DNA from: Planctomycetota bacterium | GTDB taxonomy: Bacteria > Planctomycetota > Phycisphaerae > Sedimentisphaerales > Anaerobacaceae | DNA length: 34,819 bases | Assembly (NCBI GenBank): GCA_026386835.1 | Contig: JAPLMV010000183.1 | Span: forward strand, 1 to 34,819 | Reading direction: 5' to 3' | In this document: positions 1-34,819 of the stretch, piece after piece | How positions within the stretch are numbered: position 1 is the stretch's first letter | Layout of the letters: each line of letters opens with the position of its first letter | Translations under genes and position numbers: made by a program | Notes under the pieces: model-generated | Database searches by the model: none | What the model was told of the DNA's origin: nothing | What the model saw: the letters and a program-made list of their open reading frames with translations, nothing else

Positions 1-2
1 CC

Positions 3-617
3 TTAAGCATAATAAGGCAGTCTGCCTAATTCCATAGCTATATCTATTGTTATAACCTTTACCTTTTTAGGAACTATCAAATGATGCGGGGCAAAATTCA
101 AAATGCCCGTAATTCCAGCATCGACCAGTGCATCGGCGACCTGTTGTGCGGCTGGTGCTGGCGTAGCGACAATTCCGAGCGAAATGCCGCGTTTTTTTAA
201 GGTTCGCAGATTTGAAACATCCTCTACGGTCCTGCCGCTGATTTTTTTACCGATTTTTGCCTGGTCGCTGTCAAAGACAGCCAATATCTCAAAACCATAT
301 ACTCCAAAACCTGGATAGGCCAAAATAGCTTTTCCGAGATTGCCTGCGCCAATCAGCGCTGTTTTATGTTTGTTACCCAGCTTGAGAATATTGCGAGTCT
401 GCTTTATCAGCGTATTAACATCGTAGCCGACCCCGCGGATACCGAAATATCCAAAATAAGAAAAATCCTTTCTAATCTGTGCGGGATTAAAGTGCAGAAA
501 ATCGGCGAGTTTCTCGCTGGATACGCCTTTTGCTCCGGTTTCCGCAAAGTAAAGCAGACCGCGCAGATAAACCGGCAGGCGGCGAATACTCTCATCTGGT
601 ATCTTACGATATCTCAT
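3..617 (-). CDS. rex: Redox-sensing transcriptional repressor Rex
   Basis: ORF 3..677. It has the winged-helix signature KIPDESIRRLPVYLRGL and the Rossmann motif IGAGNLGKA typical of Rex. The start is trimmed to the ATG at 617 (MRYRKIPDES...) because Rex proteins start about 10 aa before the RLP.Y motif. The longer version uses GTG and would run over a Rex-box-like palindrome. Confidence 0.85.
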   Translation of the reverse strand: MRYRKIPDESIRRLPVYLRGLLYFAETGAKGVSSEKLADFLHFNPAQIRKDFSYFGYFGIRGVGYDVNTLIKQTRNILKLGNKHKTALIGAGNLGKAILAYPGFGVYGFEILAVFDSDQAKIGKKISGRTVEDVSNLRTLKKRGISLGIVATPAPAAQQVADALVDAGITGILNFAPHHLIVPKKVKVITIDIAMELGRLPYYA

Positions 618-636
618 AAACAAATATATAATACGT

Positions 637-654
637 TTGTGCTTGTGCTCACAA
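637..654. promoter_or_regulatory. Candidate Rex operator in the rex/sppA divergent intergenic region
   Basis: Read on the minus strand the site is TTGTGAGCACAAGCACAA. It matches 11 of the 14 specified positions of the Rex-box consensus TTGTGAA-N4-TTCACAA and sits 20-37 nt upstream of the rex ATG. Confidence 0.4.
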
Positions 655-850
655 TCACAAAGTAAGGTATTGTACACGCAAAAATTTATTTATCAAGAAA
701 ATTCCGGCAATTTTTGCAGCCAGGCGTATGCTCGTCATGTTAAAAAAAGGCAGCAGGGTTCCCTGGATATCCAATAATTGAATAATCTTTAAATTGACAA
801 CGACGTCTGTTTGTTCTAAAATACCTCCATGCTTTTGGAAAGGGCTTATT

Positions 851-1885
851 ATGGATTTTGAGCAGAATAATAATCAAACGCCGCCACCGCCAATTTACAA
901 TGTGATTCAAAACGCACCAGCAGTACCGAAAAGACGCGGATGGAAGATTTTCTGGGGCATTATCACAACATTTTCGATTTTGGCAAATGTCATACTGCTT
1001 TTGCTGCTGGTCGGGGTAGCTGCGATTTTTGCAACAGGTCAAAGGGGGTTTTTAACAGAGGAAATAATACAGGCCGGCCCCAAAACCACCAAGATAGCAG
1101 TAATATCCGTAAATGGAGTAATTGATGACATGCGGTCCAGCGAGGTATATGAACAGCTAATAACTGACAGAAGCGACAGCCGAGTCAAAGGTCTGATTAT
1201 CAGGGATAATACCCCCGGCGGAATGATTTCATCGAGCGACCAGATATACAATGAGATATCGAAATACCGCCATGAAACAAATAAGCCGGTCGTCGCATTT
1301 ATGCAGGGTATCGCCGCTTCAGGCGGATATTACGCCGCAGTTTCATGTGATAAAATCATCGCTGAGCCGACCGCAATCACCGGCTCAATCGGTGTGATAA
1401 TAGGCCACTTTGTCCTGCAGGAATTGCTTGAGCAAAAGCTCGGAATCCAGCCGGTCATAATCAAATCGGGCCCGAAAAAAGATTGGCCCAGCCCCTTCCA
1501 GATGGTTACAGACGAGCAGAAACAGTATTTGCAGGATAAGCTCATTACGCCCGCTTATGAAAGATTTGTCCAGCTTGTCGCCCAAGGCAGAAGTGCGGTA
1601 CTTACGATTGACGACGTCCGTCGCCTTGCCGACGGCAGCATCTACGGCGCCAAGGAGGCGCTTGGCGAAAAGCTCATTGACCAGATCGGCTATCTTGATG
1701 ATGCGATAAATCTGGTCAAATCTCTGGCAGAACTTGAGCAGGCCGCTGTGATTGAATACCGCAAGCCCTTCTCGTTATCCGACATTCTGAGCGCAGGCAG
1801 TGCCGGCTCTTTGAAAATCACCAGTTCTGCGTTATACGAATTCAGCACACCGAAAGTAATGTATCTTTGGAGCGGATATTATTAG
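851..1885 (+). CDS. sppA: Signal peptide peptidase SppA, 36K type (peptidase S49)
   Basis: ORF 794..1885, trimmed to the ATG at 851 (MDFEQNN...). It has an N-terminal TM anchor (IITTFSILANVILLLLLVGVAAIF) and the S49 serine motif GIAASGGYY. Confidence 0.8.
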   Translation: MDFEQNNNQTPPPPIYNVIQNAPAVPKRRGWKIFWGIITTFSILANVILLLLLVGVAAIFATGQRGFLTEEIIQAGPKTTKIAVISVNGVIDDMRSSEVYEQLITDRSDSRVKGLIIRDNTPGGMISSSDQIYNEISKYRHETNKPVVAFMQGIAASGGYYAAVSCDKIIAEPTAITGSIGVIIGHFVLQELLEQKLGIQPVIIKSGPKKDWPSPFQMVTDEQKQYLQDKLITPAYERFVQLVAQGRSAVLTIDDVRRLADGSIYGAKEALGEKLIDQIGYLDDAINLVKSLAELEQAAVIEYRKPFSLSDILSAGSAGSLKITSSALYEFSTPKVMYLWSGYY

Positions 1886-2072
1886 TCAACTGACACATTT
1901 AGGGAAGAGTGGGAATGGTGTGAAAGTGGGAAGGCAGAGGCGGAGGCAAAATTCTATTACCACAAAACCTTGAAATTGTTAAAAAAACACAGGTTTGGCG
2001 GGGAAAATTTAACCTTAAAAAGCTGTTTATTAGCAGTTTCTTATCAGTTTTGCAGTATAGGCCTTTGGCCGC

Positions 2073-2102
2073 TTGACTGTGCTTGTCAGAAAATGATACG
2101 AT
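2073..2102 (+). promoter_or_regulatory. Possible sigma70-type promoter of the Wood-Ljungdahl operon
   Basis: TTGACT (2073-2078), an 18-nt spacer, then TACGAT (2097-2102), about 70 nt upstream of cooC. Identified by sequence pattern only. Confidence 0.25.
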
Positions 2103-2170
2103 GATATTCCCGGGTGTCGTTTAAGAAACCGATTTGGAGTTGGAAATAGTTGATTGGCGGTAATTTTACG

Positions 2171-2959
2171 ATGGGCGTAAAAATAGCTATAGGTGGTAAG
2201 GGCGGCGTCGGCAAGACCACGGTTTGTGCCATATGGGCGAAACTATTTTCCGAGGACGGCCTTGACGTCTTGGCAATTGATGCCGACTCGAGCGTCAGCT
2301 TGTCTCTGGCGTTCGGCATACCCTTCGAAAAAACTCCAAAGCCCCTTATCGAAATGAAGGAACTTATCGGTGAGCGCAGCGGCACAGGAAAAAATGCGGT
2401 CGGGGCATATTTCAGATTGAACCCCAAAGTCAGTGACCTGCCTGAGCAGTTCTGGCTCGATTTGGGCAAGGTCAAACTGCTGGTTTTGGGGGCAATCACA
2501 CAGGCAGGGGCCGGCTGTGCCTGTGCGGAAGGCGCGTTTTTAAAGGCACTTCTGACGCATACAATCCTGCAGAGGCAGGAGGTTGTTCTGGTTGATTTGG
2601 CCGCCGGTGTGGAATGTATGGGCAGAGCCAGCGTTCAGGGCATTGATGCGATGGTGGTGGTTGTCGAACCTGGCGCAAGGAGCATTGAAACTGCTAACAG
2701 CGTTGCAGCGATGGCTAATGAGCTTGGGATAAAAACTGTCGGCGTAATTGGAAACAAGATTACGGACAAATCCCAGATTGATGTAATTAAATCCGGCTTG
2801 GCTAAGCAGAGTTCAGTGGTATGGCTGGGAGCATTGCCCTACAGCAAAACCCTGCAGCAGGCAGACCTGAAACGAGAACCGGTGATTGACGCAGACAAAA
2901 AAATCGTGAAAGAATTGACGAAGGCAAAAAATAAATTGATGGAATTAATAAGTGGATAG
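2171..2959 (+). CDS. cooC: CooC-type Ni-insertion ATPase (CODH maturation factor)
   Basis: ORF 2150..2959. It has the deviant Walker A motif GGKGGVGKTT and a CxC metal motif (GAGCACAEG). The ATG at 2171 gives the usual MGVKIAIGGKGG N-terminus. Confidence 0.85.
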   Translation: MGVKIAIGGKGGVGKTTVCAIWAKLFSEDGLDVLAIDADSSVSLSLAFGIPFEKTPKPLIEMKELIGERSGTGKNAVGAYFRLNPKVSDLPEQFWLDLGKVKLLVLGAITQAGAGCACAEGAFLKALLTHTILQRQEVVLVDLAAGVECMGRASVQGIDAMVVVVEPGARSIETANSVAAMANELGIKTVGVIGNKITDKSQIDVIKSGLAKQSSVVWLGALPYSKTLQQADLKREPVIDADKKIVKELTKAKNKLMELISG

Positions 2960-2965
2960 TGGATG

Positions 2966-3015
2966 GTGATTAGTGATTCGCAGATTCGAACCACTAACCA
3001 CGAATCACAAACCAC
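2966..3015. repeat. Imperfect inverted repeat (15-nt arms, 13/15 complementary, 20-nt loop) between cooC and cooS
   Basis: GTGATTAGTGATTCG (2966-2980) pairs with CGAATCACAAACCAC (3001-3015). The core GTGATTCG/CGAATCAC is perfect. It belongs to the same ACGAA-rich repeat style seen at 16150-16210 and 16620-16650. Confidence 0.5.
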
Positions 3016-3032
3016 GAAAGAGTGAGGTATTT

Positions 3033-4963
3033 ATGAATCCGCAGGAACGCAGTATTGACAAGGCGTCACAGGAAATGTTAAGCCGAATGACAGCGGCAGG
3101 CCAGGAAAACGCATGGGACCGGCTTGCGGCACAGTTGCCTCAGTGTGGTTTCGGCAAGCAGGGAATCTGCTGCCGGATTTGCACGATGGGGCCGTGCCGA
3201 ATATCCAAGAAATCACCGCTTGGTGTTTGCGGCGCAAATGCCGACACCATTGTTGCCCGCAACTTTTTAAGAGCTGTTGCTGCAGGCACGAGTGCACACA
3301 GCGACCACGGCAGAGGTGTTGCGGAGGTATTTCTGGAGGCGGCAAAAGGGGATGTGAAGGATTACGGGATAAAGGACAGGGTTAAGTTATTCAAACTTGC
3401 AAAGGAGTTCGGCGTTGAGACCAAGGACCGCTCTGTAAACGATATTGCGACAGATGTCGGCAAGATTGCAGTAGAGGAGTTTGGCAAGCACGAGGGGACG
3501 CAATTGATGGCTCGCAGGGCGCCGGCGGTGAGACAGGCACTTTGGAAAAAGTTTGACATTACGCCGCGGGCGATAGACCGCGAGGTTGTCGAGGCGCTTC
3601 ACAGAAGCACGATGGGTGTGGACCAGGATTACAAGAACCTGATTATGCATGCATGCAGAACCGCACTTGCGGACGGATGGGGCGGCTCGATGCTTGCGAC
3701 GGAATTGCAGGATATACTTTTCGGTACGCCGTATCCGGGCAAAGGCGAAGTGAACCTCGGTGTGCTGAAAAAAGATGAAGTAAACATCGTGGTGCATGGT
3801 CATGAGCCGATTCTGTCAGAGATGATTGTTGCTGCGGCGCAAGATGGCGAACTGTTGAAACAGGCACAAAGCGTCGGCGCAAAGGGAATCAATGTCGCAG
3901 GGATGTGCTGCACGGCAAATGAGCTTCTTTCGCGACATGGTATTCCTGTAGCGGGAAATTTCTTAAGTCAGGAACTGGCGGTTGCCACAGGCGCGGTGGA
4001 CGTGATGGCTGTGGATGTGCAGTGCGTGATGGAGGGTCTTGCGCAGGTTGCCCGCTGTTACCATACCAAGCTGATTACCACCGTGGATAAGGCAAGAATT
4101 ACCGGTGTTGAGCATATTTCGATGGATGAGAAGAACGTTCTCAATACAGCCAAGAAAATTGTCAAAATGGGCATCGAAAACTACAAGAACCGTGGTGAAG
4201 TTTACATCCCAAATGAAAAACAAACGGCAGTGATGGGCTTTACTCACGAGTCAATCAACTATATTCTCGGCGGACATTACCGGGCGAGCTATCGGCCGCT
4301 GAACGATAATATTATTAACGGCAGAATACGCGGGGTGGTCGGTATTGTCGGCTGCTCAAATCCGAAGGTTCAGCAGGACTTTACGCATACGACACTGGCT
4401 AAAGAGCTTATTAAAAGGGATGTTCTGGTGCTGACACCGGTTGTGCAACAATCGCATGCGGCAAACAGGGGTTGACAAATCCCAAGATTGCACTTGAATG
4501 GGCAGGGCCGGGTCTTAGAGAGGTTTGCGAAGCGGTGGGCATACCGCCTGTATTGACCTGCGGCAGCTGCGTGGATAACAGCCGGCTGCTTGTTGCCTGC
4601 TCGGAAATCGTGCGTGAAGGAGGCCTTGGCGACGACATATCCCAGTTGCCGGCAGCAGGGGCATGCCTTGAGTCGATTACCGAAAAGGCGATTGCCATCG
4701 GCCAATATTTTGTGGCGAGCGGCATGATGGTTATTTTCTCAAATGAAATGCTGCCTATACACGGCAGTCAGAACGTCAGTGATTATCTGCTTAACGGCAT
4801 CGAAAAGGACCTTGGCGGAAAATGGGTTCTCGAAGCCGACCCTGTAAAGGCAGCAGAAATCCTTTTAGCTCAAATCGAGAGCAAGCGTGATGCCCTTGGC
4901 ATCAACAAGAAATCGGAACGTAAACTTTATGACATGGCCGACAGGCGTGCATTGATTGTTTAA
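3033..4963 (+). pseudogene. cooS: Ni-Fe carbon monoxide dehydrogenase catalytic subunit (CooS/AcsA), reading frame broken near 4434-4439
   Basis: ORF 2973..4475 (start trimmed to the ATG at 3033 after a GAGG RBS) carries the B/D-cluster cysteines (CGFGKQGICCRICTMGPCRI), HGHEP and GMCCTANE. ORF 4472..4963 carries GSCVDNSR and AAGACLES. The homologous sequence continues as ...TGCATIACGKQGLTNPK in the frame displaced by one nt from about 4439, upstream of the called start of the second ORF. Confidence 0.85.
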
Positions 4964-4982
4964 GGATAGAAGAGGTTAAAAT

Positions 4983-7169
4983 ATGTCTAAAATTATTGCA
5001 TCAGCAGCCATACGAGGGGCACATAAGATAGCCGGACAGGCCAGGGATATATTATCCAAGGCCATCGCCGAAAAGGGCAGAGACTGTCCGGTGGAATTTC
5101 CCAATACCGGCTATTATATGCCAATCATTTATTCAATGACCGCAAGGGCGGTAAAAACCCTTGCGGATTTTGAAGAGGTAATAAAGGAAATCGACGATTT
5201 GCTTCCTCCGCTGGTTGATGACGATGTGTGGATACCGTATCTTGGGCCTGCCCTGGATGCGGGCATGGCGACACTTTTTGCCGAGGAGATTATTGAGGCG
5301 TGCAAATATCTGGTCGGGCCAAATCCTGTAAACGGCATCTGGCTTGGAGCGGCAGACGACGTTATTCTGCGAGAGCGAGGCATTCAGTTTGTAGACGGCA
5401 CGGCACCTGGTTTTGCCGCTGTGGTGGGTGCTGCACCGGATGTGGAAACTGCTGTTGAAATCGCGCGCAAGATGCAGGAGCGATGCCTGTATGTCTTTAT
5501 GTGCGCGCACAATAACGGCACAAGTTTCGCCGAGCAGCTTGTCGAGGGCGGCGTGCAGCTTGGATGGGAAACGCGGCTCGTGCCTTTCGGAAGGGGCATT
5601 ACCGCTGCGATATATGCGCTTGGATTTGCAAGCAGGGCGGCACTTAGTTTCGGGGGTGTCCAGCCGGGCGATTACCACCGAAATCTGCTCTACAACAAAA
5701 ACAGGATTTTCGCCTTTGTTATGGCGCTTGGCGAAGTCAGCGATGAATGGTATGCTACGGCGGCAGGTGCGATAAATTACGGTTTCCCAACAATCGCGGA
5801 TTCCGATATTCCGCAGATTTTGCCGACAGGCGTATGCACCTACGAACACGTCGTATCCAATGTGCCACACAAAAACATCGTGGAAAAAGCCATCGAAGTT
5901 CGCGGCCTTAAAATAAAAATATCGAAAGTCCCTATTCCTGTGTCATACAGTCCTGCCTTTGAGGGCGAACGAATCCGCAAAGAAGATATGCACTGCGAGT
6001 TCGGCGGCCAGAGGACACCTGCCTTCGAATGGATAAGAATGAAAGACATAAGCGAAGTAGATGACGGAAAAATAGAAATCATCGGACCAAATGTCGATGC
6101 CGTCGAAGAGGGTGGAAAACTGCCGCTGGGCATTGTTATCGAAGTGGCGGGAAGAAAGATGCAGCCTGATTTTGAGCCGGTGCTCGAACGGCAGGTGCAT
6201 ACATTTCTCAACGAGGCGCAGGGTATCTGGCACATGGGACAGCGAGACAGCAACTGGATGCGAATCAGTAAAGGGGCTTACAAGGCAGGGTTCAGGCTCG
6301 AGCATTTCGGAAAGATTCTGCATGCGATGTATCACGAACGGTACTCGAGTATTTTAGACAAGGTGCAGGTCAAGCTATACACGGACGAAAAAGATGTTGT
6401 GAAACTTCGTAAGGAGGCGGTGAAGGTGTATGCCGAGCGTGATGCCCGGCTTGCGGGTATGACCGACGAGGATGTTGACACCTTCTATTCGTGCACACTT
6501 TGCCAGAGCTTTGCACCGAATCACGTTTGTATCGTTTCTGCGGAAAGGCCCGGTCTTTGCGGGGCTTACAGCTGGCTTGACTGCCGAGCCGCTTATGAAA
6601 TAACTCCGACCGGTCCCAATCAGCCGATAGCGAAGGGCAACTCTGTCGATTCCAAGATCGGCCAGTGGGAAAAAGTAAATGAATTTGTCAGCAAATCGAG
6701 CGGCGGACATATCGAGCGGATGAGCCAGTACAGCATGATTGTCGACCCGATGACGTCCTGCGGCTGCTTCGAGTGCATCTCTGCGATACTGCCTTCGACG
6801 GGCGGCATAATGATTGCCAATCGCGAATATCCTGAAATGACGCCTTGCGGGATGAAGTTTTCAACCCTTGCCGGCACGGTTGGCGGCGGACAGCAGACGC
6901 CGGGGTTCATCGGCCATTCAAAACAGTTTATCACATCGAGGAAATTTATTGCCGCCGAGGGCGGAATCAAACGCGTCGTATGGATGCCTTCCGTATTAAA
7001 GCAGGAAATTAAAAATACCTTCGCCCAAAGAGCTGATGAACTCGGCCTGGGCGGCGAAGAATTTTTAACAAAGATTGCCGATGAAACCACAGCAACAACG
7101 GAAGAGGAAGTTCTGGACTTTATTACAAAGGCAGGCCACCCGGCAGCAACTATGGAACCGATGTTCTAA
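4983..7169 (+). CDS. acsB: Acetyl-CoA synthase (CODH/ACS alpha subunit, A-cluster protein)
   Basis: 728 aa. It has the A-cluster [4Fe-4S] motif CTLCQSFAPNHVCIVSAERPGLCGA and the Ni-Ni Cys-Gly-Cys motif SCGCFEC. The RBS is GAAGAGG. Confidence 0.95.
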   Translation: MSKIIASAAIRGAHKIAGQARDILSKAIAEKGRDCPVEFPNTGYYMPIIYSMTARAVKTLADFEEVIKEIDDLLPPLVDDDVWIPYLGPALDAGMATLFAEEIIEACKYLVGPNPVNGIWLGAADDVILRERGIQFVDGTAPGFAAVVGAAPDVETAVEIARKMQERCLYVFMCAHNNGTSFAEQLVEGGVQLGWETRLVPFGRGITAAIYALGFASRAALSFGGVQPGDYHRNLLYNKNRIFAFVMALGEVSDEWYATAAGAINYGFPTIADSDIPQILPTGVCTYEHVVSNVPHKNIVEKAIEVRGLKIKISKVPIPVSYSPAFEGERIRKEDMHCEFGGQRTPAFEWIRMKDISEVDDGKIEIIGPNVDAVEEGGKLPLGIVIEVAGRKMQPDFEPVLERQVHTFLNEAQGIWHMGQRDSNWMRISKGAYKAGFRLEHFGKILHAMYHERYSSILDKVQVKLYTDEKDVVKLRKEAVKVYAERDARLAGMTDEDVDTFYSCTLCQSFAPNHVCIVSAERPGLCGAYSWLDCRAAYEITPTGPNQPIAKGNSVDSKIGQWEKVNEFVSKSSGGHIERMSQYSMIVDPMTSCGCFECISAILPSTGGIMIANREYPEMTPCGMKFSTLAGTVGGGQQTPGFIGHSKQFITSRKFIAAEGGIKRVVWMPSVLKQEIKNTFAQRADELGLGGEEFLTKIADETTATTEEEVLDFITKAGHPAATMEPMF

Positions 7170-7231
7170 AATTAGCATATAGTTAAAACGTTAAGGCGAA
7201 AAATTTTATTTAAAAGGATAAGGATGAAGTT

Positions 7232-8569
7232 ATGGCGCTGACAGGATTGGATATATTTAAGCTTCTACCAAAAACCAACTGCAAGAAATGCGGCATGCCG
7301 ACATGTCTTGCTTTTGCGATGCAGCTTGCACAAAAAAAGGCCAAGCTGGATAAATGCCCGGACGTTTCGGAAGAGGCCAAGCAATTATTGGCGGCGGCGG
7401 CGGCACCGCCTATGCGGCTGGTAAAGTTCGGCTCCGGTGATAATCAGGTACAGGCAGGTCAGGAGACCGCCCTGTTCAGGCATGAGGATAAGTTTTATAA
7501 TCCGACTGTTCTTGCTGCGACAATTTCCGACAAGCTCACAGGCACAGAACTCCATAATCGCATCGAAGCCATAAATGCACTGAAGTTCGAGCGTATCGGC
7601 ACTAAAATTGGCGCAAAGGCTATAGCGGTCATCAACGAAAGCGGATTGGCTGACGCATTTGCTGCTGCAGCGGCTGCGGTAAAAAACCAGAGCAAGCTTG
7701 CTATAATCCTTGTTTCGGATTCTCCGCAGGCGATAGCCGCAGCGGTGAGTAAAACCGCAGGGGCAATGCCCTTAATTGCATCTGCAAAAATGGACACTGC
7801 TGAGGCAATTGCAAAAATCGCAAAAGAAAATAATTGCCCGGTTGTCGCAAAGGCAAACTCCATCGAGGCAATTTCCCAACTGAGCGAAAAAATCAAGGCA
7901 CAGGGCGTTGAGGATATTGTACTTACTCTCGACGGAATGAATCTGCGTGACCAGATGTTTAACCTGTCGAGGATGCGTGTTCTGTCCCTGAAGAAGGTAT
8001 TCAGACCCATGGGGTATCCTGTAATATCTTTTGTCAAAGGCACAAGCTGCGACCAGCAGGCGGCAATTGCGACAAGTCTTATCTGCAAGTATTCAAACAT
8101 TGTCGTGGTCGATACGGTTGAGCCTGGTGCGTGGCTGGCTATGCTGACCGCTGTGATGAATATCTACAGTGACCCGCAAAAGCCGGTGCAGGTCGAGCCG
8201 AAGATTTATCCTGTCGGGGAGCCGAATGAAAATTCCCCGCTTTTATTTACGACCAATTTCTCGCTTACCTATTACACCGTCGAATCGGATGTTGAAGCAA
8301 GCAGAGTGCCCAGCTATATTCTCGTGGTCGATACCGAAGGCACCAGTGTGCTGACGGCTTATTCTGGCGATAAACTCAACGAAAAAATAGTGGCTGAGGC
8401 GATGAAGAAATTCAACACCGAAAATCTCGTCAAACACCGCAAACTGATAATACCCGGCTATGTGGCGGTAATGAGCGGCAAGCTCGAAGAAGCAACCGGC
8501 TGGGAAATCATGGTCGGACCGAGAGAATCCTCGATGCTGCCGAAGTACCTGCAGGAAGTCTGGAAATAA
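7232..8569 (+). CDS. acsC: Corrinoid iron-sulfur protein large subunit (gamma)
   Basis: 445 aa with the N-terminal [4Fe-4S] motif CKKCGMPTCLAFAMQLA. Length and cluster position match AcsC. Confidence 0.9.
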   Translation: MALTGLDIFKLLPKTNCKKCGMPTCLAFAMQLAQKKAKLDKCPDVSEEAKQLLAAAAAPPMRLVKFGSGDNQVQAGQETALFRHEDKFYNPTVLAATISDKLTGTELHNRIEAINALKFERIGTKIGAKAIAVINESGLADAFAAAAAAVKNQSKLAIILVSDSPQAIAAAVSKTAGAMPLIASAKMDTAEAIAKIAKENNCPVVAKANSIEAISQLSEKIKAQGVEDIVLTLDGMNLRDQMFNLSRMRVLSLKKVFRPMGYPVISFVKGTSCDQQAAIATSLICKYSNIVVVDTVEPGAWLAMLTAVMNIYSDPQKPVQVEPKIYPVGEPNENSPLLFTTNFSLTYYTVESDVEASRVPSYILVVDTEGTSVLTAYSGDKLNEKIVAEAMKKFNTENLVKHRKLIIPGYVAVMSGKLEEATGWEIMVGPRESSMLPKYLQEVWK

Positions 8570-8578
8570 AAGTTAAAA

Positions 8579-10489
8579 ATGTCAAATAAGACCTGTATCA
8601 TTACTTTTGAACCAAGCGGCCTTAATGTCCAAGTCCCCGTTGGGACTAATCTGCTTGAGGCGGCCCACAAAGCAGGGGTCTATCTAAGCAGTATCTGCGG
8701 CGGCGACGGCTGCTGCGGCAAATGCAAACTGATAATCAACCAGGGACAAATTGACAGCAGGCCCGGCACATCTCTTACCGAAGATGAAATAGACCAGAAT
8801 ATAGTTTTGGCCTGCAGGACCAGTGCCATTTCGGATATAACGGCAATGGTACCCAAAACGCACAGTCTAAAGACGGGCCGGATACTCACCGACACCAATA
8901 CTCACCGGCTCGGCGAGCTTGTCGACCAGGTGCGGGCGGAAGTTTTTGAGTTCGACCCGCTGGTTTACAAACTCACTGTTACAATGCGGCTGCCCTCTGT
9001 ACGTGACAACACCGCAGACCTTGAGCGTCTTTATATGGCCGTTCGGGAGAAAATTAACGCACCTGTAATAGAAACCGGCCTTGCTGTCATGCAAAAACTT
9101 TCAAAGGTACTCACTGCGGCAAACTACACGGTTGCGGTAACAATAGCAAAACATGACGGCGTGATGGAAATTATTGATGTCCAGCCGGCCAAATGCAGCC
9201 AGACGAGTTTTGCCGTTGCGGTCGATGTGGGAACAACGACGGTAGTCGCCCATCTTGTCGATTTGACAAACGCCGAAACTATAGATGCCGAGGCGATGTA
9301 CAACAGCCAGATAAAATTCGGAGAGGATTATATCCACAGAATCATCTATGGTGAACAGGAAGACGACGGGTTCAAAGAGTTGCAAAGTTGTATCATAAAT
9401 GACATAAATAGTCTAATTGGGACAATTGCATCGAGGCGGAAAATCGACCTGCAGGATATAACCGCTGTCGTCTGTTCCGGCAATACCGCAATGATACATT
9501 TCCTGCTGAATCTCGATTCAAAACGCATACGCAGAGAGCCGTATATCGCATCGGCGGGTTTCATACCGCCGATTCAGGCCTCGCAGGTCGGGATAAAAAT
9601 TAACAATAACGGCCTGTTGTATTGCCTGCCCAGCGTAGCGGCGTATGTCGGCGGCGACATTGTGGCCGGAGTATTGAGTACGCGGATTTATAACAAAACA
9701 GGTGTCAGTCTTTTCGTCGACTTGGGAACAAATGGAGAGGTGGTTTTAGGCAACTGCGACTGGATGGTCTGTGCATCAAGTTCGGCAGGCCCTGCCTTTG
9801 AAGGAAGCGGGGTAAAGTGCGGCATGCGTGCACAGACGGGGGCTATTGAGGAGCTGACGATTAACAGCAACGGGGACATCAAATTTAAGACCATTGGCGA
9901 TGTCAGACCAGTGGGCATTTGCGGCTCAGGTCTGCTGGATACCCTTGCAGAGCTTTTTGTAAATGGAATTATAGACAGGACAGGCCGATTCAAAAAAAAC
10001 AGCCGATGGAAATTAACTGAAGGCGGGGACGGCCTTGAGTTTGAGCTTTTCTCTCCAGGCACAGACGGGCCGGGGATAGTAATTACGCAGGCGGACATAA
10101 GTAATCTTATTCGCTCGAAGGCAGGGGTTTTTGCTGCGATAAAGGTGCTGATGAAAGCGATGGAGACTGAAACAGAAGACATTGAAATGGTTTATCTTGC
10201 AGGCGGATTCGGCAATTTCCTCAATGTTCAGCAGGCCGTTATTATCGGGATGCTGCCGGATGTACCTGCGGAAAAAATTAAATTCGTTGGCAATACCTCT
10301 ATCGCAGGGGCGAAAGCGGTTTTACTTAGCAAAAAGGCACACGAAACGGCAGAAAAAATCGCTCACAGTATGACTTATTTTGATTTGATGACTCATCCGG
10401 GCTATATGGATGAATTTATAAGGGCAAGTTTTTTACCGCACACGGACCTGTCGCTGTTCCCTTCGGCCCAGTGCGTGAAAACTGATTGA
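8579..10489 (+). CDS. acsV: Reductive activator of the corrinoid Fe-S protein (RACo; 2Fe-2S ferredoxin domain + ASKHA ATPase/DUF4445)
   Basis: 636 aa. It has an N-terminal plant-type ferredoxin motif (CGGDGCCGKCK ... LACRT) followed by ASKHA-like DVGTTT and DLGTNGE motifs. Its position between acsC and acsD matches RACo. Confidence 0.85.
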   Translation: MSNKTCIITFEPSGLNVQVPVGTNLLEAAHKAGVYLSSICGGDGCCGKCKLIINQGQIDSRPGTSLTEDEIDQNIVLACRTSAISDITAMVPKTHSLKTGRILTDTNTHRLGELVDQVRAEVFEFDPLVYKLTVTMRLPSVRDNTADLERLYMAVREKINAPVIETGLAVMQKLSKVLTAANYTVAVTIAKHDGVMEIIDVQPAKCSQTSFAVAVDVGTTTVVAHLVDLTNAETIDAEAMYNSQIKFGEDYIHRIIYGEQEDDGFKELQSCIINDINSLIGTIASRRKIDLQDITAVVCSGNTAMIHFLLNLDSKRIRREPYIASAGFIPPIQASQVGIKINNNGLLYCLPSVAAYVGGDIVAGVLSTRIYNKTGVSLFVDLGTNGEVVLGNCDWMVCASSSAGPAFEGSGVKCGMRAQTGAIEELTINSNGDIKFKTIGDVRPVGICGSGLLDTLAELFVNGIIDRTGRFKKNSRWKLTEGGDGLEFELFSPGTDGPGIVITQADISNLIRSKAGVFAAIKVLMKAMETETEDIEMVYLAGGFGNFLNVQQAVIIGMLPDVPAEKIKFVGNTSIAGAKAVLLSKKAHETAEKIAHSMTYFDLMTHPGYMDEFIRASFLPHTDLSLFPSAQCVKTD

Positions 10490-10503
10490 AAAGAAAAACA
10501 AAT

Positions 10504-11247
10504 ATGGCAACAACAATTGCAGTAAGCGGAAAAGGTGGTTCCGGCAAAACAACAATATCGGCGATGATTATACGCTCGCTGATGAAAAAACCGTCCAAAG
10601 CTATACTTGCTGTTGATGCAGACCCAAATTCGTGCTTAGGTCTTGCGATGGGAGTTATGCCGGAAAGCACCATAGCGGAAATTCGCGAGCAGACACGCGC
10701 AAAACCGGCTGCCAATGAAGGCCTCGACAAGGTGCGATCGGTTGAGTATGGGATTCAGCAGGCAGTTACCGAAGCAAAGGGTTTTGATTTGCTCACGATG
10801 GGAAGGCCTGAAGGGCCAAGCTGTTACTGTGCGGTCAATAACCTCCTGCGGAAGTTTCTCGATGACCTCAGTTCGGCATACGAATTTGTAGTTATCGATA
10901 ACGAAGCGGGGATGGAGCATTTGTCTCGCAGAACAACCAATAATGTTGACCTGCTTTTGATAGTGGCAGAACCAGGCCCGGTTGGAAAAGTTACCGCCAA
11001 AAGGATTTTTGAGCTTGCCAGGAAGCTGCCGATAGAAGTCAGGCAAATCGGCATTATATGGAACAGGACCGAGCTTGCTGACAGCGTGGATGGAATAGAA
11101 ACTTTCGGATGTGTGCCTTATGACAAAGCTGTTTTAGATGCAGCGATGCAGGGAAAAACGGTGCTTGATTTGGATGTGAATACACCGGCATTTGCTGCGG
11201 TACGAAGTATACTTGAGAGCAAAATAGGAAAAGTAAATAGAAAATAG
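10504..11247 (+). CDS. acsF: Second CooC-family Ni-insertion ATPase (ACS accessory protein)
   Basis: ORF 10486..11247. It has the Walker A motif SGKGGSGKTT and the CxC motif PSCYCAV. The ATG at 10504 avoids overlap with the upstream stop codon. Confidence 0.85.
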   Translation: MATTIAVSGKGGSGKTTISAMIIRSLMKKPSKAILAVDADPNSCLGLAMGVMPESTIAEIREQTRAKPAANEGLDKVRSVEYGIQQAVTEAKGFDLLTMGRPEGPSCYCAVNNLLRKFLDDLSSAYEFVVIDNEAGMEHLSRRTTNNVDLLLIVAEPGPVGKVTAKRIFELARKLPIEVRQIGIIWNRTELADSVDGIETFGCVPYDKAVLDAAMQGKTVLDLDVNTPAFAAVRSILESKIGKVNRK

Positions 11248-11263
11248 CATTGGAGGATTTCAG

Positions 11264-12223
11264 ATGCCAGTTCCTGAAGTTGCAGACAGTTTCAGCGGTT
11301 CGGTAACGAAAATTACGCTTGGTGCGGCAAAAGCCGGCGGCGGCACGCGAACGTCGACGATAACCGTAGGCGGCTCGCGCAATGTCGTTTATGGCGGCGC
11401 ACCGGACAACGCCGGCGAAAGGCCTGTCATTGCTATGGATGTTCTGGATATATGTCCAGACGACTGGCCCGATGCCCTTGTCGAACCATATAAGGATGTG
11501 CTTGGTAATCCCGTCGCCTGGGCGAAAAAATGTGTCAATGAATTCGGCGCCGATTTAATCTGCATCAAATTCGACGGCATTCATCCAGATAAAGGCGACA
11601 AAGATGCTGAACAGGCGGTAAAAGTTACACAGGATGTATTAAAGGCGGTCGGTGTGCCGCTTGTGCTGTGGGGCAGCGGAAATGCCGACAAGGATAATCA
11701 GGTCATGCCAAAGGTTAGCCAGGCCGCAAAAGGTGAGAACTGCCTCGTCGGTACGGTGACACAAGATAATTACAAGGCACTGACAGCGATAGCCCTTGCC
11801 GACGGCCACTGTCTTATTACCCATGCACCTCTGGACATCAACATCGCAAAGCAGATTAATATCCTTGTTTCCGATATGGGTTTCCCGCTTGAAAAGATAG
11901 TAACATTCCAGGCGACAGGTGCTCTTGGATACGGGATGGAGTATGCCTATTCGATTCAGGAACGTCAGCGGCTGGCGGCACTTGGCGGCGATAAGATGAT
12001 GGCAATGCCGGTCATCTGCGACGTGGGTTATGAGGCATGGCGTGCAAAAGAGGCGAAATTAGTGGATGCCCCGGCCGGCTGGGGAACTGTTCAGGACAGG
12101 GGACCGATGTGGGAGGCAACCACCGCAATATGTCTTCTTCAGGCAGGTGCAAATATAATCAGAATGCGTCACCCAACAGCGGTGGCTGCGGTTAAGAATT
12201 TTATACAACAGATTTGGCAGTAA
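11264..12223 (+). CDS. acsD: Corrinoid iron-sulfur protein small subunit (delta)
   Basis: 319 aa with a GGAGG RBS. It is a TIM-barrel CFeSP small-subunit-like sequence placed between acsF and acsE. Confidence 0.9.
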   Translation: MPVPEVADSFSGSVTKITLGAAKAGGGTRTSTITVGGSRNVVYGGAPDNAGERPVIAMDVLDICPDDWPDALVEPYKDVLGNPVAWAKKCVNEFGADLICIKFDGIHPDKGDKDAEQAVKVTQDVLKAVGVPLVLWGSGNADKDNQVMPKVSQAAKGENCLVGTVTQDNYKALTAIALADGHCLITHAPLDINIAKQINILVSDMGFPLEKIVTFQATGALGYGMEYAYSIQERQRLAALGGDKMMAMPVICDVGYEAWRAKEAKLVDAPAGWGTVQDRGPMWEATTAICLLQAGANIIRMRHPTAVAAVKNFIQQIWQ

Positions 12224-12264
12224 AAACTATTGAAAGCTGGAGATTTGGAAAGGAAAGGTTTGAT

Positions 12265-12996
12265 ATGATACTGATAGGAGAAAGAATTAACGGAATGTTC
12301 ACGGACGTCAAGCAGGCCATTGCCGACAAGAATAAAAAGGTCATTCAGGACCTTGCCCAAAGACAAACGCAGGCTGGTGCAACATATCTTGACGTAAATG
12401 TCGGCACCGCAGCCGCTGACCAGGAAGGCACTATTCAATGGCTGGTCGAAACACTGCTTAATTCGGCACCTTTGAATAAAAAGACCGATGAGGAAATATT
12501 ATACAAGTATATGGAAATGGCGGAAAAGGCAGGCCCAAAGGCAAATCTTATTGCCCTTGCAATGGATAAAAACGGCGTGCCGCAGGACACTGATACCCGC
12601 GTGGCGATAGCCGCTGAAATTCTGCAAAAAGCACTGGAAAGAGGGTTTGAAACGCAGAGGCTGTTCATCGACCCGATTGTTCTGCCTGTCAAGGTGCCCA
12701 ACGCTCAGACCCAGCCGGCAATTATCCTTGCGGCGATGGACCAGATTCGGCTTTTGGCAGACCCGCCGCCGCATATGACGGTAGGTCTCTCGAACCTTTC
12801 GCAGGGTGCAGCCGAGAGAAGTCTCATTAACCGTGTATTCCTCGCGATGGCTATGTCGCACGGCCTGGACTCGGCAATTGCCGATGTCTTCGACGAAAAT
12901 CTAATGAATGCCGTTGCCACTTGCGATATGTTAATGAACAGGCAGATATATTCCGACAGTTTCCTTAAAGTATATGCAACGGCGAACAAAAAATAG
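12265..12996 (+). CDS. acsE: Methyltetrahydrofolate:corrinoid/iron-sulfur protein methyltransferase (apparently about 24 aa shorter than canonical AcsE)
   Basis: ORF 12214..12996, trimmed to the ATG at 12265 (MILIGERINGMF, the canonical AcsE N-terminus). It retains the pterin-binding barrel motifs YLDVNVG, LFIDPIV, GLSNLSQ and LDSAIAD. The expected LDS...MINS segment is not found. Confidence 0.85.
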   Translation: MILIGERINGMFTDVKQAIADKNKKVIQDLAQRQTQAGATYLDVNVGTAAADQEGTIQWLVETLLNSAPLNKKTDEEILYKYMEMAEKAGPKANLIALAMDKNGVPQDTDTRVAIAAEILQKALERGFETQRLFIDPIVLPVKVPNAQTQPAIILAAMDQIRLLADPPPHMTVGLSNLSQGAAERSLINRVFLAMAMSHGLDSAIADVFDENLMNAVATCDMLMNRQIYSDSFLKVYATANKK

Positions 12997-13043
12997 CATA
13001 TAGGAAAAACGCTGCACAAATTACCAATCACGAGTCTTGAAAT

Positions 13044-14807
13044 ATGAACCTTGACCCCACAAAACTAAAGGGCTGGGAAATTGCCGAGCTTGCCGAGCAG
13101 CAGATGAAACCCATCAGCATGGTTGCTGCTGAATTAGGTCTGCAGGAGCAGGAAATTATACCGATGGGCAGGGCCATCGCAAAAGTTGATTACCGAAAGG
13201 TAATGGAACGGCTGACCGGCGACCACCAGGCCAAATATATCGACGTAACCGCTATTACACCAACACCGTTGGGTGAAGGCAAAACAACAACCACTATTGG
13301 TCTTGTCCAGGGTCTCGGTAAACTCAAAAAGCGGGTTGTCGGAGCAATAAGGCAGTCTAGCAGCGGCCCGACATTCAACATAAAAGGTTCCGCAGCGGGA
13401 GGGGGACTTGCCCAGTGTATTCCCCAGACTCCTCTTGCGATAAGATTGACCGGCGACATCGACTGTGTAACAAATGCACATAATATTGCGATGACTGCTC
13501 TTACATCCCGAATGCAGCATGAACAAAATTACAGCGACCAGGACCTTGTAAAACGAGGTCTTAAACGTCTTGATATCGACCCCAGTCGCGTCCAGTTCAA
13601 ATGGCTAATGGATTTTTGCGCACAGGCACTGCGAAATATCACCATCGGCAAAGGCGGAAAGATGGACGGTGTGGAGATGGAATCGGGCTTTGCGATTTCC
13701 GCATCCAGCGAGGTTATGGCGATTCTGGCGGTCGCAAAGGACTTGAAAGATATGCGAGAGCGCATGGGCAGAATCGTTGTGGCTTACAATAAGAAAGGCA
13801 ATGAAATCACCACCGCAGACCTACAGGTCGATGGGGCGATGACGGCATGGATGGCCGATGCCCTCAATCCCAATCTCCTGCAGACCATCGAAGGTCAGCC
13901 GATATTCGTGCACGCAGGACCTTTCGCAAATATCGCCATAGGACAAAGTTCGATTGCCGCAGACCTGCTTGGCACTAAATTGGCCGACTACCACATTACC
14001 GAAAGCGGTTTTGCCGCCGATATCGGCTTCGAAAAATTTTGGAACTTAAAATGCAGAATATCGGGCCTCAAACCCAGCGCCGTCGTCATTGTGGCAACCG
14101 TCCGTGCGCTGAAGATGCACGGCGGCGGCCCAGCAGTAAAGCCGGGAATGCCCCTCGATGATGCGTATGTTAAGGAAAATCTCGGCCTTGTCGAAAAAGG
14201 CTGCGAAAATCTTATTGCTCATATCGATATAGTTAAAAAAAGCGGCGTAAAGCCGGTAGTGTGTATAAACAGCTTTTACACCGATACCCAAGCCGAAATC
14301 GAACTGGTGCGAAAAATCGCCGATAAGAACGGCGCTTTGCCTGCTGTCTCGGAGCACTGGCTAAAAGGCGGTGAAGGGGCACTCGAACTGGCGCAGGCGG
14401 TCATGTCGGCCTGCAATGAGAAAAATAATTTCAGATTCCTCTACGATTTGAATACACCGCTTAGAAAACGCATAGAACTGATTGCAAAAGAAGTTTACGG
14501 CGCTGACGGCGTAAGTTACAGCGATACGGCACTTGAAAAAGCCAAAGCCATCGAGGCCGACCCGCAGGCAAATCATCTCGGTACATGTATGGCCAAGACG
14601 CATCTTAGCCTGTCCGACGACCCGAATCTCAAGAATAGACCGAGGGGCTGGACTCTTGCCATTCGCGACATTTTAGTGTACAAAGGAGCCGGCCTTGTCG
14701 TCCCGATATCTGGAACAATTAAACTTATGCCAGGCACAAGTTCAGACCCGGCATTTCGCAGAATCGACGTGGACGTCAATACCGGAAAAGTACACGGACT
14801 GTTTTAA
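13044..14807 (+). CDS. fhs: Formate--tetrahydrofolate ligase
   Basis: 587 aa with the P-loop TPTPLGEGKTTT, plus GPFANIA, VATVRALKMHGG and a C-terminal GLF. Confidence 0.9.
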   Translation: MNLDPTKLKGWEIAELAEQQMKPISMVAAELGLQEQEIIPMGRAIAKVDYRKVMERLTGDHQAKYIDVTAITPTPLGEGKTTTTIGLVQGLGKLKKRVVGAIRQSSSGPTFNIKGSAAGGGLAQCIPQTPLAIRLTGDIDCVTNAHNIAMTALTSRMQHEQNYSDQDLVKRGLKRLDIDPSRVQFKWLMDFCAQALRNITIGKGGKMDGVEMESGFAISASSEVMAILAVAKDLKDMRERMGRIVVAYNKKGNEITTADLQVDGAMTAWMADALNPNLLQTIEGQPIFVHAGPFANIAIGQSSIAADLLGTKLADYHITESGFAADIGFEKFWNLKCRISGLKPSAVVIVATVRALKMHGGGPAVKPGMPLDDAYVKENLGLVEKGCENLIAHIDIVKKSGVKPVVCINSFYTDTQAEIELVRKIADKNGALPAVSEHWLKGGEGALELAQAVMSACNEKNNFRFLYDLNTPLRKRIELIAKEVYGADGVSYSDTALEKAKAIEADPQANHLGTCMAKTHLSLSDDPNLKNRPRGWTLAIRDILVYKGAGLVVPISGTIKLMPGTSSDPAFRRIDVDVNTGKVHGLF

Positions 14808-14824
14808 TTTGCCAGGAGCGATAG

Positions 14825-15706
14825 ATGACTGCACGGATTATAGATGGCGCAAAAGTCGCTGCCGACATGCGGGCCGAACTGAAAGAACACGTTGCAGAAC
14901 TTAAGAAACAAGGCATTGTGCCCGGCCTGGGTGTTATTCTTGTCGGACAGGACCCCGCTTCAAACTCTTATGTTACCGCCAAAGAACGCGCCTGCGCAGA
15001 GATTGGGATTTATTCCGACGACAACCGCCTGCCCGCACAGACATCTCAGAAAGATTTGATTGCCCTGATAAAGAAAATGAACGCCGACCCCAAAATCAAC
15101 GGCATCCTCGTGCAGCTTCCTTTACCCAAACACCTAATCGAGGACCAAGTCCTTATGACCATCAGCCCCGACAAGGATGTGGATGGTTTTCATCCGACAA
15201 ATGTCGGCAGAATGGTCGTGGGCGAAAAGGCGTTTTTGCCCTGTACGCCGCACGGCGTTATTCAATTACTGATTCGCAGCTCCGTCACCATCGATGGTTC
15301 ACATGTGGTAATTGTCGGCAGAAGCAACATTGTGGGCAAACCACTTGCGAATATGCTCATTCAAAAAAGTCCGACCGGCAACGCCACTGTAACTATTTGT
15401 CATACCCGCACAAAAAACCTTGCCTTCCATACAAAACAAGCTGACATAGTCATCGCTGCTGCGGGCAAACCCAACACTATTACTGCGGATATGATAAAGC
15501 CCGGTGCAGTGGTTATCGATGTGGGTGTCAATCGTATTGAGGATTCGACGAAAAAAAGCGGCTACCGTCTTGTGGGTGACGTTGATTTTGAAAATGTAAA
15601 GGAAAAGGCAAGCCTGATTACTCCTGTCCCCGGCGGCGTCGGACCAATGACCATAACTATGCTGCTTTACAACACCGTCGAATCTGCAAAACGGAACGCT
15701 GAGTAG
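14825..15706 (+). CDS. folD: Bifunctional methylene-THF dehydrogenase / methenyl-THF cyclohydrolase
   Basis: 293 aa with an AGGAG RBS and the motifs [27 protein letters not shown] and [10 protein letters not shown]. Confidence 0.95.
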
Positions 15707-15724
15707 TTTTTTGCGCATAATAAT

Positions 15725-15751
15725 GGCCGTGAGTGTCTGTGCCCCACGGCC
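15725..15751. terminator. GC-rich hairpin between convergent folD and the 95-aa ORF (possible terminator)
   Basis: GGCCGTG (15725-15731) pairs with CACGGCC (15745-15751) around a 13-nt loop. There is no clean U-tract, so the call is tentative. Confidence 0.3.
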
Positions 15752-15800
15752 AACAAGGAGTAGTATTGTGTCAACAATCAAGAAACAGAAAGTTTATAGG

Positions 15801-16088
15801 TCAGCCTTTTCTGGCTACTAATTTTTCTTTGCCTTGCCTCTCATCTAACTTCTGCTTGACAAATTCGTACACACTACAGGCAGTATCCTTGGCCACGACC
15901 CCCAATCGGCTGACCGCAACATAAAAGTTTTGTTTGAATTCCCCCGGCTTTACCTCCGACAATGCATCGCTTTTTACAAAAGTGTTTGCCCCCGCATGCA
16001 AAGCAGGATTGGCATGTGCCGTCGTCAAACAGTAAACCGCAGTTGCGAAACCAGCAAAGTAAACAACCATCAGAAATAGGATTTTCAC
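15801..16088 (-). CDS. Small hypothetical secreted or membrane-anchored protein
   Basis: 95-aa ORF with a GTG start preceded by AAGGGGGG. The N-terminus is hydrophobic and signal-like (MKILFLMVVYFAGFATAVYC). No family recognised. Confidence 0.5.
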   Translation of the reverse strand: MKILFLMVVYFAGFATAVYCLTTAHANPALHAGANTFVKSDALSEVKPGEFKQNFYVAVSRLGVVAKDTACSVYEFVKQKLDERQGKEKLVARKG

Positions 16089-16099
16089 TTTCCAGCCCC

Positions 16100-16860
16100 C
16101 CTTGTAAATTTCTTCAAATTACCTAAAATAGTTTGTAGCAAGAGAGTTCATGGTTCGTAGCAAGACTTTGCCACGAAATACGTACTACGAACTATCAACT
16201 ACGAACTTATTTATCTATCTCTGCCCAATTAAAATATAACATAAAAAAAAGGCTTTGCCAAATCGCAGGGCCGGTCGTTCCATATTTTCTACCATTGCTG
16301 AGATTGGGTTTGATTGGGTTTGTTTTGCATAATAGTCCACATCCCATAATTCGTTGTAATTCCTTGTATTTACTAATGTTAAAACATTTTTAGCATTTTG
16401 AAAATTGGGTTTGTTTTGCATAATTTGATATTTTTGGTCGAAATATTTTTAGCCAAGAACACAGAACTCAGTCCGTAAGGACTCCATAGGAGAACACAGT
16501 ACCCAGAATAAGAGAATAAAAATTCCATATAGAGAAAACACGATAAATCGTGTACTCCAAACGAGGACAGAAAAACTGCGTCCCTATAAAGGGGGGAAGC
16601 TGCGCGTTTGGTCGAAAAAAGTTCACCACGAAGCTCACGAAGAGCACGAAGAAAAGTCATAACTAATTGTAAAATAAAGAGTTAAAAATGGTGAAAAATT
16701 TTTTAAAATTTCCGTTTTTGCCTTTTGGATACCTGCGCGTTTGGCCGAAGTCGTGTTGCGTATATCGTATATAGTATTGCGTTATTTAGGGAAAGCGGTT
16801 TAACGGTGGAACGGCAATAAAGAGCATAAGGCATGAAGAGAGTTTTGGGTTCGTAGTTCA
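16100..16860. repeat. Repeat-laden non-coding region (short direct repeats and REP-like low-complexity motifs)
   Basis: The 21-mer ATTGGGTTTGTTTTGCATAAT occurs at 16313-16333 and 16404-16424. The 10-mer ATTGGGTTTG is tandem at 16303-16322. CTGCGCGTTTGG(T/C)CGAA occurs at about 16600 and about 16732. CACGAAG and TACGAAC runs lie at 16140-16210 and 16620-16650. The only ORFs here are translations of these repeats. Confidence 0.6.
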
Positions 16861-16864
16861 TAGT

Positions 16865-17050
16865 TCATGAGGTTTGACTATTGTCATGCGTCGTTTTTTT
16901 GTCTCCGGAACTTTTTCTTCTGATGATAGCCTGACGAAGGATATATTCGATTTGGCCATTTACACTGCGAAGTTCCTCGGCTGCCCAACGCTCAAGTTCA
17001 GTCCATAATTCTGGATTGATTCGTAAAAGAAACTGTTTTCGTGTTTCCAT
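16865..17050 (-). CDS. Arc/MetJ-type ribbon-helix-helix DNA-binding protein
   Basis: 61 aa. [36 protein letters not shown] matches the Arc-family pattern (beta strand, helix, helix). It lies 41 nt downstream of the SPFH gene on the same strand. Confidence 0.65.
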
Positions 17051-17091
17051 TATATATTTTTAAGTCTTTAAACTTCATCTTCAAAAATATG

Positions 17092-18072
17092 TTATGTGTA
17101 GAGTGTGCCTGTATTGATTACCGGATGCACCTCGGTTTCACCACATAGTACCACCATAAGGTTGCTGACCATAGAGGCCTTTCGCTCATCATCGAGGATG
17201 ACGACTTTTTGTTCGGAAAGCTCACGAAGAGCCATTTCGACCATACTGACCGCACCGTGGACAATTTTTTGTCGTGCGGCAATAATAGCCTCAGCCTGTT
17301 GGCGGCGAAGCATTGCCTGGGCTATTTCAGGAGCATAGGCCAAATGTGTAAGACGTGCTTCTTCCACAAAGACACCTGCCTTTATCAATCGTTCCAGGAG
17401 CTGTTCCCGAAGAGCCTTTGAAACCTCATCAATACTGCTTCGAAGCGTAAATTCGTTTTCTTCTCCATAGTCATAGACATATGAACTTGCCAGATGACGG
17501 ATTGCAGATTCACTTTGAATTTTTACATAATTCTCGTAGTCATCAACATCAAAGGTTGCCTGGGCAGTGTCTGCAACACGCCAGACTACTACAGCAGCTA
17601 TTTCGACAGGATTGCCGCGTTTGTCATTGACCTTAAGTTTGTCGCTGTTAAAATTCCTTGCTCTAAGCGATATTTTATATCTATGTTTTGGAAAAGTGAT
17701 AGAGATCTGCGGGCCTTTATAATCTTGTTGTACAGTTTTAACGGCTGGGCCACTGGCATAGAAAGGATTGGCCCAATGAAAACCGCTGGTACGAACAGTA
17801 CCGTGGTATGCTCCAAATAAAATCAAGACGCGTGCCTCGTTAGACTGAAGTGTAAAAAATCCACGAAACATGATTAAGCTGGCGATAATAATTAATATGC
17901 TGCCAACCAGATTCAGCCGAGCAATACTTCCAGTTCTTTCGGTTTGAATGATAGTATGCACAAGCAGCCAGATACCCAGGCCGAGCAAAGTTATGTTAAT
18001 CAACAACATAGGCCACCCACTTAAAACTTTAATTTCTTGTTCTTTGCTTGTTTTAATTGTTATCCCGTTCAT
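17092..18072 (-). CDS. SPFH/Band 7 (stomatin/flotillin-like) membrane protein
   Basis: 326 aa. It has two N-terminal TM segments, then an SPFH core ([13 protein letters not shown] ... [11 protein letters not shown] ... IRHLASSY) and an alanine/glutamine-rich coiled region ([23 protein letters not shown]). Confidence 0.85.
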
Positions 18073-18391
18073 ATTTAATCCTTTCCTTTTATGGTTTTAC
18101 CTTTTACAGTTTTAAGTTTATATCATAATGATATTATATTGAAATCATAAATCAAGAAAAAAATGGGGTTTATAGTAAAAATTTTAAGAATTTATAAATG
18201 CGTGCAAAAATGCAGTTAGTTCTTTATTTACAAGGTGTTACACAAATTATTATATCAAATTATTTAAATTTGAAAAATAGAACTTTGGCAAATGCGGGTT
18301 AACAGGTGTTGCTGATATGATAAAGACGGCGAAATAGCCGCAAGTCTCTGGTCGTTAGAAAAACGGTGGGATAAAGACCCAGTCCTGCCGG

Positions 18392-18436
18392 ACTAACAAA
18401 CCCTGCCATTGTGATGGCATGGCTAACCGATAAGGA
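18392..18436. repeat. 45-nt perfect direct repeat, copy 1 (core of a degenerate unit of about 110 nt, 18329-18436)
   Basis: ACTAACAAACCCTGCCATTGTGATGGCATGGCTAACCGATAAGGA, containing the hairpin GCCAT-tgtg-ATGGC. The flank AATAGCCGCAAGTCTCTGGTCG resembles the flank of copy 2. Confidence 0.85.
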
Positions 18437-18534
18437 TTTGAAGAAAATCAAAAATTAAAAATCAAAATGCAAAATTGTGGAGTAAGACAGTTTTGATGTA
18501 CCCGCCGAAATAAAGAGAAAGACTGCCGGACTGG

Positions 18535-18554
18535 ATTCCTGCTTTCGCAGGAAT
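18535..18554. repeat. Perfect 8-bp stem / 4-nt loop hairpin (REP-like)
   Basis: ATTCCTGC-TTTC-GCAGGAAT, lying between the two 45-nt repeat copies. Confidence 0.6.
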
Positions 18555-18653
18555 GACAAAAAGCGGAAGTGGCGGGGCAAAATAGTCGCTGGTCTCTGGT
18601 CGCTTGTTGTTAGTTTTTCTACCGCTCATTCACATTCGCGGCTCCGCAAGACC

Positions 18654-18698
18654 ACTAACAAACCCTGCCATTGTGATGGCATGGCTAACCGATAAGGA
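18654..18698. repeat. 45-nt perfect direct repeat, copy 2 (core of the degenerate unit 18576-18698)
   Basis: Identical 45-mer to 18392-18436. The upstream flank AATAGTCGCTGGTCTCTGGTCG is related to the flank of copy 1. Confidence 0.85.
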
Positions 18699-18771
18699 AA
18701 ACGACATAACTTTCTTATACGGCAGGCCCATTCGACAATCTCAGGGCAGGTGCAGCCAAATCGCAGAAATA

Positions 18772-19890
18772 TTAATTTTTATCCAAAACACCCTTCAGTT
18801 CCTTGCAAACGGCGGCAACCTCGTCTTTTTTGAGATTATTATAGAAAGGCAGGGCTATTGTGCTTTGCGCAACAGCTTCCGTAATTGGAAAATCGCCTTT
18901 CTTAAAGCCGAACTTTTCCATCATAAACGGCTGCAAATGTACCGGCGGGAAGTAATTGCTAACCTGAATGCCCGCACTTTTCATCGCATCAAGAATCCCG
19001 GTGCGATTGTTGATCGCTTTTTGTTCTTTGAGGCGAACCACAAAGACAAACCAGCTTATCTCACAGCCTTTCTGCTCATCAGGAACTATCAGCCTGTCGT
19101 CGCCGGTTAGCATTTCCTGATACCATTTCGCGACCTGTTTTCGTTTGGCTTTTATTTCCTCGATTCGTGAAAGCTGCACAATTCCAAGTGCACAATTTAT
19201 GTCGCTTAATCTGTAATTATAACCAAGGCGCTGATGGCTGAGCCAGGAGGCGCCTTTGGCCCTACCCTGACTGCGGAGCGAAACGCACATATCCGCAAGC
19301 TCATCACTATCGGTCAGAATTATTCCGCCCTCGCCGGTAGTCATCTGCTTATTTGGATAAAACGCAAACAAGCTCATCGTGCCGAATGTGCCGGTTTTTT
19401 GGCCGCTTAGCGAAGAACCGAGCGCCTCGCAGCTATCCTCTATTATCGGCAGATTATGCTTTTGGGCGATTTTTGAGATTTTATCAAAACCGGCGGGGTT
19501 GCCGAAAACTTCAACAGGCAGAATCGCTTTTGTTTTCTTCGTTATCTTTGCCTCGATTTTCCCGGTGTCGATATTCATACTCACGGGGTCGATATCCACA
19601 AAGACTGGCGTGGCGCCAGCCATCATAACCGAATTGGAAGTGGCAATAAATGTAAAGGGCGTGGTAATGACTTCATCGCCGGGGCCGATTTCCAATGCGA
19701 GCATACAGAGAAATAGTCCGCTTGTCCCGCTGTTGACCGCCACCGCCCGTTTTTTGCCGGTGTACTTTGTAAACGCCTCTTCAAATTCGGGCAGCTTGGG
19801 CCCCAGCGAAAGATTGGGGCTGCGAAGAACCTGGCAAACCGCTTCGATTTCCTTTTCCGTAATATCCGGCCGAGACAAATTTATCTGCAT
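18772..19890 (-). CDS. DegT/DnrJ/EryC1/StrS-family PLP-dependent sugar aminotransferase
   Basis: ORF 18772..19938, trimmed to the ATG at 19890 after a GGAAGGA RBS (MQINLSRPDITEKEIEAV). It has the family motifs LGPKLPEFEE and VNSGTSGL, plus the PLP-lysine context FYPNKQMTTGEGG. Confidence 0.9.
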   Translation of the reverse strand: MQINLSRPDITEKEIEAVCQVLRSPNLSLGPKLPEFEEAFTKYTGKKRAVAVNSGTSGLFLCMLALEIGPGDEVITTPFTFIATSNSVMMAGATPVFVDIDPVSMNIDTGKIEAKITKKTKAILPVEVFGNPAGFDKISKIAQKHNLPIIEDSCEALGSSLSGQKTGTFGTMSLFAFYPNKQMTTGEGGIILTDSDELADMCVSLRSQGRAKGASWLSHQRLGYNYRLSDINCALGIVQLSRIEEIKAKRKQVAKWYQEMLTGDDRLIVPDEQKGCEISWFVFVVRLKEQKAINNRTGILDAMKSAGIQVSNYFPPVHLQPFMMEKFGFKKGDFPITEAVAQSTIALPFYNNLKKDEVAAVCKELKGVLDKN

Positions 19891-20201
19891 AAAAAATCCT
19901 TCCAAACCGCCGTTACTCCTTCGAACAGCACAAATCACAAAATGTTATTATACTTTTTTACGGCCGATAAATCAAAGACATTCCCACGCTGGTCTTGCTG
20001 ACGATTAGACTCTATCGTTTTTGTTCTCGCTCCGATTGCGCCATTTTTAATAAAACCCAAAGTACTTATGGGACGTATTAATACAGAGAAGGCTGTAGAT
20101 TGATAGTAATTGGAGTTTGTAAGTTTAACACTAAATGCACCCTTATTTAACGCCGAATAAGGACATAACTTAGGGTATAGCTAAGAATGAGGGTTAAAAA
20201 A

Positions 20202-20780
20202 ATGGCAAAAGGTAAAAATGTGCTGACGACAGGCGACGTGGCAAAAATTTGCAATGTCGCTCCGCGTACAGTTTCAAAATGGTTCGATAATGGCCAGTTG
20301 AAGGGCTATCGCATACCAGGCAGCAAGGATAGAAGGATTCCTTTAAGCGAGCTTATTCGTTTTATGAAGGCAAACAATATGCCCATCACAGCTCTGCCTG
20401 TGGGCAAAATCCGGGTTCTTGTGGTAAATAGTGATTTGAGCACAGCCGATGCTCTGGCAGAGACTCTGCAAAATAAGGCCGGCTACGAAGTCCAGATTGT
20501 TAAAAGCACCTTCGAGGCCGGCGTAACAGCCCAGAAGTTCGCACCGCATGTATTATTGGTAAGTCTCTTGGCCAAAGATATAGATGCGATGGACATCAGC
20601 AGAAATATCCGCTCAAGCGATGATTTGCAGACCATCAAAATTATAGCCCTTGCGAATAAATTAAGCGATTCGGAGTCCGCCGCCCTTATGCAAAAGGGTT
20701 TTGACGGCTATGTATCCAATGCCGCTGACATCAACGAGGTAATCAGGAAAATTGAAGAAGCGACCGCGATTATTTATTAG
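20202..20780 (+). CDS. Excisionase/MerR-type HTH fused to a receiver-like domain
   Basis: ORF 20187..20780. The ATG at 20202 follows GAGGG. The N-terminal HTH is LTTGDVAKICNVAPRTVSKWFDNGQLKGYRIP. The C-terminal part has a CheY-like fold pattern (RVLVVNSD ... HVLLVSLL ... KIIALAN ... GFDGYVSNA). Confidence 0.7.
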   Translation: MAKGKNVLTTGDVAKICNVAPRTVSKWFDNGQLKGYRIPGSKDRRIPLSELIRFMKANNMPITALPVGKIRVLVVNSDLSTADALAETLQNKAGYEVQIVKSTFEAGVTAQKFAPHVLLVSLLAKDIDAMDISRNIRSSDDLQTIKIIALANKLSDSESAALMQKGFDGYVSNAADINEVIRKIEEATAIIY

Positions 20781-20812
20781 CAGATTCAATTATTCTCAGG
20801 TATGAACCAAAT

Positions 20813-20846
20813 AAAAAAAGGCCGTCCCCGCGACCGGCCTTTTTTA
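20813..20846. terminator. Bidirectional rho-independent terminator
   Basis: An A-run, then AGGCCG-tccccgcgac-CGGCCT, then a T-run. It lies between the convergent HTH-receiver gene and the minus-strand sigma/anti-sigma operon. Confidence 0.7.
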
Positions 20847-20867
20847 TTTACATCGTTTAATCCATCA

Positions 20868-21080
20868 TCACTTGGCAATTTTGAGACGATGCCTGTCTAA
20901 AAGAATACAGGTGCATATACTATTTTTATCAGACAAAATTGCCGCCTTCGAATTAAAGGCCATAAGAAGATATGGGTCTTTTGTATAACGGGCTTTTGCA
21001 GCAGGCACACCAACAGGCTGAATATCGTACCTGGCACCTGCCACAAGGTTTTTCGTATAAGCCGTGTTTATCGTGTCCAT
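20868..21080 (-). CDS. Hypothetical small protein downstream of the anti-sigma gene
   Basis: ORF 20868..21140. The internal ATG at 21080 is preceded by AGGAAAA and avoids overlap with the upstream gene. It lies between the anti-sigma stop and the terminator. No family recognised. Confidence 0.3.
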   Translation of the reverse strand: MDTINTAYTKNLVAGARYDIQPVGVPAAKARYTKDPYLLMAFNSKAAILSDKNSICTCILLDRHRLKIAK

Positions 21081-21108
21081 ATTTTCCTGTATTAAATCAA
21101 CGGTTATC

Positions 21109-22434
21109 CTATTTTTGTTGCGGTATCTCGGACGAATCACCTATACTTAAATCTCCGTAAATCACACGATAGGTACCTGTATCATCGGATTTCCACCAGC
21201 AAATCGGCTCGTTTGTTTCGCCAAGCCGAATGCCGTCTCCCGCGTAACCCCACTCGCCATAGATTCTTTGCTGCTGGGCAAATACAAGAGCCTTTAGTAT
21301 CTTATTCAGTACAGGCATAGCCAGTTCAAGTTCATCCACTGGGTTACCGCCTTTGGCGAATTTTTCCACCAGTATCGGCTTAACCATGTTTGGGTCGACG
21401 AGGTCTTTAATTGCCGATGGGAAGAATCCATCCGACATTTCCGACCATAAGGCAAGTACTTCAATCAGGCCTTGCTCGTCAGGATTAGACACATCAAGCT
21501 GTTCTTGCTCCACAGCGTAATCAGGCGGCGGCTCGATGCTGAAAAGCGACGGGTCAAGGTTGGCATCCCATACAAAATCGCTTATAACCATAATCATCTT
21601 TTTTACCATACCGCCACCGCCGTAAAACGAGATGCCTTTTGTGATTATCATTTCTCCTTCTTTTACCTCTTCGAAATCATCTGAACGTAAGGCCATCTCC
21701 GGCGATATAATCTCTTTATCCGGATTCGGGATAATTTCCCTTTCTACCCGAACCGGCAGGTTGGTTTTGGGGTCAACCCATACGGTGGTTTTTTCATATT
21801 CCTGCTGAAAGAGGAATACATCGACTGCCTGACCATCGAGCACCTGCTGCCTCGTGAATTGTCCCGTTCTGTCTTTTAGTTTGGTAACCCAATTGAGATA
21901 ATTGAAAGGCTGCTTTCTTTGTTTCATCCCTATTCGTTGAGTTATTGTTGCCTTTTTCTCGTTAGGATACAATTGCAGATCTCTGTTCAGAGCCAAATCG
22001 GTGATTGAAATTGAGTTATTAAAAGTTGTGCGAATATGACCCGGCTCCATTACCATCTCTTCCACTGTAGTGGGAGGATTGTCCTCAGTTTTGATGGTTT
22101 CCCTGTAAGTTACCGTCCTGGCATTATAAATCTGTTCCATAACATCTGCCCAGACGACAGCCGTTCCATCAATCCGTACGCCGAATTGATGCAATCCGAA
22201 AAGTATTCCAATAATTATTACCGCAGCCGCTGCAAACCTTAACATCTTAGTTTTCATAATTGACCCCCATATTCTTACTATTTTTATTTGGTTCGAGATT
22301 TCTTTCTTTTCTGACATACTGACAAAAACCCTGCGGACCCGCTCCATAGCCCGTGCGGTTGACTCCGGGCTGGGCTTGATTTGTGAAATCAACTCTAATC
22401 GGCGCAGAATTTCCTGTTCGTCAGTCCTCGGCAT
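21109..22434 (-). CDS. Putative anti-sigma factor: single-pass membrane protein with a large extracytoplasmic domain
   Basis: ORF 21109..22473. The ATG at 22434 overlaps the sigma gene stop by 14 nt, suggesting translational coupling. It has a short cytoplasmic N-terminus, one TM segment (MLRFAAAAVIIIGILFGL) and about 360 aa outside the membrane. The call rests on position and topology only. Confidence 0.55.
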   Translation of the reverse strand: MPRTDEQEILRRLELISQIKPSPESTARAMERVRRVFVSMSEKKEISNQIKIVRIWGSIMKTKMLRFAAAAVIIIGILFGLHQFGVRIDGTAVVWADVMEQIYNARTVTYRETIKTEDNPPTTVEEMVMEPGHIRTTFNNSISITDLALNRDLQLYPNEKKATITQRIGMKQRKQPFNYLNWVTKLKDRTGQFTRQQVLDGQAVDVFLFQQEYEKTTVWVDPKTNLPVRVEREIIPNPDKEIISPEMALRSDDFEEVKEGEMIITKGISFYGGGGMVKKMIMVISDFVWDANLDPSLFSIEPPPDYAVEQEQLDVSNPDEQGLIEVLALWSEMSDGFFPSAIKDLVDPNMVKPILVEKFAKGGNPVDELELAMPVLNKILKALVFAQQQRIYGEWGYAGDGIRLGETNEPICWWKSDDTGTYRVIYGDLSIGDSSEIPQQK

Positions 22435-22969
22435 CACGTCCCCCTTTTTTTGAATAACGTAATTCTTTGTCACTTAGTAAATATCGAATGTGCATCAGCG
22501 CCTTAAAACACAAGGCACATACCTGATTTGGCGTCTTGCCCATTTCGCCGGCTATATATTCATAGCTCTGCTGCTGGATATATCGCATTACAAATGCCTC
22601 ACGGGATGCGCCCCGAAACTGCGCTATGGCGCCAAGCACCTCTTCTATTTCTTCGTTTTGGGCGAATTTGCTCGACGGGGAAATCAAATCTGAAACCGGC
22701 TCAGGAACATCGTCCAGCCGGCAGGCACTTTTATCTCTGGCCTTGCGCCAGTCGAAAGCCATGTTGACTGCTGTCCTGTGTGCATAAGCAGCCAAGTCTT
22801 TGACCTTATCAAGACCTTTGAAATTGGCAAGTTTTACAAACAATTCCTGCATTAGTTCCTCGGCGATATCTTCGCGCAGCACCAACCGTGCCAGCAACGT
22901 GTGCAACTCCGTCTCTGAACGCTCAAAAACCTCTAAAAGTCGCTGCAAACCACCCTGCAACACAAACAC
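22421..22969 (-). CDS. ECF (group 4) RNA polymerase sigma factor
   Basis: 182 aa. The region 2 pattern is DIAEELMQELFVKL ... AYAHRTAVNMAFDWRK. Region 4 is AFVMRYIQQQSYEYIAGEMGKTPNQVCALCFKAL. The true start is probably GTG or TTG 2-3 codons inside the ORF, downstream of the AGGAG. Confidence 0.85.
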   Translation of the reverse strand: MFVLQGGLQRLLEVFERSETELHTLLARLVLREDIAEELMQELFVKLANFKGLDKVKDLAAYAHRTAVNMAFDWRKARDKSACRLDDVPEPVSDLISPSSKFAQNEEIEEVLGAIAQFRGASREAFVMRYIQQQSYEYIAGEMGKTPNQVCALCFKALMHIRYLLSDKELRYSKKGGRDAED

Positions 22970-23217
22970 TCCTGACTAATTCACTTCTATTAGTAAGACT
23001 GTTGACTACGTCCAAACACAACCGGAATTTTGCCTTTTTTTAAAAATTTTTCAATATTTTATAAAAAACGGCCAAAACGTGCTAAAAAGGAGGGTGGGAT
23101 TAGCTCTACGGAGTAGATATTTTTTAAAAATGCTATGCTATGGTAAAAATAGCATACGGCGTTGTTGGACGGCGAAAGGGTTGGATGGTTAAACGGTAAA
23201 ACGGTAAAGAGAAAAAT

Positions 23218-23289
23218 GGTAGGGTAATGGTTCGACTGGTTCGACAAGCTCACCACAGGCTCACTCACCATAAAAGACCCTACCCTACC
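23218..23289. repeat. REP-like hairpin element
   Basis: GGTAGGGTA (23218-23226) pairs with TACCCTACC (23281-23289). The arms enclose a tandem GGTTCGAC GGTTCGAC and CTCACCACAGGCTCACTCACC. Tandem AACGGTAAA repeats lie just upstream (23190-23208). Confidence 0.5.
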
Positions 23290-23308
23290 AGACTCCGTCG
23301 AAATTTCT

Positions 23309-24901
23309 TTATGAAAGCATTATATTCTCCATATAGTCCAGCGCATGGGGATTTTTCTCAAGTACCGTGCAGTAGTCGACTAACAATTTATGTGCCCGAA
23401 AGCGATGCCCTTGGCAGGCGGTTTTTTTGAGAAGTCCGGTCGGCTTTTCTCCATCGGATATGTTAGACCAGCATCCCAATTTGCATGTATGCAGACACCA
23501 GCAATACCGGCACTGGTCTTTGGTAAAGTCCACCCAGTCGCTCAGTAACTGCTTTATTTTAGCTATATCCAAGCCATTCTCGACGTCGCCGATTTTCATA
23601 TATTCACTCTCGGGAACTCGCTCACAGGGCCAGTAGTCGCCGTCGATGCTCAGGTACGTCCGCTGCGTGCCAGGGACACACGTCGACAGCGAGCAGAAAC
23701 GTTCGGGAAGAATTGTGTGATTATGGATATGGCACTGATAAATCTGGAATCTTTTATGGAAAAAAAGCCAGTCCTGCTCGTTCATCTCCCTTTGCAGCCG
23801 GTATGCCGTGGCCGATACATCTGAATTAATCCTGCCCGCAGCGAGATTGTTGATAAATCTTTTATACAGCAAATCGAAGCCGGTTATTTTTCCAGTTGGA
23901 CTAATCTTGCTTCCGACCTGGTCCACAAAGGCCGCCTTTACACCGATATGCCTGTCGAATAAATCGCAGGAAACTAAGAATTTATCCAGAATATCGATAT
24001 CTAACGGCGGCGCCATTACCATATTGAAGCTTAGTTTGTCGTTTGTCCTATATTGCGGGTACTTGTCGAGAAATGCCCTTATGTTGGATGTTACCTTTTG
24101 CCAGGTGGGCAGGCCGTTTTTGTAGCGGCGATACCGGTCGTGGATTTCTCTGGGACCATCTATGCTGACTACAATGCTGAAGTTTTCTGAGGCAAGAAAA
24201 TCCGCTGCATCGCCGGTTAATAATGAGCCGTTTACGGTAATTGAAAAGATAATGTCTTTGCCCCTGTCGCTTTTCTTGACATAGCCGACACATTTTTTGA
24301 TAAGAGGCAGGTTTAACAGTGGCTCACCTCCATAGAAACCTATCGACCTGATTTTGGCAGAGCCGCTTTGCTGCATATAGCAGTCGATACCTTTTTTTGC
24401 AATGCTCCATTTCATTTTTCGTCTCGAAAGGGCATGCCGTCCGGCGTATTGGCCGCTGTAAACACAATAGCAGCATCGAAAATTGCAGTCCTCGGTAACA
24501 AGTAAAATAAGTATTTTGCGTTTATTGTTCAGCTTTTGCCTTATATCATCCTCGGTCATAGTCAGCTCAACCTGCGGGCGATTCGAGAGAAACAAATTTT
24601 TATCCCGCTGAGCAATTGCAATTTCGTCACACGCCGATGAGATTTCAGCCATACTGAATTGCCCGCGATACTTAGAAAAGATTTCTTCTTTGCCAAGTAT
24701 TCCGAAATCGCCGATAATTTCCCACACAACGGGAGTAACCCGCACTATTTTCATCGTATTAACGTCATAGATGTACTTGTTTTCCCTCGTTTCAAACCGG
24801 TGTACAAACGCCGTCGCAGGATTTTCCACAACATCGGAAGTTTTTTCTTCGATGTCAGAGGATAAGGGCATATTTCCAGAACACTTTCCAATCTCAGTCA
24901 T
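23309..24901 (-). CDS. Radical SAM/SPASM-domain peptide maturase with an N-terminal RRE-like extension
   Basis: 530 aa with an AAGGAAA RBS. The CX3CX2C motif CNFRCCYC is encoded at 24464-24487. The C-terminus has a full SPASM signature (CVPGTQRTYLSIDGDYWPC = CX12GX4C, then CRYCWCLHTCKLGC = CX2CX5CX3C, then a later Cys). About 110 aa precede the rSAM core (FVHRFETRENKYIYDVNTMKIVRVTPVVWEII...), as in RiPP recognition elements. Confidence 0.9.
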   Translation of the reverse strand: MTEIGKCSGNMPLSSDIEEKTSDVVENPATAFVHRFETRENKYIYDVNTMKIVRVTPVVWEIIGDFGILGKEEIFSKYRGQFSMAEISSACDEIAIAQRDKNLFLSNRPQVELTMTEDDIRQKLNNKRKILILLVTEDCNFRCCYCVYSGQYAGRHALSRRKMKWSIAKKGIDCYMQQSGSAKIRSIGFYGGEPLLNLPLIKKCVGYVKKSDRGKDIIFSITVNGSLLTGDAADFLASENFSIVVSIDGPREIHDRYRRYKNGLPTWQKVTSNIRAFLDKYPQYRTNDKLSFNMVMAPPLDIDILDKFLVSCDLFDRHIGVKAAFVDQVGSKISPTGKITGFDLLYKRFINNLAAGRINSDVSATAYRLQREMNEQDWLFFHKRFQIYQCHIHNHTILPERFCSLSTCVPGTQRTYLSIDGDYWPCERVPESEYMKIGDVENGLDIAKIKQLLSDWVDFTKDQCRYCWCLHTCKLGCWSNISDGEKPTGLLKKTACQGHRFRAHKLLVDYCTVLEKNPHALDYMENIMLS

Positions 24902-24949
24902 AATAGTTTCCTTAACAGTAAAAAAAGTTGATATATTTTGTACGGTATA

Positions 24950-24964
24950 TAAGACCTGGTCTTA
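24950..24964. promoter_or_regulatory. Perfect 7-1-7 palindrome upstream of the rSAM gene (candidate operator)
   Basis: TAAGACC-T-GGTCTTA, 49-63 nt upstream of the rSAM ATG (24901). Confidence 0.35.
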
Positions 24965-25159
24965 CAGATTTGGCTTTTCTGCTCTATATCTTTGTCATTC
25001 TAAAAAAAAGGCGTGTCTGGTTACGGCCTGACTTGTATAAAACAATACTTTACTTTAGTGCTCAATAGGTGCACCTAAAGGATTCGGGTTGCAGCAATCA
25101 GGCACGCCCTTGCAACCTTTGGCAAAGAAATAAGGTTGTTAGAGTACCTCAGGGAGGCC

Positions 25160-25339
25160 TCATCCACCTTTTACGCCTCCGAAGGTACTTGCTATTGCAC
25201 TGCTGGAGTTGGAAGCGAAATTGGTGTTAACGCACGCTTCTGTGCAACCGCAGGTACACGTACATCCGCACGAGCATCCTCCTCCGTCAGGCAGGTTCTC
25301 CATACTTGGAGTTTCATGGAAATTAGTTACATCAATCAT
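25160..25339 (-). CDS. Cysteine-ladder small peptide, candidate RiPP precursor (59 aa, absent from the ORF track)
   Basis: Hand translation of the minus strand gives AAGGAG (25352-25347), a 7-nt spacer, an ATG at 25339 and a TGA at 25162-25160. The peptide is MIDVTNFHETPSMENLPDGGGCSCGCTCTCGCTEACVNTNFASNSSSAIASTFGGVKGG. It lies 53 nt after the upstream gene and 258 nt before the rSAM/SPASM gene on the same strand. Confidence 0.75.
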   Translation of the reverse strand: MIDVTNFHETPSMENLPDGGGCSCGCTCTCGCTEACVNTNFASNSSSAIASTFGGVKGG

Positions 25340-25392
25340 TTTAAATCTCCTTAAAAAAAGTTAATAATTCTTTCGTAGAAAAAACGGTTTAA

Positions 25393-26475
25393 CTACTTAA
25401 GACCCGGGTTTTCGCTATATGTAACAATTTCAGTTATGTCGCCGGCTAATTCCCCGCGTAATAACGCATTTCGCTGTTGAGGACCAAGAAACGTCGGCAG
25501 GCGTCTGCTGTATCTGTACTCGTCTGGGTATTTATTCGAAGGAACCAGATAAACCTGAAAGCCGAACTTATATTTCTTATCCAGACTGTTTTTGAAGTTG
25601 GCCATGGTCTCGCTGTATCGTCCCCAGCCGCCTATGGAGGCATTATCCCGCAGCCATTGGATAACTTCCTTTGCTGCGGCAGTATTATTCCGCTGGAGAA
25701 GAAACGCCAAGTCGCAGCCGCACAAAAAATCATTCATTGTGGGATTTCGTCCGCTGTTAATCTGGCTTATGATTTGCTCAAACTGTCTGGCTCGCAGGTC
25801 CAGAAGCGTTTTTTTAATCTCACCGTTTGGAACTGTTTTATTTGTTTCCTTGTCAAGCTTAACTATCAGATTGGCGGCCTGTATGGCCTCAATCAATTCA
25901 TTTGTTATGGTCAAATTATCCGGATTGCGCTGGTGGCCGTATTCTAGCAGAATCCTTGCCATATACGCATCTCGATACGCAGTACGCGAAAGGTCTCCTC
26001 CTGCCAGCCAGAAATTTCCCAGCAAGTTATGAGCAAGCTCGACAAGTTTCTCATCCGAAAGGTTCGTGATGTCTGTTTTTGCCGTAAGTTCTTTCAGTAA
26101 TTGCTCACGGACCTGAGAATAATCAGGCCAGGTCGCCATAACCTCATCCTGGGTCTTCCATATCCGCTCTGCGGCTGCTGAATTTATCAGCAGGTCTATC
26201 TGCTGATCATCAAAAGGCTTAGGCAGTTCCGCTTGCGAGATTGTATCTTTAACCGGCAACTGGTTTTTGTGGTCTTCCACAACAGCTATGTGTTCAACCT
26301 TTGCTTTGTGGCTATCCGTCAAACACACGTTGTTAGCATTCTTTATGCCGATTAACGGCGTTTTTTTAATATCGGGCAATTTTTTACCCTTGCCCTGCCA
26401 TATGAAAAATACCGCAGTTGGTACAAAGACCAGGATAACCATAAGCAGCAAACCTGTTTTAGTCGTAATTTTCAT
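25393..26475 (-). CDS. Hypothetical membrane-anchored protein (N-terminal TM, helical extracytoplasmic domain)
   Basis: 360-aa ORF with a GGAAA RBS. It has an N-terminal anchor (GLLLMVILVFVPTAVFFIW). No catalytic motif or family recognised. It lies immediately upstream of the Cys-ladder ORF. Confidence 0.7.
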   Translation of the reverse strand: MKITTKTGLLLMVILVFVPTAVFFIWQGKGKKLPDIKKTPLIGIKNANNVCLTDSHKAKVEHIAVVEDHKNQLPVKDTISQAELPKPFDDQQIDLLINSAAAERIWKTQDEVMATWPDYSQVREQLLKELTAKTDITNLSDEKLVELAHNLLGNFWLAGGDLSRTAYRDAYMARILLEYGHQRNPDNLTITNELIEAIQAANLIVKLDKETNKTVPNGEIKKTLLDLRARQFEQIISQINSGRNPTMNDFLCGCDLAFLLQRNNTAAAKEVIQWLRDNASIGGWGRYSETMANFKNSLDKKYKFGFQVYLVPSNKYPDEYRYSRRLPTFLGPQQRNALLRGELAGDITEIVTYSENPGLK

Positions 26476-26821
26476 TCGCCGTATTTCCTTTCACATTTAC
26501 CGACACAACTCATCAGCCAATGTATAGACTGCGTGCTTTGTATACCATTAAACGTTTGGTAAATGTTTTAGCGGGTGTGAAGGGAAATGAAATCTTGAAA
26601 AACCGGTATTGCGGGATGTTAGTGTAAAATGAACATGAACGGAAAAAGCAGATTTTGGCTCACAGGTAAAGAGATGAAAATGGCGATGATGAGAATACTT
26701 TGGTATTTCATTATTCTCGATATTTATTTGTCAGAACCAGTTTTCCCCGCCATGGCTTGACATTAGCCGTTTTTTTATTCTGCCAGGCTCTCCGGCAGTA
26801 ACCTCTCCCTTGTTGATATGG

Positions 26822-27253
26822 CTATTTGGCAATCTTCTCGTACCGACTTTTTTCGCTTTCAGCCGGCGAGATCGTCCTTATGGAAACAATACCCTTCAGC
26901 CCAAGTACATTGGCAACGGTGGTTTGAAAAAACTCATCGGTGGTATCTTCAGTTAGAACAGCACAAACCCCTGAACTTCGAGCGGCAATTTCCTGTGCCT
27001 GGTCGCCGGCTTTTATGAAAACTATCGTTGGAATTTCAGGCTTCACGGCCTTTAATCTCTTCAGGAATAAGCCGTTCTTCATATCATCCAGGTCCCACTT
27101 GCTGATAACGCTGTCAACTCTTTCATTTTTCAGCGAACGGGCGGCTTCACTGCCGGACGACATTGCTATCAAACGAAGAGGCAGTTCCTGCAAAGCCTCA
27201 TTTTTGTCGCCCAGACCAACCGTTAGCACATTTGCCTGAACTAACACAATCAT
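26822..27253 (-). CDS. Stand-alone receiver-like (CheY-fold) protein with degenerate phospho-acceptor site
   Basis: 143 aa with a GAGGAAA RBS. VDSVISKWDLDDMKNGLFLKRLK aligns with CheY [23 protein letters not shown], placing Lys where Asp57 should be. The N-terminal acidic pair is replaced by QAN. Confidence 0.6.
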   Translation of the reverse strand: MIVLVQANVLTVGLGDKNEALQELPLRLIAMSSGSEAARSLKNERVDSVISKWDLDDMKNGLFLKRLKAVKPEIPTIVFIKAGDQAQEIAARSSGVCAVLTEDTTDEFFQTTVANVLGLKGIVSIRTISPAESEKSRYEKIAK

Positions 27254-27351
27254 CTTATTTCCTCAAACGTAGTCTGTTAAATTGACTATAGTACCTTCCA
27301 TTGTTTTCGTGCAGTTACTTCAACTATCGAACATCTATTGGCATCGCGGGT

Positions 27352-27484
27352 AAAGCCACGTCTAATCTCGTGCTGGGTCTGTCGTTCAACCTTGAGTCGA
27401 CAACAGCAAACCCAGCGAAGAAGAGGAGAGAGAGAGAGTTTTTTGCCTCTTTATAAATTCACGGTTAAAACCGTGCTGGCTTTC
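27352..27484. repeat. Conserved 133-nt non-coding element, copy A (possible structured sRNA)
   Basis: Near-identical to 27656-27788. It contains the complementary pairs AAAGCC/GGCTTT (termini), GCTGGGT/ACCCAGC and CACGGTT/AACCGTG, plus an (AG)6 tract followed by T6. Confidence 0.8.
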
Positions 27485-27655
27485 GTGCCGGGCCTGTTAA
27501 CTCGTTTTGGTCAACCAAGCCCAGCTTGGGGGAAAGAAAACTCCTCGCGAGCATATATATAATCACGGTCCAATACTGACCATGCCTGCTCTCAATTTAG
27601 CATTATCAAAGAGCGAACTATCGAAAAAATACCAACCACTATTTTAATCGCAGCA

Positions 27656-27788
27656 AAAGCCGCGTCTAATCTCGTGCTGGGCCTGTCATTCAACTTTGAG
27701 TCAACAACAGCAAACCCAGCGAAGAAAAGGAGAGAGAGAGAGAGAGTTTTTTGCCTATAAATTCACGGTTAAAACCGTGCTGGCTTTC
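27656..27788. repeat. Conserved 133-nt non-coding element, copy B
   Basis: Same architecture as copy A, 304 bp downstream. It differs by a few point substitutions, (AG)8 instead of (AG)6, and a 4-nt deletion after the T6GCCT. Confidence 0.8.
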
Positions 27789-28181
27789 AAATATCAAACT
27801 TATCAAAGAACTTCTTTTTCATCACCATCAATCGAAGCCTTTCTTTCCTGTTGCACTAATACATATTAGCGAAGGCTGTGCCAAAGTTGTGCCAGAAAAT
27901 AAATTTTTTTTAACTCCTTATTCCGGCAATACTTACGTATCCCAAATTTTTTGCCGGCATCGCAGACTATTTTTGAGTGGATTGACCATTATAGCCGCAA
28001 GAAAGGGTATATTATTCCAGCAACGTTTTGTGTTTGCTGGCGTTAGCAATCAATCGACCATTTTGGCCTGGGGTGACCAAACCGGTCGCTTTTGAATTCC
28101 TGTCACGTTTTTTCTCTTTCGGTATCTATATATTATGAGGTTATAATATAAAATGAACAATAAGTATGGAGCAGTTCAGAA

Positions 28182-29603
28182 ATGCAAAGCGAACCTGAAT
28201 TATTAAAGTCCAGTTTGGCAGGGAATAGGGAAGCTTTCGGCGTGATTGTTAAGGGCTATCAATCCCTGATTTGCGCAATCACCTACAGCTCAACCGGAAG
28301 TCTCAGTAAAAGCGAAGAACTGGCACAGGAAACATTTCTGATAGCCTGGCGAAAACTTGGTCAACTCAAAGACTTGAATAAGTTTAGAGCATGGTTATGC
28401 ACAATTGCACGGAACGTCGTCGGCCAATCAATCAAGCGTGAACAAAGGGACATAATACATAATGCCCAGTCCATCGAAAACCTGAAAACAATTGGTGCAG
28501 CAAAACCACAGCCATGCGATTTGGCGATAAGTAAGGAACAGGAGGCAATTATTTGGCAGGCTCTGCGTGATATTCCCGAACAATTTCGTGAGCCGATGGT
28601 TTTGTTTTATCGTGAACACCAATCTGCAAAGACTGTGGCTCAATTTCTTGGAATTTCTGAAGACGCTGCCAAACAACGGCTGTCGCGAGGCAGGCGGATA
28701 CTCAAAGAAAATGTCGCCGCACTTGTGGAAGAAAAGCTCGAACGAACCACGCCAGGAAAGGTTTTTACTATCGCAGTTATAGCTGCGCTGCCGGGTATTA
28801 TCCCACAGGCAGCGAACGCTGCAATCGCCGGAATAGCTGCAAAAAGTTCCATTGCGGTCAAATCGGCTGTTTTTGCAAATTGGCTCGGTATATTAGGACC
28901 GCTGGTCGGGCTTATAGGAATGCTTTTAGGAATTCGAGCCAGCCTCAAAAATGCTGCCTCTCCACGGGAATGGAAGTTTATTAACTGGACCGCGTTTATA
29001 CAAATTACCTATTGTTTTGTATTAGCAGCCGTTACGATTCCTTTTGTTTTATGGTGGCGATTGTGGCGCCACCACTCATCTTGGCTTATTCTTCTTATAT
29101 ATGTCCTTTTCCTTCTCCCCCTAATCCCTTTTACAATCTGGGCAAATCGTCGGGAGAAACAGATACAGATAGAAGATGGTACTTACATCGAGCCGCAGTA
29201 CCGGATGCTCAGGATGACCAGCAGAGAAATTTATGCGGCATTCGCAGGAGCTGTCTTCGGTTCCCTTCTGTGGTTATATAGGGTTGCAGTTGAGGCTCAG
29301 GACTGGATAGTGTTGTGCGTAACGATAGCTGCTGGTTTTTTGATTTTTTCCCTCGCAGTTAAAGTCACTTTGCGGGCTAAAGAACATGGCTTTAAGATTG
29401 CCATCGGTACATTTATTGCTGTTGGCTTGCTGCAGCTCGCAATAGTTAATCTGCGGTGGGATAGATGGGTTTATATCCTTAAAGCTAAGAATATCACTCT
29501 TTGGCAAATTAATTTTATCATCATAGCATTTGTGGTGCTGCTGGCGTTGATAGCTCTATTTTTCGATTTCCAGCATCGCAGGAATAGTAAAAAAAACGAT
29601 TAG
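28182..29603 (+). CDS. ECF sigma factor fused to a C-terminal polytopic membrane domain
   Basis: 473 aa. The N-terminal 190 aa hold sigma70 region 2 (EELAQETFLIAWRKL ... AWLCTIARNVV) and region 4 (REPMVLFYREHQSAKTVAQFLGISEDAAKQRLSRGRRIL). About 280 aa with many hydrophobic helices follow (for example VFTIAVIAALPGII, WLGILGPLVGLIGMLLGI, SWLILLIYVLFLLPLIPFTIW, INFIIIAFVVLLALIALFF). Confidence 0.8.
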   Translation: MQSEPELLKSSLAGNREAFGVIVKGYQSLICAITYSSTGSLSKSEELAQETFLIAWRKLGQLKDLNKFRAWLCTIARNVVGQSIKREQRDIIHNAQSIENLKTIGAAKPQPCDLAISKEQEAIIWQALRDIPEQFREPMVLFYREHQSAKTVAQFLGISEDAAKQRLSRGRRILKENVAALVEEKLERTTPGKVFTIAVIAALPGIIPQAANAAIAGIAAKSSIAVKSAVFANWLGILGPLVGLIGMLLGIRASLKNAASPREWKFINWTAFIQITYCFVLAAVTIPFVLWWRLWRHHSSWLILLIYVLFLLPLIPFTIWANRREKQIQIEDGTYIEPQYRMLRMTSREIYAAFAGAVFGSLLWLYRVAVEAQDWIVLCVTIAAGFLIFSLAVKVTLRAKEHGFKIAIGTFIAVGLLQLAIVNLRWDRWVYILKAKNITLWQINFIIIAFVVLLALIALFFDFQHRRNSKKND

Positions 29604-29637
29604 CTAATTGAGCCATCCTCATCAATTACCGCAAACA

Positions 29638-31677
29638 TTATTTCGGAAAAATCTGAACTAAAACTACGCCGTGAATCGGGACTTTAGTCTTGAATTCTTT
29701 CTCGAAAATGCCGATGTCCTTTTGCCGCCACAAATCGCGGATAGTCCTCTTTCCTTTCAGGCCTAATTCCGAAAGTTGAATTGTTACGTCAACGGTTTTC
29801 TTCTCAATGTCTATCTTATATGGGTCGCTGCGGTTAAATATGCCGACAGCTTTTGAACCGTCTTCCATATCCTTTGCCCAGACTTCGTTGTCACCATATT
29901 TTGCAATACAGATGGCCTGCTTTCCCATCGCATCCTGGTTGACAGCCAGAACCTCGTCATTAGTTAAGAGATTAAGAGTAAATTCGTCCAGTTCCGTCAT
30001 GTCACAGCCCAATAGAAGCGGCGACGACAGCAGGCACCACAGGCTTATGTGCGTATACTGCTCGTTCGCATTTAGAATAGTTGGATGAAGCTGCGGACCC
30101 CAGCCTACCTTGCCCACCACAAGCATATCGGCATCGTTCCAGTGTCCAGGCCCTGAAAATTCTGCCCACCTGCTTTGTGAAAAACCAATGGAGGAAACAG
30201 AGTCCCACTTGTCGATTATGTCCCCGGTCGTCCGCCAGCAGTTGGCATATTTCACCCATTCGCTCGCCATCTCAAACGGAGCCGTATTCGAGAGGCTGTA
30301 AACTATATCACGCCCGCTCGCCTTCAGTGCTTCTGCCATTTCCATGACGTGATTGCTGTCGTTTGGATTCCAGTCATACTTAAGATAATCGATTCCCCAC
30401 GCCGCCCACTGCTTGGCATCGTTTGTAGCAAATGAATATTTGCCGAACCCGCCGCCTGAATCCTTCGACCATGCGCCGTTTGGTTCATTGCTCGAGCCCC
30501 CGATGAAACCCGCATACGATGTCACCCATGGCGTAGAGTAAATCCCGACCTTCAATCCCAGACTGTGTACGTAGTCGCACAATCCATAAATATCATGAAA
30601 TTTTTCGTTCCCCTGGATGGCGTTGAACTCTCCGCCGCGAGACCCTTGCCATGCGTCGTCGATATTGATATATGTCCAGCCGTGACTTGCCAGCCCGCTG
30701 TCGTGCATTGCCTTGGCTGCTGCACGAATCTTGTCGGCATCGACCGCCTTTGCCCAGCAGTTCCAACTGTTCCAGCCCATCGGTGGTGTAAGACAAATCT
30801 TGTCTCCGACCACGATTCGAAATTGCCTGCTTGTTTGACCGAGAGTATTTTTCGCTCGCAGTGTTACCAAATACTCGCTTGCCTTTGCAACCTTTCCGCT
30901 AATTTTGCCGGTGTTTGCATCAAGTGACAGACCCACTGGCAGATTATCTGCCCCAAAGACAATCGGACGCTCACCGGTAGCCGGGATTGTGTAAAGCAAA
31001 GGACTATTGCATCTTACGCCGAAAACCTTAGCACCGTTGATTCGCGGGGTTTTAGGCGGTTTTGGCGTTAGTATATATGGCTCGACAGCAGCATAGATTA
31101 TTTCAGGCTTCTTGCCTGCTGCCTCGAACTTCGCATCGACCCAGTCGGCATGGTCGTAACCGTTGCCGTCCCCGCCGTCACCAACAACAATATTCATTTT
31201 TTTCACACCTCGCAAATCAACATCAACCTTTTTTGCCTTATCGCCTGCCTTCATAATCCCGCTGCTCCATATTGTCCTGCCGTCCCCGATTACCTTGAAT
31301 TCAACACTCGACACGCCTGCCTTGCCGGTTTCGAATACCTCGTCATCAACTCCAACAAGAGCGGTGAATCGTTGTACATCCCCGTGGAGGTTGAGTCGCA
31401 AAATGTCTGCTGCATGCGTTCCTAACCCGTGTTCGAATTTCTCCCCCCCGACACTGAGTTGTTTACCTTCTACGGACTTATTCCGTTTTGGTGACGACCA
31501 GCCGGATTCTGCCTTGCTGACATCCAGCTCGTCCAGCCACATCGTATTAAAAGATTGTGAGTTTTGTGAAATATTGCGTTCAGCCTGACATCCTAAACCA
31601 ACCGCAATCAGAATGGAACATATCAGACTACCCAATACCGCGATAAGTTTTTTTCTCATTTTCGCTTTCCTTGACAT
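29638..31677 (-). CDS. Secreted alpha-galactosidase (GH27) with an N-terminal NPCBM-like carbohydrate-binding domain
   Basis: 679 aa with an N-terminal signal/anchor. It has an NPCBM-like segment (GWSSPKRNKSVEGKQLSVGGEKFEHGLGTHA ... DHADWVDAKF) and the GH27 motifs PPMGWNSWNCW, YINIDDAWQ and YLKYDWN. Confidence 0.85.
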   Translation of the reverse strand: MSRKAKMRKKLIAVLGSLICSILIAVGLGCQAERNISQNSQSFNTMWLDELDVSKAESGWSSPKRNKSVEGKQLSVGGEKFEHGLGTHAADILRLNLHGDVQRFTALVGVDDEVFETGKAGVSSVEFKVIGDGRTIWSSGIMKAGDKAKKVDVDLRGVKKMNIVVGDGGDGNGYDHADWVDAKFEAAGKKPEIIYAAVEPYILTPKPPKTPRINGAKVFGVRCNSPLLYTIPATGERPIVFGADNLPVGLSLDANTGKISGKVAKASEYLVTLRAKNTLGQTSRQFRIVVGDKICLTPPMGWNSWNCWAKAVDADKIRAAAKAMHDSGLASHGWTYINIDDAWQGSRGGEFNAIQGNEKFHDIYGLCDYVHSLGLKVGIYSTPWVTSYAGFIGGSSNEPNGAWSKDSGGGFGKYSFATNDAKQWAAWGIDYLKYDWNPNDSNHVMEMAEALKASGRDIVYSLSNTAPFEMASEWVKYANCWRTTGDIIDKWDSVSSIGFSQSRWAEFSGPGHWNDADMLVVGKVGWGPQLHPTILNANEQYTHISLWCLLSSPLLLGCDMTELDEFTLNLLTNDEVLAVNQDAMGKQAICIAKYGDNEVWAKDMEDGSKAVGIFNRSDPYKIDIEKKTVDVTIQLSELGLKGKRTIRDLWRQKDIGIFEKEFKTKVPIHGVVLVQIFPK

Positions 31678-31742
31678 TCCGCCTTCTTTTTTATTCCACT
31701 TTTTTGTACTGGCACAGAATCTGCCGTCCTGCCGCTCAGGCC

Positions 31743-33363
31743 TTACTCTTTCTCTTGGCTGTCTAACTGATGCAGGTGCTTTTGCAGGCGAGGGTTCAGT
31801 TCATCCAATTGCTTTTGGTCAACTTCGCTCGGTGCATCGGTCAAAAGGCACTGACCTCGCTGAGTCTTTGGGAACGCAATGACATCTCTGATGTTATCGG
31901 TGCCTGTCAAAAGCATAATCATTCTGTCAAGGCCCAGGGCAATTCCGCCGTGCGGCGGAGCGCCGTATTCTAGCGCCTTTAAGAAGAACCCGAACTGCTC
32001 GTGTGCCTGCTTCTTTGAAATGCTCGTCCTGGTTCCACTCAAACAGCGGGAAATCCACAATCCAGACAAATTCGAATTGGGCTGGGTCATAAAGATTCAG
32101 GTCTTTGCCCAGTTTGCATCTTAATGGTGCAAGGGCCTTATTGGCTGCCTTTTCGGTATCAGCAATAATCAGAATCAGGTCGTCGTCCTTTGCGACGAAG
32201 CGTTCAATTATCTGTTGCTGCTGCTCCTGGCTGAAAAACTTGGTGATGCTGCTGTTAAGTCCTGACTTACCGTTTTCGTTTTTGACCTTAAACCAGGCTA
32301 GGCCTTTGGCGCCGTAGTCGCCGACAAAATCGGTGAGGGTTTTTTCAATATCGCTTCTCGAATATTTTCCGCCGCCCGGAGCGCATAGCCCTTTTACGAT
32401 GCCGCCTTTTTCAACAGCCGATGTAAATACCTTAAACGTGCTCTGCTTTGCGATATCCGATATGTCCCTTAGCTTCATATCGAAACGCAGGTCAGGCCGG
32501 TCGATTCCATAATCGTCCGCCGCCTGCTTATATGTCATTCGGCGAATCGGCGTTTTGACTTCGATGCCGAGTATTTCCTTCCAGATTTTTGCAATCAATA
32601 CTTCGTGGAGGCCTATGACGTCGTTGGTGTCGATAAAACTCATCTCAACATCTATCTGCGTGAATTCCGCCTGCCTGTCCGCCCGCGGGTCTTCATCGCG
32701 GAAACAACGCACAATCTGAAAATATTTATCGACGCCGCTGACCATAAGAATCTGCTTAAAAAGCTGCGGCGACTGTGGAAGCGCATAAAAACAGTTACGC
32801 ATAAGCCTGCTCGGCACGAGAAAATCCCTCGCGCCTTCGGGGGTGCTTTTTGCGAGCATCGGCGTCTCTATTTCCCAGAAGCCCAGCTTGTCGTAATAAT
32901 CGCGGGCAAGCTTTGTTACGCGATGGCGGATTTTCAGCCTCTGCTGCATTTGGGGTCTGCGAAGGTCGATATATCGGCTGGCAAGACGAGTCTCCTCGGC
33001 GGTCTTGTCGGCATTGTCGATTTCAAAGGGGGGTGTCTTCGCAGTGTTGAGTATCTCCATCTGCTCGACATTCACCTCGATTTGACCAGTGGGGAGTTTG
33101 GGGTTCTCAAGACCCTGGCCTCTTGGCCCAACCACACCCTGGGCTGCTATTACCCATTCGGTACGAACCGTTCGTGCCAGCTTGTGGGCATCAGGGCATT
33201 TTTCAGGATTGAAGACAAGCTGTGTAAGACCCTCGCGGTCGCGAAGGTCGAAAAATACCAGATTGCCGTGGTCGCGGTAGGAATGTACCCATCCCGCTAA
33301 AATTACTTTTTTGCCGGCGTCTTCGAGCCGAAGCTGGCCGCAATTATGTGTGCGTTTCAACAT
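31743..33363 (-). pseudogene. aspS: Aspartyl-tRNA synthetase with an internal out-of-frame deletion (two overlapping ORF fragments)
   Basis: ORF 31927..33363 encodes the OB-fold, motif 1 and motif 2 (FRDEDPRADRQAEFTQIDVEMSF) up to [11 protein letters not shown], then runs into nonsense. ORF 31743..32090 is homologous only from [38 protein letters not shown] (motif 3). The HHPFT and GGGSIRIH segment expected between them is absent. Confidence 0.85.
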
Positions 33364-33549
33364 CGAAAAATCCTTAAAAATTAGCGGATAACATAATATA
33401 GCCTATACAAAAAAATCAGCTCTTCTACAGGGTAGTCAGGGTACTCGAAAAGGCCTGTTTAGTCAATAACCGCTTTTGTATTTGGTTTTTGCCTTTCCTG
33501 GGTTTTCAGCGGGGATAGAAGCCAATTGAAAATTTCATTTGATTTTTTT

Positions 33550-34819
33550 CTACGCTCTCAGGAATTTTGAGATTTGTTCAATCGTCTTTTTCGTGGCGCC
33601 TTGATTTTTCTTTATAACACTCCTGCCGTTATCAGCAATCTTTTGTGCAAAGCCAGGCTCTAAAAGACATCTCTCCATCGCCGTCTGCAATTCATCCCCG
33701 TCTTTAACCATAATCGCACCCTCGCCTGCCAAAAGTGCCTCGACTGCCTGCTTAAAGTTAAATGCGTGTGGGCCGAACATCGTGCATTTACCCAGTGCCG
33801 CCGCTTCCATCATATCCGAACCGCCCATCGGCACTAAAGACCTGCCCACAAAAATTATCGTTGCCAGCGAATAAAACTTTCGCAAATCGCCCATCGTATC
33901 GCCGAGAATGATTAGTGACTGGTCGTTCGTGGCTTGTCGCTCGATGGCTGATTCACGACTCTCTGATTTTATACGACTGTAGCGGATAAGATTAAAACCG
34001 AATTGTTCTATTAGTTGGGCAACTTCGTCAAATCTCTCCGGCTTGCGAGGCACTATCACAAGACGCAAATCACTGAATTTGTCGTTCTGTTTCAAGCTCC
34101 TGTAAACATCGAGCAGTATTTTTTCCTCATCAATGCCCGTCCCGCCTGCCACCCACAATTTCTCATCGCCGATACCAAGCTGCGTTTTCACCGCATCAGC
34201 CCCTTCGACCTTCTCGTCGGTCTGGGCGGTATCATACTTCAGCGAGCCGGTAACAATTACCTCGCTATCCAGCGAGCTTATTTCCCTGAAACGCCCCGCA
34301 TATTCCTCCGTCTGAGCCAGAATAAGCGATAACTGGCTAAAGATTTTTTTCGCTATCGGCCTGATTAGTTTATATCTCGAAAAACTTCTGTCGCTAATCC
34401 TGCCGTTGACGACAACTACAGGGATATTCAGCTCCTTTGCGATATGGACAAAGTTCGGCCATACCTCCAGCTCCATCAATAAACACAATGCAGGCTGGAT
34501 TCGCTCAAACGCCTGCCGCATTATCCACGAAAAATCCAGCGGAAAGAAAATCACCGTTAAACTGTCCCCGAAAATCGCCTTCGCCCTCGCATAGCCGGTA
34601 TCAGTCGTCGTACTTACCACTATTTCAAATTCAGGAAATTTATTTAGCAGTTTATCAATAATGGTCCTTGCTGCATTGACCTCGCCGACACTCACAGCGT
34701 GAATCCAGATGCATTTCTTATCCGGATTCTTTCGCCTGATTCTGCCCAGACGATTACCCCAGCCGATACGGTATCGGTTTTGCTGAGCCATCCGGTATAA
34801 AATCATCGGGCTTACGGCA
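33550..34819 (-). CDS. waaA: 3-deoxy-D-manno-octulosonic acid (Kdo) transferase, 5' end runs off the window
   Basis: ORF 33550..34806 has the KdtA signature CIWIHAVSVGEVNAA and a C-terminal glycosyltransferase GT30 pattern (GGSDMMEAAALGKC). The frame stays open upstream of the first Met to the window edge, and the usual N-terminal TM segment is missing. Confidence 0.85.
   Translation of the reverse strand, partial: AVSPMILYRMAQQNRYRIGWGNRLGRIRRKNPDKKCIWIHAVSVGEVNAARTIIDKLLNKFPEFEIVVSTTTDTGYARAKAIFGDSLTVIFFPLDFSWIMRQAFERIQPALCLLMELEVWPNFVHIAKELNIPVVVVNGRISDRSFSRYKLIRPIAKKIFSQLSLILAQTEEYAGRFREISSLDSEVIVTGSLKYDTAQTDEKVEGADAVKTQLGIGDEKLWVAGGTGIDEEKILLDVYRSLKQNDKFSDLRLVIVPRKPERFDEVAQLIEQFGFNLIRYSRIKSESRESAIERQATNDQSLIILGDTMGDLRKFYSLATIIFVGRSLVPMGGSDMMEAAALGKCTMFGPHAFNFKQAVEALLAGEGAIMVKDGDELQTAMERCLLEPGFAQKIADNGRSVIKKNQGATKKTIEQISKFLRA

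Follow-up and report, generated by a model that had tools for sequence, protein, structure and literature searches.

We found that the Cys-ladder peptide maturation cluster on the minus strand of the DNA stretch analyzed here (34,819 nucleotides, referred to as the window) is a genuine, conserved RiPP gene cluster. It represents an uncharacterized planctomycete offshoot of a system known from Firmicutes and has a new membrane partner as well as sigma/anti-sigma regulators of its own. In the explanation that we consider fairly probable, the product would be an exported RiPP with multiple thioethers (sacti- or ranthipeptide-like), linked to ECF signaling at the envelope, a chemistry and a role that we infer. 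With similar confidence, we regard the cluster as a module for RiPP biosynthesis and signaling in Planctomycetota-like anaerobes.

The first-pass annotation had described a string of seven minus-strand genes, and all seven ORFs were present at the same positions in the ORF list of the window: a pseudo-receiver (26822-27253, 143 aa), a membrane-anchored protein referred to as p360 (25393-26475, 360 aa), the peptide (25160-25339, 59 aa), a radical SAM enzyme (23309-24901, 530 aa), an ECF sigma factor (22421-22969, 182 aa), an anti-sigma factor (21109-22473 in the list), and a small ORF (20868-21140 in the list). Shine-Dalgarno-like motifs were found upstream of all seven, the best being the AAGGAG of the peptide gene. 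Searches against Pfam and NCBIfam confirmed Radical_SAM/Fer4_12 and regions 2 and 4 of the ECF sigma factor, together with a receiver domain that scored below threshold. A terminator had been proposed at the end of the string, and a consensus scan identified an intrinsic-terminator-like hairpin and T-run there (20820..20835, minus strand). With ORFs, domains, radical SAM motifs, and hairpin all recovered, the gene string is real.

The 59-aa ORF (25160..25339, minus strand) is a genuine precursor, as indicated by its strong ribosome binding site, a leader that relatives retain, and a (CX)n core that is hypervariable. It consists of a leader (aa 1-21, 25277-25339; MIDVTNFHETPSMENLPDGGG), a Cys ladder (aa 22-36, 25232-25276; CSCGCTCTCGCTEAC), and a Ser/Ala/Asn-rich tail (aa 37-59, 25163-25231). 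The leader motif M-I-D/E-x-T-x-F is common to the relatives, and 14 related peptide clusters share the leader with hypervariable cores. The pattern (CX)>=4C, with at least four CX units, occurs a single time across all six translated reading frames of the window (25244-25276, minus strand), where mononucleotide shuffles gave a mean chance expectation of 0.01 per window. The peptide gene is the least conserved and fastest-evolving gene of the cluster (DNA identity 46-67% vs. 80-93% for its neighbors), and an NCBIfam search with the 59-aa peptide returned no match even at E<=10. Ladder peptides adjoin homologous radical SAM enzymes (33-86% identity) in Planctomycetota, Desulfobacter, Aminicenantes, and Firmicutes, and do so in nearly every related locus examined. 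Several precursor genes are present in L089 and L170, the latter with four radical SAM paralogues. Among these peptides, the leader is of roughly constant length while the number of ladder cysteines varies, with seven to twelve closely spaced cysteines in the cores, and cysteine is the sole residue type invariably enriched there. Cysteine count and tail length were correlated (r = 0.95 across 12 collapsed lineages; without the two 12-Cys peptides, r = 0.80, p = 0.005, and Spearman 0.60, p = 0.06) in a set of few, phylogenetically related peptides.

NCBIfam searches, a PDB match, and sequence motifs identified the 530-aa protein (23309..24901, minus strand) as an RRE-radical SAM-SPASM peptide maturase. 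Its best PDB match, CteB (5wgg, 1e-36), covers its N-terminal leader-binding (RRE) region and SPASM domain. The CX3CX2C motif (C139/C143/C146) and the full set of SPASM cysteines (C408, C426, C464, C467, C473, C477, and C496) are invariant in 38 homologues. The best NCBIfam match was TIGR04068 CcpM (329 bits, cutoff 500), with RumMC second (242 bits, cutoff 720). The enzyme scored under every curated NCBIfam cutoff, and the weaker matches included cyclophane, ether, and other families. Because 329 bits falls below the 500-bit CcpM cutoff, the enzyme is, judged by its sequence, a sister clade to CcpM/RumMC and to the Firmicutes CcpM/CLI_3235 system (SacP23, for example), and not a member of that system. 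The first-pass annotation had seen no fit to the families it listed; the system does not, however, stand apart from all known families, and the nearest one, CcpM/CLI_3235 (TIGR04068/TIGR04065), was missing from its list. It had also held that radical SAM homologues lacking a Cys-rich ORF, or an anSME identity, would speak against a RiPP system. The homologues keep their Cys-rich ORFs, and an anSME identity was rejected, as the anSME models fell far short of their cutoff (97 against 349). This enzyme probably cross-links the alternating-cysteine core.

The membrane-anchored protein p360 (25393..26475, minus strand) begins with a signal-anchor helix at its N-terminus, which a disordered linker connects to an all-helical domain of ~210 aa (residues 98-303); the core of its AF2 model has a pLDDT of 76-95. 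It matched nothing in Pfam or NCBIfam, and Foldseek of the model against the PDB found nothing below E=0.001 and only a weak TPR-like resemblance. An exhaustive profile search gathered 179 cluster representatives, comprising stand-alone forms of ~360 aa and anti-sigma-fused forms of ~600 aa. The p360 gene adjoins the radical SAM gene in 12 loci (the window, L081, L083, L086-L091, L093, L170, and L171), an adjacency that persists down to 35% radical SAM identity with differing flanks. None of the 88 Firmicutes-type loci contains it, and these carry TIGR04066 instead; a relationship between TIGR04066 and p360 was rejected, as they are not homologous. p360 is a new family and a clade-specific partner of the radical SAM enzyme, and the related loci support the earlier proposal of an uncharacterized RiPP module in which a Cys-ladder precursor and an RRE-radical SAM-SPASM maturase are joined by an anchored 360-aa protein. 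In P0130 and ~20 other representatives, the p360 domain is fused behind an anti-sigma N-terminus and a LolA-like domain, and P0130 is translationally coupled to an ECF sigma factor. p360 is a stand-alone copy of this sensor domain, whose fusion to ECF anti-sigma factors ties it to regulators and not to catalysis. Fused p360-type anti-sigma factors also occur in L084 without a nearby radical SAM gene, so the domain may sense something broader than the peptide.

The ECF-type sigma factor (22421..22969, minus strand) carries Sigma70_r2 and r4_2 (TIGR02937, 60 bits, cutoff 42.9). The anti-sigma factor (21109..22434, minus strand, 441 aa) starts at an ATG (22434) that gives it a 14-nt overlap with the end of the sigma gene, and L081, L083, and L088 keep this overlap. 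Its N-terminal part is helical and cytoplasmic; a TM helix (aa 63-83) leads to a LolA/RseB-like beta domain in the periplasm (aa ~95-310), and the C-terminal domain is unassigned. Foldseek matched its AF2 model to LolA (8cgm_A, 2e-8) and RseB (2p4b, 4.5e-6). The first-pass annotation had placed this pair in the company of the RiPP module, and such pairs do recur beside the radical SAM gene despite differing flanks. L088 keeps the gene order, as p360, peptide, radical SAM, ABC, sigma, anti-sigma, with different flanking genes, and the L088 sigma (in the same position) and anti-sigma factors are 46% and 42% identical to those of the window. Homologues of the anti-sigma factor lie beside the radical SAM gene in L088, L090, L003, L004, L171, and L172. 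In other loci, FecR-type or DUF2092/LolA-type anti-sigma pairs adjoin the enzyme, so that the anti-sigma type varies between loci. Gene order in the window, L081, and L083 is little informative because their synteny extends far past the cluster (DegT, FolD, FTHFS, and AspRS). ECF sigma/anti-sigma pairs abound in planctomycete genomes, with three in tandem in L084, and some adjacency to the radical SAM gene could therefore be due to chance. No ECF-type promoter was definable, and no pairwise similarity was found between the ECF sigma factors of the planctomycete clade and that of the Paenibacillus CcpM cluster.

Firmicutes CcpM/CLI_3235 precursors likewise have CxCxC ladders, and their clusters likewise include an ECF sigma factor and an ABC exporter; the exporter, however, is absent from the window. 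A gap (22970..23308, minus strand) takes the place of the gene for a 620-640-aa MsbA-like ABC exporter that directly follows the radical SAM gene in L081, L088, L089, L091, and L170 and lacks a C39 peptidase domain. We confirmed the earlier observation that neither an ABC exporter nor a C39 peptidase or any further leader protease is present among the cluster ORFs; tblastn with the relatives' ABC gene found no remnant anywhere in the window, which also has no recognizable immunity gene. The gap holds ~190 nt of extra repetitive sequence compared with L083. Most relatives have the exporter, and its absence sets this genome and a single close relative (L083) apart; in both, the peptide, radical SAM, and p360 genes are intact. 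The first-pass annotation had weighed an intracellular or periplasmic peptide against export genes located elsewhere. As exporters are common in relatives, the second option is favored, with the export genes at another site or export lost.

Two non-coding elements accompany these genes. Between the peptide and radical SAM genes lies a long hairpin with a trailing U8 tract (25000..25111, minus strand; -45.7 kcal/mol, z = -2.0). L081 and L083 retain its stem arms and T-run, and a comparable hairpin is found 3' of the peptide gene in L086. It is likely a leaky terminator that sets the peptide:enzyme transcript ratio. The block upstream of p360 (26476..26690, minus strand), which contains the palindrome AAACGTTT, is 85-93% identical among the window, L081, and L083, a conservation equal to that of the flanking genes. 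Its AACGTTTAAT...CGCAG...ATAC element is common to the distant locus L088, and the block is probably a promoter, operator, or 5' UTR.

In the mechanism we propose, the leader would be bound by the enzyme's N-terminal RRE, and the three-cluster radical SAM/SPASM enzyme would turn the ladder cysteines into thioether cross-links of the sactionine or ranthionine type. Because tail length rises with ladder cysteine number, we place the acceptor residues in the C-terminal tail, probably yielding a zipped hairpin. The leaky terminator 3' of the peptide gene would hold precursor in excess of enzyme, and the product would be exported; with the dedicated exporter apparently lost in the window, another transporter would serve or the peptide would remain intracellular. 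As a stand-alone periplasmic domain, p360 may act with the LolA-like anti-sigma factor and link the peptide, or the resulting envelope state, to ECF-dependent transcription, which, if true, would amount to auto-induction or self-protection.

A different biological role with the same chemistry is a tentative alternative: the product could be a secreted antimicrobial (bacteriocin) as in Firmicutes CcpM, with p360 as the membrane-anchored immunity protein of the producer and the ECF pair providing inducible self-protection. SacP23, the CLI_3235/CcpM product, is an active antimicrobial that kills MRSA upon heterologous expression, and the hypervariable core behind a conserved leader is typical of antagonistic RiPPs. 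The multiple precursors of L089 and L170, the enzyme paralogues of L170, and the exporters of most relatives also fit this role. We nevertheless consider it rather unlikely, given that the window and L083 lost the exporter with the peptide, radical SAM, and p360 genes intact and that the p360 domain is elsewhere an anti-sigma sensor module and no known immunity fold. Chemistry other than Cys thioether formation (C-C or C-O cross-links, epimerization, or Cys-to-formylglycine-type oxidation) appears unlikely. Similar SPASM maturases catalyze many reactions, as the cyclophane and ether matches and sub-cutoff scores recall, and the SacP23 paper left the CcpM-type cross-links undetermined; however, the strongest similarity is to thioether formers (CcpM-associated, RumMC, SCIFF/CteB, and PapB), cysteine alone is invariably enriched, and the anSME scores are low.

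The ladder could instead serve mainly to bind metal (as a metallophore or a metallothionein-like Cu, Zn, or Fe buffer), the ECF pair responding to metal or envelope stress and the enzyme adding only a few stabilizing links or another modification. The density of core cysteines would suit this role, as would the precedent of bufferins, cysteine-containing RiPPs under the ECF sigma factor SigF and anti-sigma factor NrsF during metal stress, and the anaerobic metabolism encoded by the host is metal-rich (CODH/ACS cluster). We judge it improbable: a maturase of the thioether-forming SPASM lineage (CteB, RumMC, PapB, and CcpM all score) would consume the thiols, the precursor lacks the signal peptide of bufferins, and Pfam and NCBIfam revealed no metal transporter or chaperone gene in the cluster. 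The least probable reading limits the functional unit to the peptide and radical SAM enzyme, with p360, the ECF pair, the pseudo-receiver, and the small ORF as unrelated neighbors that common descent and the sheer number of such regulators in planctomycete genomes would keep side by side. The extended synteny of the window, L081, and L083, the abundance of ECF pairs, the differing anti-sigma types, and the restriction of the two peripheral genes to close relatives are compatible with it, but the recurrence of p360 across varying flanks, its absence from Firmicutes-type loci, and the sigma/anti-sigma family that L088 and L171 retain in unrelated genomic contexts argue for the larger module.

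The genes at either end of the string are probably lineage-specific neighbors and not core parts. The pseudo-receiver (26822..27253, minus strand; Response_reg 24.7 bits, cutoff 30.2) is degenerate, as the first-pass annotation had proposed, with K52 aligned to D57 of CheY, but among the relatives only L081, L082, and L083, all close and syntenic, have it. The small conserved ORF (20868..21080, minus strand, 70 aa from its ATG) is likewise limited to close relatives, with copies 79-87% identical 3' of the anti-sigma genes in L081 and L083, the latter having two. On the plus strand, divergent from the cluster, lies the gene of a second ECF sigma factor (28182..29603; Sigma70_r2 and r4) that carries a fused polytopic membrane domain. 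An association with the cluster is possible, and the protein shares 36% identity with a 501-aa protein beside the L087 cluster.

All seven minus-strand ORFs described in the first-pass annotation are present, and we conclude that they contain a genuine RiPP module, a variant of the CcpM-type Cys-rich peptide systems, encoded by a Planctomycetota-like anaerobe. The string begins with a pseudo-receiver gene (26822-27253), followed by genes for a 360-aa membrane-anchored protein, p360 (25393-26475), a 59-aa precursor peptide (25160-25339), a 530-aa radical SAM (rSAM) maturase (23309-24901), an ECF sigma factor (22421-22969) and its anti-sigma factor (21109-22434). It ends with a 70-aa ORF (20868-21080) and, in keeping with the terminator proposed earlier, a terminator-like hairpin at 20820-20835. 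A Shine-Dalgarno-like motif lies 5' of each ORF and is strongest for the peptide (AAGGAG-N7-ATG). The receiver is indeed degenerate: CheY D57 aligns with K52, CheY T87 and K109 are replaced by K and T, respectively, and the Pfam score of 24.7 bits lies below the cutoff of 30.2. Neither the pseudo-receiver nor the 70-aa ORF is counted among the core parts; both are confined to close relatives. The 70-aa ORF lies 3' of the anti-sigma gene in the window and in the close relative L081, and follows each of two anti-sigma genes in another, L083 (11630-11842, 13236-13460), which suggests that it travels with the anti-sigma factor.

The precursor gene stands out in the window. A ladder of at least four CX units closed by a further Cys is encoded a single time across all six reading frames of the 34.8 kb, against 0.01 occurrences expected from shuffles. 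This Cys-rich core, CSCGCTCTCGCTEAC, is encoded 258 nt upstream of the rSAM gene, and the adjacency is kept in related loci (L-numbers). The close relatives L081, L082 and L083, with rSAM proteins 76-86% identical, share the leader (MIDVTNF.ET / MIEVTSFEET) and differ in the core, which in L083 is reduced to CMCLVC. More divergent peptides include those of L086 (MITETEF...YCACGCPCFDYC), L087 (MIEETSF...CICRCDCTCQCVGC) and L088 (MIEVKNF...CPCSCNCYCTC), two peptides in L089 with 12 ladder cysteines each, and two in L170 that start with MIEVTSFDGG; the distant locus L171 also keeps the arrangement. In a second arrangement (L003, L004, L090, L092, L172) the peptide lies downstream of the rSAM gene, and its longer leader carries a similar I-E-D-T-x-F-G motif. 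In DNA sequence the peptide gene is conserved at 46-67%, the lowest value in the cluster, versus 80-93% for its neighbors. Such a combination of conserved leader and diversifying core is the usual hallmark of RiPP precursors. A profile search of 5.8 billion proteins recovered only 14 peptide clusters of this kind, all unnamed, and the clade peptides match no NCBIfam model. The CLI_3235 model TIGR04065 gave no match at E<=10 to the window peptide and four clade relatives, in contrast to two peptides beside Firmicutes homologues of the enzyme, which match it at 1e-10 to 1e-11; peptides adjoining the Firmicutes homologues match either TIGR04065 or TIGR04067.

The maturase carries the domains originally assigned to it. 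The CX3CX2C motif (C139/C143/C146) and the seven-Cys SPASM motif (C408, C426, C464, C467, C473, C477, C496) are invariant among 38 homologues, and the Pfam models Radical_SAM and Fer4_12 both match. The closest solved structure is CteB (5wgg, 1e-36), with its N-terminal leader-binding domain, rSAM core and SPASM domain all covered. Residues 29-~110 of the enzyme align with CteB residues 3-~90, from which we assign an RRE, and a motif in this putative RRE region (FVHKF-T-NKY-YDVNT) is conserved in the clade. The best NCBIfam family is CcpM (TIGR04068), matched over the full length at 328.9 bits against a cutoff of 500; a bona fide CcpM, the rSAM protein of the Paenibacillus turicensis locus L024, scores 610.7 bits. 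RumMC (NF035951) is second, matched over the full length at 241.8 bits (cutoff 720), and lachnocin, nif11, SCIFF and PapB maturases score lower; the SCIFF maturase model (TIGR03974) gives 165.1 bits (cutoff 425), the peptide itself having no match to the SCIFF model. Because the CcpM score is below the cutoff and the CteB match includes the leader-binding domain, the enzyme is an RRE-rSAM-SPASM peptide maturase that belongs to a sister clade of CcpM and is not itself a CcpM equivalog. The proposed precursor-maturase pair thus withstands the alternative of a non-peptide enzyme such as anSME: homologues keep adjacent Cys-ladder ORFs, the anSME model TIGR03942 scores 97.4 bits against a cutoff of 349, and the cluster has no sulfatase. 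L170 has four maturase paralogues in tandem (10001-16745), 42-76% identical to one another, with a p360 homologue and the two ladder-peptide genes on their 5' side and an ABC exporter gene on their 3' side.

The CcpM/CLI_3235 systems, such as SacP23 of Paenibacillus polymyxa, provide the best-scoring enzyme family for the window rSAM, which is ~30% identical to CcpM-type rSAM proteins. CcpM precursors likewise consist of (CX)n ladders followed by Ser/Ala-rich tails (L024: ACGCACSCDCACDC...), and, as in our clade, CcpM clusters include an ECF sigma factor and an ABC exporter of the MsbA-like type that lacks a C39 domain. The L024 cluster comprises an ECF sigma factor, an MsbA-like ABC protein, CcpM (611 bits), a TIGR04066 protein, a ladder peptide (ACGCACSCDCACDC plus a Ser/Ala-rich tail) and a subtilisin, a content that agrees with Table 3 of the SacP23 paper (PMC10731318). 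Given the ladder core, the related maturase, the ECF sigma factor and the exporter found in relatives, we conclude that the window module works like the CcpM system. The system is thus nearer to a known family than the earlier view allowed, since ladder, ECF sigma factor and exporter all have counterparts in CcpM clusters. The differences are nevertheless considerable. The leaders are unrelated (M-I-D/E-x-T-x-F in the window clade, MKKLGKK...EAY in CcpM), the window module has neither the TIGR04066 partner, whose position is taken by the unrelated p360, nor the subtilisin protease, it has an anti-sigma factor, and the phylum differs. Among the matches listed, 88 Firmicutes-type loci encode the TIGR04066 partner, compared with none of the 19 in-clade loci, and no ORF of the window cluster matches it. 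Of the features that mark CcpM membership, the adjacent Cys-rich peptide is present, whereas the enzyme scores below the cutoff and the precursor model and the TIGR04066 partner find no match. Descent of the clade ECF sigma factor from that of the Firmicutes CcpM clusters was considered and dropped, as the two have no detectable similarity.

Other known systems are more remote. In ruminococcin C, an RRE-rSAM-SPASM enzyme makes several Cys S-C-alpha links to give hairpin-like peptides; the window precursor has no similarity to RumC, and the Cys spacing and gene neighborhood differ. SCIFF precursors, the substrates of CteB-type enzymes (thermocellin), have six Cys in 45 residues and a different, highly conserved sequence, and SCIFF clusters, unlike our clade, have neither p360 nor an ECF pair. 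Searches of open-licence papers gave no specific description of this clade, of CxC-ladder RiPPs in Planctomycetota, or of rSAM RiPPs with an anti-sigma factor. To our knowledge, almost no natural products have been characterized from Planctomycetota, and rSAM-modified Cys-ladder RiPPs now extend to anaerobic Planctomycetota-like bacteria. CcpM-type systems have been annotated for years and remain chemically unsolved, and the clade offers a compact, well-delimited set of variants. CcpM itself has been called 'previously annotated', not characterized (PMC9062424), and SacP23 has antimicrobial activity against MRSA, with no cross-link assignment given in its paper (PMC10731318).

The variation among the precursors bears on the topology of the product. 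In type-A peptides the leader is constant at 21-30 residues, and the tail lengthens with the number of ladder cysteines, from 9-12 aa for three Cys, through 12-19 aa for five and 22-28 aa for six or seven, to 44 aa for 12. Across 12 collapsed lineages, a small sample of phylogenetically related peptides, Cys count and tail length correlate with r = 0.95, and with r = 0.80 (p = 0.005) when the two 12-Cys peptides are left out. Such scaling is what would be expected if each Cys were linked to an acceptor in the tail to form a nested hairpin, by analogy with subtilosin, thurincin H and ruminococcin C. The product would then carry thioethers from Cys sulfur to alpha-carbons (sacti) or to beta/gamma-carbons (ranthi). 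Natural variants with 3 to 12 ladder Cys and scaling tails make the cross-link topology directly testable.

The p360 protein matches no Pfam or NCBIfam model, and a profile search of 1.84 billion representatives recovered 179 relatives, which together constitute a new protein family. Its members have two architectures, a stand-alone anchored form of ~360 aa and a long form of ~600 aa (e.g., P0130) that is an ECF anti-sigma factor translationally coupled to its ECF sigma factor. The long form consists of a cytoplasmic N-terminus, a transmembrane (TM) helix, a beta-rich domain like that of the window anti-sigma factor, and the p360 domain. The N-terminus and TM helix of p360 (MKITTKT plus the helix) align with the MK-K-x-TM segment of the long anti-sigma factors, placing the p360 domain outside the cytoplasm. 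Using the family HMM, we found p360 directly beside the rSAM gene in the window and in L081, L083, L086-L091, L093, L170 and L171, and in none of the Firmicutes-type loci, in both cases among the matches listed. The AlphaFold model has an all-helical core (residues 98-303, pLDDT 76-95) with no significant match in the PDB (none below E=0.001) and a weak TPR-like resemblance. The conserved positions are aromatic (W/Y/F), acidic (D/E), R or G. A role as the leader protease finds no support in an all-helical protein with no structural match and no conserved His or Cys, and the lack of these two residues makes a binding module more plausible than a protease. Two further relationships were rejected: p360 is not a divergent TIGR04066 protein (hhalign probability 0.1%), and the C-terminal domain of the window anti-sigma factor is not p360-like, as the stand-alone p360 HMM matches its TM segment only and the MAFFT alignment of the two is forced. 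In L084 three ECF sigma/anti-sigma pairs lie in tandem (972-7231), the third anti-sigma factor (603 aa) ending in a p360 domain, with no rSAM gene within 8 kb.

The sigma factor matches Sigma70_r2 and r4_2, and TIGR02937 above its cutoff, as expected for an ECF member. Its proposed coupling to the anti-sigma gene is confirmed by the ATG at 22434, which gives a 14-nt overlap with the sigma stop that is conserved in relatives. The anti-sigma factor has a TM helix followed by a periplasmic LolA-like domain (residues ~95-310), which in a structure search with the predicted model resembled LolA/RseB folds (8cgm_A, 2e-8; RseB, 4.5e-6). RseA/RseB of the sigma-E pathway likewise combine a membrane anti-sigma factor with a periplasmic sensor of LolA-like fold. 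In the window protein, this domain lies inside the anti-sigma polypeptide itself and the connection with a RiPP cluster is novel, and Pfam and NCBIfam searches gave no sequence homology of the anti-sigma factor to RseA or RseB. Because its N-terminus matches no Pfam anti-sigma domain, binding to the sigma factor is presumed.

Synteny among the window, L081 and L083 extends far past the cluster, so their shared order proves little. L088 has other flanks (secretin, BipA) and retains the order p360, peptide, rSAM, ABC, sigma, anti-sigma, the last two being 46% and 42% identical to those of the window, respectively. In L171 the order is sigma, anti-sigma (38% identical to that of L088), p360, peptide, rSAM. 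FecR-type anti-sigma pairs lie just upstream of p360 in L086, L089 and L170, and a homologous LolA/DUF2092-type anti-sigma factor with its sigma factor is convergent with the peptide gene in L003, L004, L090 and L172. Some of this adjacency could be due to chance, as such genomes are rich in ECF pairs (three in tandem in L084). A functional link to the cluster is the better reading, because the pairs recur and p360 is fused to anti-sigma factors, a pattern that ties the RiPP cluster to ECF signaling via a LolA-like sensor. In this reading p360 would act in signaling together with the anti-sigma factor.

The peptide may be a dedicated extracellular signal of the ECF pathway rather than an antibiotic, a case of RiPP auto-induction in Planctomycetota, a reading that we consider rather unlikely. 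The exported, zipped peptide would be captured by p360 as a periplasmic co-receptor and passed to the LolA-like anti-sigma factor, which would release the ECF sigma factor; in quorum or kin recognition, specificity would be encoded by the hypervariable cores together with p360 variants that match them. If the peptide were the ligand, this would add a new way of activating ECF sigma factors. A metal-related role is a rival explanation of low probability, for which bufferins, Cys RiPPs under ECF sigma/anti-sigma control in metal stress (PMC11626156), set a precedent. The parallel is that a Cys-containing RiPP is genetically linked to an envelope/metal-stress ECF pair (SigF/NrsF); the bufferin maturase, however, is an MNIO rather than an rSAM enzyme, bufferin precursors have Sec signal peptides, and there is no sequence relationship.

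The reported lack of an exporter is correct for the window but not for the clade. An MsbA-like ABC exporter of 620-640 aa, without a C39 peptidase domain, is encoded directly 3' of the rSAM gene in L081, L088, L089, L091 and L170, while tblastn found neither exporter nor degraded remnant in the 340-nt gap or the rest of the window, and L083 also has none. From this distribution we conclude that the module ancestrally included the exporter and that this lineage has lost it, with the genes for peptide, rSAM protein and p360 still intact. Several non-coding elements are conserved as well. A long hairpin with a U8 tract behind it (-45.7 kcal/mol, z = -2.0) lies between the peptide and rSAM genes; its arms are kept in L081 and L083, and it probably acts as a leaky terminator. 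Upstream of p360, a block of 215 nt is 85-93% conserved, on par with the coding genes, and contains the palindrome AAACGTTT, which L088 also has. A search across loci for a common ECF-type promoter (AAC-N-CGT) 5' of the p360 and sigma genes gave only AACGTTT(AAT), which the close relatives and L088 have in common. The conserved non-coding blocks have no Rfam match at gathering thresholds and no tRNAs.

The remainder of the window indicates the host's physiology. The Wood-Ljungdahl genes at 2150-15706 (+) form a complete cluster (CooC-like ATPases, CODH [Prismane], ACS beta, both CdhD-type corrinoid subunits, the RACo activator, a pterin-binding methyltransferase, FTHFS and FolD), which makes the host an anaerobe with the CODH/ACS pathway. 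Its probable place among the Planctomycetota follows from the nearest named MAGs, Phycisphaerae/Phycisphaerales at 39-42%, and from ECF models of planctomycete type. The CODH gene is split into overlapping ORFs (2973-4475 and 4472-4963, +) covering profile positions 1-389 and 407-512, which could reflect a frameshift, a pseudogene or an assembly error. The aspartyl-tRNA synthetase (31743-33363, -), which L081 and L083 encode in one 602-aa gene, also seems split, into 478 aa and a 115-aa ORF, possibly by a frameshift or assembly error. An S49 (SppA-like) peptidase with an NfeD-like N-terminus (794-1885, +) and an SPFH/Band-7 protein (17092-18072, -) showed no link to the peptide cluster within the window. 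Downstream of the cluster, a convergent gene (20187-20780, +) encodes an HTH_17 (excisionase/MerR-like) and receiver protein, found at the same position in L081 and L083, whose receiver likewise looks unusual and does not align clearly with the acidic pocket of CheY. On the other side, between the pseudo-receiver and the divergent sigma genes, lies a non-coding tandem duplication of ~304 nt (27330-27790) with 109-nt copies at 87% identity and exact 33-nt and 23-nt repeats; L081 and L083 lack this duplication and have a PEP-CTERM protein gene there instead. Beyond it, positions 28182-29603 (+) encode a 473-aa protein that joins an ECF sigma domain to a long polytopic membrane region. Next to the L087 cluster is a 501-aa protein 36% identical to this sigma fusion, and L083, L089 and L091 have weaker relatives near their clusters.

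Follow-up and report, generated by a model that had tools for sequence, protein, structure and literature searches.

A putative planctomycete branch of the CcpA/CcpM-like peptide family: a radical SAM/SPASM enzyme beside an alternating-cysteine precursor

What does a large radical SAM enzyme with a peptide-recognition domain modify in a planctomycete, and by which chemistry? The question is raised by a minus-strand open reading frame of 530 residues at 23309..24901 of the window, that is, the whole stretch of 34,819 nucleotides that was analysed. The gene starts with ATG, has AAGGAA ahead of it, and had been singled out as encoding a radical SAM protein in the original prediction, an assignment that holds. 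Its CNFRCCYC stretch lies exactly where it had been placed (24464..24487, minus strand; residues 139-146) and supplies the CX3CX2C SAM-cluster motif C139/C143/C146. In 45 homologues sharing 32-86% identity, these three cysteines and seven further ones in the SPASM domain are invariant. The PF04055 search that had been advised gives 49.1 bits (cutoff 29.5), and the AF2 model (pLDDT 89.7, pTM 0.88) matches the folds of CteB and anSME. Motif, domain match and fold thus place the enzyme in the radical SAM superfamily.

The seven SPASM cysteines define a twin-cluster region at residues 403-496 (23414..23695, minus strand), with the arrangement C408-x12-G421-x4-C426, C464-x2-C467-x5-C473-x3-C477 and a distal C496. 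This is the full SPASM signature that had been read from the sequence, and it makes the enzyme a SPASM-domain radical SAM protein with the signature for two auxiliary clusters. The TIGR04085 model detects the domain at 33.7 bits (cutoff 27). Two other recommended models, PF13186 for SPASM and PF05402 for PqqD, found no match in the whole protein, nor in its isolated termini at E<=10; we regard both misses as false negatives because TIGR04085, the motifs and the structure support the two features. C403, which would complete the ligation of auxiliary cluster I (Aux I), is a cysteine in just 20 of the 45 homologues. Aux I of CteB has an open site that binds a substrate cysteine (PMC6231123), and the seven-cysteine SPASM domain common to both enzymes implies an open site here as well. 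The spacing X12-G-X4 / X37 / X2-X5-X3 / X18 is, in addition, nearly equal to that of RumMC, X13-G-X4 / X36 / X2-X5-X2 / X18 (PMC6779426).

At the other end of the protein, the expected N-terminal extension is present, although it comprises 129 residues ahead of the radical SAM core and not 110: residues 1-23 are predicted to be disordered, 33-101 form a RiPP recognition element (RRE; 24599..24805, minus strand) and 102-129 a linker. In the AF2 model the RRE has a beta-beta-beta-alpha-alpha-alpha topology at pLDDT >90 (strands 33-37, 42-46 and 51-55; helices 57-62, 71-78 and 84-101). phmmer pairs residue 29 with residue 3 of CteB (E 1e-36), and residues 33-104, searched by themselves, hit NF040492, a model related to ScfB, at its RRE end (positions 4-75, E 1.8e-9). 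A PqqD-like peptide-recognition element, as originally suspected, is therefore borne out by the predicted fold together with the homology to CteB and the ScfB model. The structural comparison with CteB, also proposed at the outset, yielded the best fold match in Foldseek (E 4e-23, 494 columns), followed by anSME, which lacks an RRE. By predicted fold and homology, the enzyme belongs to the RRE-containing RiPP maturases and is predicted to bind a leader.

The peptide substrate that these features had led the original prediction to infer has a counterpart 259 bp upstream of the enzyme gene, a Cys-rich reading frame of 59 residues on the same strand (25160..25339, minus strand). Its Shine-Dalgarno sequence, AAGGAGA at 25346-25352, is conserved. 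The peptide reads MIDVTNFHE...GGGCSCGCTCTCGCTEAC, followed by a Ser/Ala/Asn-rich tail of 23 residues, and divides into a leader (residues 1-21, MIDVTNFHETPSMENLPDGGG; 25277-25339), a core with cysteine at every second position (residues 22-36, CSCGCTCTCGCTEAC; 25232-25276) and the tail (residues 37-59; 25163-25231), all on the minus strand. The window contains a single alternating-Cys run, against none in each of 20 shuffles, and no second precursor was found in it. Enzyme and peptide are co-located and co-oriented, and the peptide combines a leader that is conserved with a core that varies, as expected of a RiPP maturase and its cognate precursor. From this arrangement, the Shine-Dalgarno sequence and the existence of homologous peptides, we conclude that the 59-residue precursor is very probably the substrate of the 530-residue enzyme. 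The original prediction did not mention this reading frame, and a library of 1.84 billion proteins yielded four relatives.

Homologous Cys-rich peptides adjoin 15 of 16 close homologues of the enzyme, and alternating-Cys reading frames occur beside homologues in Planctomycetota, Chloroflexota, Desulfobacterota and Bacillota; 1.88 Mb of such loci contain 32 alternating-Cys runs, with none in five shuffles. A metagenome scan returned at least two close loci among the matches listed. Across the precursor peptides the Shine-Dalgarno sequence, the leader and the placement of the cysteines are conserved, with variable residues in between. The first Cys lies at a nearly constant distance from the start (mostly 17-24 residues), usually after a Gly. 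Peptides with more cysteines tend to have longer tails (rho 0.57, p 1e-4), a correlation drawn from phylogenetically related peptides that simple length scaling could also explain; Cys number shows no correlation with leader length, and every peptide has at least three tail residues per Cys. Cysteine number is evidently not tightly constrained, since at locus L167, where the enzyme is 81% identical, the core has only three.

The surrounding genes provide additional clues. In all close loci examined, the gene next upstream from the precursor encodes an accessory protein of 360 residues (25393..26475, minus strand), with an N-terminal membrane anchor, a disordered linker of about 60 residues and an all-alpha, weakly TPR-like domain at residues 90-300. 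Its counterparts in L003, L168, L169 and L004 are found by phmmer at E 1e-44 to 1e-76, it has only 11 word-sharing homologues, and no Pfam or NCBIfam family matches it. The AF2 core reaches a pLDDT of about 80-95; the best PDB match (E 0.2) conveys a vague TPR likeness, and no protease fold is apparent in the model. We also considered TIGR04066 as an identity for this protein and rejected it (HHalign probability 0.4%). Downstream of the enzyme gene, an ECF sigma factor (22421..22969, minus strand; TIGR02937, 60 bits) is a conserved partner of the cassette, with orthologues in the same position in L167, L166, L001 and L168 (E 1e-50 to 1e-101). Overlapping the sigma gene is the reading frame of a 454-residue membrane protein (21109..22473, minus strand), which has no family match in Pfam or NCBIfam, has orthologues in L167, L168, L170, L166 and L001 (E 1e-28 to 1e-215), and is called anti-sigma-like on the grounds of its position and topology. 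In L004 and L169 the corresponding ECF/anti-sigma pair is of the FecR type. The pair presumably regulates or senses the peptide system. In relatives the radical SAM gene is followed by one for an MsbA-like ABC exporter; no exporter, exporter remnant or leader peptidase is present in the window, whose lineage has lost the exporter.

To which known system does this cassette correspond? Family models score the enzyme at 329 bits for CcpM, 242 for RumMC, 165 for the SCIFF maturase, 164 for PapB and 97 for anSME. Lack of an RRE, or clustering with anSME or cofactor enzymes, had been named as evidence against the original reading; the enzyme has an RRE and groups with peptide maturases. CcpA/CcpM of Bacillota is a predicted system, defined bioinformatically by TIGR04065, TIGR04068, TIGR04066 and TIGR04069. 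CcpM (TIGR04068) is the best-scoring family and aligns over the full length (328.9 bits, residues 32-515), short of the 500 bits set as curated cutoff. The same model gives 517-675 bits for enzymes that adjoin (C-x)n peptides in Bacillota, and 288-350 for Chloroflexota and Desulfobacter enzymes. The likeness extends to the substrates, as the alternating-Cys peptides that adjoin Bacillota CcpM also end in Ser/Ala/Asn-rich tails, and TIGR04065 detects some of them (cutoff 26 bits; L010 scores 44.4 and L057 25.5); the window peptide gives no match to this model at E<=10. The Paenibacillus locus likewise has an ECF sigma factor, together with an MsbA-like exporter (PMC10731318). In contrast, the leaders differ (MI(D/E)VT(N/S)F in the window's branch, MKKLxKK...(E)AY in Bacillota CcpA), the enzyme is about 60 residues longer than CcpM, and the host, judged from AspRS matches, is a Phycisphaerae-like planctomycete and not a member of Bacillota. 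AspRS and CODH are both frameshifted, which may reflect indel errors in the assembly. The window cassette also lacks a subtilisin-like protease, and its unrelated membrane-anchored all-alpha protein stands where CcpM cassettes have TIGR04066 and TIGR04069, neither of which matches any protein of the window cassette (L027 has TIGR04066 at 344 bits). On present sequence comparisons, the system is best described as a putative unannotated planctomycete branch of the CcpA/CcpM-like peptide family, outside the curated models.

The other relatives bear on the chemistry. The literature searched contains no product structure for CcpA/CcpM, only genome-mining predictions (PMC9062424, PMC10731318), and the chemistry of the CcpM-like group consequently rests on analogy. 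RumMC1/RumMC2, which make the sactipeptide ruminococcin C in Ruminococcus gnavus, form the second-best family: residues 34-527 align, the length is similar (model 510) and the SPASM spacing nearly identical. In RumC the Cys22-x-Cys24 pair is bridged to downstream residues, residue 31 and Asn35, forming a hairpin, and the acceptors vary (PMC6779426). The two differ in other respects: the score is far below the RumMC cutoff of 720, the leaders are unrelated, and RumC has four cysteines in two hairpins whereas the peptides described here have 6-12 consecutive alternating cysteines in one block. The SCIFF maturase CteB (PDB 5wgg, thermocellin) is, in sequence as well as in fold, the nearest enzyme with a solved structure, and has the same three domains (RRE, radical SAM core and twin-cluster SPASM), but identity is about 21%, the SCIFF model stays below its cutoff of 425, and the SCIFF precursor has another Cys pattern with no alternating run. 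anSME (PDB 4k36-4k39) has the radical SAM core and twin-cluster SPASM fold, but lacks an RRE, has a fully ligated Aux I and acts on sulfatases. The characterised families among the top matches (RumMC, SCIFF maturase/CteB, PapB and QhpD) all use cysteine as the thioether sulfur donor.

In this context, we put forward that the window encodes a RiPP cassette in which leader capture by the RRE is followed by thioether bridging from the core cysteines to the tail, a reading that we favour with some reservation, by analogy with characterised maturases. The N-terminal leader (MIDVTNF...) would bind RRE residues 33-101 as an added beta-strand, as suggested by CteB. The SAM cluster would cleave SAM to a 5'-deoxyadenosyl radical, which would abstract hydrogen from an acceptor in the C-terminal tail, rich in Ser/Ala/Asn/Thr/Gly, and sulfur from one of the core cysteines would then trap the resulting carbon radical. 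Given that only seven SPASM cysteines are invariant, this core cysteine probably occupies the open coordination site of Aux I, and the electron would exit via auxiliary cluster II. Repetition of the cycle for up to seven cysteines (C22 to C36) would produce a hairpin with many thioether staples, S-to-C-alpha (sactionine) linkages like those of ruminococcin C being the most likely. That the enzyme forms thioethers of some kind is, on the same analogies, fairly probable; a Cys-to-tail sactionine hairpin specifically is a more tentative proposal, to which we give somewhat less than even chances. Assignment as a sactisynthase is only by analogy, from the RumMC score, the similar SPASM spacing and the way Cys number rises as the tail lengthens. 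The identity of the tail residues is not conserved among the precursor peptides, which fits C-alpha abstraction yet points to no acceptor.

In an alternative scenario the same enzyme and substrate would yield a ranthipeptide-type product, with thioethers to C-beta or C-gamma, as CteB makes on Thr and PapB on Asp/Glu. CteB being the closest solved structure, the similar scores of the SCIFF maturase and PapB models, and tails rich in Ser, Thr, Asn and Asp all speak for such a product. In known ranthipeptides the acceptor is a set number of residues away from the Cys, as with CX3D in freyrasin. The 40 peptides compared share neither an acceptor residue nor a spacing of this kind, and the C-alpha enzyme RumMC scores higher over a full-length alignment; we thus consider C-beta or C-gamma linkages improbable, and retain Cys-to-tail sactionine bridging as the preferred reading.

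A third possibility is that the alternating cysteines form a metal- or Fe-S-binding or redox module, metallothionein-like in its CxC pattern, the enzyme installing some other modification; the peptide, not a bacteriocin in this case, would help the cell to handle metals or would signal at the envelope. CxC repeats are well known to bind metals through their thiolates. Moreover, the cassette is always linked to the ECF sigma/anti-sigma pair and to the membrane-anchored helical-repeat protein, a dedicated exporter is missing from the window's lineage, and no immunity gene or protease is recognisable. The FecR/ECF linkage is weakened as an argument by the fact that such pairs are very common in Planctomycetota generally, the characterised relatives all make thioethers, and a tail that scales with Cys number lacks an obvious role in a pure metal-binding peptide. 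This makes a metal or redox module a decidedly improbable alternative to thioether bridging. Finally, an anSME-like or cofactor-maturation enzyme, generating formylglycine from Cys/Ser on a protein beside an incidental small reading frame, is scarcely credible despite anSME being the second-best structural match, since the TIGR03942 match (97.4 bits, cutoff 349) is confined to core residues 132-277, the enzyme carries an RRE, the absence of a nearby sulfatase noted originally extends to all 26 scanned reading frames (every non-nested one of at least 120 residues in the window plus the 59-residue peptide), and the precursor conserved beside close homologues effectively refutes it.

Independently of these readings, the product of the enzyme and its (C-x)n peptide could differ from an ordinary bacteriocin-type sactipeptide, which we regard as rather unlikely. 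One such product may be a rigid thioether zipper, with 6-12 consecutive alternating cysteines each stapled to the opposite strand; we know of no characterised RiPP with this cross-link density and topology. Another may be a modified poly-thiolate peptide acting as a metal-binding or envelope signal, read by the ECF sigma/anti-sigma pair and the membrane-anchored helical-repeat protein. If either is true, a new RiPP class would extend across Planctomycetota, Chloroflexota, Desulfobacterota and Bacillota, and a chemistry could be assigned to the CcpM family, which a RiPP network survey lists only as a "previously annotated" enzyme (PMC9062424). What defines the substrates of the family is an alternating C-x-C-x-C run with a tail of small residues behind it. 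The system extends well past Bacillota, to anaerobic Planctomycetota and further phyla in which the present curated models fail to detect it, and its non-Bacillota branch has its own leader and accessory proteins. To our knowledge, planctomycete RiPPs are almost unexplored. The 530- and 59-residue genes form a defined enzyme-substrate pair open to expression, for which bridging by thioethers makes a falsifiable prediction, namely that the peptide loses 2 Da up to seven times over and retains no free thiol; a densely stapled hairpin, if real, would be a useful scaffold.

The spacer between the precursor and enzyme genes also contains an extended hairpin of about 105 nt that ends in a U-run (24996..25115, minus strand). 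A riboswitch or other known RNA was considered for this spacer and set aside, as Rfam has no match to it, its single-sequence fold is no better than shuffles (z -0.24), and covariation is scant. A simple terminator scan of its minus strand found nothing, and nhmmer recovers the hairpin in the close clade only. Its sequence is highly conserved in the window, L166, L001 and L167, and the consensus fold has 37 pairs with compensatory changes in three, four sequences being too few for covariation. We consider it a candidate partial terminator or mRNA-stabilising element.

The 530-aa reading frame at 23309-24901 on the reverse strand encodes a radical SAM enzyme (rSAM) whose SAM-cluster motif, CNFRCCYC (residues 139-146; 24464-24487, reverse strand), lies exactly where the original prediction placed it. 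The complete SPASM signature claimed there also holds, with the pattern C408-x12-G-x4-C426, C464-x2-C467-x5-C473-x3-C477 and C496. Across 45 aligned homologues (32-86% identity), the three SAM-cluster cysteines and exactly seven SPASM cysteines are invariant; C403, a possible eighth ligand, is Cys in only 20 of the 45. Among the domain models suggested for the enzyme, PF04055 and TIGR04085, the curated SPASM model (33.7 bits; cutoff 27), match, and PF13186 and PF05402 do not, isolated termini included; the only Pfam matches are PF04055 and PF13353. An N-terminal RRE-like (PqqD-like, leader-binding) domain had also been proposed, and the structural comparisons support it. From the 45-sequence alignment, AlphaFold2 gave a confident model (pLDDT 89.7, pTM 0.88), with residues 1-23 disordered and residues 33-101 forming three strands followed by three helices, the RRE topology. 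CteB is both the best PDB sequence match (5wgg; phmmer, E 1e-36, query residue 29 falling on CteB residue 3) and the best structural match to the model (Foldseek, E 4e-23, 494 columns), with anSME, ChlB, TigE and SuiB ranking below; the isolated N-terminal 129 residues match the RRE end of an ScfB-related model (E 1.8e-9). CteB combines RRE, radical SAM and SPASM domains with an open site at Aux I, one of the two auxiliary clusters of the SPASM domain, and its leader pairs with the RRE as a beta-strand (PMC6231123).

Family models likewise favor a peptide maturase over an anSME, as originally argued. The enzyme is matched over its full length by the NCBIfam models of CcpM (TIGR04068; 328.9 bits, residues 32-515), RumMC (241.8 bits), the lachnocin (197) and nif11 (174) maturases and, lower, the SCIFF maturase (165), PapB (164) and QhpD (150), each score falling under the respective cutoff, whereas the anSME model reaches 97 bits over the core alone. 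No scanned ORF of the window contains a sulfatase domain, in agreement with the claim that no such gene is nearby. The N-terminus is an RRE, and the enzyme groups with neither anSMEs nor cofactor-type enzymes.

The substrate is very probably a 59-aa peptide, MIDVTNFHETPSMENLPDGGG-CSCGCTCTCGCTEAC-VNTNFASNSSSAIASTFGGVKGG, encoded 259 bp upstream of the enzyme (25160-25339, reverse strand), with a conserved AAGGAGA 7 nt ahead of its ATG. We fetched the neighborhoods of rSAM homologues, taking as close those loci whose enzyme is at least 38% identical to that of the window. Equivalent peptides adjoin the enzyme in 15 of these 16 loci, the exception being a 3.5-kb contig. They share an N-terminal MI(D/E)VT(N/S)F-type leader, 3-12 Cys at every second position, and a Ser-, Ala-, Asn-, Thr- and Gly-rich tail; conservation covers the leader and the Cys codons, with variable residues between the cysteines. 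The 1.88 Mb of fetched loci contain 32 runs of at least five alternating Cys and five shuffles contain none; the window contains one such run and 20 shuffles none. Only four relatives of the peptide emerged when 1.84 billion representative proteins were searched exhaustively. Beside an 81%-identical enzyme (locus L167), the precursor (5509-5640) keeps the MIDVTNF leader with its core cut to CMCLVC and a 9-residue tail, which makes it a substrate that is either degenerate or minimal. Another locus (L169, 9093-16745; 39% identity) has four CcpM-like rSAM paralogues in tandem, together with two precursors. The precursor cores start with CCEC and deviate from strict alternation, which suggests a division of labor among the enzymes.

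The alternating-Cys precursor of the enzyme and the cassette conserved around it go beyond the original prediction. Upstream of the precursor, a 360-aa protein is conserved clade-wide (phmmer E-values of 1e-44 to 1e-76 for distant loci). A membrane anchor at its N-terminus is followed by a disordered linker and an all-alpha domain, and the protein has no significant structure or family match. Comparison with TIGR04066, an accessory protein of the Bacillota CcpA/CcpM system, revealed no relation. Downstream of the enzyme, overlapping ORFs encode an ECF sigma factor and an anti-sigma-like membrane protein of 454 aa; orthologues of both stay with the cassette in loci with as little as 38% rSAM identity. 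Elsewhere in the window (28182-29603, forward strand), a 473-aa protein joins an N-terminal ECF-type sigma region to a long hydrophobic, apparently multi-pass C-terminal region; a 501-aa sigma protein near the cassette of another locus (L003) is similar, judging from domain matches only. In most relatives an MsbA-like ABC exporter without a peptidase domain follows the enzyme gene (e.g., 7637-9556 in locus L001); it is absent, with no remnant, from the corresponding interval of the window (22970-23308), and absent from the two closest relatives. The spacer between precursor and enzyme is predicted to fold into a hairpin of about 105 nt (24996-25115, reverse strand; 37 pairs, a 12-13 bp GC-rich closing stem, then a U-run). 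Among four close relatives its conservation exceeds that of the peptide core; it is restricted to the close clade and matches no Rfam family, and one possible role is that of a leaky terminator setting the precursor-to-enzyme ratio.

Alternating-Cys peptides also lie beside enzymes more distantly related to that of the window, in Bacillota, Chloroflexota and a Desulfobacter. The Bacillota enzymes exceed the CcpM cutoff (517-675 bits), and TIGR04065, the model of the CLI_3235-family precursor, matches four of the five Bacillota peptides scanned (one above cutoff, one borderline, two weaker); non-Bacillota enzymes score 288-350 bits on the CcpM model, and their peptides give no TIGR04065 match. 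A canonical Paenibacillus locus holds an ECF sigma factor, an MsbA-like exporter, CcpM, TIGR04066, a TIGR04069-like gene, the precursor and a subtilisin-like protease (layout compared with PMC10731318); the window lacks TIGR04066, TIGR04069 and the protease. The cassette is an unannotated, non-Bacillota variant of the uncharacterized CcpA/CcpM RiPP family. In the literature searched, CcpM appears only as a previously annotated family or is assumed to make a sactipeptide, and we found no determined product.

All characterized families among the best rSAM matches make thioethers from Cys, and the modification is probably a thioether of some kind. The SPASM spacing is nearly that of RumMC; in the RumMC substrate, residues 31 and 35 are joined to a C-x-C pair within a hairpin, and the acceptors vary in identity (PMC6779426). 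As in CteB, only seven SPASM cysteines are conserved. Among the 40 peptides compared, those with more Cys tend to have longer tails (rho 0.57, p 1e-4), a relationship weakened by the phylogenetic relatedness of the peptides, and leader length shows no such correlation; none of them has fewer than three tail residues per Cys. On these grounds we propose that the RRE would capture the precursor leader, that the enzyme would iteratively abstract hydrogen from tail residues, and that Aux I-bound Cys sulfur would capture the resulting radical, yielding a hairpin stapled multiple times. A Cys-to-tail sactionine hairpin specifically is a more tentative reading of the same comparisons, and the 40 peptides allow no acceptor residue to be named.

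The window also carries a complete-looking Wood-Ljungdahl cluster (2150-15706, forward strand) with CooC, CODH, ACS beta, CdhD-type subunits, a RACo activator, a pterin-binding methyltransferase, formate-THF ligase and FolD. Its AspRS is about 80% identical to that of Phycisphaerae MAGs, and the AspRS matches assign the window to an uncultured Phycisphaerae-like planctomycete. The CODH catalytic subunit (2973-4963, forward strand) is interrupted near 4470, giving two overlapping ORFs, and AspRS (31678-33363, reverse strand) has 478 aa versus 602 in homologues, its C-terminus lying in another frame near 31930-32000. These frameshifts represent either assembly indel errors or pseudogenes, and indel errors in the assembly are thus possible; despite this, the 530-aa enzyme and the 59-aa peptide match the lengths of their closest homologues. 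Finally, two direct copies of about 150 nt (27330-27484 and 27634-27788, spacing 304 nt) occupy the intergenic region between a response regulator gene and the sigma-membrane fusion gene, each with a (GA)n run, T6 and a small hairpin (CACGGTTAAAACCGTG).

What the first reader, a model, noticed from the sequence alone, without database searches (positions are those of the whole stretch)
25160..25339. Uncalled 59-aa ORF encoding a (C-X)6 cysteine ladder followed by a Ser/Thr/Asn/Ala-rich tail
The peptide is MIDVTNFHETPSMENLPDGGG-CSCGCTCTCGCTEAC-VNTNFASNSSSAIASTFGGVKGG. It has a consensus AAGGAG RBS 7 nt upstream. At 59 aa it is one residue short of the ORF-track cut-off, and it is masked by a spurious 72-aa antisense ORF (25136-25354). 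The layout is an acidic or hydrophobic leader ending in a Gly run, a block of 7 Cys with strict alternate spacing, and then a Cys-free tail of small or polar residues of similar length. This resembles hairpin sactipeptides such as thurincin H and subtilosin A, where N-terminal Cys donors are bridged to C-terminal acceptor residues. Here the spacing is tighter (CxC rather than CxxC/CxxxC) and more potential bridges are available. I do not recognise this core from described RiPP families. An alternative reading is a metallothionein-like metal-binding peptide.
Basis: partly seen in the sequence, partly recalled or inferred. Interest (0 to 1): 0.9.

Follow-up and report, generated by a model that had tools for sequence, protein, structure and literature searches.

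The report
Cysteine-ladder peptide precursor beside radical-SAM maturase
The 59-codon ORF is a real, conserved gene for a leader-plus-cysteine-ladder peptide that is almost certainly modified by the radical-SAM enzyme next to it; it is an uncharacterised planctomycete cousin of a known but chemically unsolved family of Cys-rich bacteriocin precursors, not a wholly new kind of thing.

Summary
ORF 25160-25339 (-), its AAGGAG site 7 nt upstream and the overlapping antisense ORF are all there. A (CX)5C run is expected about 1.5e-4 times per window by chance.

About 18 distinct homologues exist in metagenomes. Each one whose locus I fetched lies next to an orthologue of the adjacent rSAM/SPASM enzyme (38-86% identity). 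They share a conserved leader (MI[DE]VTxF), invariant alternating Cys (6-12) and a hypervariable tail. The sense frame is always open, and the antisense frames are broken in distant relatives.

The enzyme has an RRE-like N-terminus, the CxxxCxxC motif and a full seven-Cys SPASM motif. Its best structural match is CteB. Its best family is CcpM (TIGR04068) at 329 bits, below the 500-bit cut-off. A true CcpM locus carries a CLI_3235 precursor (TIGR04065) with the same architecture: ladder, CxxC end, polar tail.

So this is a divergent, Planctomycetota-type variant of the Cys-rich rSAM RiPP kind. It has its own leader, a novel 360-aa membrane partner, ECF sigma/anti-sigma genes and, in relatives, an ABC exporter.

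Thioether cross-linking, possibly as a nested hairpin, is the best inference, but the chemistry was not tested. CxC spacing is not unprecedented (StsA). The metallothionein and thiazole/oxazole readings are poorly supported.

The parts
25160..25339 (-). Precursor peptide gene (59 aa plus stop). Leader = residues 1-21 (nt 25277-25339). Cys ladder = residues 22-36 (nt 25232-25276). Tail = residues 37-59 (nt 25163-25231).
   Evidence: ORF and sequence. Homologues P0001-P0003, P0124-P0136. Sense frame open in 11/11 loci. Leader pN/pS 0.2-0.5 among the closest loci, tail about 1 or above.
25347..25352 (-). Shine-Dalgarno AAGGAG, 7 nt before the ATG. The roughly 55-nt upstream intergenic region is highly conserved.
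   Evidence: Conserved in the five-locus DNA alignment.
23309..24901 (-). Radical SAM/SPASM peptide maturase (530 aa) with an N-terminal RRE-like winged-helix domain.
   Evidence: PF04055/PF13353. TIGR04068 CcpM 328.9 bits (cut-off 500), RumMC 241.8 bits. Invariant C139/C143/C146 and SPASM cysteines C408, C426, C464, C467, C473, C477, C496. CteB is the best PDB match by sequence (1e-36) and by fold (E 1e-21, about 490-500 aligned columns). AF2 model pLDDT 87.9.
25393..26475 (-). Conserved 360-aa partner protein with an N-terminal TM helix and an all-alpha body. No known family. It is the gene immediately upstream of the precursor gene(s) in 7 fetched loci; three others lack it at that position.
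   Evidence: Synteny. Alignment A4 with 40 invariant residues. No Pfam, NCBIfam or PDB hit. Unrelated to TIGR04066. The AF2 single-sequence model is poor (pLDDT 42).
25002..25111 (-). Conserved structured intergenic element between the peptide and rSAM genes. A long-range stem (GGGCGUGYCUG / CAGACAYGCCC) encloses two hairpins and is followed by a U-run. Candidate attenuator/terminator.
   Evidence: 34 predicted pairs, 2 of them kept through changes on both sides, only 4 sequences. No Rfam match.
22421..22969 (-). ECF-type sigma factor downstream in the same orientation.
   Evidence: Syntenic in L001, L004, L169, L172, L174, L177.
21109..22473 (-). 454-aa protein overlapping the sigma gene stop. 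Putative anti-sigma factor with a TM segment.
   Evidence: Position and overlap. Equivalent 191-440-aa or FecR-domain proteins follow the sigma gene in relatives.
20868..21080 (-). Highly conserved 70-aa protein that follows each sigma/anti-sigma pair. It belongs to the regulatory module; function unknown.
   Evidence: 86% mean column identity. No family.
26822..27253 (-). 143-aa receiver-domain-like protein, a conserved upstream neighbour.

Best explanation
The ORF encodes the precursor of a ribosomally synthesised, post-translationally modified peptide (RiPP).

Proposed mechanism:
1. The N-terminal leader of about 21 residues (motif MI[DE]VTxF, ending in small residues G/A) is bound by the RRE-like N-terminal domain of the adjacent radical SAM/SPASM enzyme (23309-24901).
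2. The enzyme uses 5'-deoxyadenosyl-radical chemistry and its two auxiliary Fe-S clusters to convert the ladder cysteines (C22-C36) into intramolecular thioether cross-links.
3. The most likely topology is donor Cys in the ladder linked to acceptor carbons in the C-terminal tail, giving a nested hairpin or zipper.
4. The modified peptide then loses its leader and is exported. Relatives encode an MsbA/HlyB-type ABC exporter directly after the rSAM gene; this window does not.
5. Expression is probably tied to the adjacent ECF sigma/anti-sigma pair.
6. The conserved 360-aa membrane-anchored protein is an obligate but functionally unknown partner (protease, scaffold or immunity).

Shown here: the gene is real, there is selection on the leader and the Cys, it co-occurs strictly with the enzyme, and the enzyme has the stated architecture.

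Inferred: substrate relationship, thioether chemistry, hairpin topology, export, regulation and bioactivity.
For: Peptide family:
- Homologues keep the leader and every ladder Cys, while the X positions and the tail vary.
- TGC/TGT usage varies between loci.
- Length differences among the closest homologues (59-62 aa) are whole-residue indels in the ladder, the leader or the start of the tail.
- Leader pN/pS is 0.2-0.5 among the closest loci (window, L001, L004) and mostly 0.3-0.7 in other pairs. Tail pN/pS is about 1 or above.
- Every homologue whose locus I fetched sits beside an rSAM orthologue at 38-86% identity: L001-L007, L169-L178, plus L009 and L180 with the peptide downstream.
- One locus has two precursors and four tandem rSAM paralogues.

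Enzyme:
- RRE + rSAM + seven-Cys SPASM.
- Nearest families are all Cys-thioether or Cys-rich-peptide maturases: CcpM 329 bits, RumMC 242, nif11 174, SCIFF 165, PapB 164, QhpD 150.

Comparison with a true CcpM locus:
- L104 pairs its enzyme (TIGR04068, 500.3 bits) with a TIGR04065 precursor, AYACSCNCWCACTCNNC followed by a polar tail.

Other context:
- Ladder size tracks tail length: 6-7 Cys go with 20-31 residues, and 12 Cys go with exactly 44 residues in three diverged sequences.
- ABC exporters follow the rSAM gene in L169, L172, L174 and L177.
- The expressed CLI_3235/TIGR04068 member SacP23 is an active bacteriocin whose cluster also holds an ECF sigma and an ABC transporter (PMC10731318).
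- The host carries Wood-Ljungdahl genes, so it is an anaerobe, which suits rSAM chemistry.
Against: - There is no chemical or expression data for any family member, and the product of the nearest named family (CcpM/CLI_3235) is itself structurally unsolved.
- The enzyme fails every curated equivalog cut-off, so its reaction is not transferable by annotation.
- The tail evolves at or above the neutral rate. It could therefore be a dispensable spacer rather than an acceptor region.
- The ladder-versus-tail length relation rests on essentially two clades (Spearman p = 0.05).
- This window and its closest relatives (L001, L004) have no exporter or protease next to the cluster.
- Contig L008 keeps the peptide gene and its promoter region but lacks both the 360-aa gene and the rSAM gene.
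Confidence: 0.7

Rival explanations
1. Same RiPP system, but the cross-links or other Cys modifications are local. They lie within the ladder or in the conserved C-T-[DE]-A-C and xSN[SF]AS segment, for example a PapB-like CX3[DE] or an NxxC-like Cys-Asn ranthionine. The distal tail is then a variable appendage or is trimmed off.
For: A C-x-x-x-[DE] register (C30..E34) and an Asn 2-5 residues after the last Cys recur across homologues. The distal tail is unconstrained in sequence. The enzyme scores against the ranthisynthase families PapB, SCIFF and QhpD, and its best structural match is CteB.
Against: There is only one acidic residue for 6-12 Cys. Tail length is held constant while its sequence diverges: 23-24 residues in the close clade and 44 in the 12-Cys clade. 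Side-chain-specific acceptors would be expected to be conserved.
Confidence: 0.17
2. Unmodified, or only disulfide- or metal-loaded, Cys-rich peptide acting as a metallothionein-like metal or redox buffer. The rSAM enzyme is not needed for its function.
For: CxC motifs bind soft metals (general knowledge). L008 keeps an intact peptide gene under the same upstream region after clean loss of the 360-aa and rSAM genes.
Against: The conserved N-terminal leader is typical of RRE-dependent RiPPs. The peptide is adjacent to the rSAM gene in all other fetched loci across 38-86% enzyme identity. There is no metallothionein or other Pfam hit. Exporter genes are present in relatives. L008 is a single 2.3-kb metagenome contig, and the missing genes may lie elsewhere in that genome.
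Confidence: 0.06
3. Streptolysin S/listeriolysin S-like linear azole peptide. The Cys/Ser/Thr-rich core is converted to thiazoles and oxazoles by a YcaO cyclodehydratase encoded elsewhere.
For: The core composition (CSCGCTCTCGCT) resembles listeriolysin S cores. One homologue (P0125) gives a weak NF033222 hit: E 1e-3, 18.9 bits against a cut-off of 33.
Against: No YcaO, SagB or SagC-type gene was found among the window ORFs I scanned (every ORF of 150 aa or more that is not nested antisense in a larger gene, plus the cluster genes). None appears in the Pfam lists of the syntenic loci. The window peptide itself gives no hit. The invariant partner is an rSAM/SPASM enzyme.
Confidence: 0.03
4. Spurious ORF: a non-coding region that happens to be open.
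For: The ORF is short, an antisense ORF overlaps it, and whole-peptide pN/pS is close to 1 in the closest pair.
Against: The frame is open in 11/11 loci while the other frames carry stops. The Cys are invariant while codons change. The RBS and start codon are conserved. The whole-database profile search recovers only leader-plus-ladder peptides: 13 hits at E<=1e-3 among 1.84e9 representatives. The chance expectation is 1.5e-4.
Confidence: 0.01

Closest known systems
CLI_3235 bacteriocin precursors (TIGR04065) with the Cys-rich-peptide rSAM maturase CcpM (TIGR04068); expressed example SacP23 of Paenibacillus polymyxa (PMC10731318)
   Same: The core architecture matches: a (CX)n ladder ending in CxxC, followed by a Ser/Thr/Asn/Gln-rich Cys-free tail (L104 peptide). 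CcpM is the best-scoring family for the enzyme, aligned over its full length. The SacP23 cluster also contains an ECF sigma and an ABC transporter.
   Different: The enzyme is only 30% identical to a true CcpM and scores 329 bits against a 500-bit cut-off. The peptide gives no TIGR04065 hit and has a different leader (MIDVTNF versus a Lys-rich MKK... leader). The TIGR04066, TIGR04069 and subtilisin-like genes of Ccp loci are absent, replaced by an unrelated 360-aa membrane protein. The host is Planctomycetota rather than Firmicutes. The chemical structure of Ccp products is itself unknown.
StsA/StsB (Streptomyces sparsogenes) and BlaA/BlaB hairpin sactipeptides (PMC10288494)
   Same: Alternating CxCxC donors are bridged to residues spaced two apart on the return strand (Cys2-Gly15, Cys4-Gly13, Cys6-Gly11). 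This is a direct precedent for a CxC-spaced nested hairpin.
   Different: StsA has three Cys and a GxGxG acceptor motif, and its enzyme is MftC-like. Here there are 6-12 Cys, no conserved acceptor motif, and a CcpM/RumMC/CteB-like enzyme.
Ruminococcin C / RumMC sactisynthases (NF035951)
   Same: RumMC is the second-best family match for the enzyme over its full length (242 bits). It is an experimentally proven S-C-alpha thioether former that makes hairpin-type bridges (abstract of PMC8188230).
   Different: The score is far below the 720-bit cut-off. RumC has 4 Cys that are not in a CxC ladder.
SCIFF/CteA-CteB, freyrasin PapA-PapB and QhpD ranthipeptide systems
   Same: CteB is the closest solved structure, including the RRE and SPASM domains. 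The chemistry is leader-dependent Cys thioether formation.
   Different: Those systems link Cys to specific side-chain carbons of conserved Thr/Asp/Glu in short rings. Here acceptor residues are not conserved.
Thurincin H / subtilosin A
   Same: An N-terminal Cys donor block and a C-terminal acceptor half form a nested hairpin (general knowledge).
   Different: Their spacing is CxxC or CxxxC with 3-4 bridges. None of the top 25 of the 56 NCBIfam matches to the window enzyme is a subtilosin, thurincin or thuricin maturase model. I did not compare the enzyme with AlbA or ThnB directly.

Membership tests
CcpM rSAM maturase (TIGR04068, equivalog) | HMM score at or above the curated cut-off of 500 bits | tested here: not met
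   328.9 bits, aligned over residues 32-515. A true member from L104 scores 500.3.
CLI_3235 bacteriocin precursor (TIGR04065) | HMM score at or above 26 bits (leader plus start of ladder) | tested here: not met
   No hit at E<=10 for the window peptide or five homologues. The L104 peptide scores 29.9.
Ccp peptide maturation system | Accessory genes TIGR04066, TIGR04069 (ACP-related) and a subtilisin-like protease in the cluster | tested here: not met
   Present in L104. Absent from the window and from the syntenic loci. The 360-aa partner is unrelated to TIGR04066 (hhalign probability 0.1%).
Radical SAM/SPASM, RRE-dependent RiPP maturase (enzyme class) | CxxxCxxC SAM-cluster motif | tested here: met
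   C139-x3-C143-x2-C146 is invariant in 28 homologues. PF04055 scores 49 bits against a cut-off of 29.5.
Radical SAM/SPASM, RRE-dependent RiPP maturase (enzyme class) | Seven-Cys SPASM motif: Cx9-15Gx4C ... Cx2Cx5Cx3C ... C | tested here: met
   C408-x12-G421-x4-C426, C464-x2-C467-x5-C473-x3-C477 and C496 are all invariant. The region aligns to the CteB SPASM domain.
Radical SAM/SPASM, RRE-dependent RiPP maturase (enzyme class) | N-terminal RiPP recognition element (three strands plus three helices, winged helix) | tested here: met
   Residues 29-131 align to CteB residues 3-99. The AF2 model has strands at 33-37, 42-46 and 51-55 followed by helices. The full-length Foldseek match is to 5WHY/5WGG.
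Sactipeptide | Cys sulfur to acceptor alpha-carbon thioether | not testable with these tools
   Requires MS/MS, NMR or reductive desulfurisation with deuterium.
Sactipeptide (hairpin type) | N-terminal Cys donor block followed by a Cys-poor acceptor segment of matching length | tested here: met
   True for 18 family members. Tail length scales with ladder size, but only about two independent clades support the scaling.
RumMC sactisynthase (NF035951) | HMM score at or above 720 bits | tested here: not met
   241.8 bits.
Ranthipeptide (SCIFF TIGR03974 / PapB NF047865 / QhpD TIGR03906) | Curated HMM cut-offs, and conserved side-chain acceptors (Thr/Asp/Glu) in short CxnX rings | tested here: not met
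   Scores are 165, 164 and 150 bits against cut-offs of 425, 340 and 453. Only one conserved acidic residue (C-T-[DE]-A-C) is available for 6-12 Cys.
Listeriolysin S / TOMM linear azole peptides (NF033222) | Precursor HMM at or above 33 bits, and a YcaO cyclodehydratase in the locus | tested here: not met
   The window peptide gives no hit, and P0125 scores 18.9 bits. No YcaO was found in the window or in related loci.
Metallothionein | Match to a metallothionein family; no leader and no dedicated maturase | tested here: not met
   No Pfam family at E<=0.01. The leader is conserved and the maturase is adjacent.

The most novel reading that the evidence does not exclude
The planctomycete 'MIDVTNF-leader / (CX)n-ladder' peptides form a distinct RiPP family. 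Every second residue over 11-25 positions (6-12 Cys, in some members alternating with Tyr/Trp/Phe) would be converted into a thioether, giving a rigid zipper of nested bridges to a freely evolving return strand. That would be more bridges than the four of RumC and thurincin H or the six short rings of freyrasin cited in this report. Alternatively the Cys undergo a chemistry not yet described for SPASM enzymes. In either case the system depends on a novel 360-aa membrane-anchored partner and is wired to ECF sigma/anti-sigma signalling.
Probability: 0.3. Interest if true: 0.75.

Novelty: new variant of a known kind. Interest (0 to 1): 0.55.

Why it matters
- It adds a well-defined, rare precursor/maturase family to the rSAM RiPP map. 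About 18 peptide sequences were found among 1.84 billion protein representatives. It comes from anaerobic Planctomycetota; my literature searches found no report of a characterised rSAM-modified peptide from this phylum.
- Its core mirrors the CLI_3235/CcpM family, whose chemistry is still unsolved although one member is an anti-MRSA bacteriocin. Solving either system would therefore inform the other.
- The 12-Cys members with aromatic X positions would be extreme test cases for how one SPASM enzyme installs many closely spaced cross-links.
- The hypervariable tail on an invariant Cys scaffold suggests a natural diversification platform.
- The 360-aa partner is a new protein family with a clear genetic handle.

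Tried and rejected
The informative loci came from exact-protein look-ups.
- The peptide profile searches added only a few members.
The single-sequence model was too poor (pLDDT 42) to use for fold search.
- Profile-versus-PDB and Pfam scans of that partner gave nothing.
- Rfam gave no match for the conserved intergenic element or anywhere else in the window.
- The simple terminator scan found no minus-strand terminator after the peptide gene.
- I wanted to apply the six-residue 'catalytic site proximity' profile to separate sacti- from ranthisynthases. The reference residue tables are in a supplement that is not held. The only point I could read is that position 1 is Val here, against Phe in CteB.
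- The Haft & Basu 2011 paper could not be retrieved.
- Cluster look-ups gave no organism names. Assignment to Planctomycetota/Phycisphaerae rests on the names attached to P0052, P0089 and L009 and on the sigma-factor subfamilies.
- Rejected readings: spurious ORF, antisense gene, TOMM/LAP precursor, metallothionein (see rival explanations).
Full report
**1. Observation**

AAGGAG lies at 25347-25352, and a 7-nt spacer (ATTTAAA) precedes the ATG. The 72-aa TTG-initiated ORF on the plus strand (25136-25354) also exists.

One detail needs correcting. Six Cys (C22-C32) alternate strictly, and the seventh (C36) follows as C-T-E-A-C.

With a six-frame Cys frequency of 0.036, the expected number of (C.)5C runs in the window is 1.5e-4. 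One is observed, and none appeared in 200 shuffles. The window has no second copy of the ladder or of the leader motif.

**2. It is a real gene**

A word-indexed search found three called homologues, P0001-P0003, at 70-83% identity. An alignment-based search and a full HMMER scan of 1.84 billion representatives raised this to about 18 distinct peptides and nothing else. The HMMER scan gave 13 hits at E<=1e-3, and every one is a leader-plus-ladder peptide.

All members share these features:
- An N-terminal M-[IV]-[DE]-[VF]-[TSKQ]-x-[FG] motif.
- A leader of 18-24 residues ending in small residues.
- A ladder of 6-12 Cys, usually closed by C-x-x(-x)-C.
- A Cys-poor tail.

In 11 loci the sense frame is always open. 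The two other sense frames, and in the more distant loci all antisense frames, contain stops. The antisense ORF is therefore an accident of the close clade.

Cys codons switch between TGC and TGT. Length differences among the closest homologues (59-62 aa) are whole-residue indels in the ladder, the leader or the start of the tail. The RBS, the start codon and about 55 nt upstream are conserved.

Nei-Gojobori counts show two regimes. Leader pN/pS is 0.2-0.5 among the closest loci (window, L001, L004) and mostly 0.3-0.7 in other pairs. The tail is neutral to diversifying:
- Window versus L008 tail: 6.8 non-synonymous against 0.2 synonymous changes.
- L001 versus L004 tail: 25.5 against 3.5.

A conserved leader, an invariant reactive scaffold and a hypervariable remainder form the usual signature of a RiPP or bacteriocin precursor.

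**3. Context**

*The enzyme.* Immediately downstream on the same strand is a 530-aa radical SAM protein (23309-24901).
- It has PF04055 and Fer4_12.
- It has an invariant C139-x3-C143-x2-C146 motif.
- It has the full SPASM signature: C408-x12-G421-x4-C426; C464-x2-C467-x5-C473-x3-C477; C496.
- Its N-terminus aligns to the RRE of CteB, which is the best PDB sequence match (1e-36).
- An AF2 model built on 28 homologues (pLDDT 87.9) matches CteB (5WHY/5WGG) best, over about 490-500 columns (E 1e-21).

*NCBIfam scores.* Every equivalog is below its cut-off.

| Family | Bits | Cut-off |
|---|---|---|
| CcpM TIGR04068 | 328.9 | 500 |
| RumMC | 241.8 | 720 |
| lachnocin | 197 | 550 |
| nif11 | 174 | 518.7 |
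| SCIFF | 165 | 425 |
| PapB | 164 | 340 |
| QhpD | 150 | 453 |

*Co-occurrence.* Orthologues of this enzyme at 38-86% identity were retrieved with their contigs. All but one of the loci I fetched carry a leader-plus-ladder peptide next to the enzyme. The exception is L179, whose contig ends just after the rSAM gene.
- The peptide usually lies just upstream of the enzyme gene.
- In L009 and L180 it lies just downstream, with an IEDTLFG leader.
- L174-L176 carry two precursors with 12 ladder Cys each, for example CYCKCHCSCHCSCYCNCSCVCNNEC.
- L177 carries two precursors followed by four tandem rSAM paralogues.

*Recurrent neighbours.*
- A 360-400-aa protein is the gene immediately upstream of the precursor gene(s) in L001, L004, L169, L171, L172, L174 and L177. 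It is truncated in L178 and not at that position in L009 and L180. It has one N-terminal TM helix, 40 invariant residues, and no Pfam, NCBIfam or PDB relative.
- ECF sigma/anti-sigma pairs occur nearby, some with FecR domains.
- An MsbA/HlyB-type ABC exporter without a peptidase domain sits directly after the rSAM gene in L169, L172, L174 and L177. This window and L001/L004 lack that exporter at this position.

*Host.* The rest of the window encodes CODH/ACS, CFeSP, RACo, FTHFS and FolD, so the host is an anaerobe. Named relatives are Phycisphaerae or Planctomycetota MAGs.

**4. Most likely mechanism**

- Shown: the peptide and the SPASM enzyme are a conserved pair. Selection acts on the leader and on the Cys positions. 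The enzyme has an RRE.
- Inferred from the established behaviour of RRE-containing SPASM maturases (CteB, PapB, RumMC, AlbA): the leader docks on the RRE, and the ladder thiols are joined to carbon atoms of acceptor residues by radical chemistry.
- The regiochemistry (C-alpha or C-beta/gamma) cannot be decided from sequence. The nearest experimentally defined relatives include both a sactisynthase (RumMC) and ranthisynthases (CteB, PapB, QhpD).

Three points favour a donor-ladder/acceptor-tail hairpin:
- Tail length is held while sequence drifts. It is 23-24 residues in the 7-Cys clade, and exactly 44 residues in three strongly diverged 12-Cys peptides.
- Acceptor identity is evidently unconstrained. 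That fits backbone C-alpha abstraction better than side-chain-specific ranthionines.
- StsA shows experimentally that CxCxC donors can be zipped to residues spaced two apart on the return strand (PMC10288494).

Three points count against over-reading this:
- The length correlation rests on about two independent clades.
- A conserved C-T-[DE]-A-C and xSN[SF]AS segment would also allow local PapB-like or NxxC-like rings.
- The distal tail could be dispensable.

Leader removal, export, ECF-sigma control and bioactivity are inferences from gene content and from the SacP23 precedent.

**5. Comparison with what is known**

A human-gut contig (L104) carries a bona fide Ccp system:
- rSAM TIGR04068 at 500.3 bits.
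- TIGR04066.
- TIGR04069.
- A subtilisin-like protease.

Its precursor, MKLGKKNAMETGTFMAYACSCNCWCACTCNNCQSIGSANGKQVASNTQ..., matches TIGR04065 'CLI_3235 family bacteriocin precursor'. That is the same ladder, CxxC end and polar tail as here.

CxC ladders also appear beside other SPASM enzymes in the loci I collected, from Anaerolineales, Planctomycetia and further metagenome contigs. They include members of the curated TIGR04135 (FibroRumin, from a Campylobacter MAG) and TIGR04149 (GG-leader type) precursor families.

The window system fails membership of the Ccp family on every tested criterion:
- Enzyme score is below cut-off.
- Enzyme identity to a true CcpM is 30%.
- The precursor HMM gives no hit.
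- The accessory genes are absent.
- The partner protein is different.

It therefore works like, and is a distant cousin of, the Ccp/RumMC group. It is not a member.

I found no paper describing this planctomycete family. The only experimental work on a CLI_3235/TIGR04068 member, SacP23, left the cross-links unresolved.

**6. Rivals**

- Metallothionein-like peptide. This is disfavoured by the leader, the maturase linkage, the exporters and the absence of any metallothionein family hit. The one observation in its favour is contig L008. There the peptide gene and its flanks are intact, but the 360-aa gene is cleanly excised (junction GAGTTGTGT|AGTTAAACCG) and the rSAM gene is replaced by unrelated sequence.
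- Listeriolysin S-like azole peptide. This is suggested by composition and by a sub-threshold hit of one homologue. No YcaO gene was found in the window ORFs I scanned or in any related locus.
- Spurious ORF. Effectively excluded.

**7. Verdict**

The finding is real and correctly located, and the broad interpretation (rSAM-modified Cys-rich RiPP) is right. The claim of an unrecognised core and of unprecedented spacing is overstated.

It is a new variant of a known kind: rare, phylum-specific, with a novel partner protein and unusually long ladders in some members. Its chemistry is not established, and it sits among several Cys-ladder precursor families that are curated but uncharacterised.

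Interest is about 0.55. A specialist would want to express it, but would not be astonished by its existence.

Noticed in passing
L008 (ENA ERZ27247850 k141_666500) 232-735, compared with window 21632-26570: This natural variant keeps the precursor gene, its RBS and the upstream promoter-proximal segment. The 360-aa gene is cleanly deleted, and the rSAM gene is replaced by about 130 nt of unrelated sequence, after which the ECF sigma gene follows. The peptide is therefore either orphaned or served in trans.
   Followed up: partly
window 25002-25111 (-): The intergenic element between the peptide and rSAM genes is more conserved than the peptide's own tail. A long-range stem encloses two hairpins and is followed by U8. 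It has no Rfam match and could be an attenuator setting the precursor:enzyme ratio. Only 4 sequences are available and covariation is limited.
   Followed up: partly
window 20868-21080 (-); L001 9347-9562; L004 9453-9668 and 11782-11997; L169 13233-13445: A very conserved 70-71-aa protein (86% mean column identity, motif NSICTCILL) follows each ECF sigma/anti-sigma pair. L004 has two such triplets. It has no known family.
   Followed up: partly
window 31743-33363 (-): The aspartyl-tRNA synthetase gene is split into 478-aa and 115-aa overlapping ORFs. The relative L169 has an intact 602-aa gene, and the break lies near 32022-32029. This is a frameshift or an assembly indel.
   Followed up: partly
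window 2973-4963 (+): The CODH catalytic subunit (Prismane family) is also split. A 500-aa ORF covers profile positions 1-389 and a 163-aa ORF covers 407-512, and the two overlap at 4472-4475. A second apparent frameshift suggests indel errors in the assembly.
   Followed up: no
window 27330-27438 and 27634-27742; wider region 27335-28089: This is a direct repeat (87% identity, 304-nt spacing) containing a (CT)n tract. It lies in an ORF-free region that is still about 90% conserved in L001, L004 and L169. Relatives carry 3-4 PEP-CTERM-type genes nearby that this window lacks.
   Followed up: partly
L177 10001-16745: Four tandem rSAM/SPASM paralogues (535-553 aa) follow two precursors with a CCECxNCxCxSC core. 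This is a multi-enzyme version of the system.
   Followed up: no
L025 5347-6653 (Planctomycetia MAG): Three small ORFs start directly with the ladder (MCGCSCQCSC...) and end in a conserved LKFLxNAIAELVIVD segment. They lie downstream of a distant SPASM enzyme (26% identity). This looks like a follower-type (C-terminal recognition) version of a ladder peptide.
   Followed up: no
window 1-16000: This region holds a complete-looking Wood-Ljungdahl gene set (CODH/ACS, both CFeSP subunits, RACo, methyltransferase-like pterin-binding protein, FTHFS, FolD) in a probable Planctomycetota genome.
   Followed up: no
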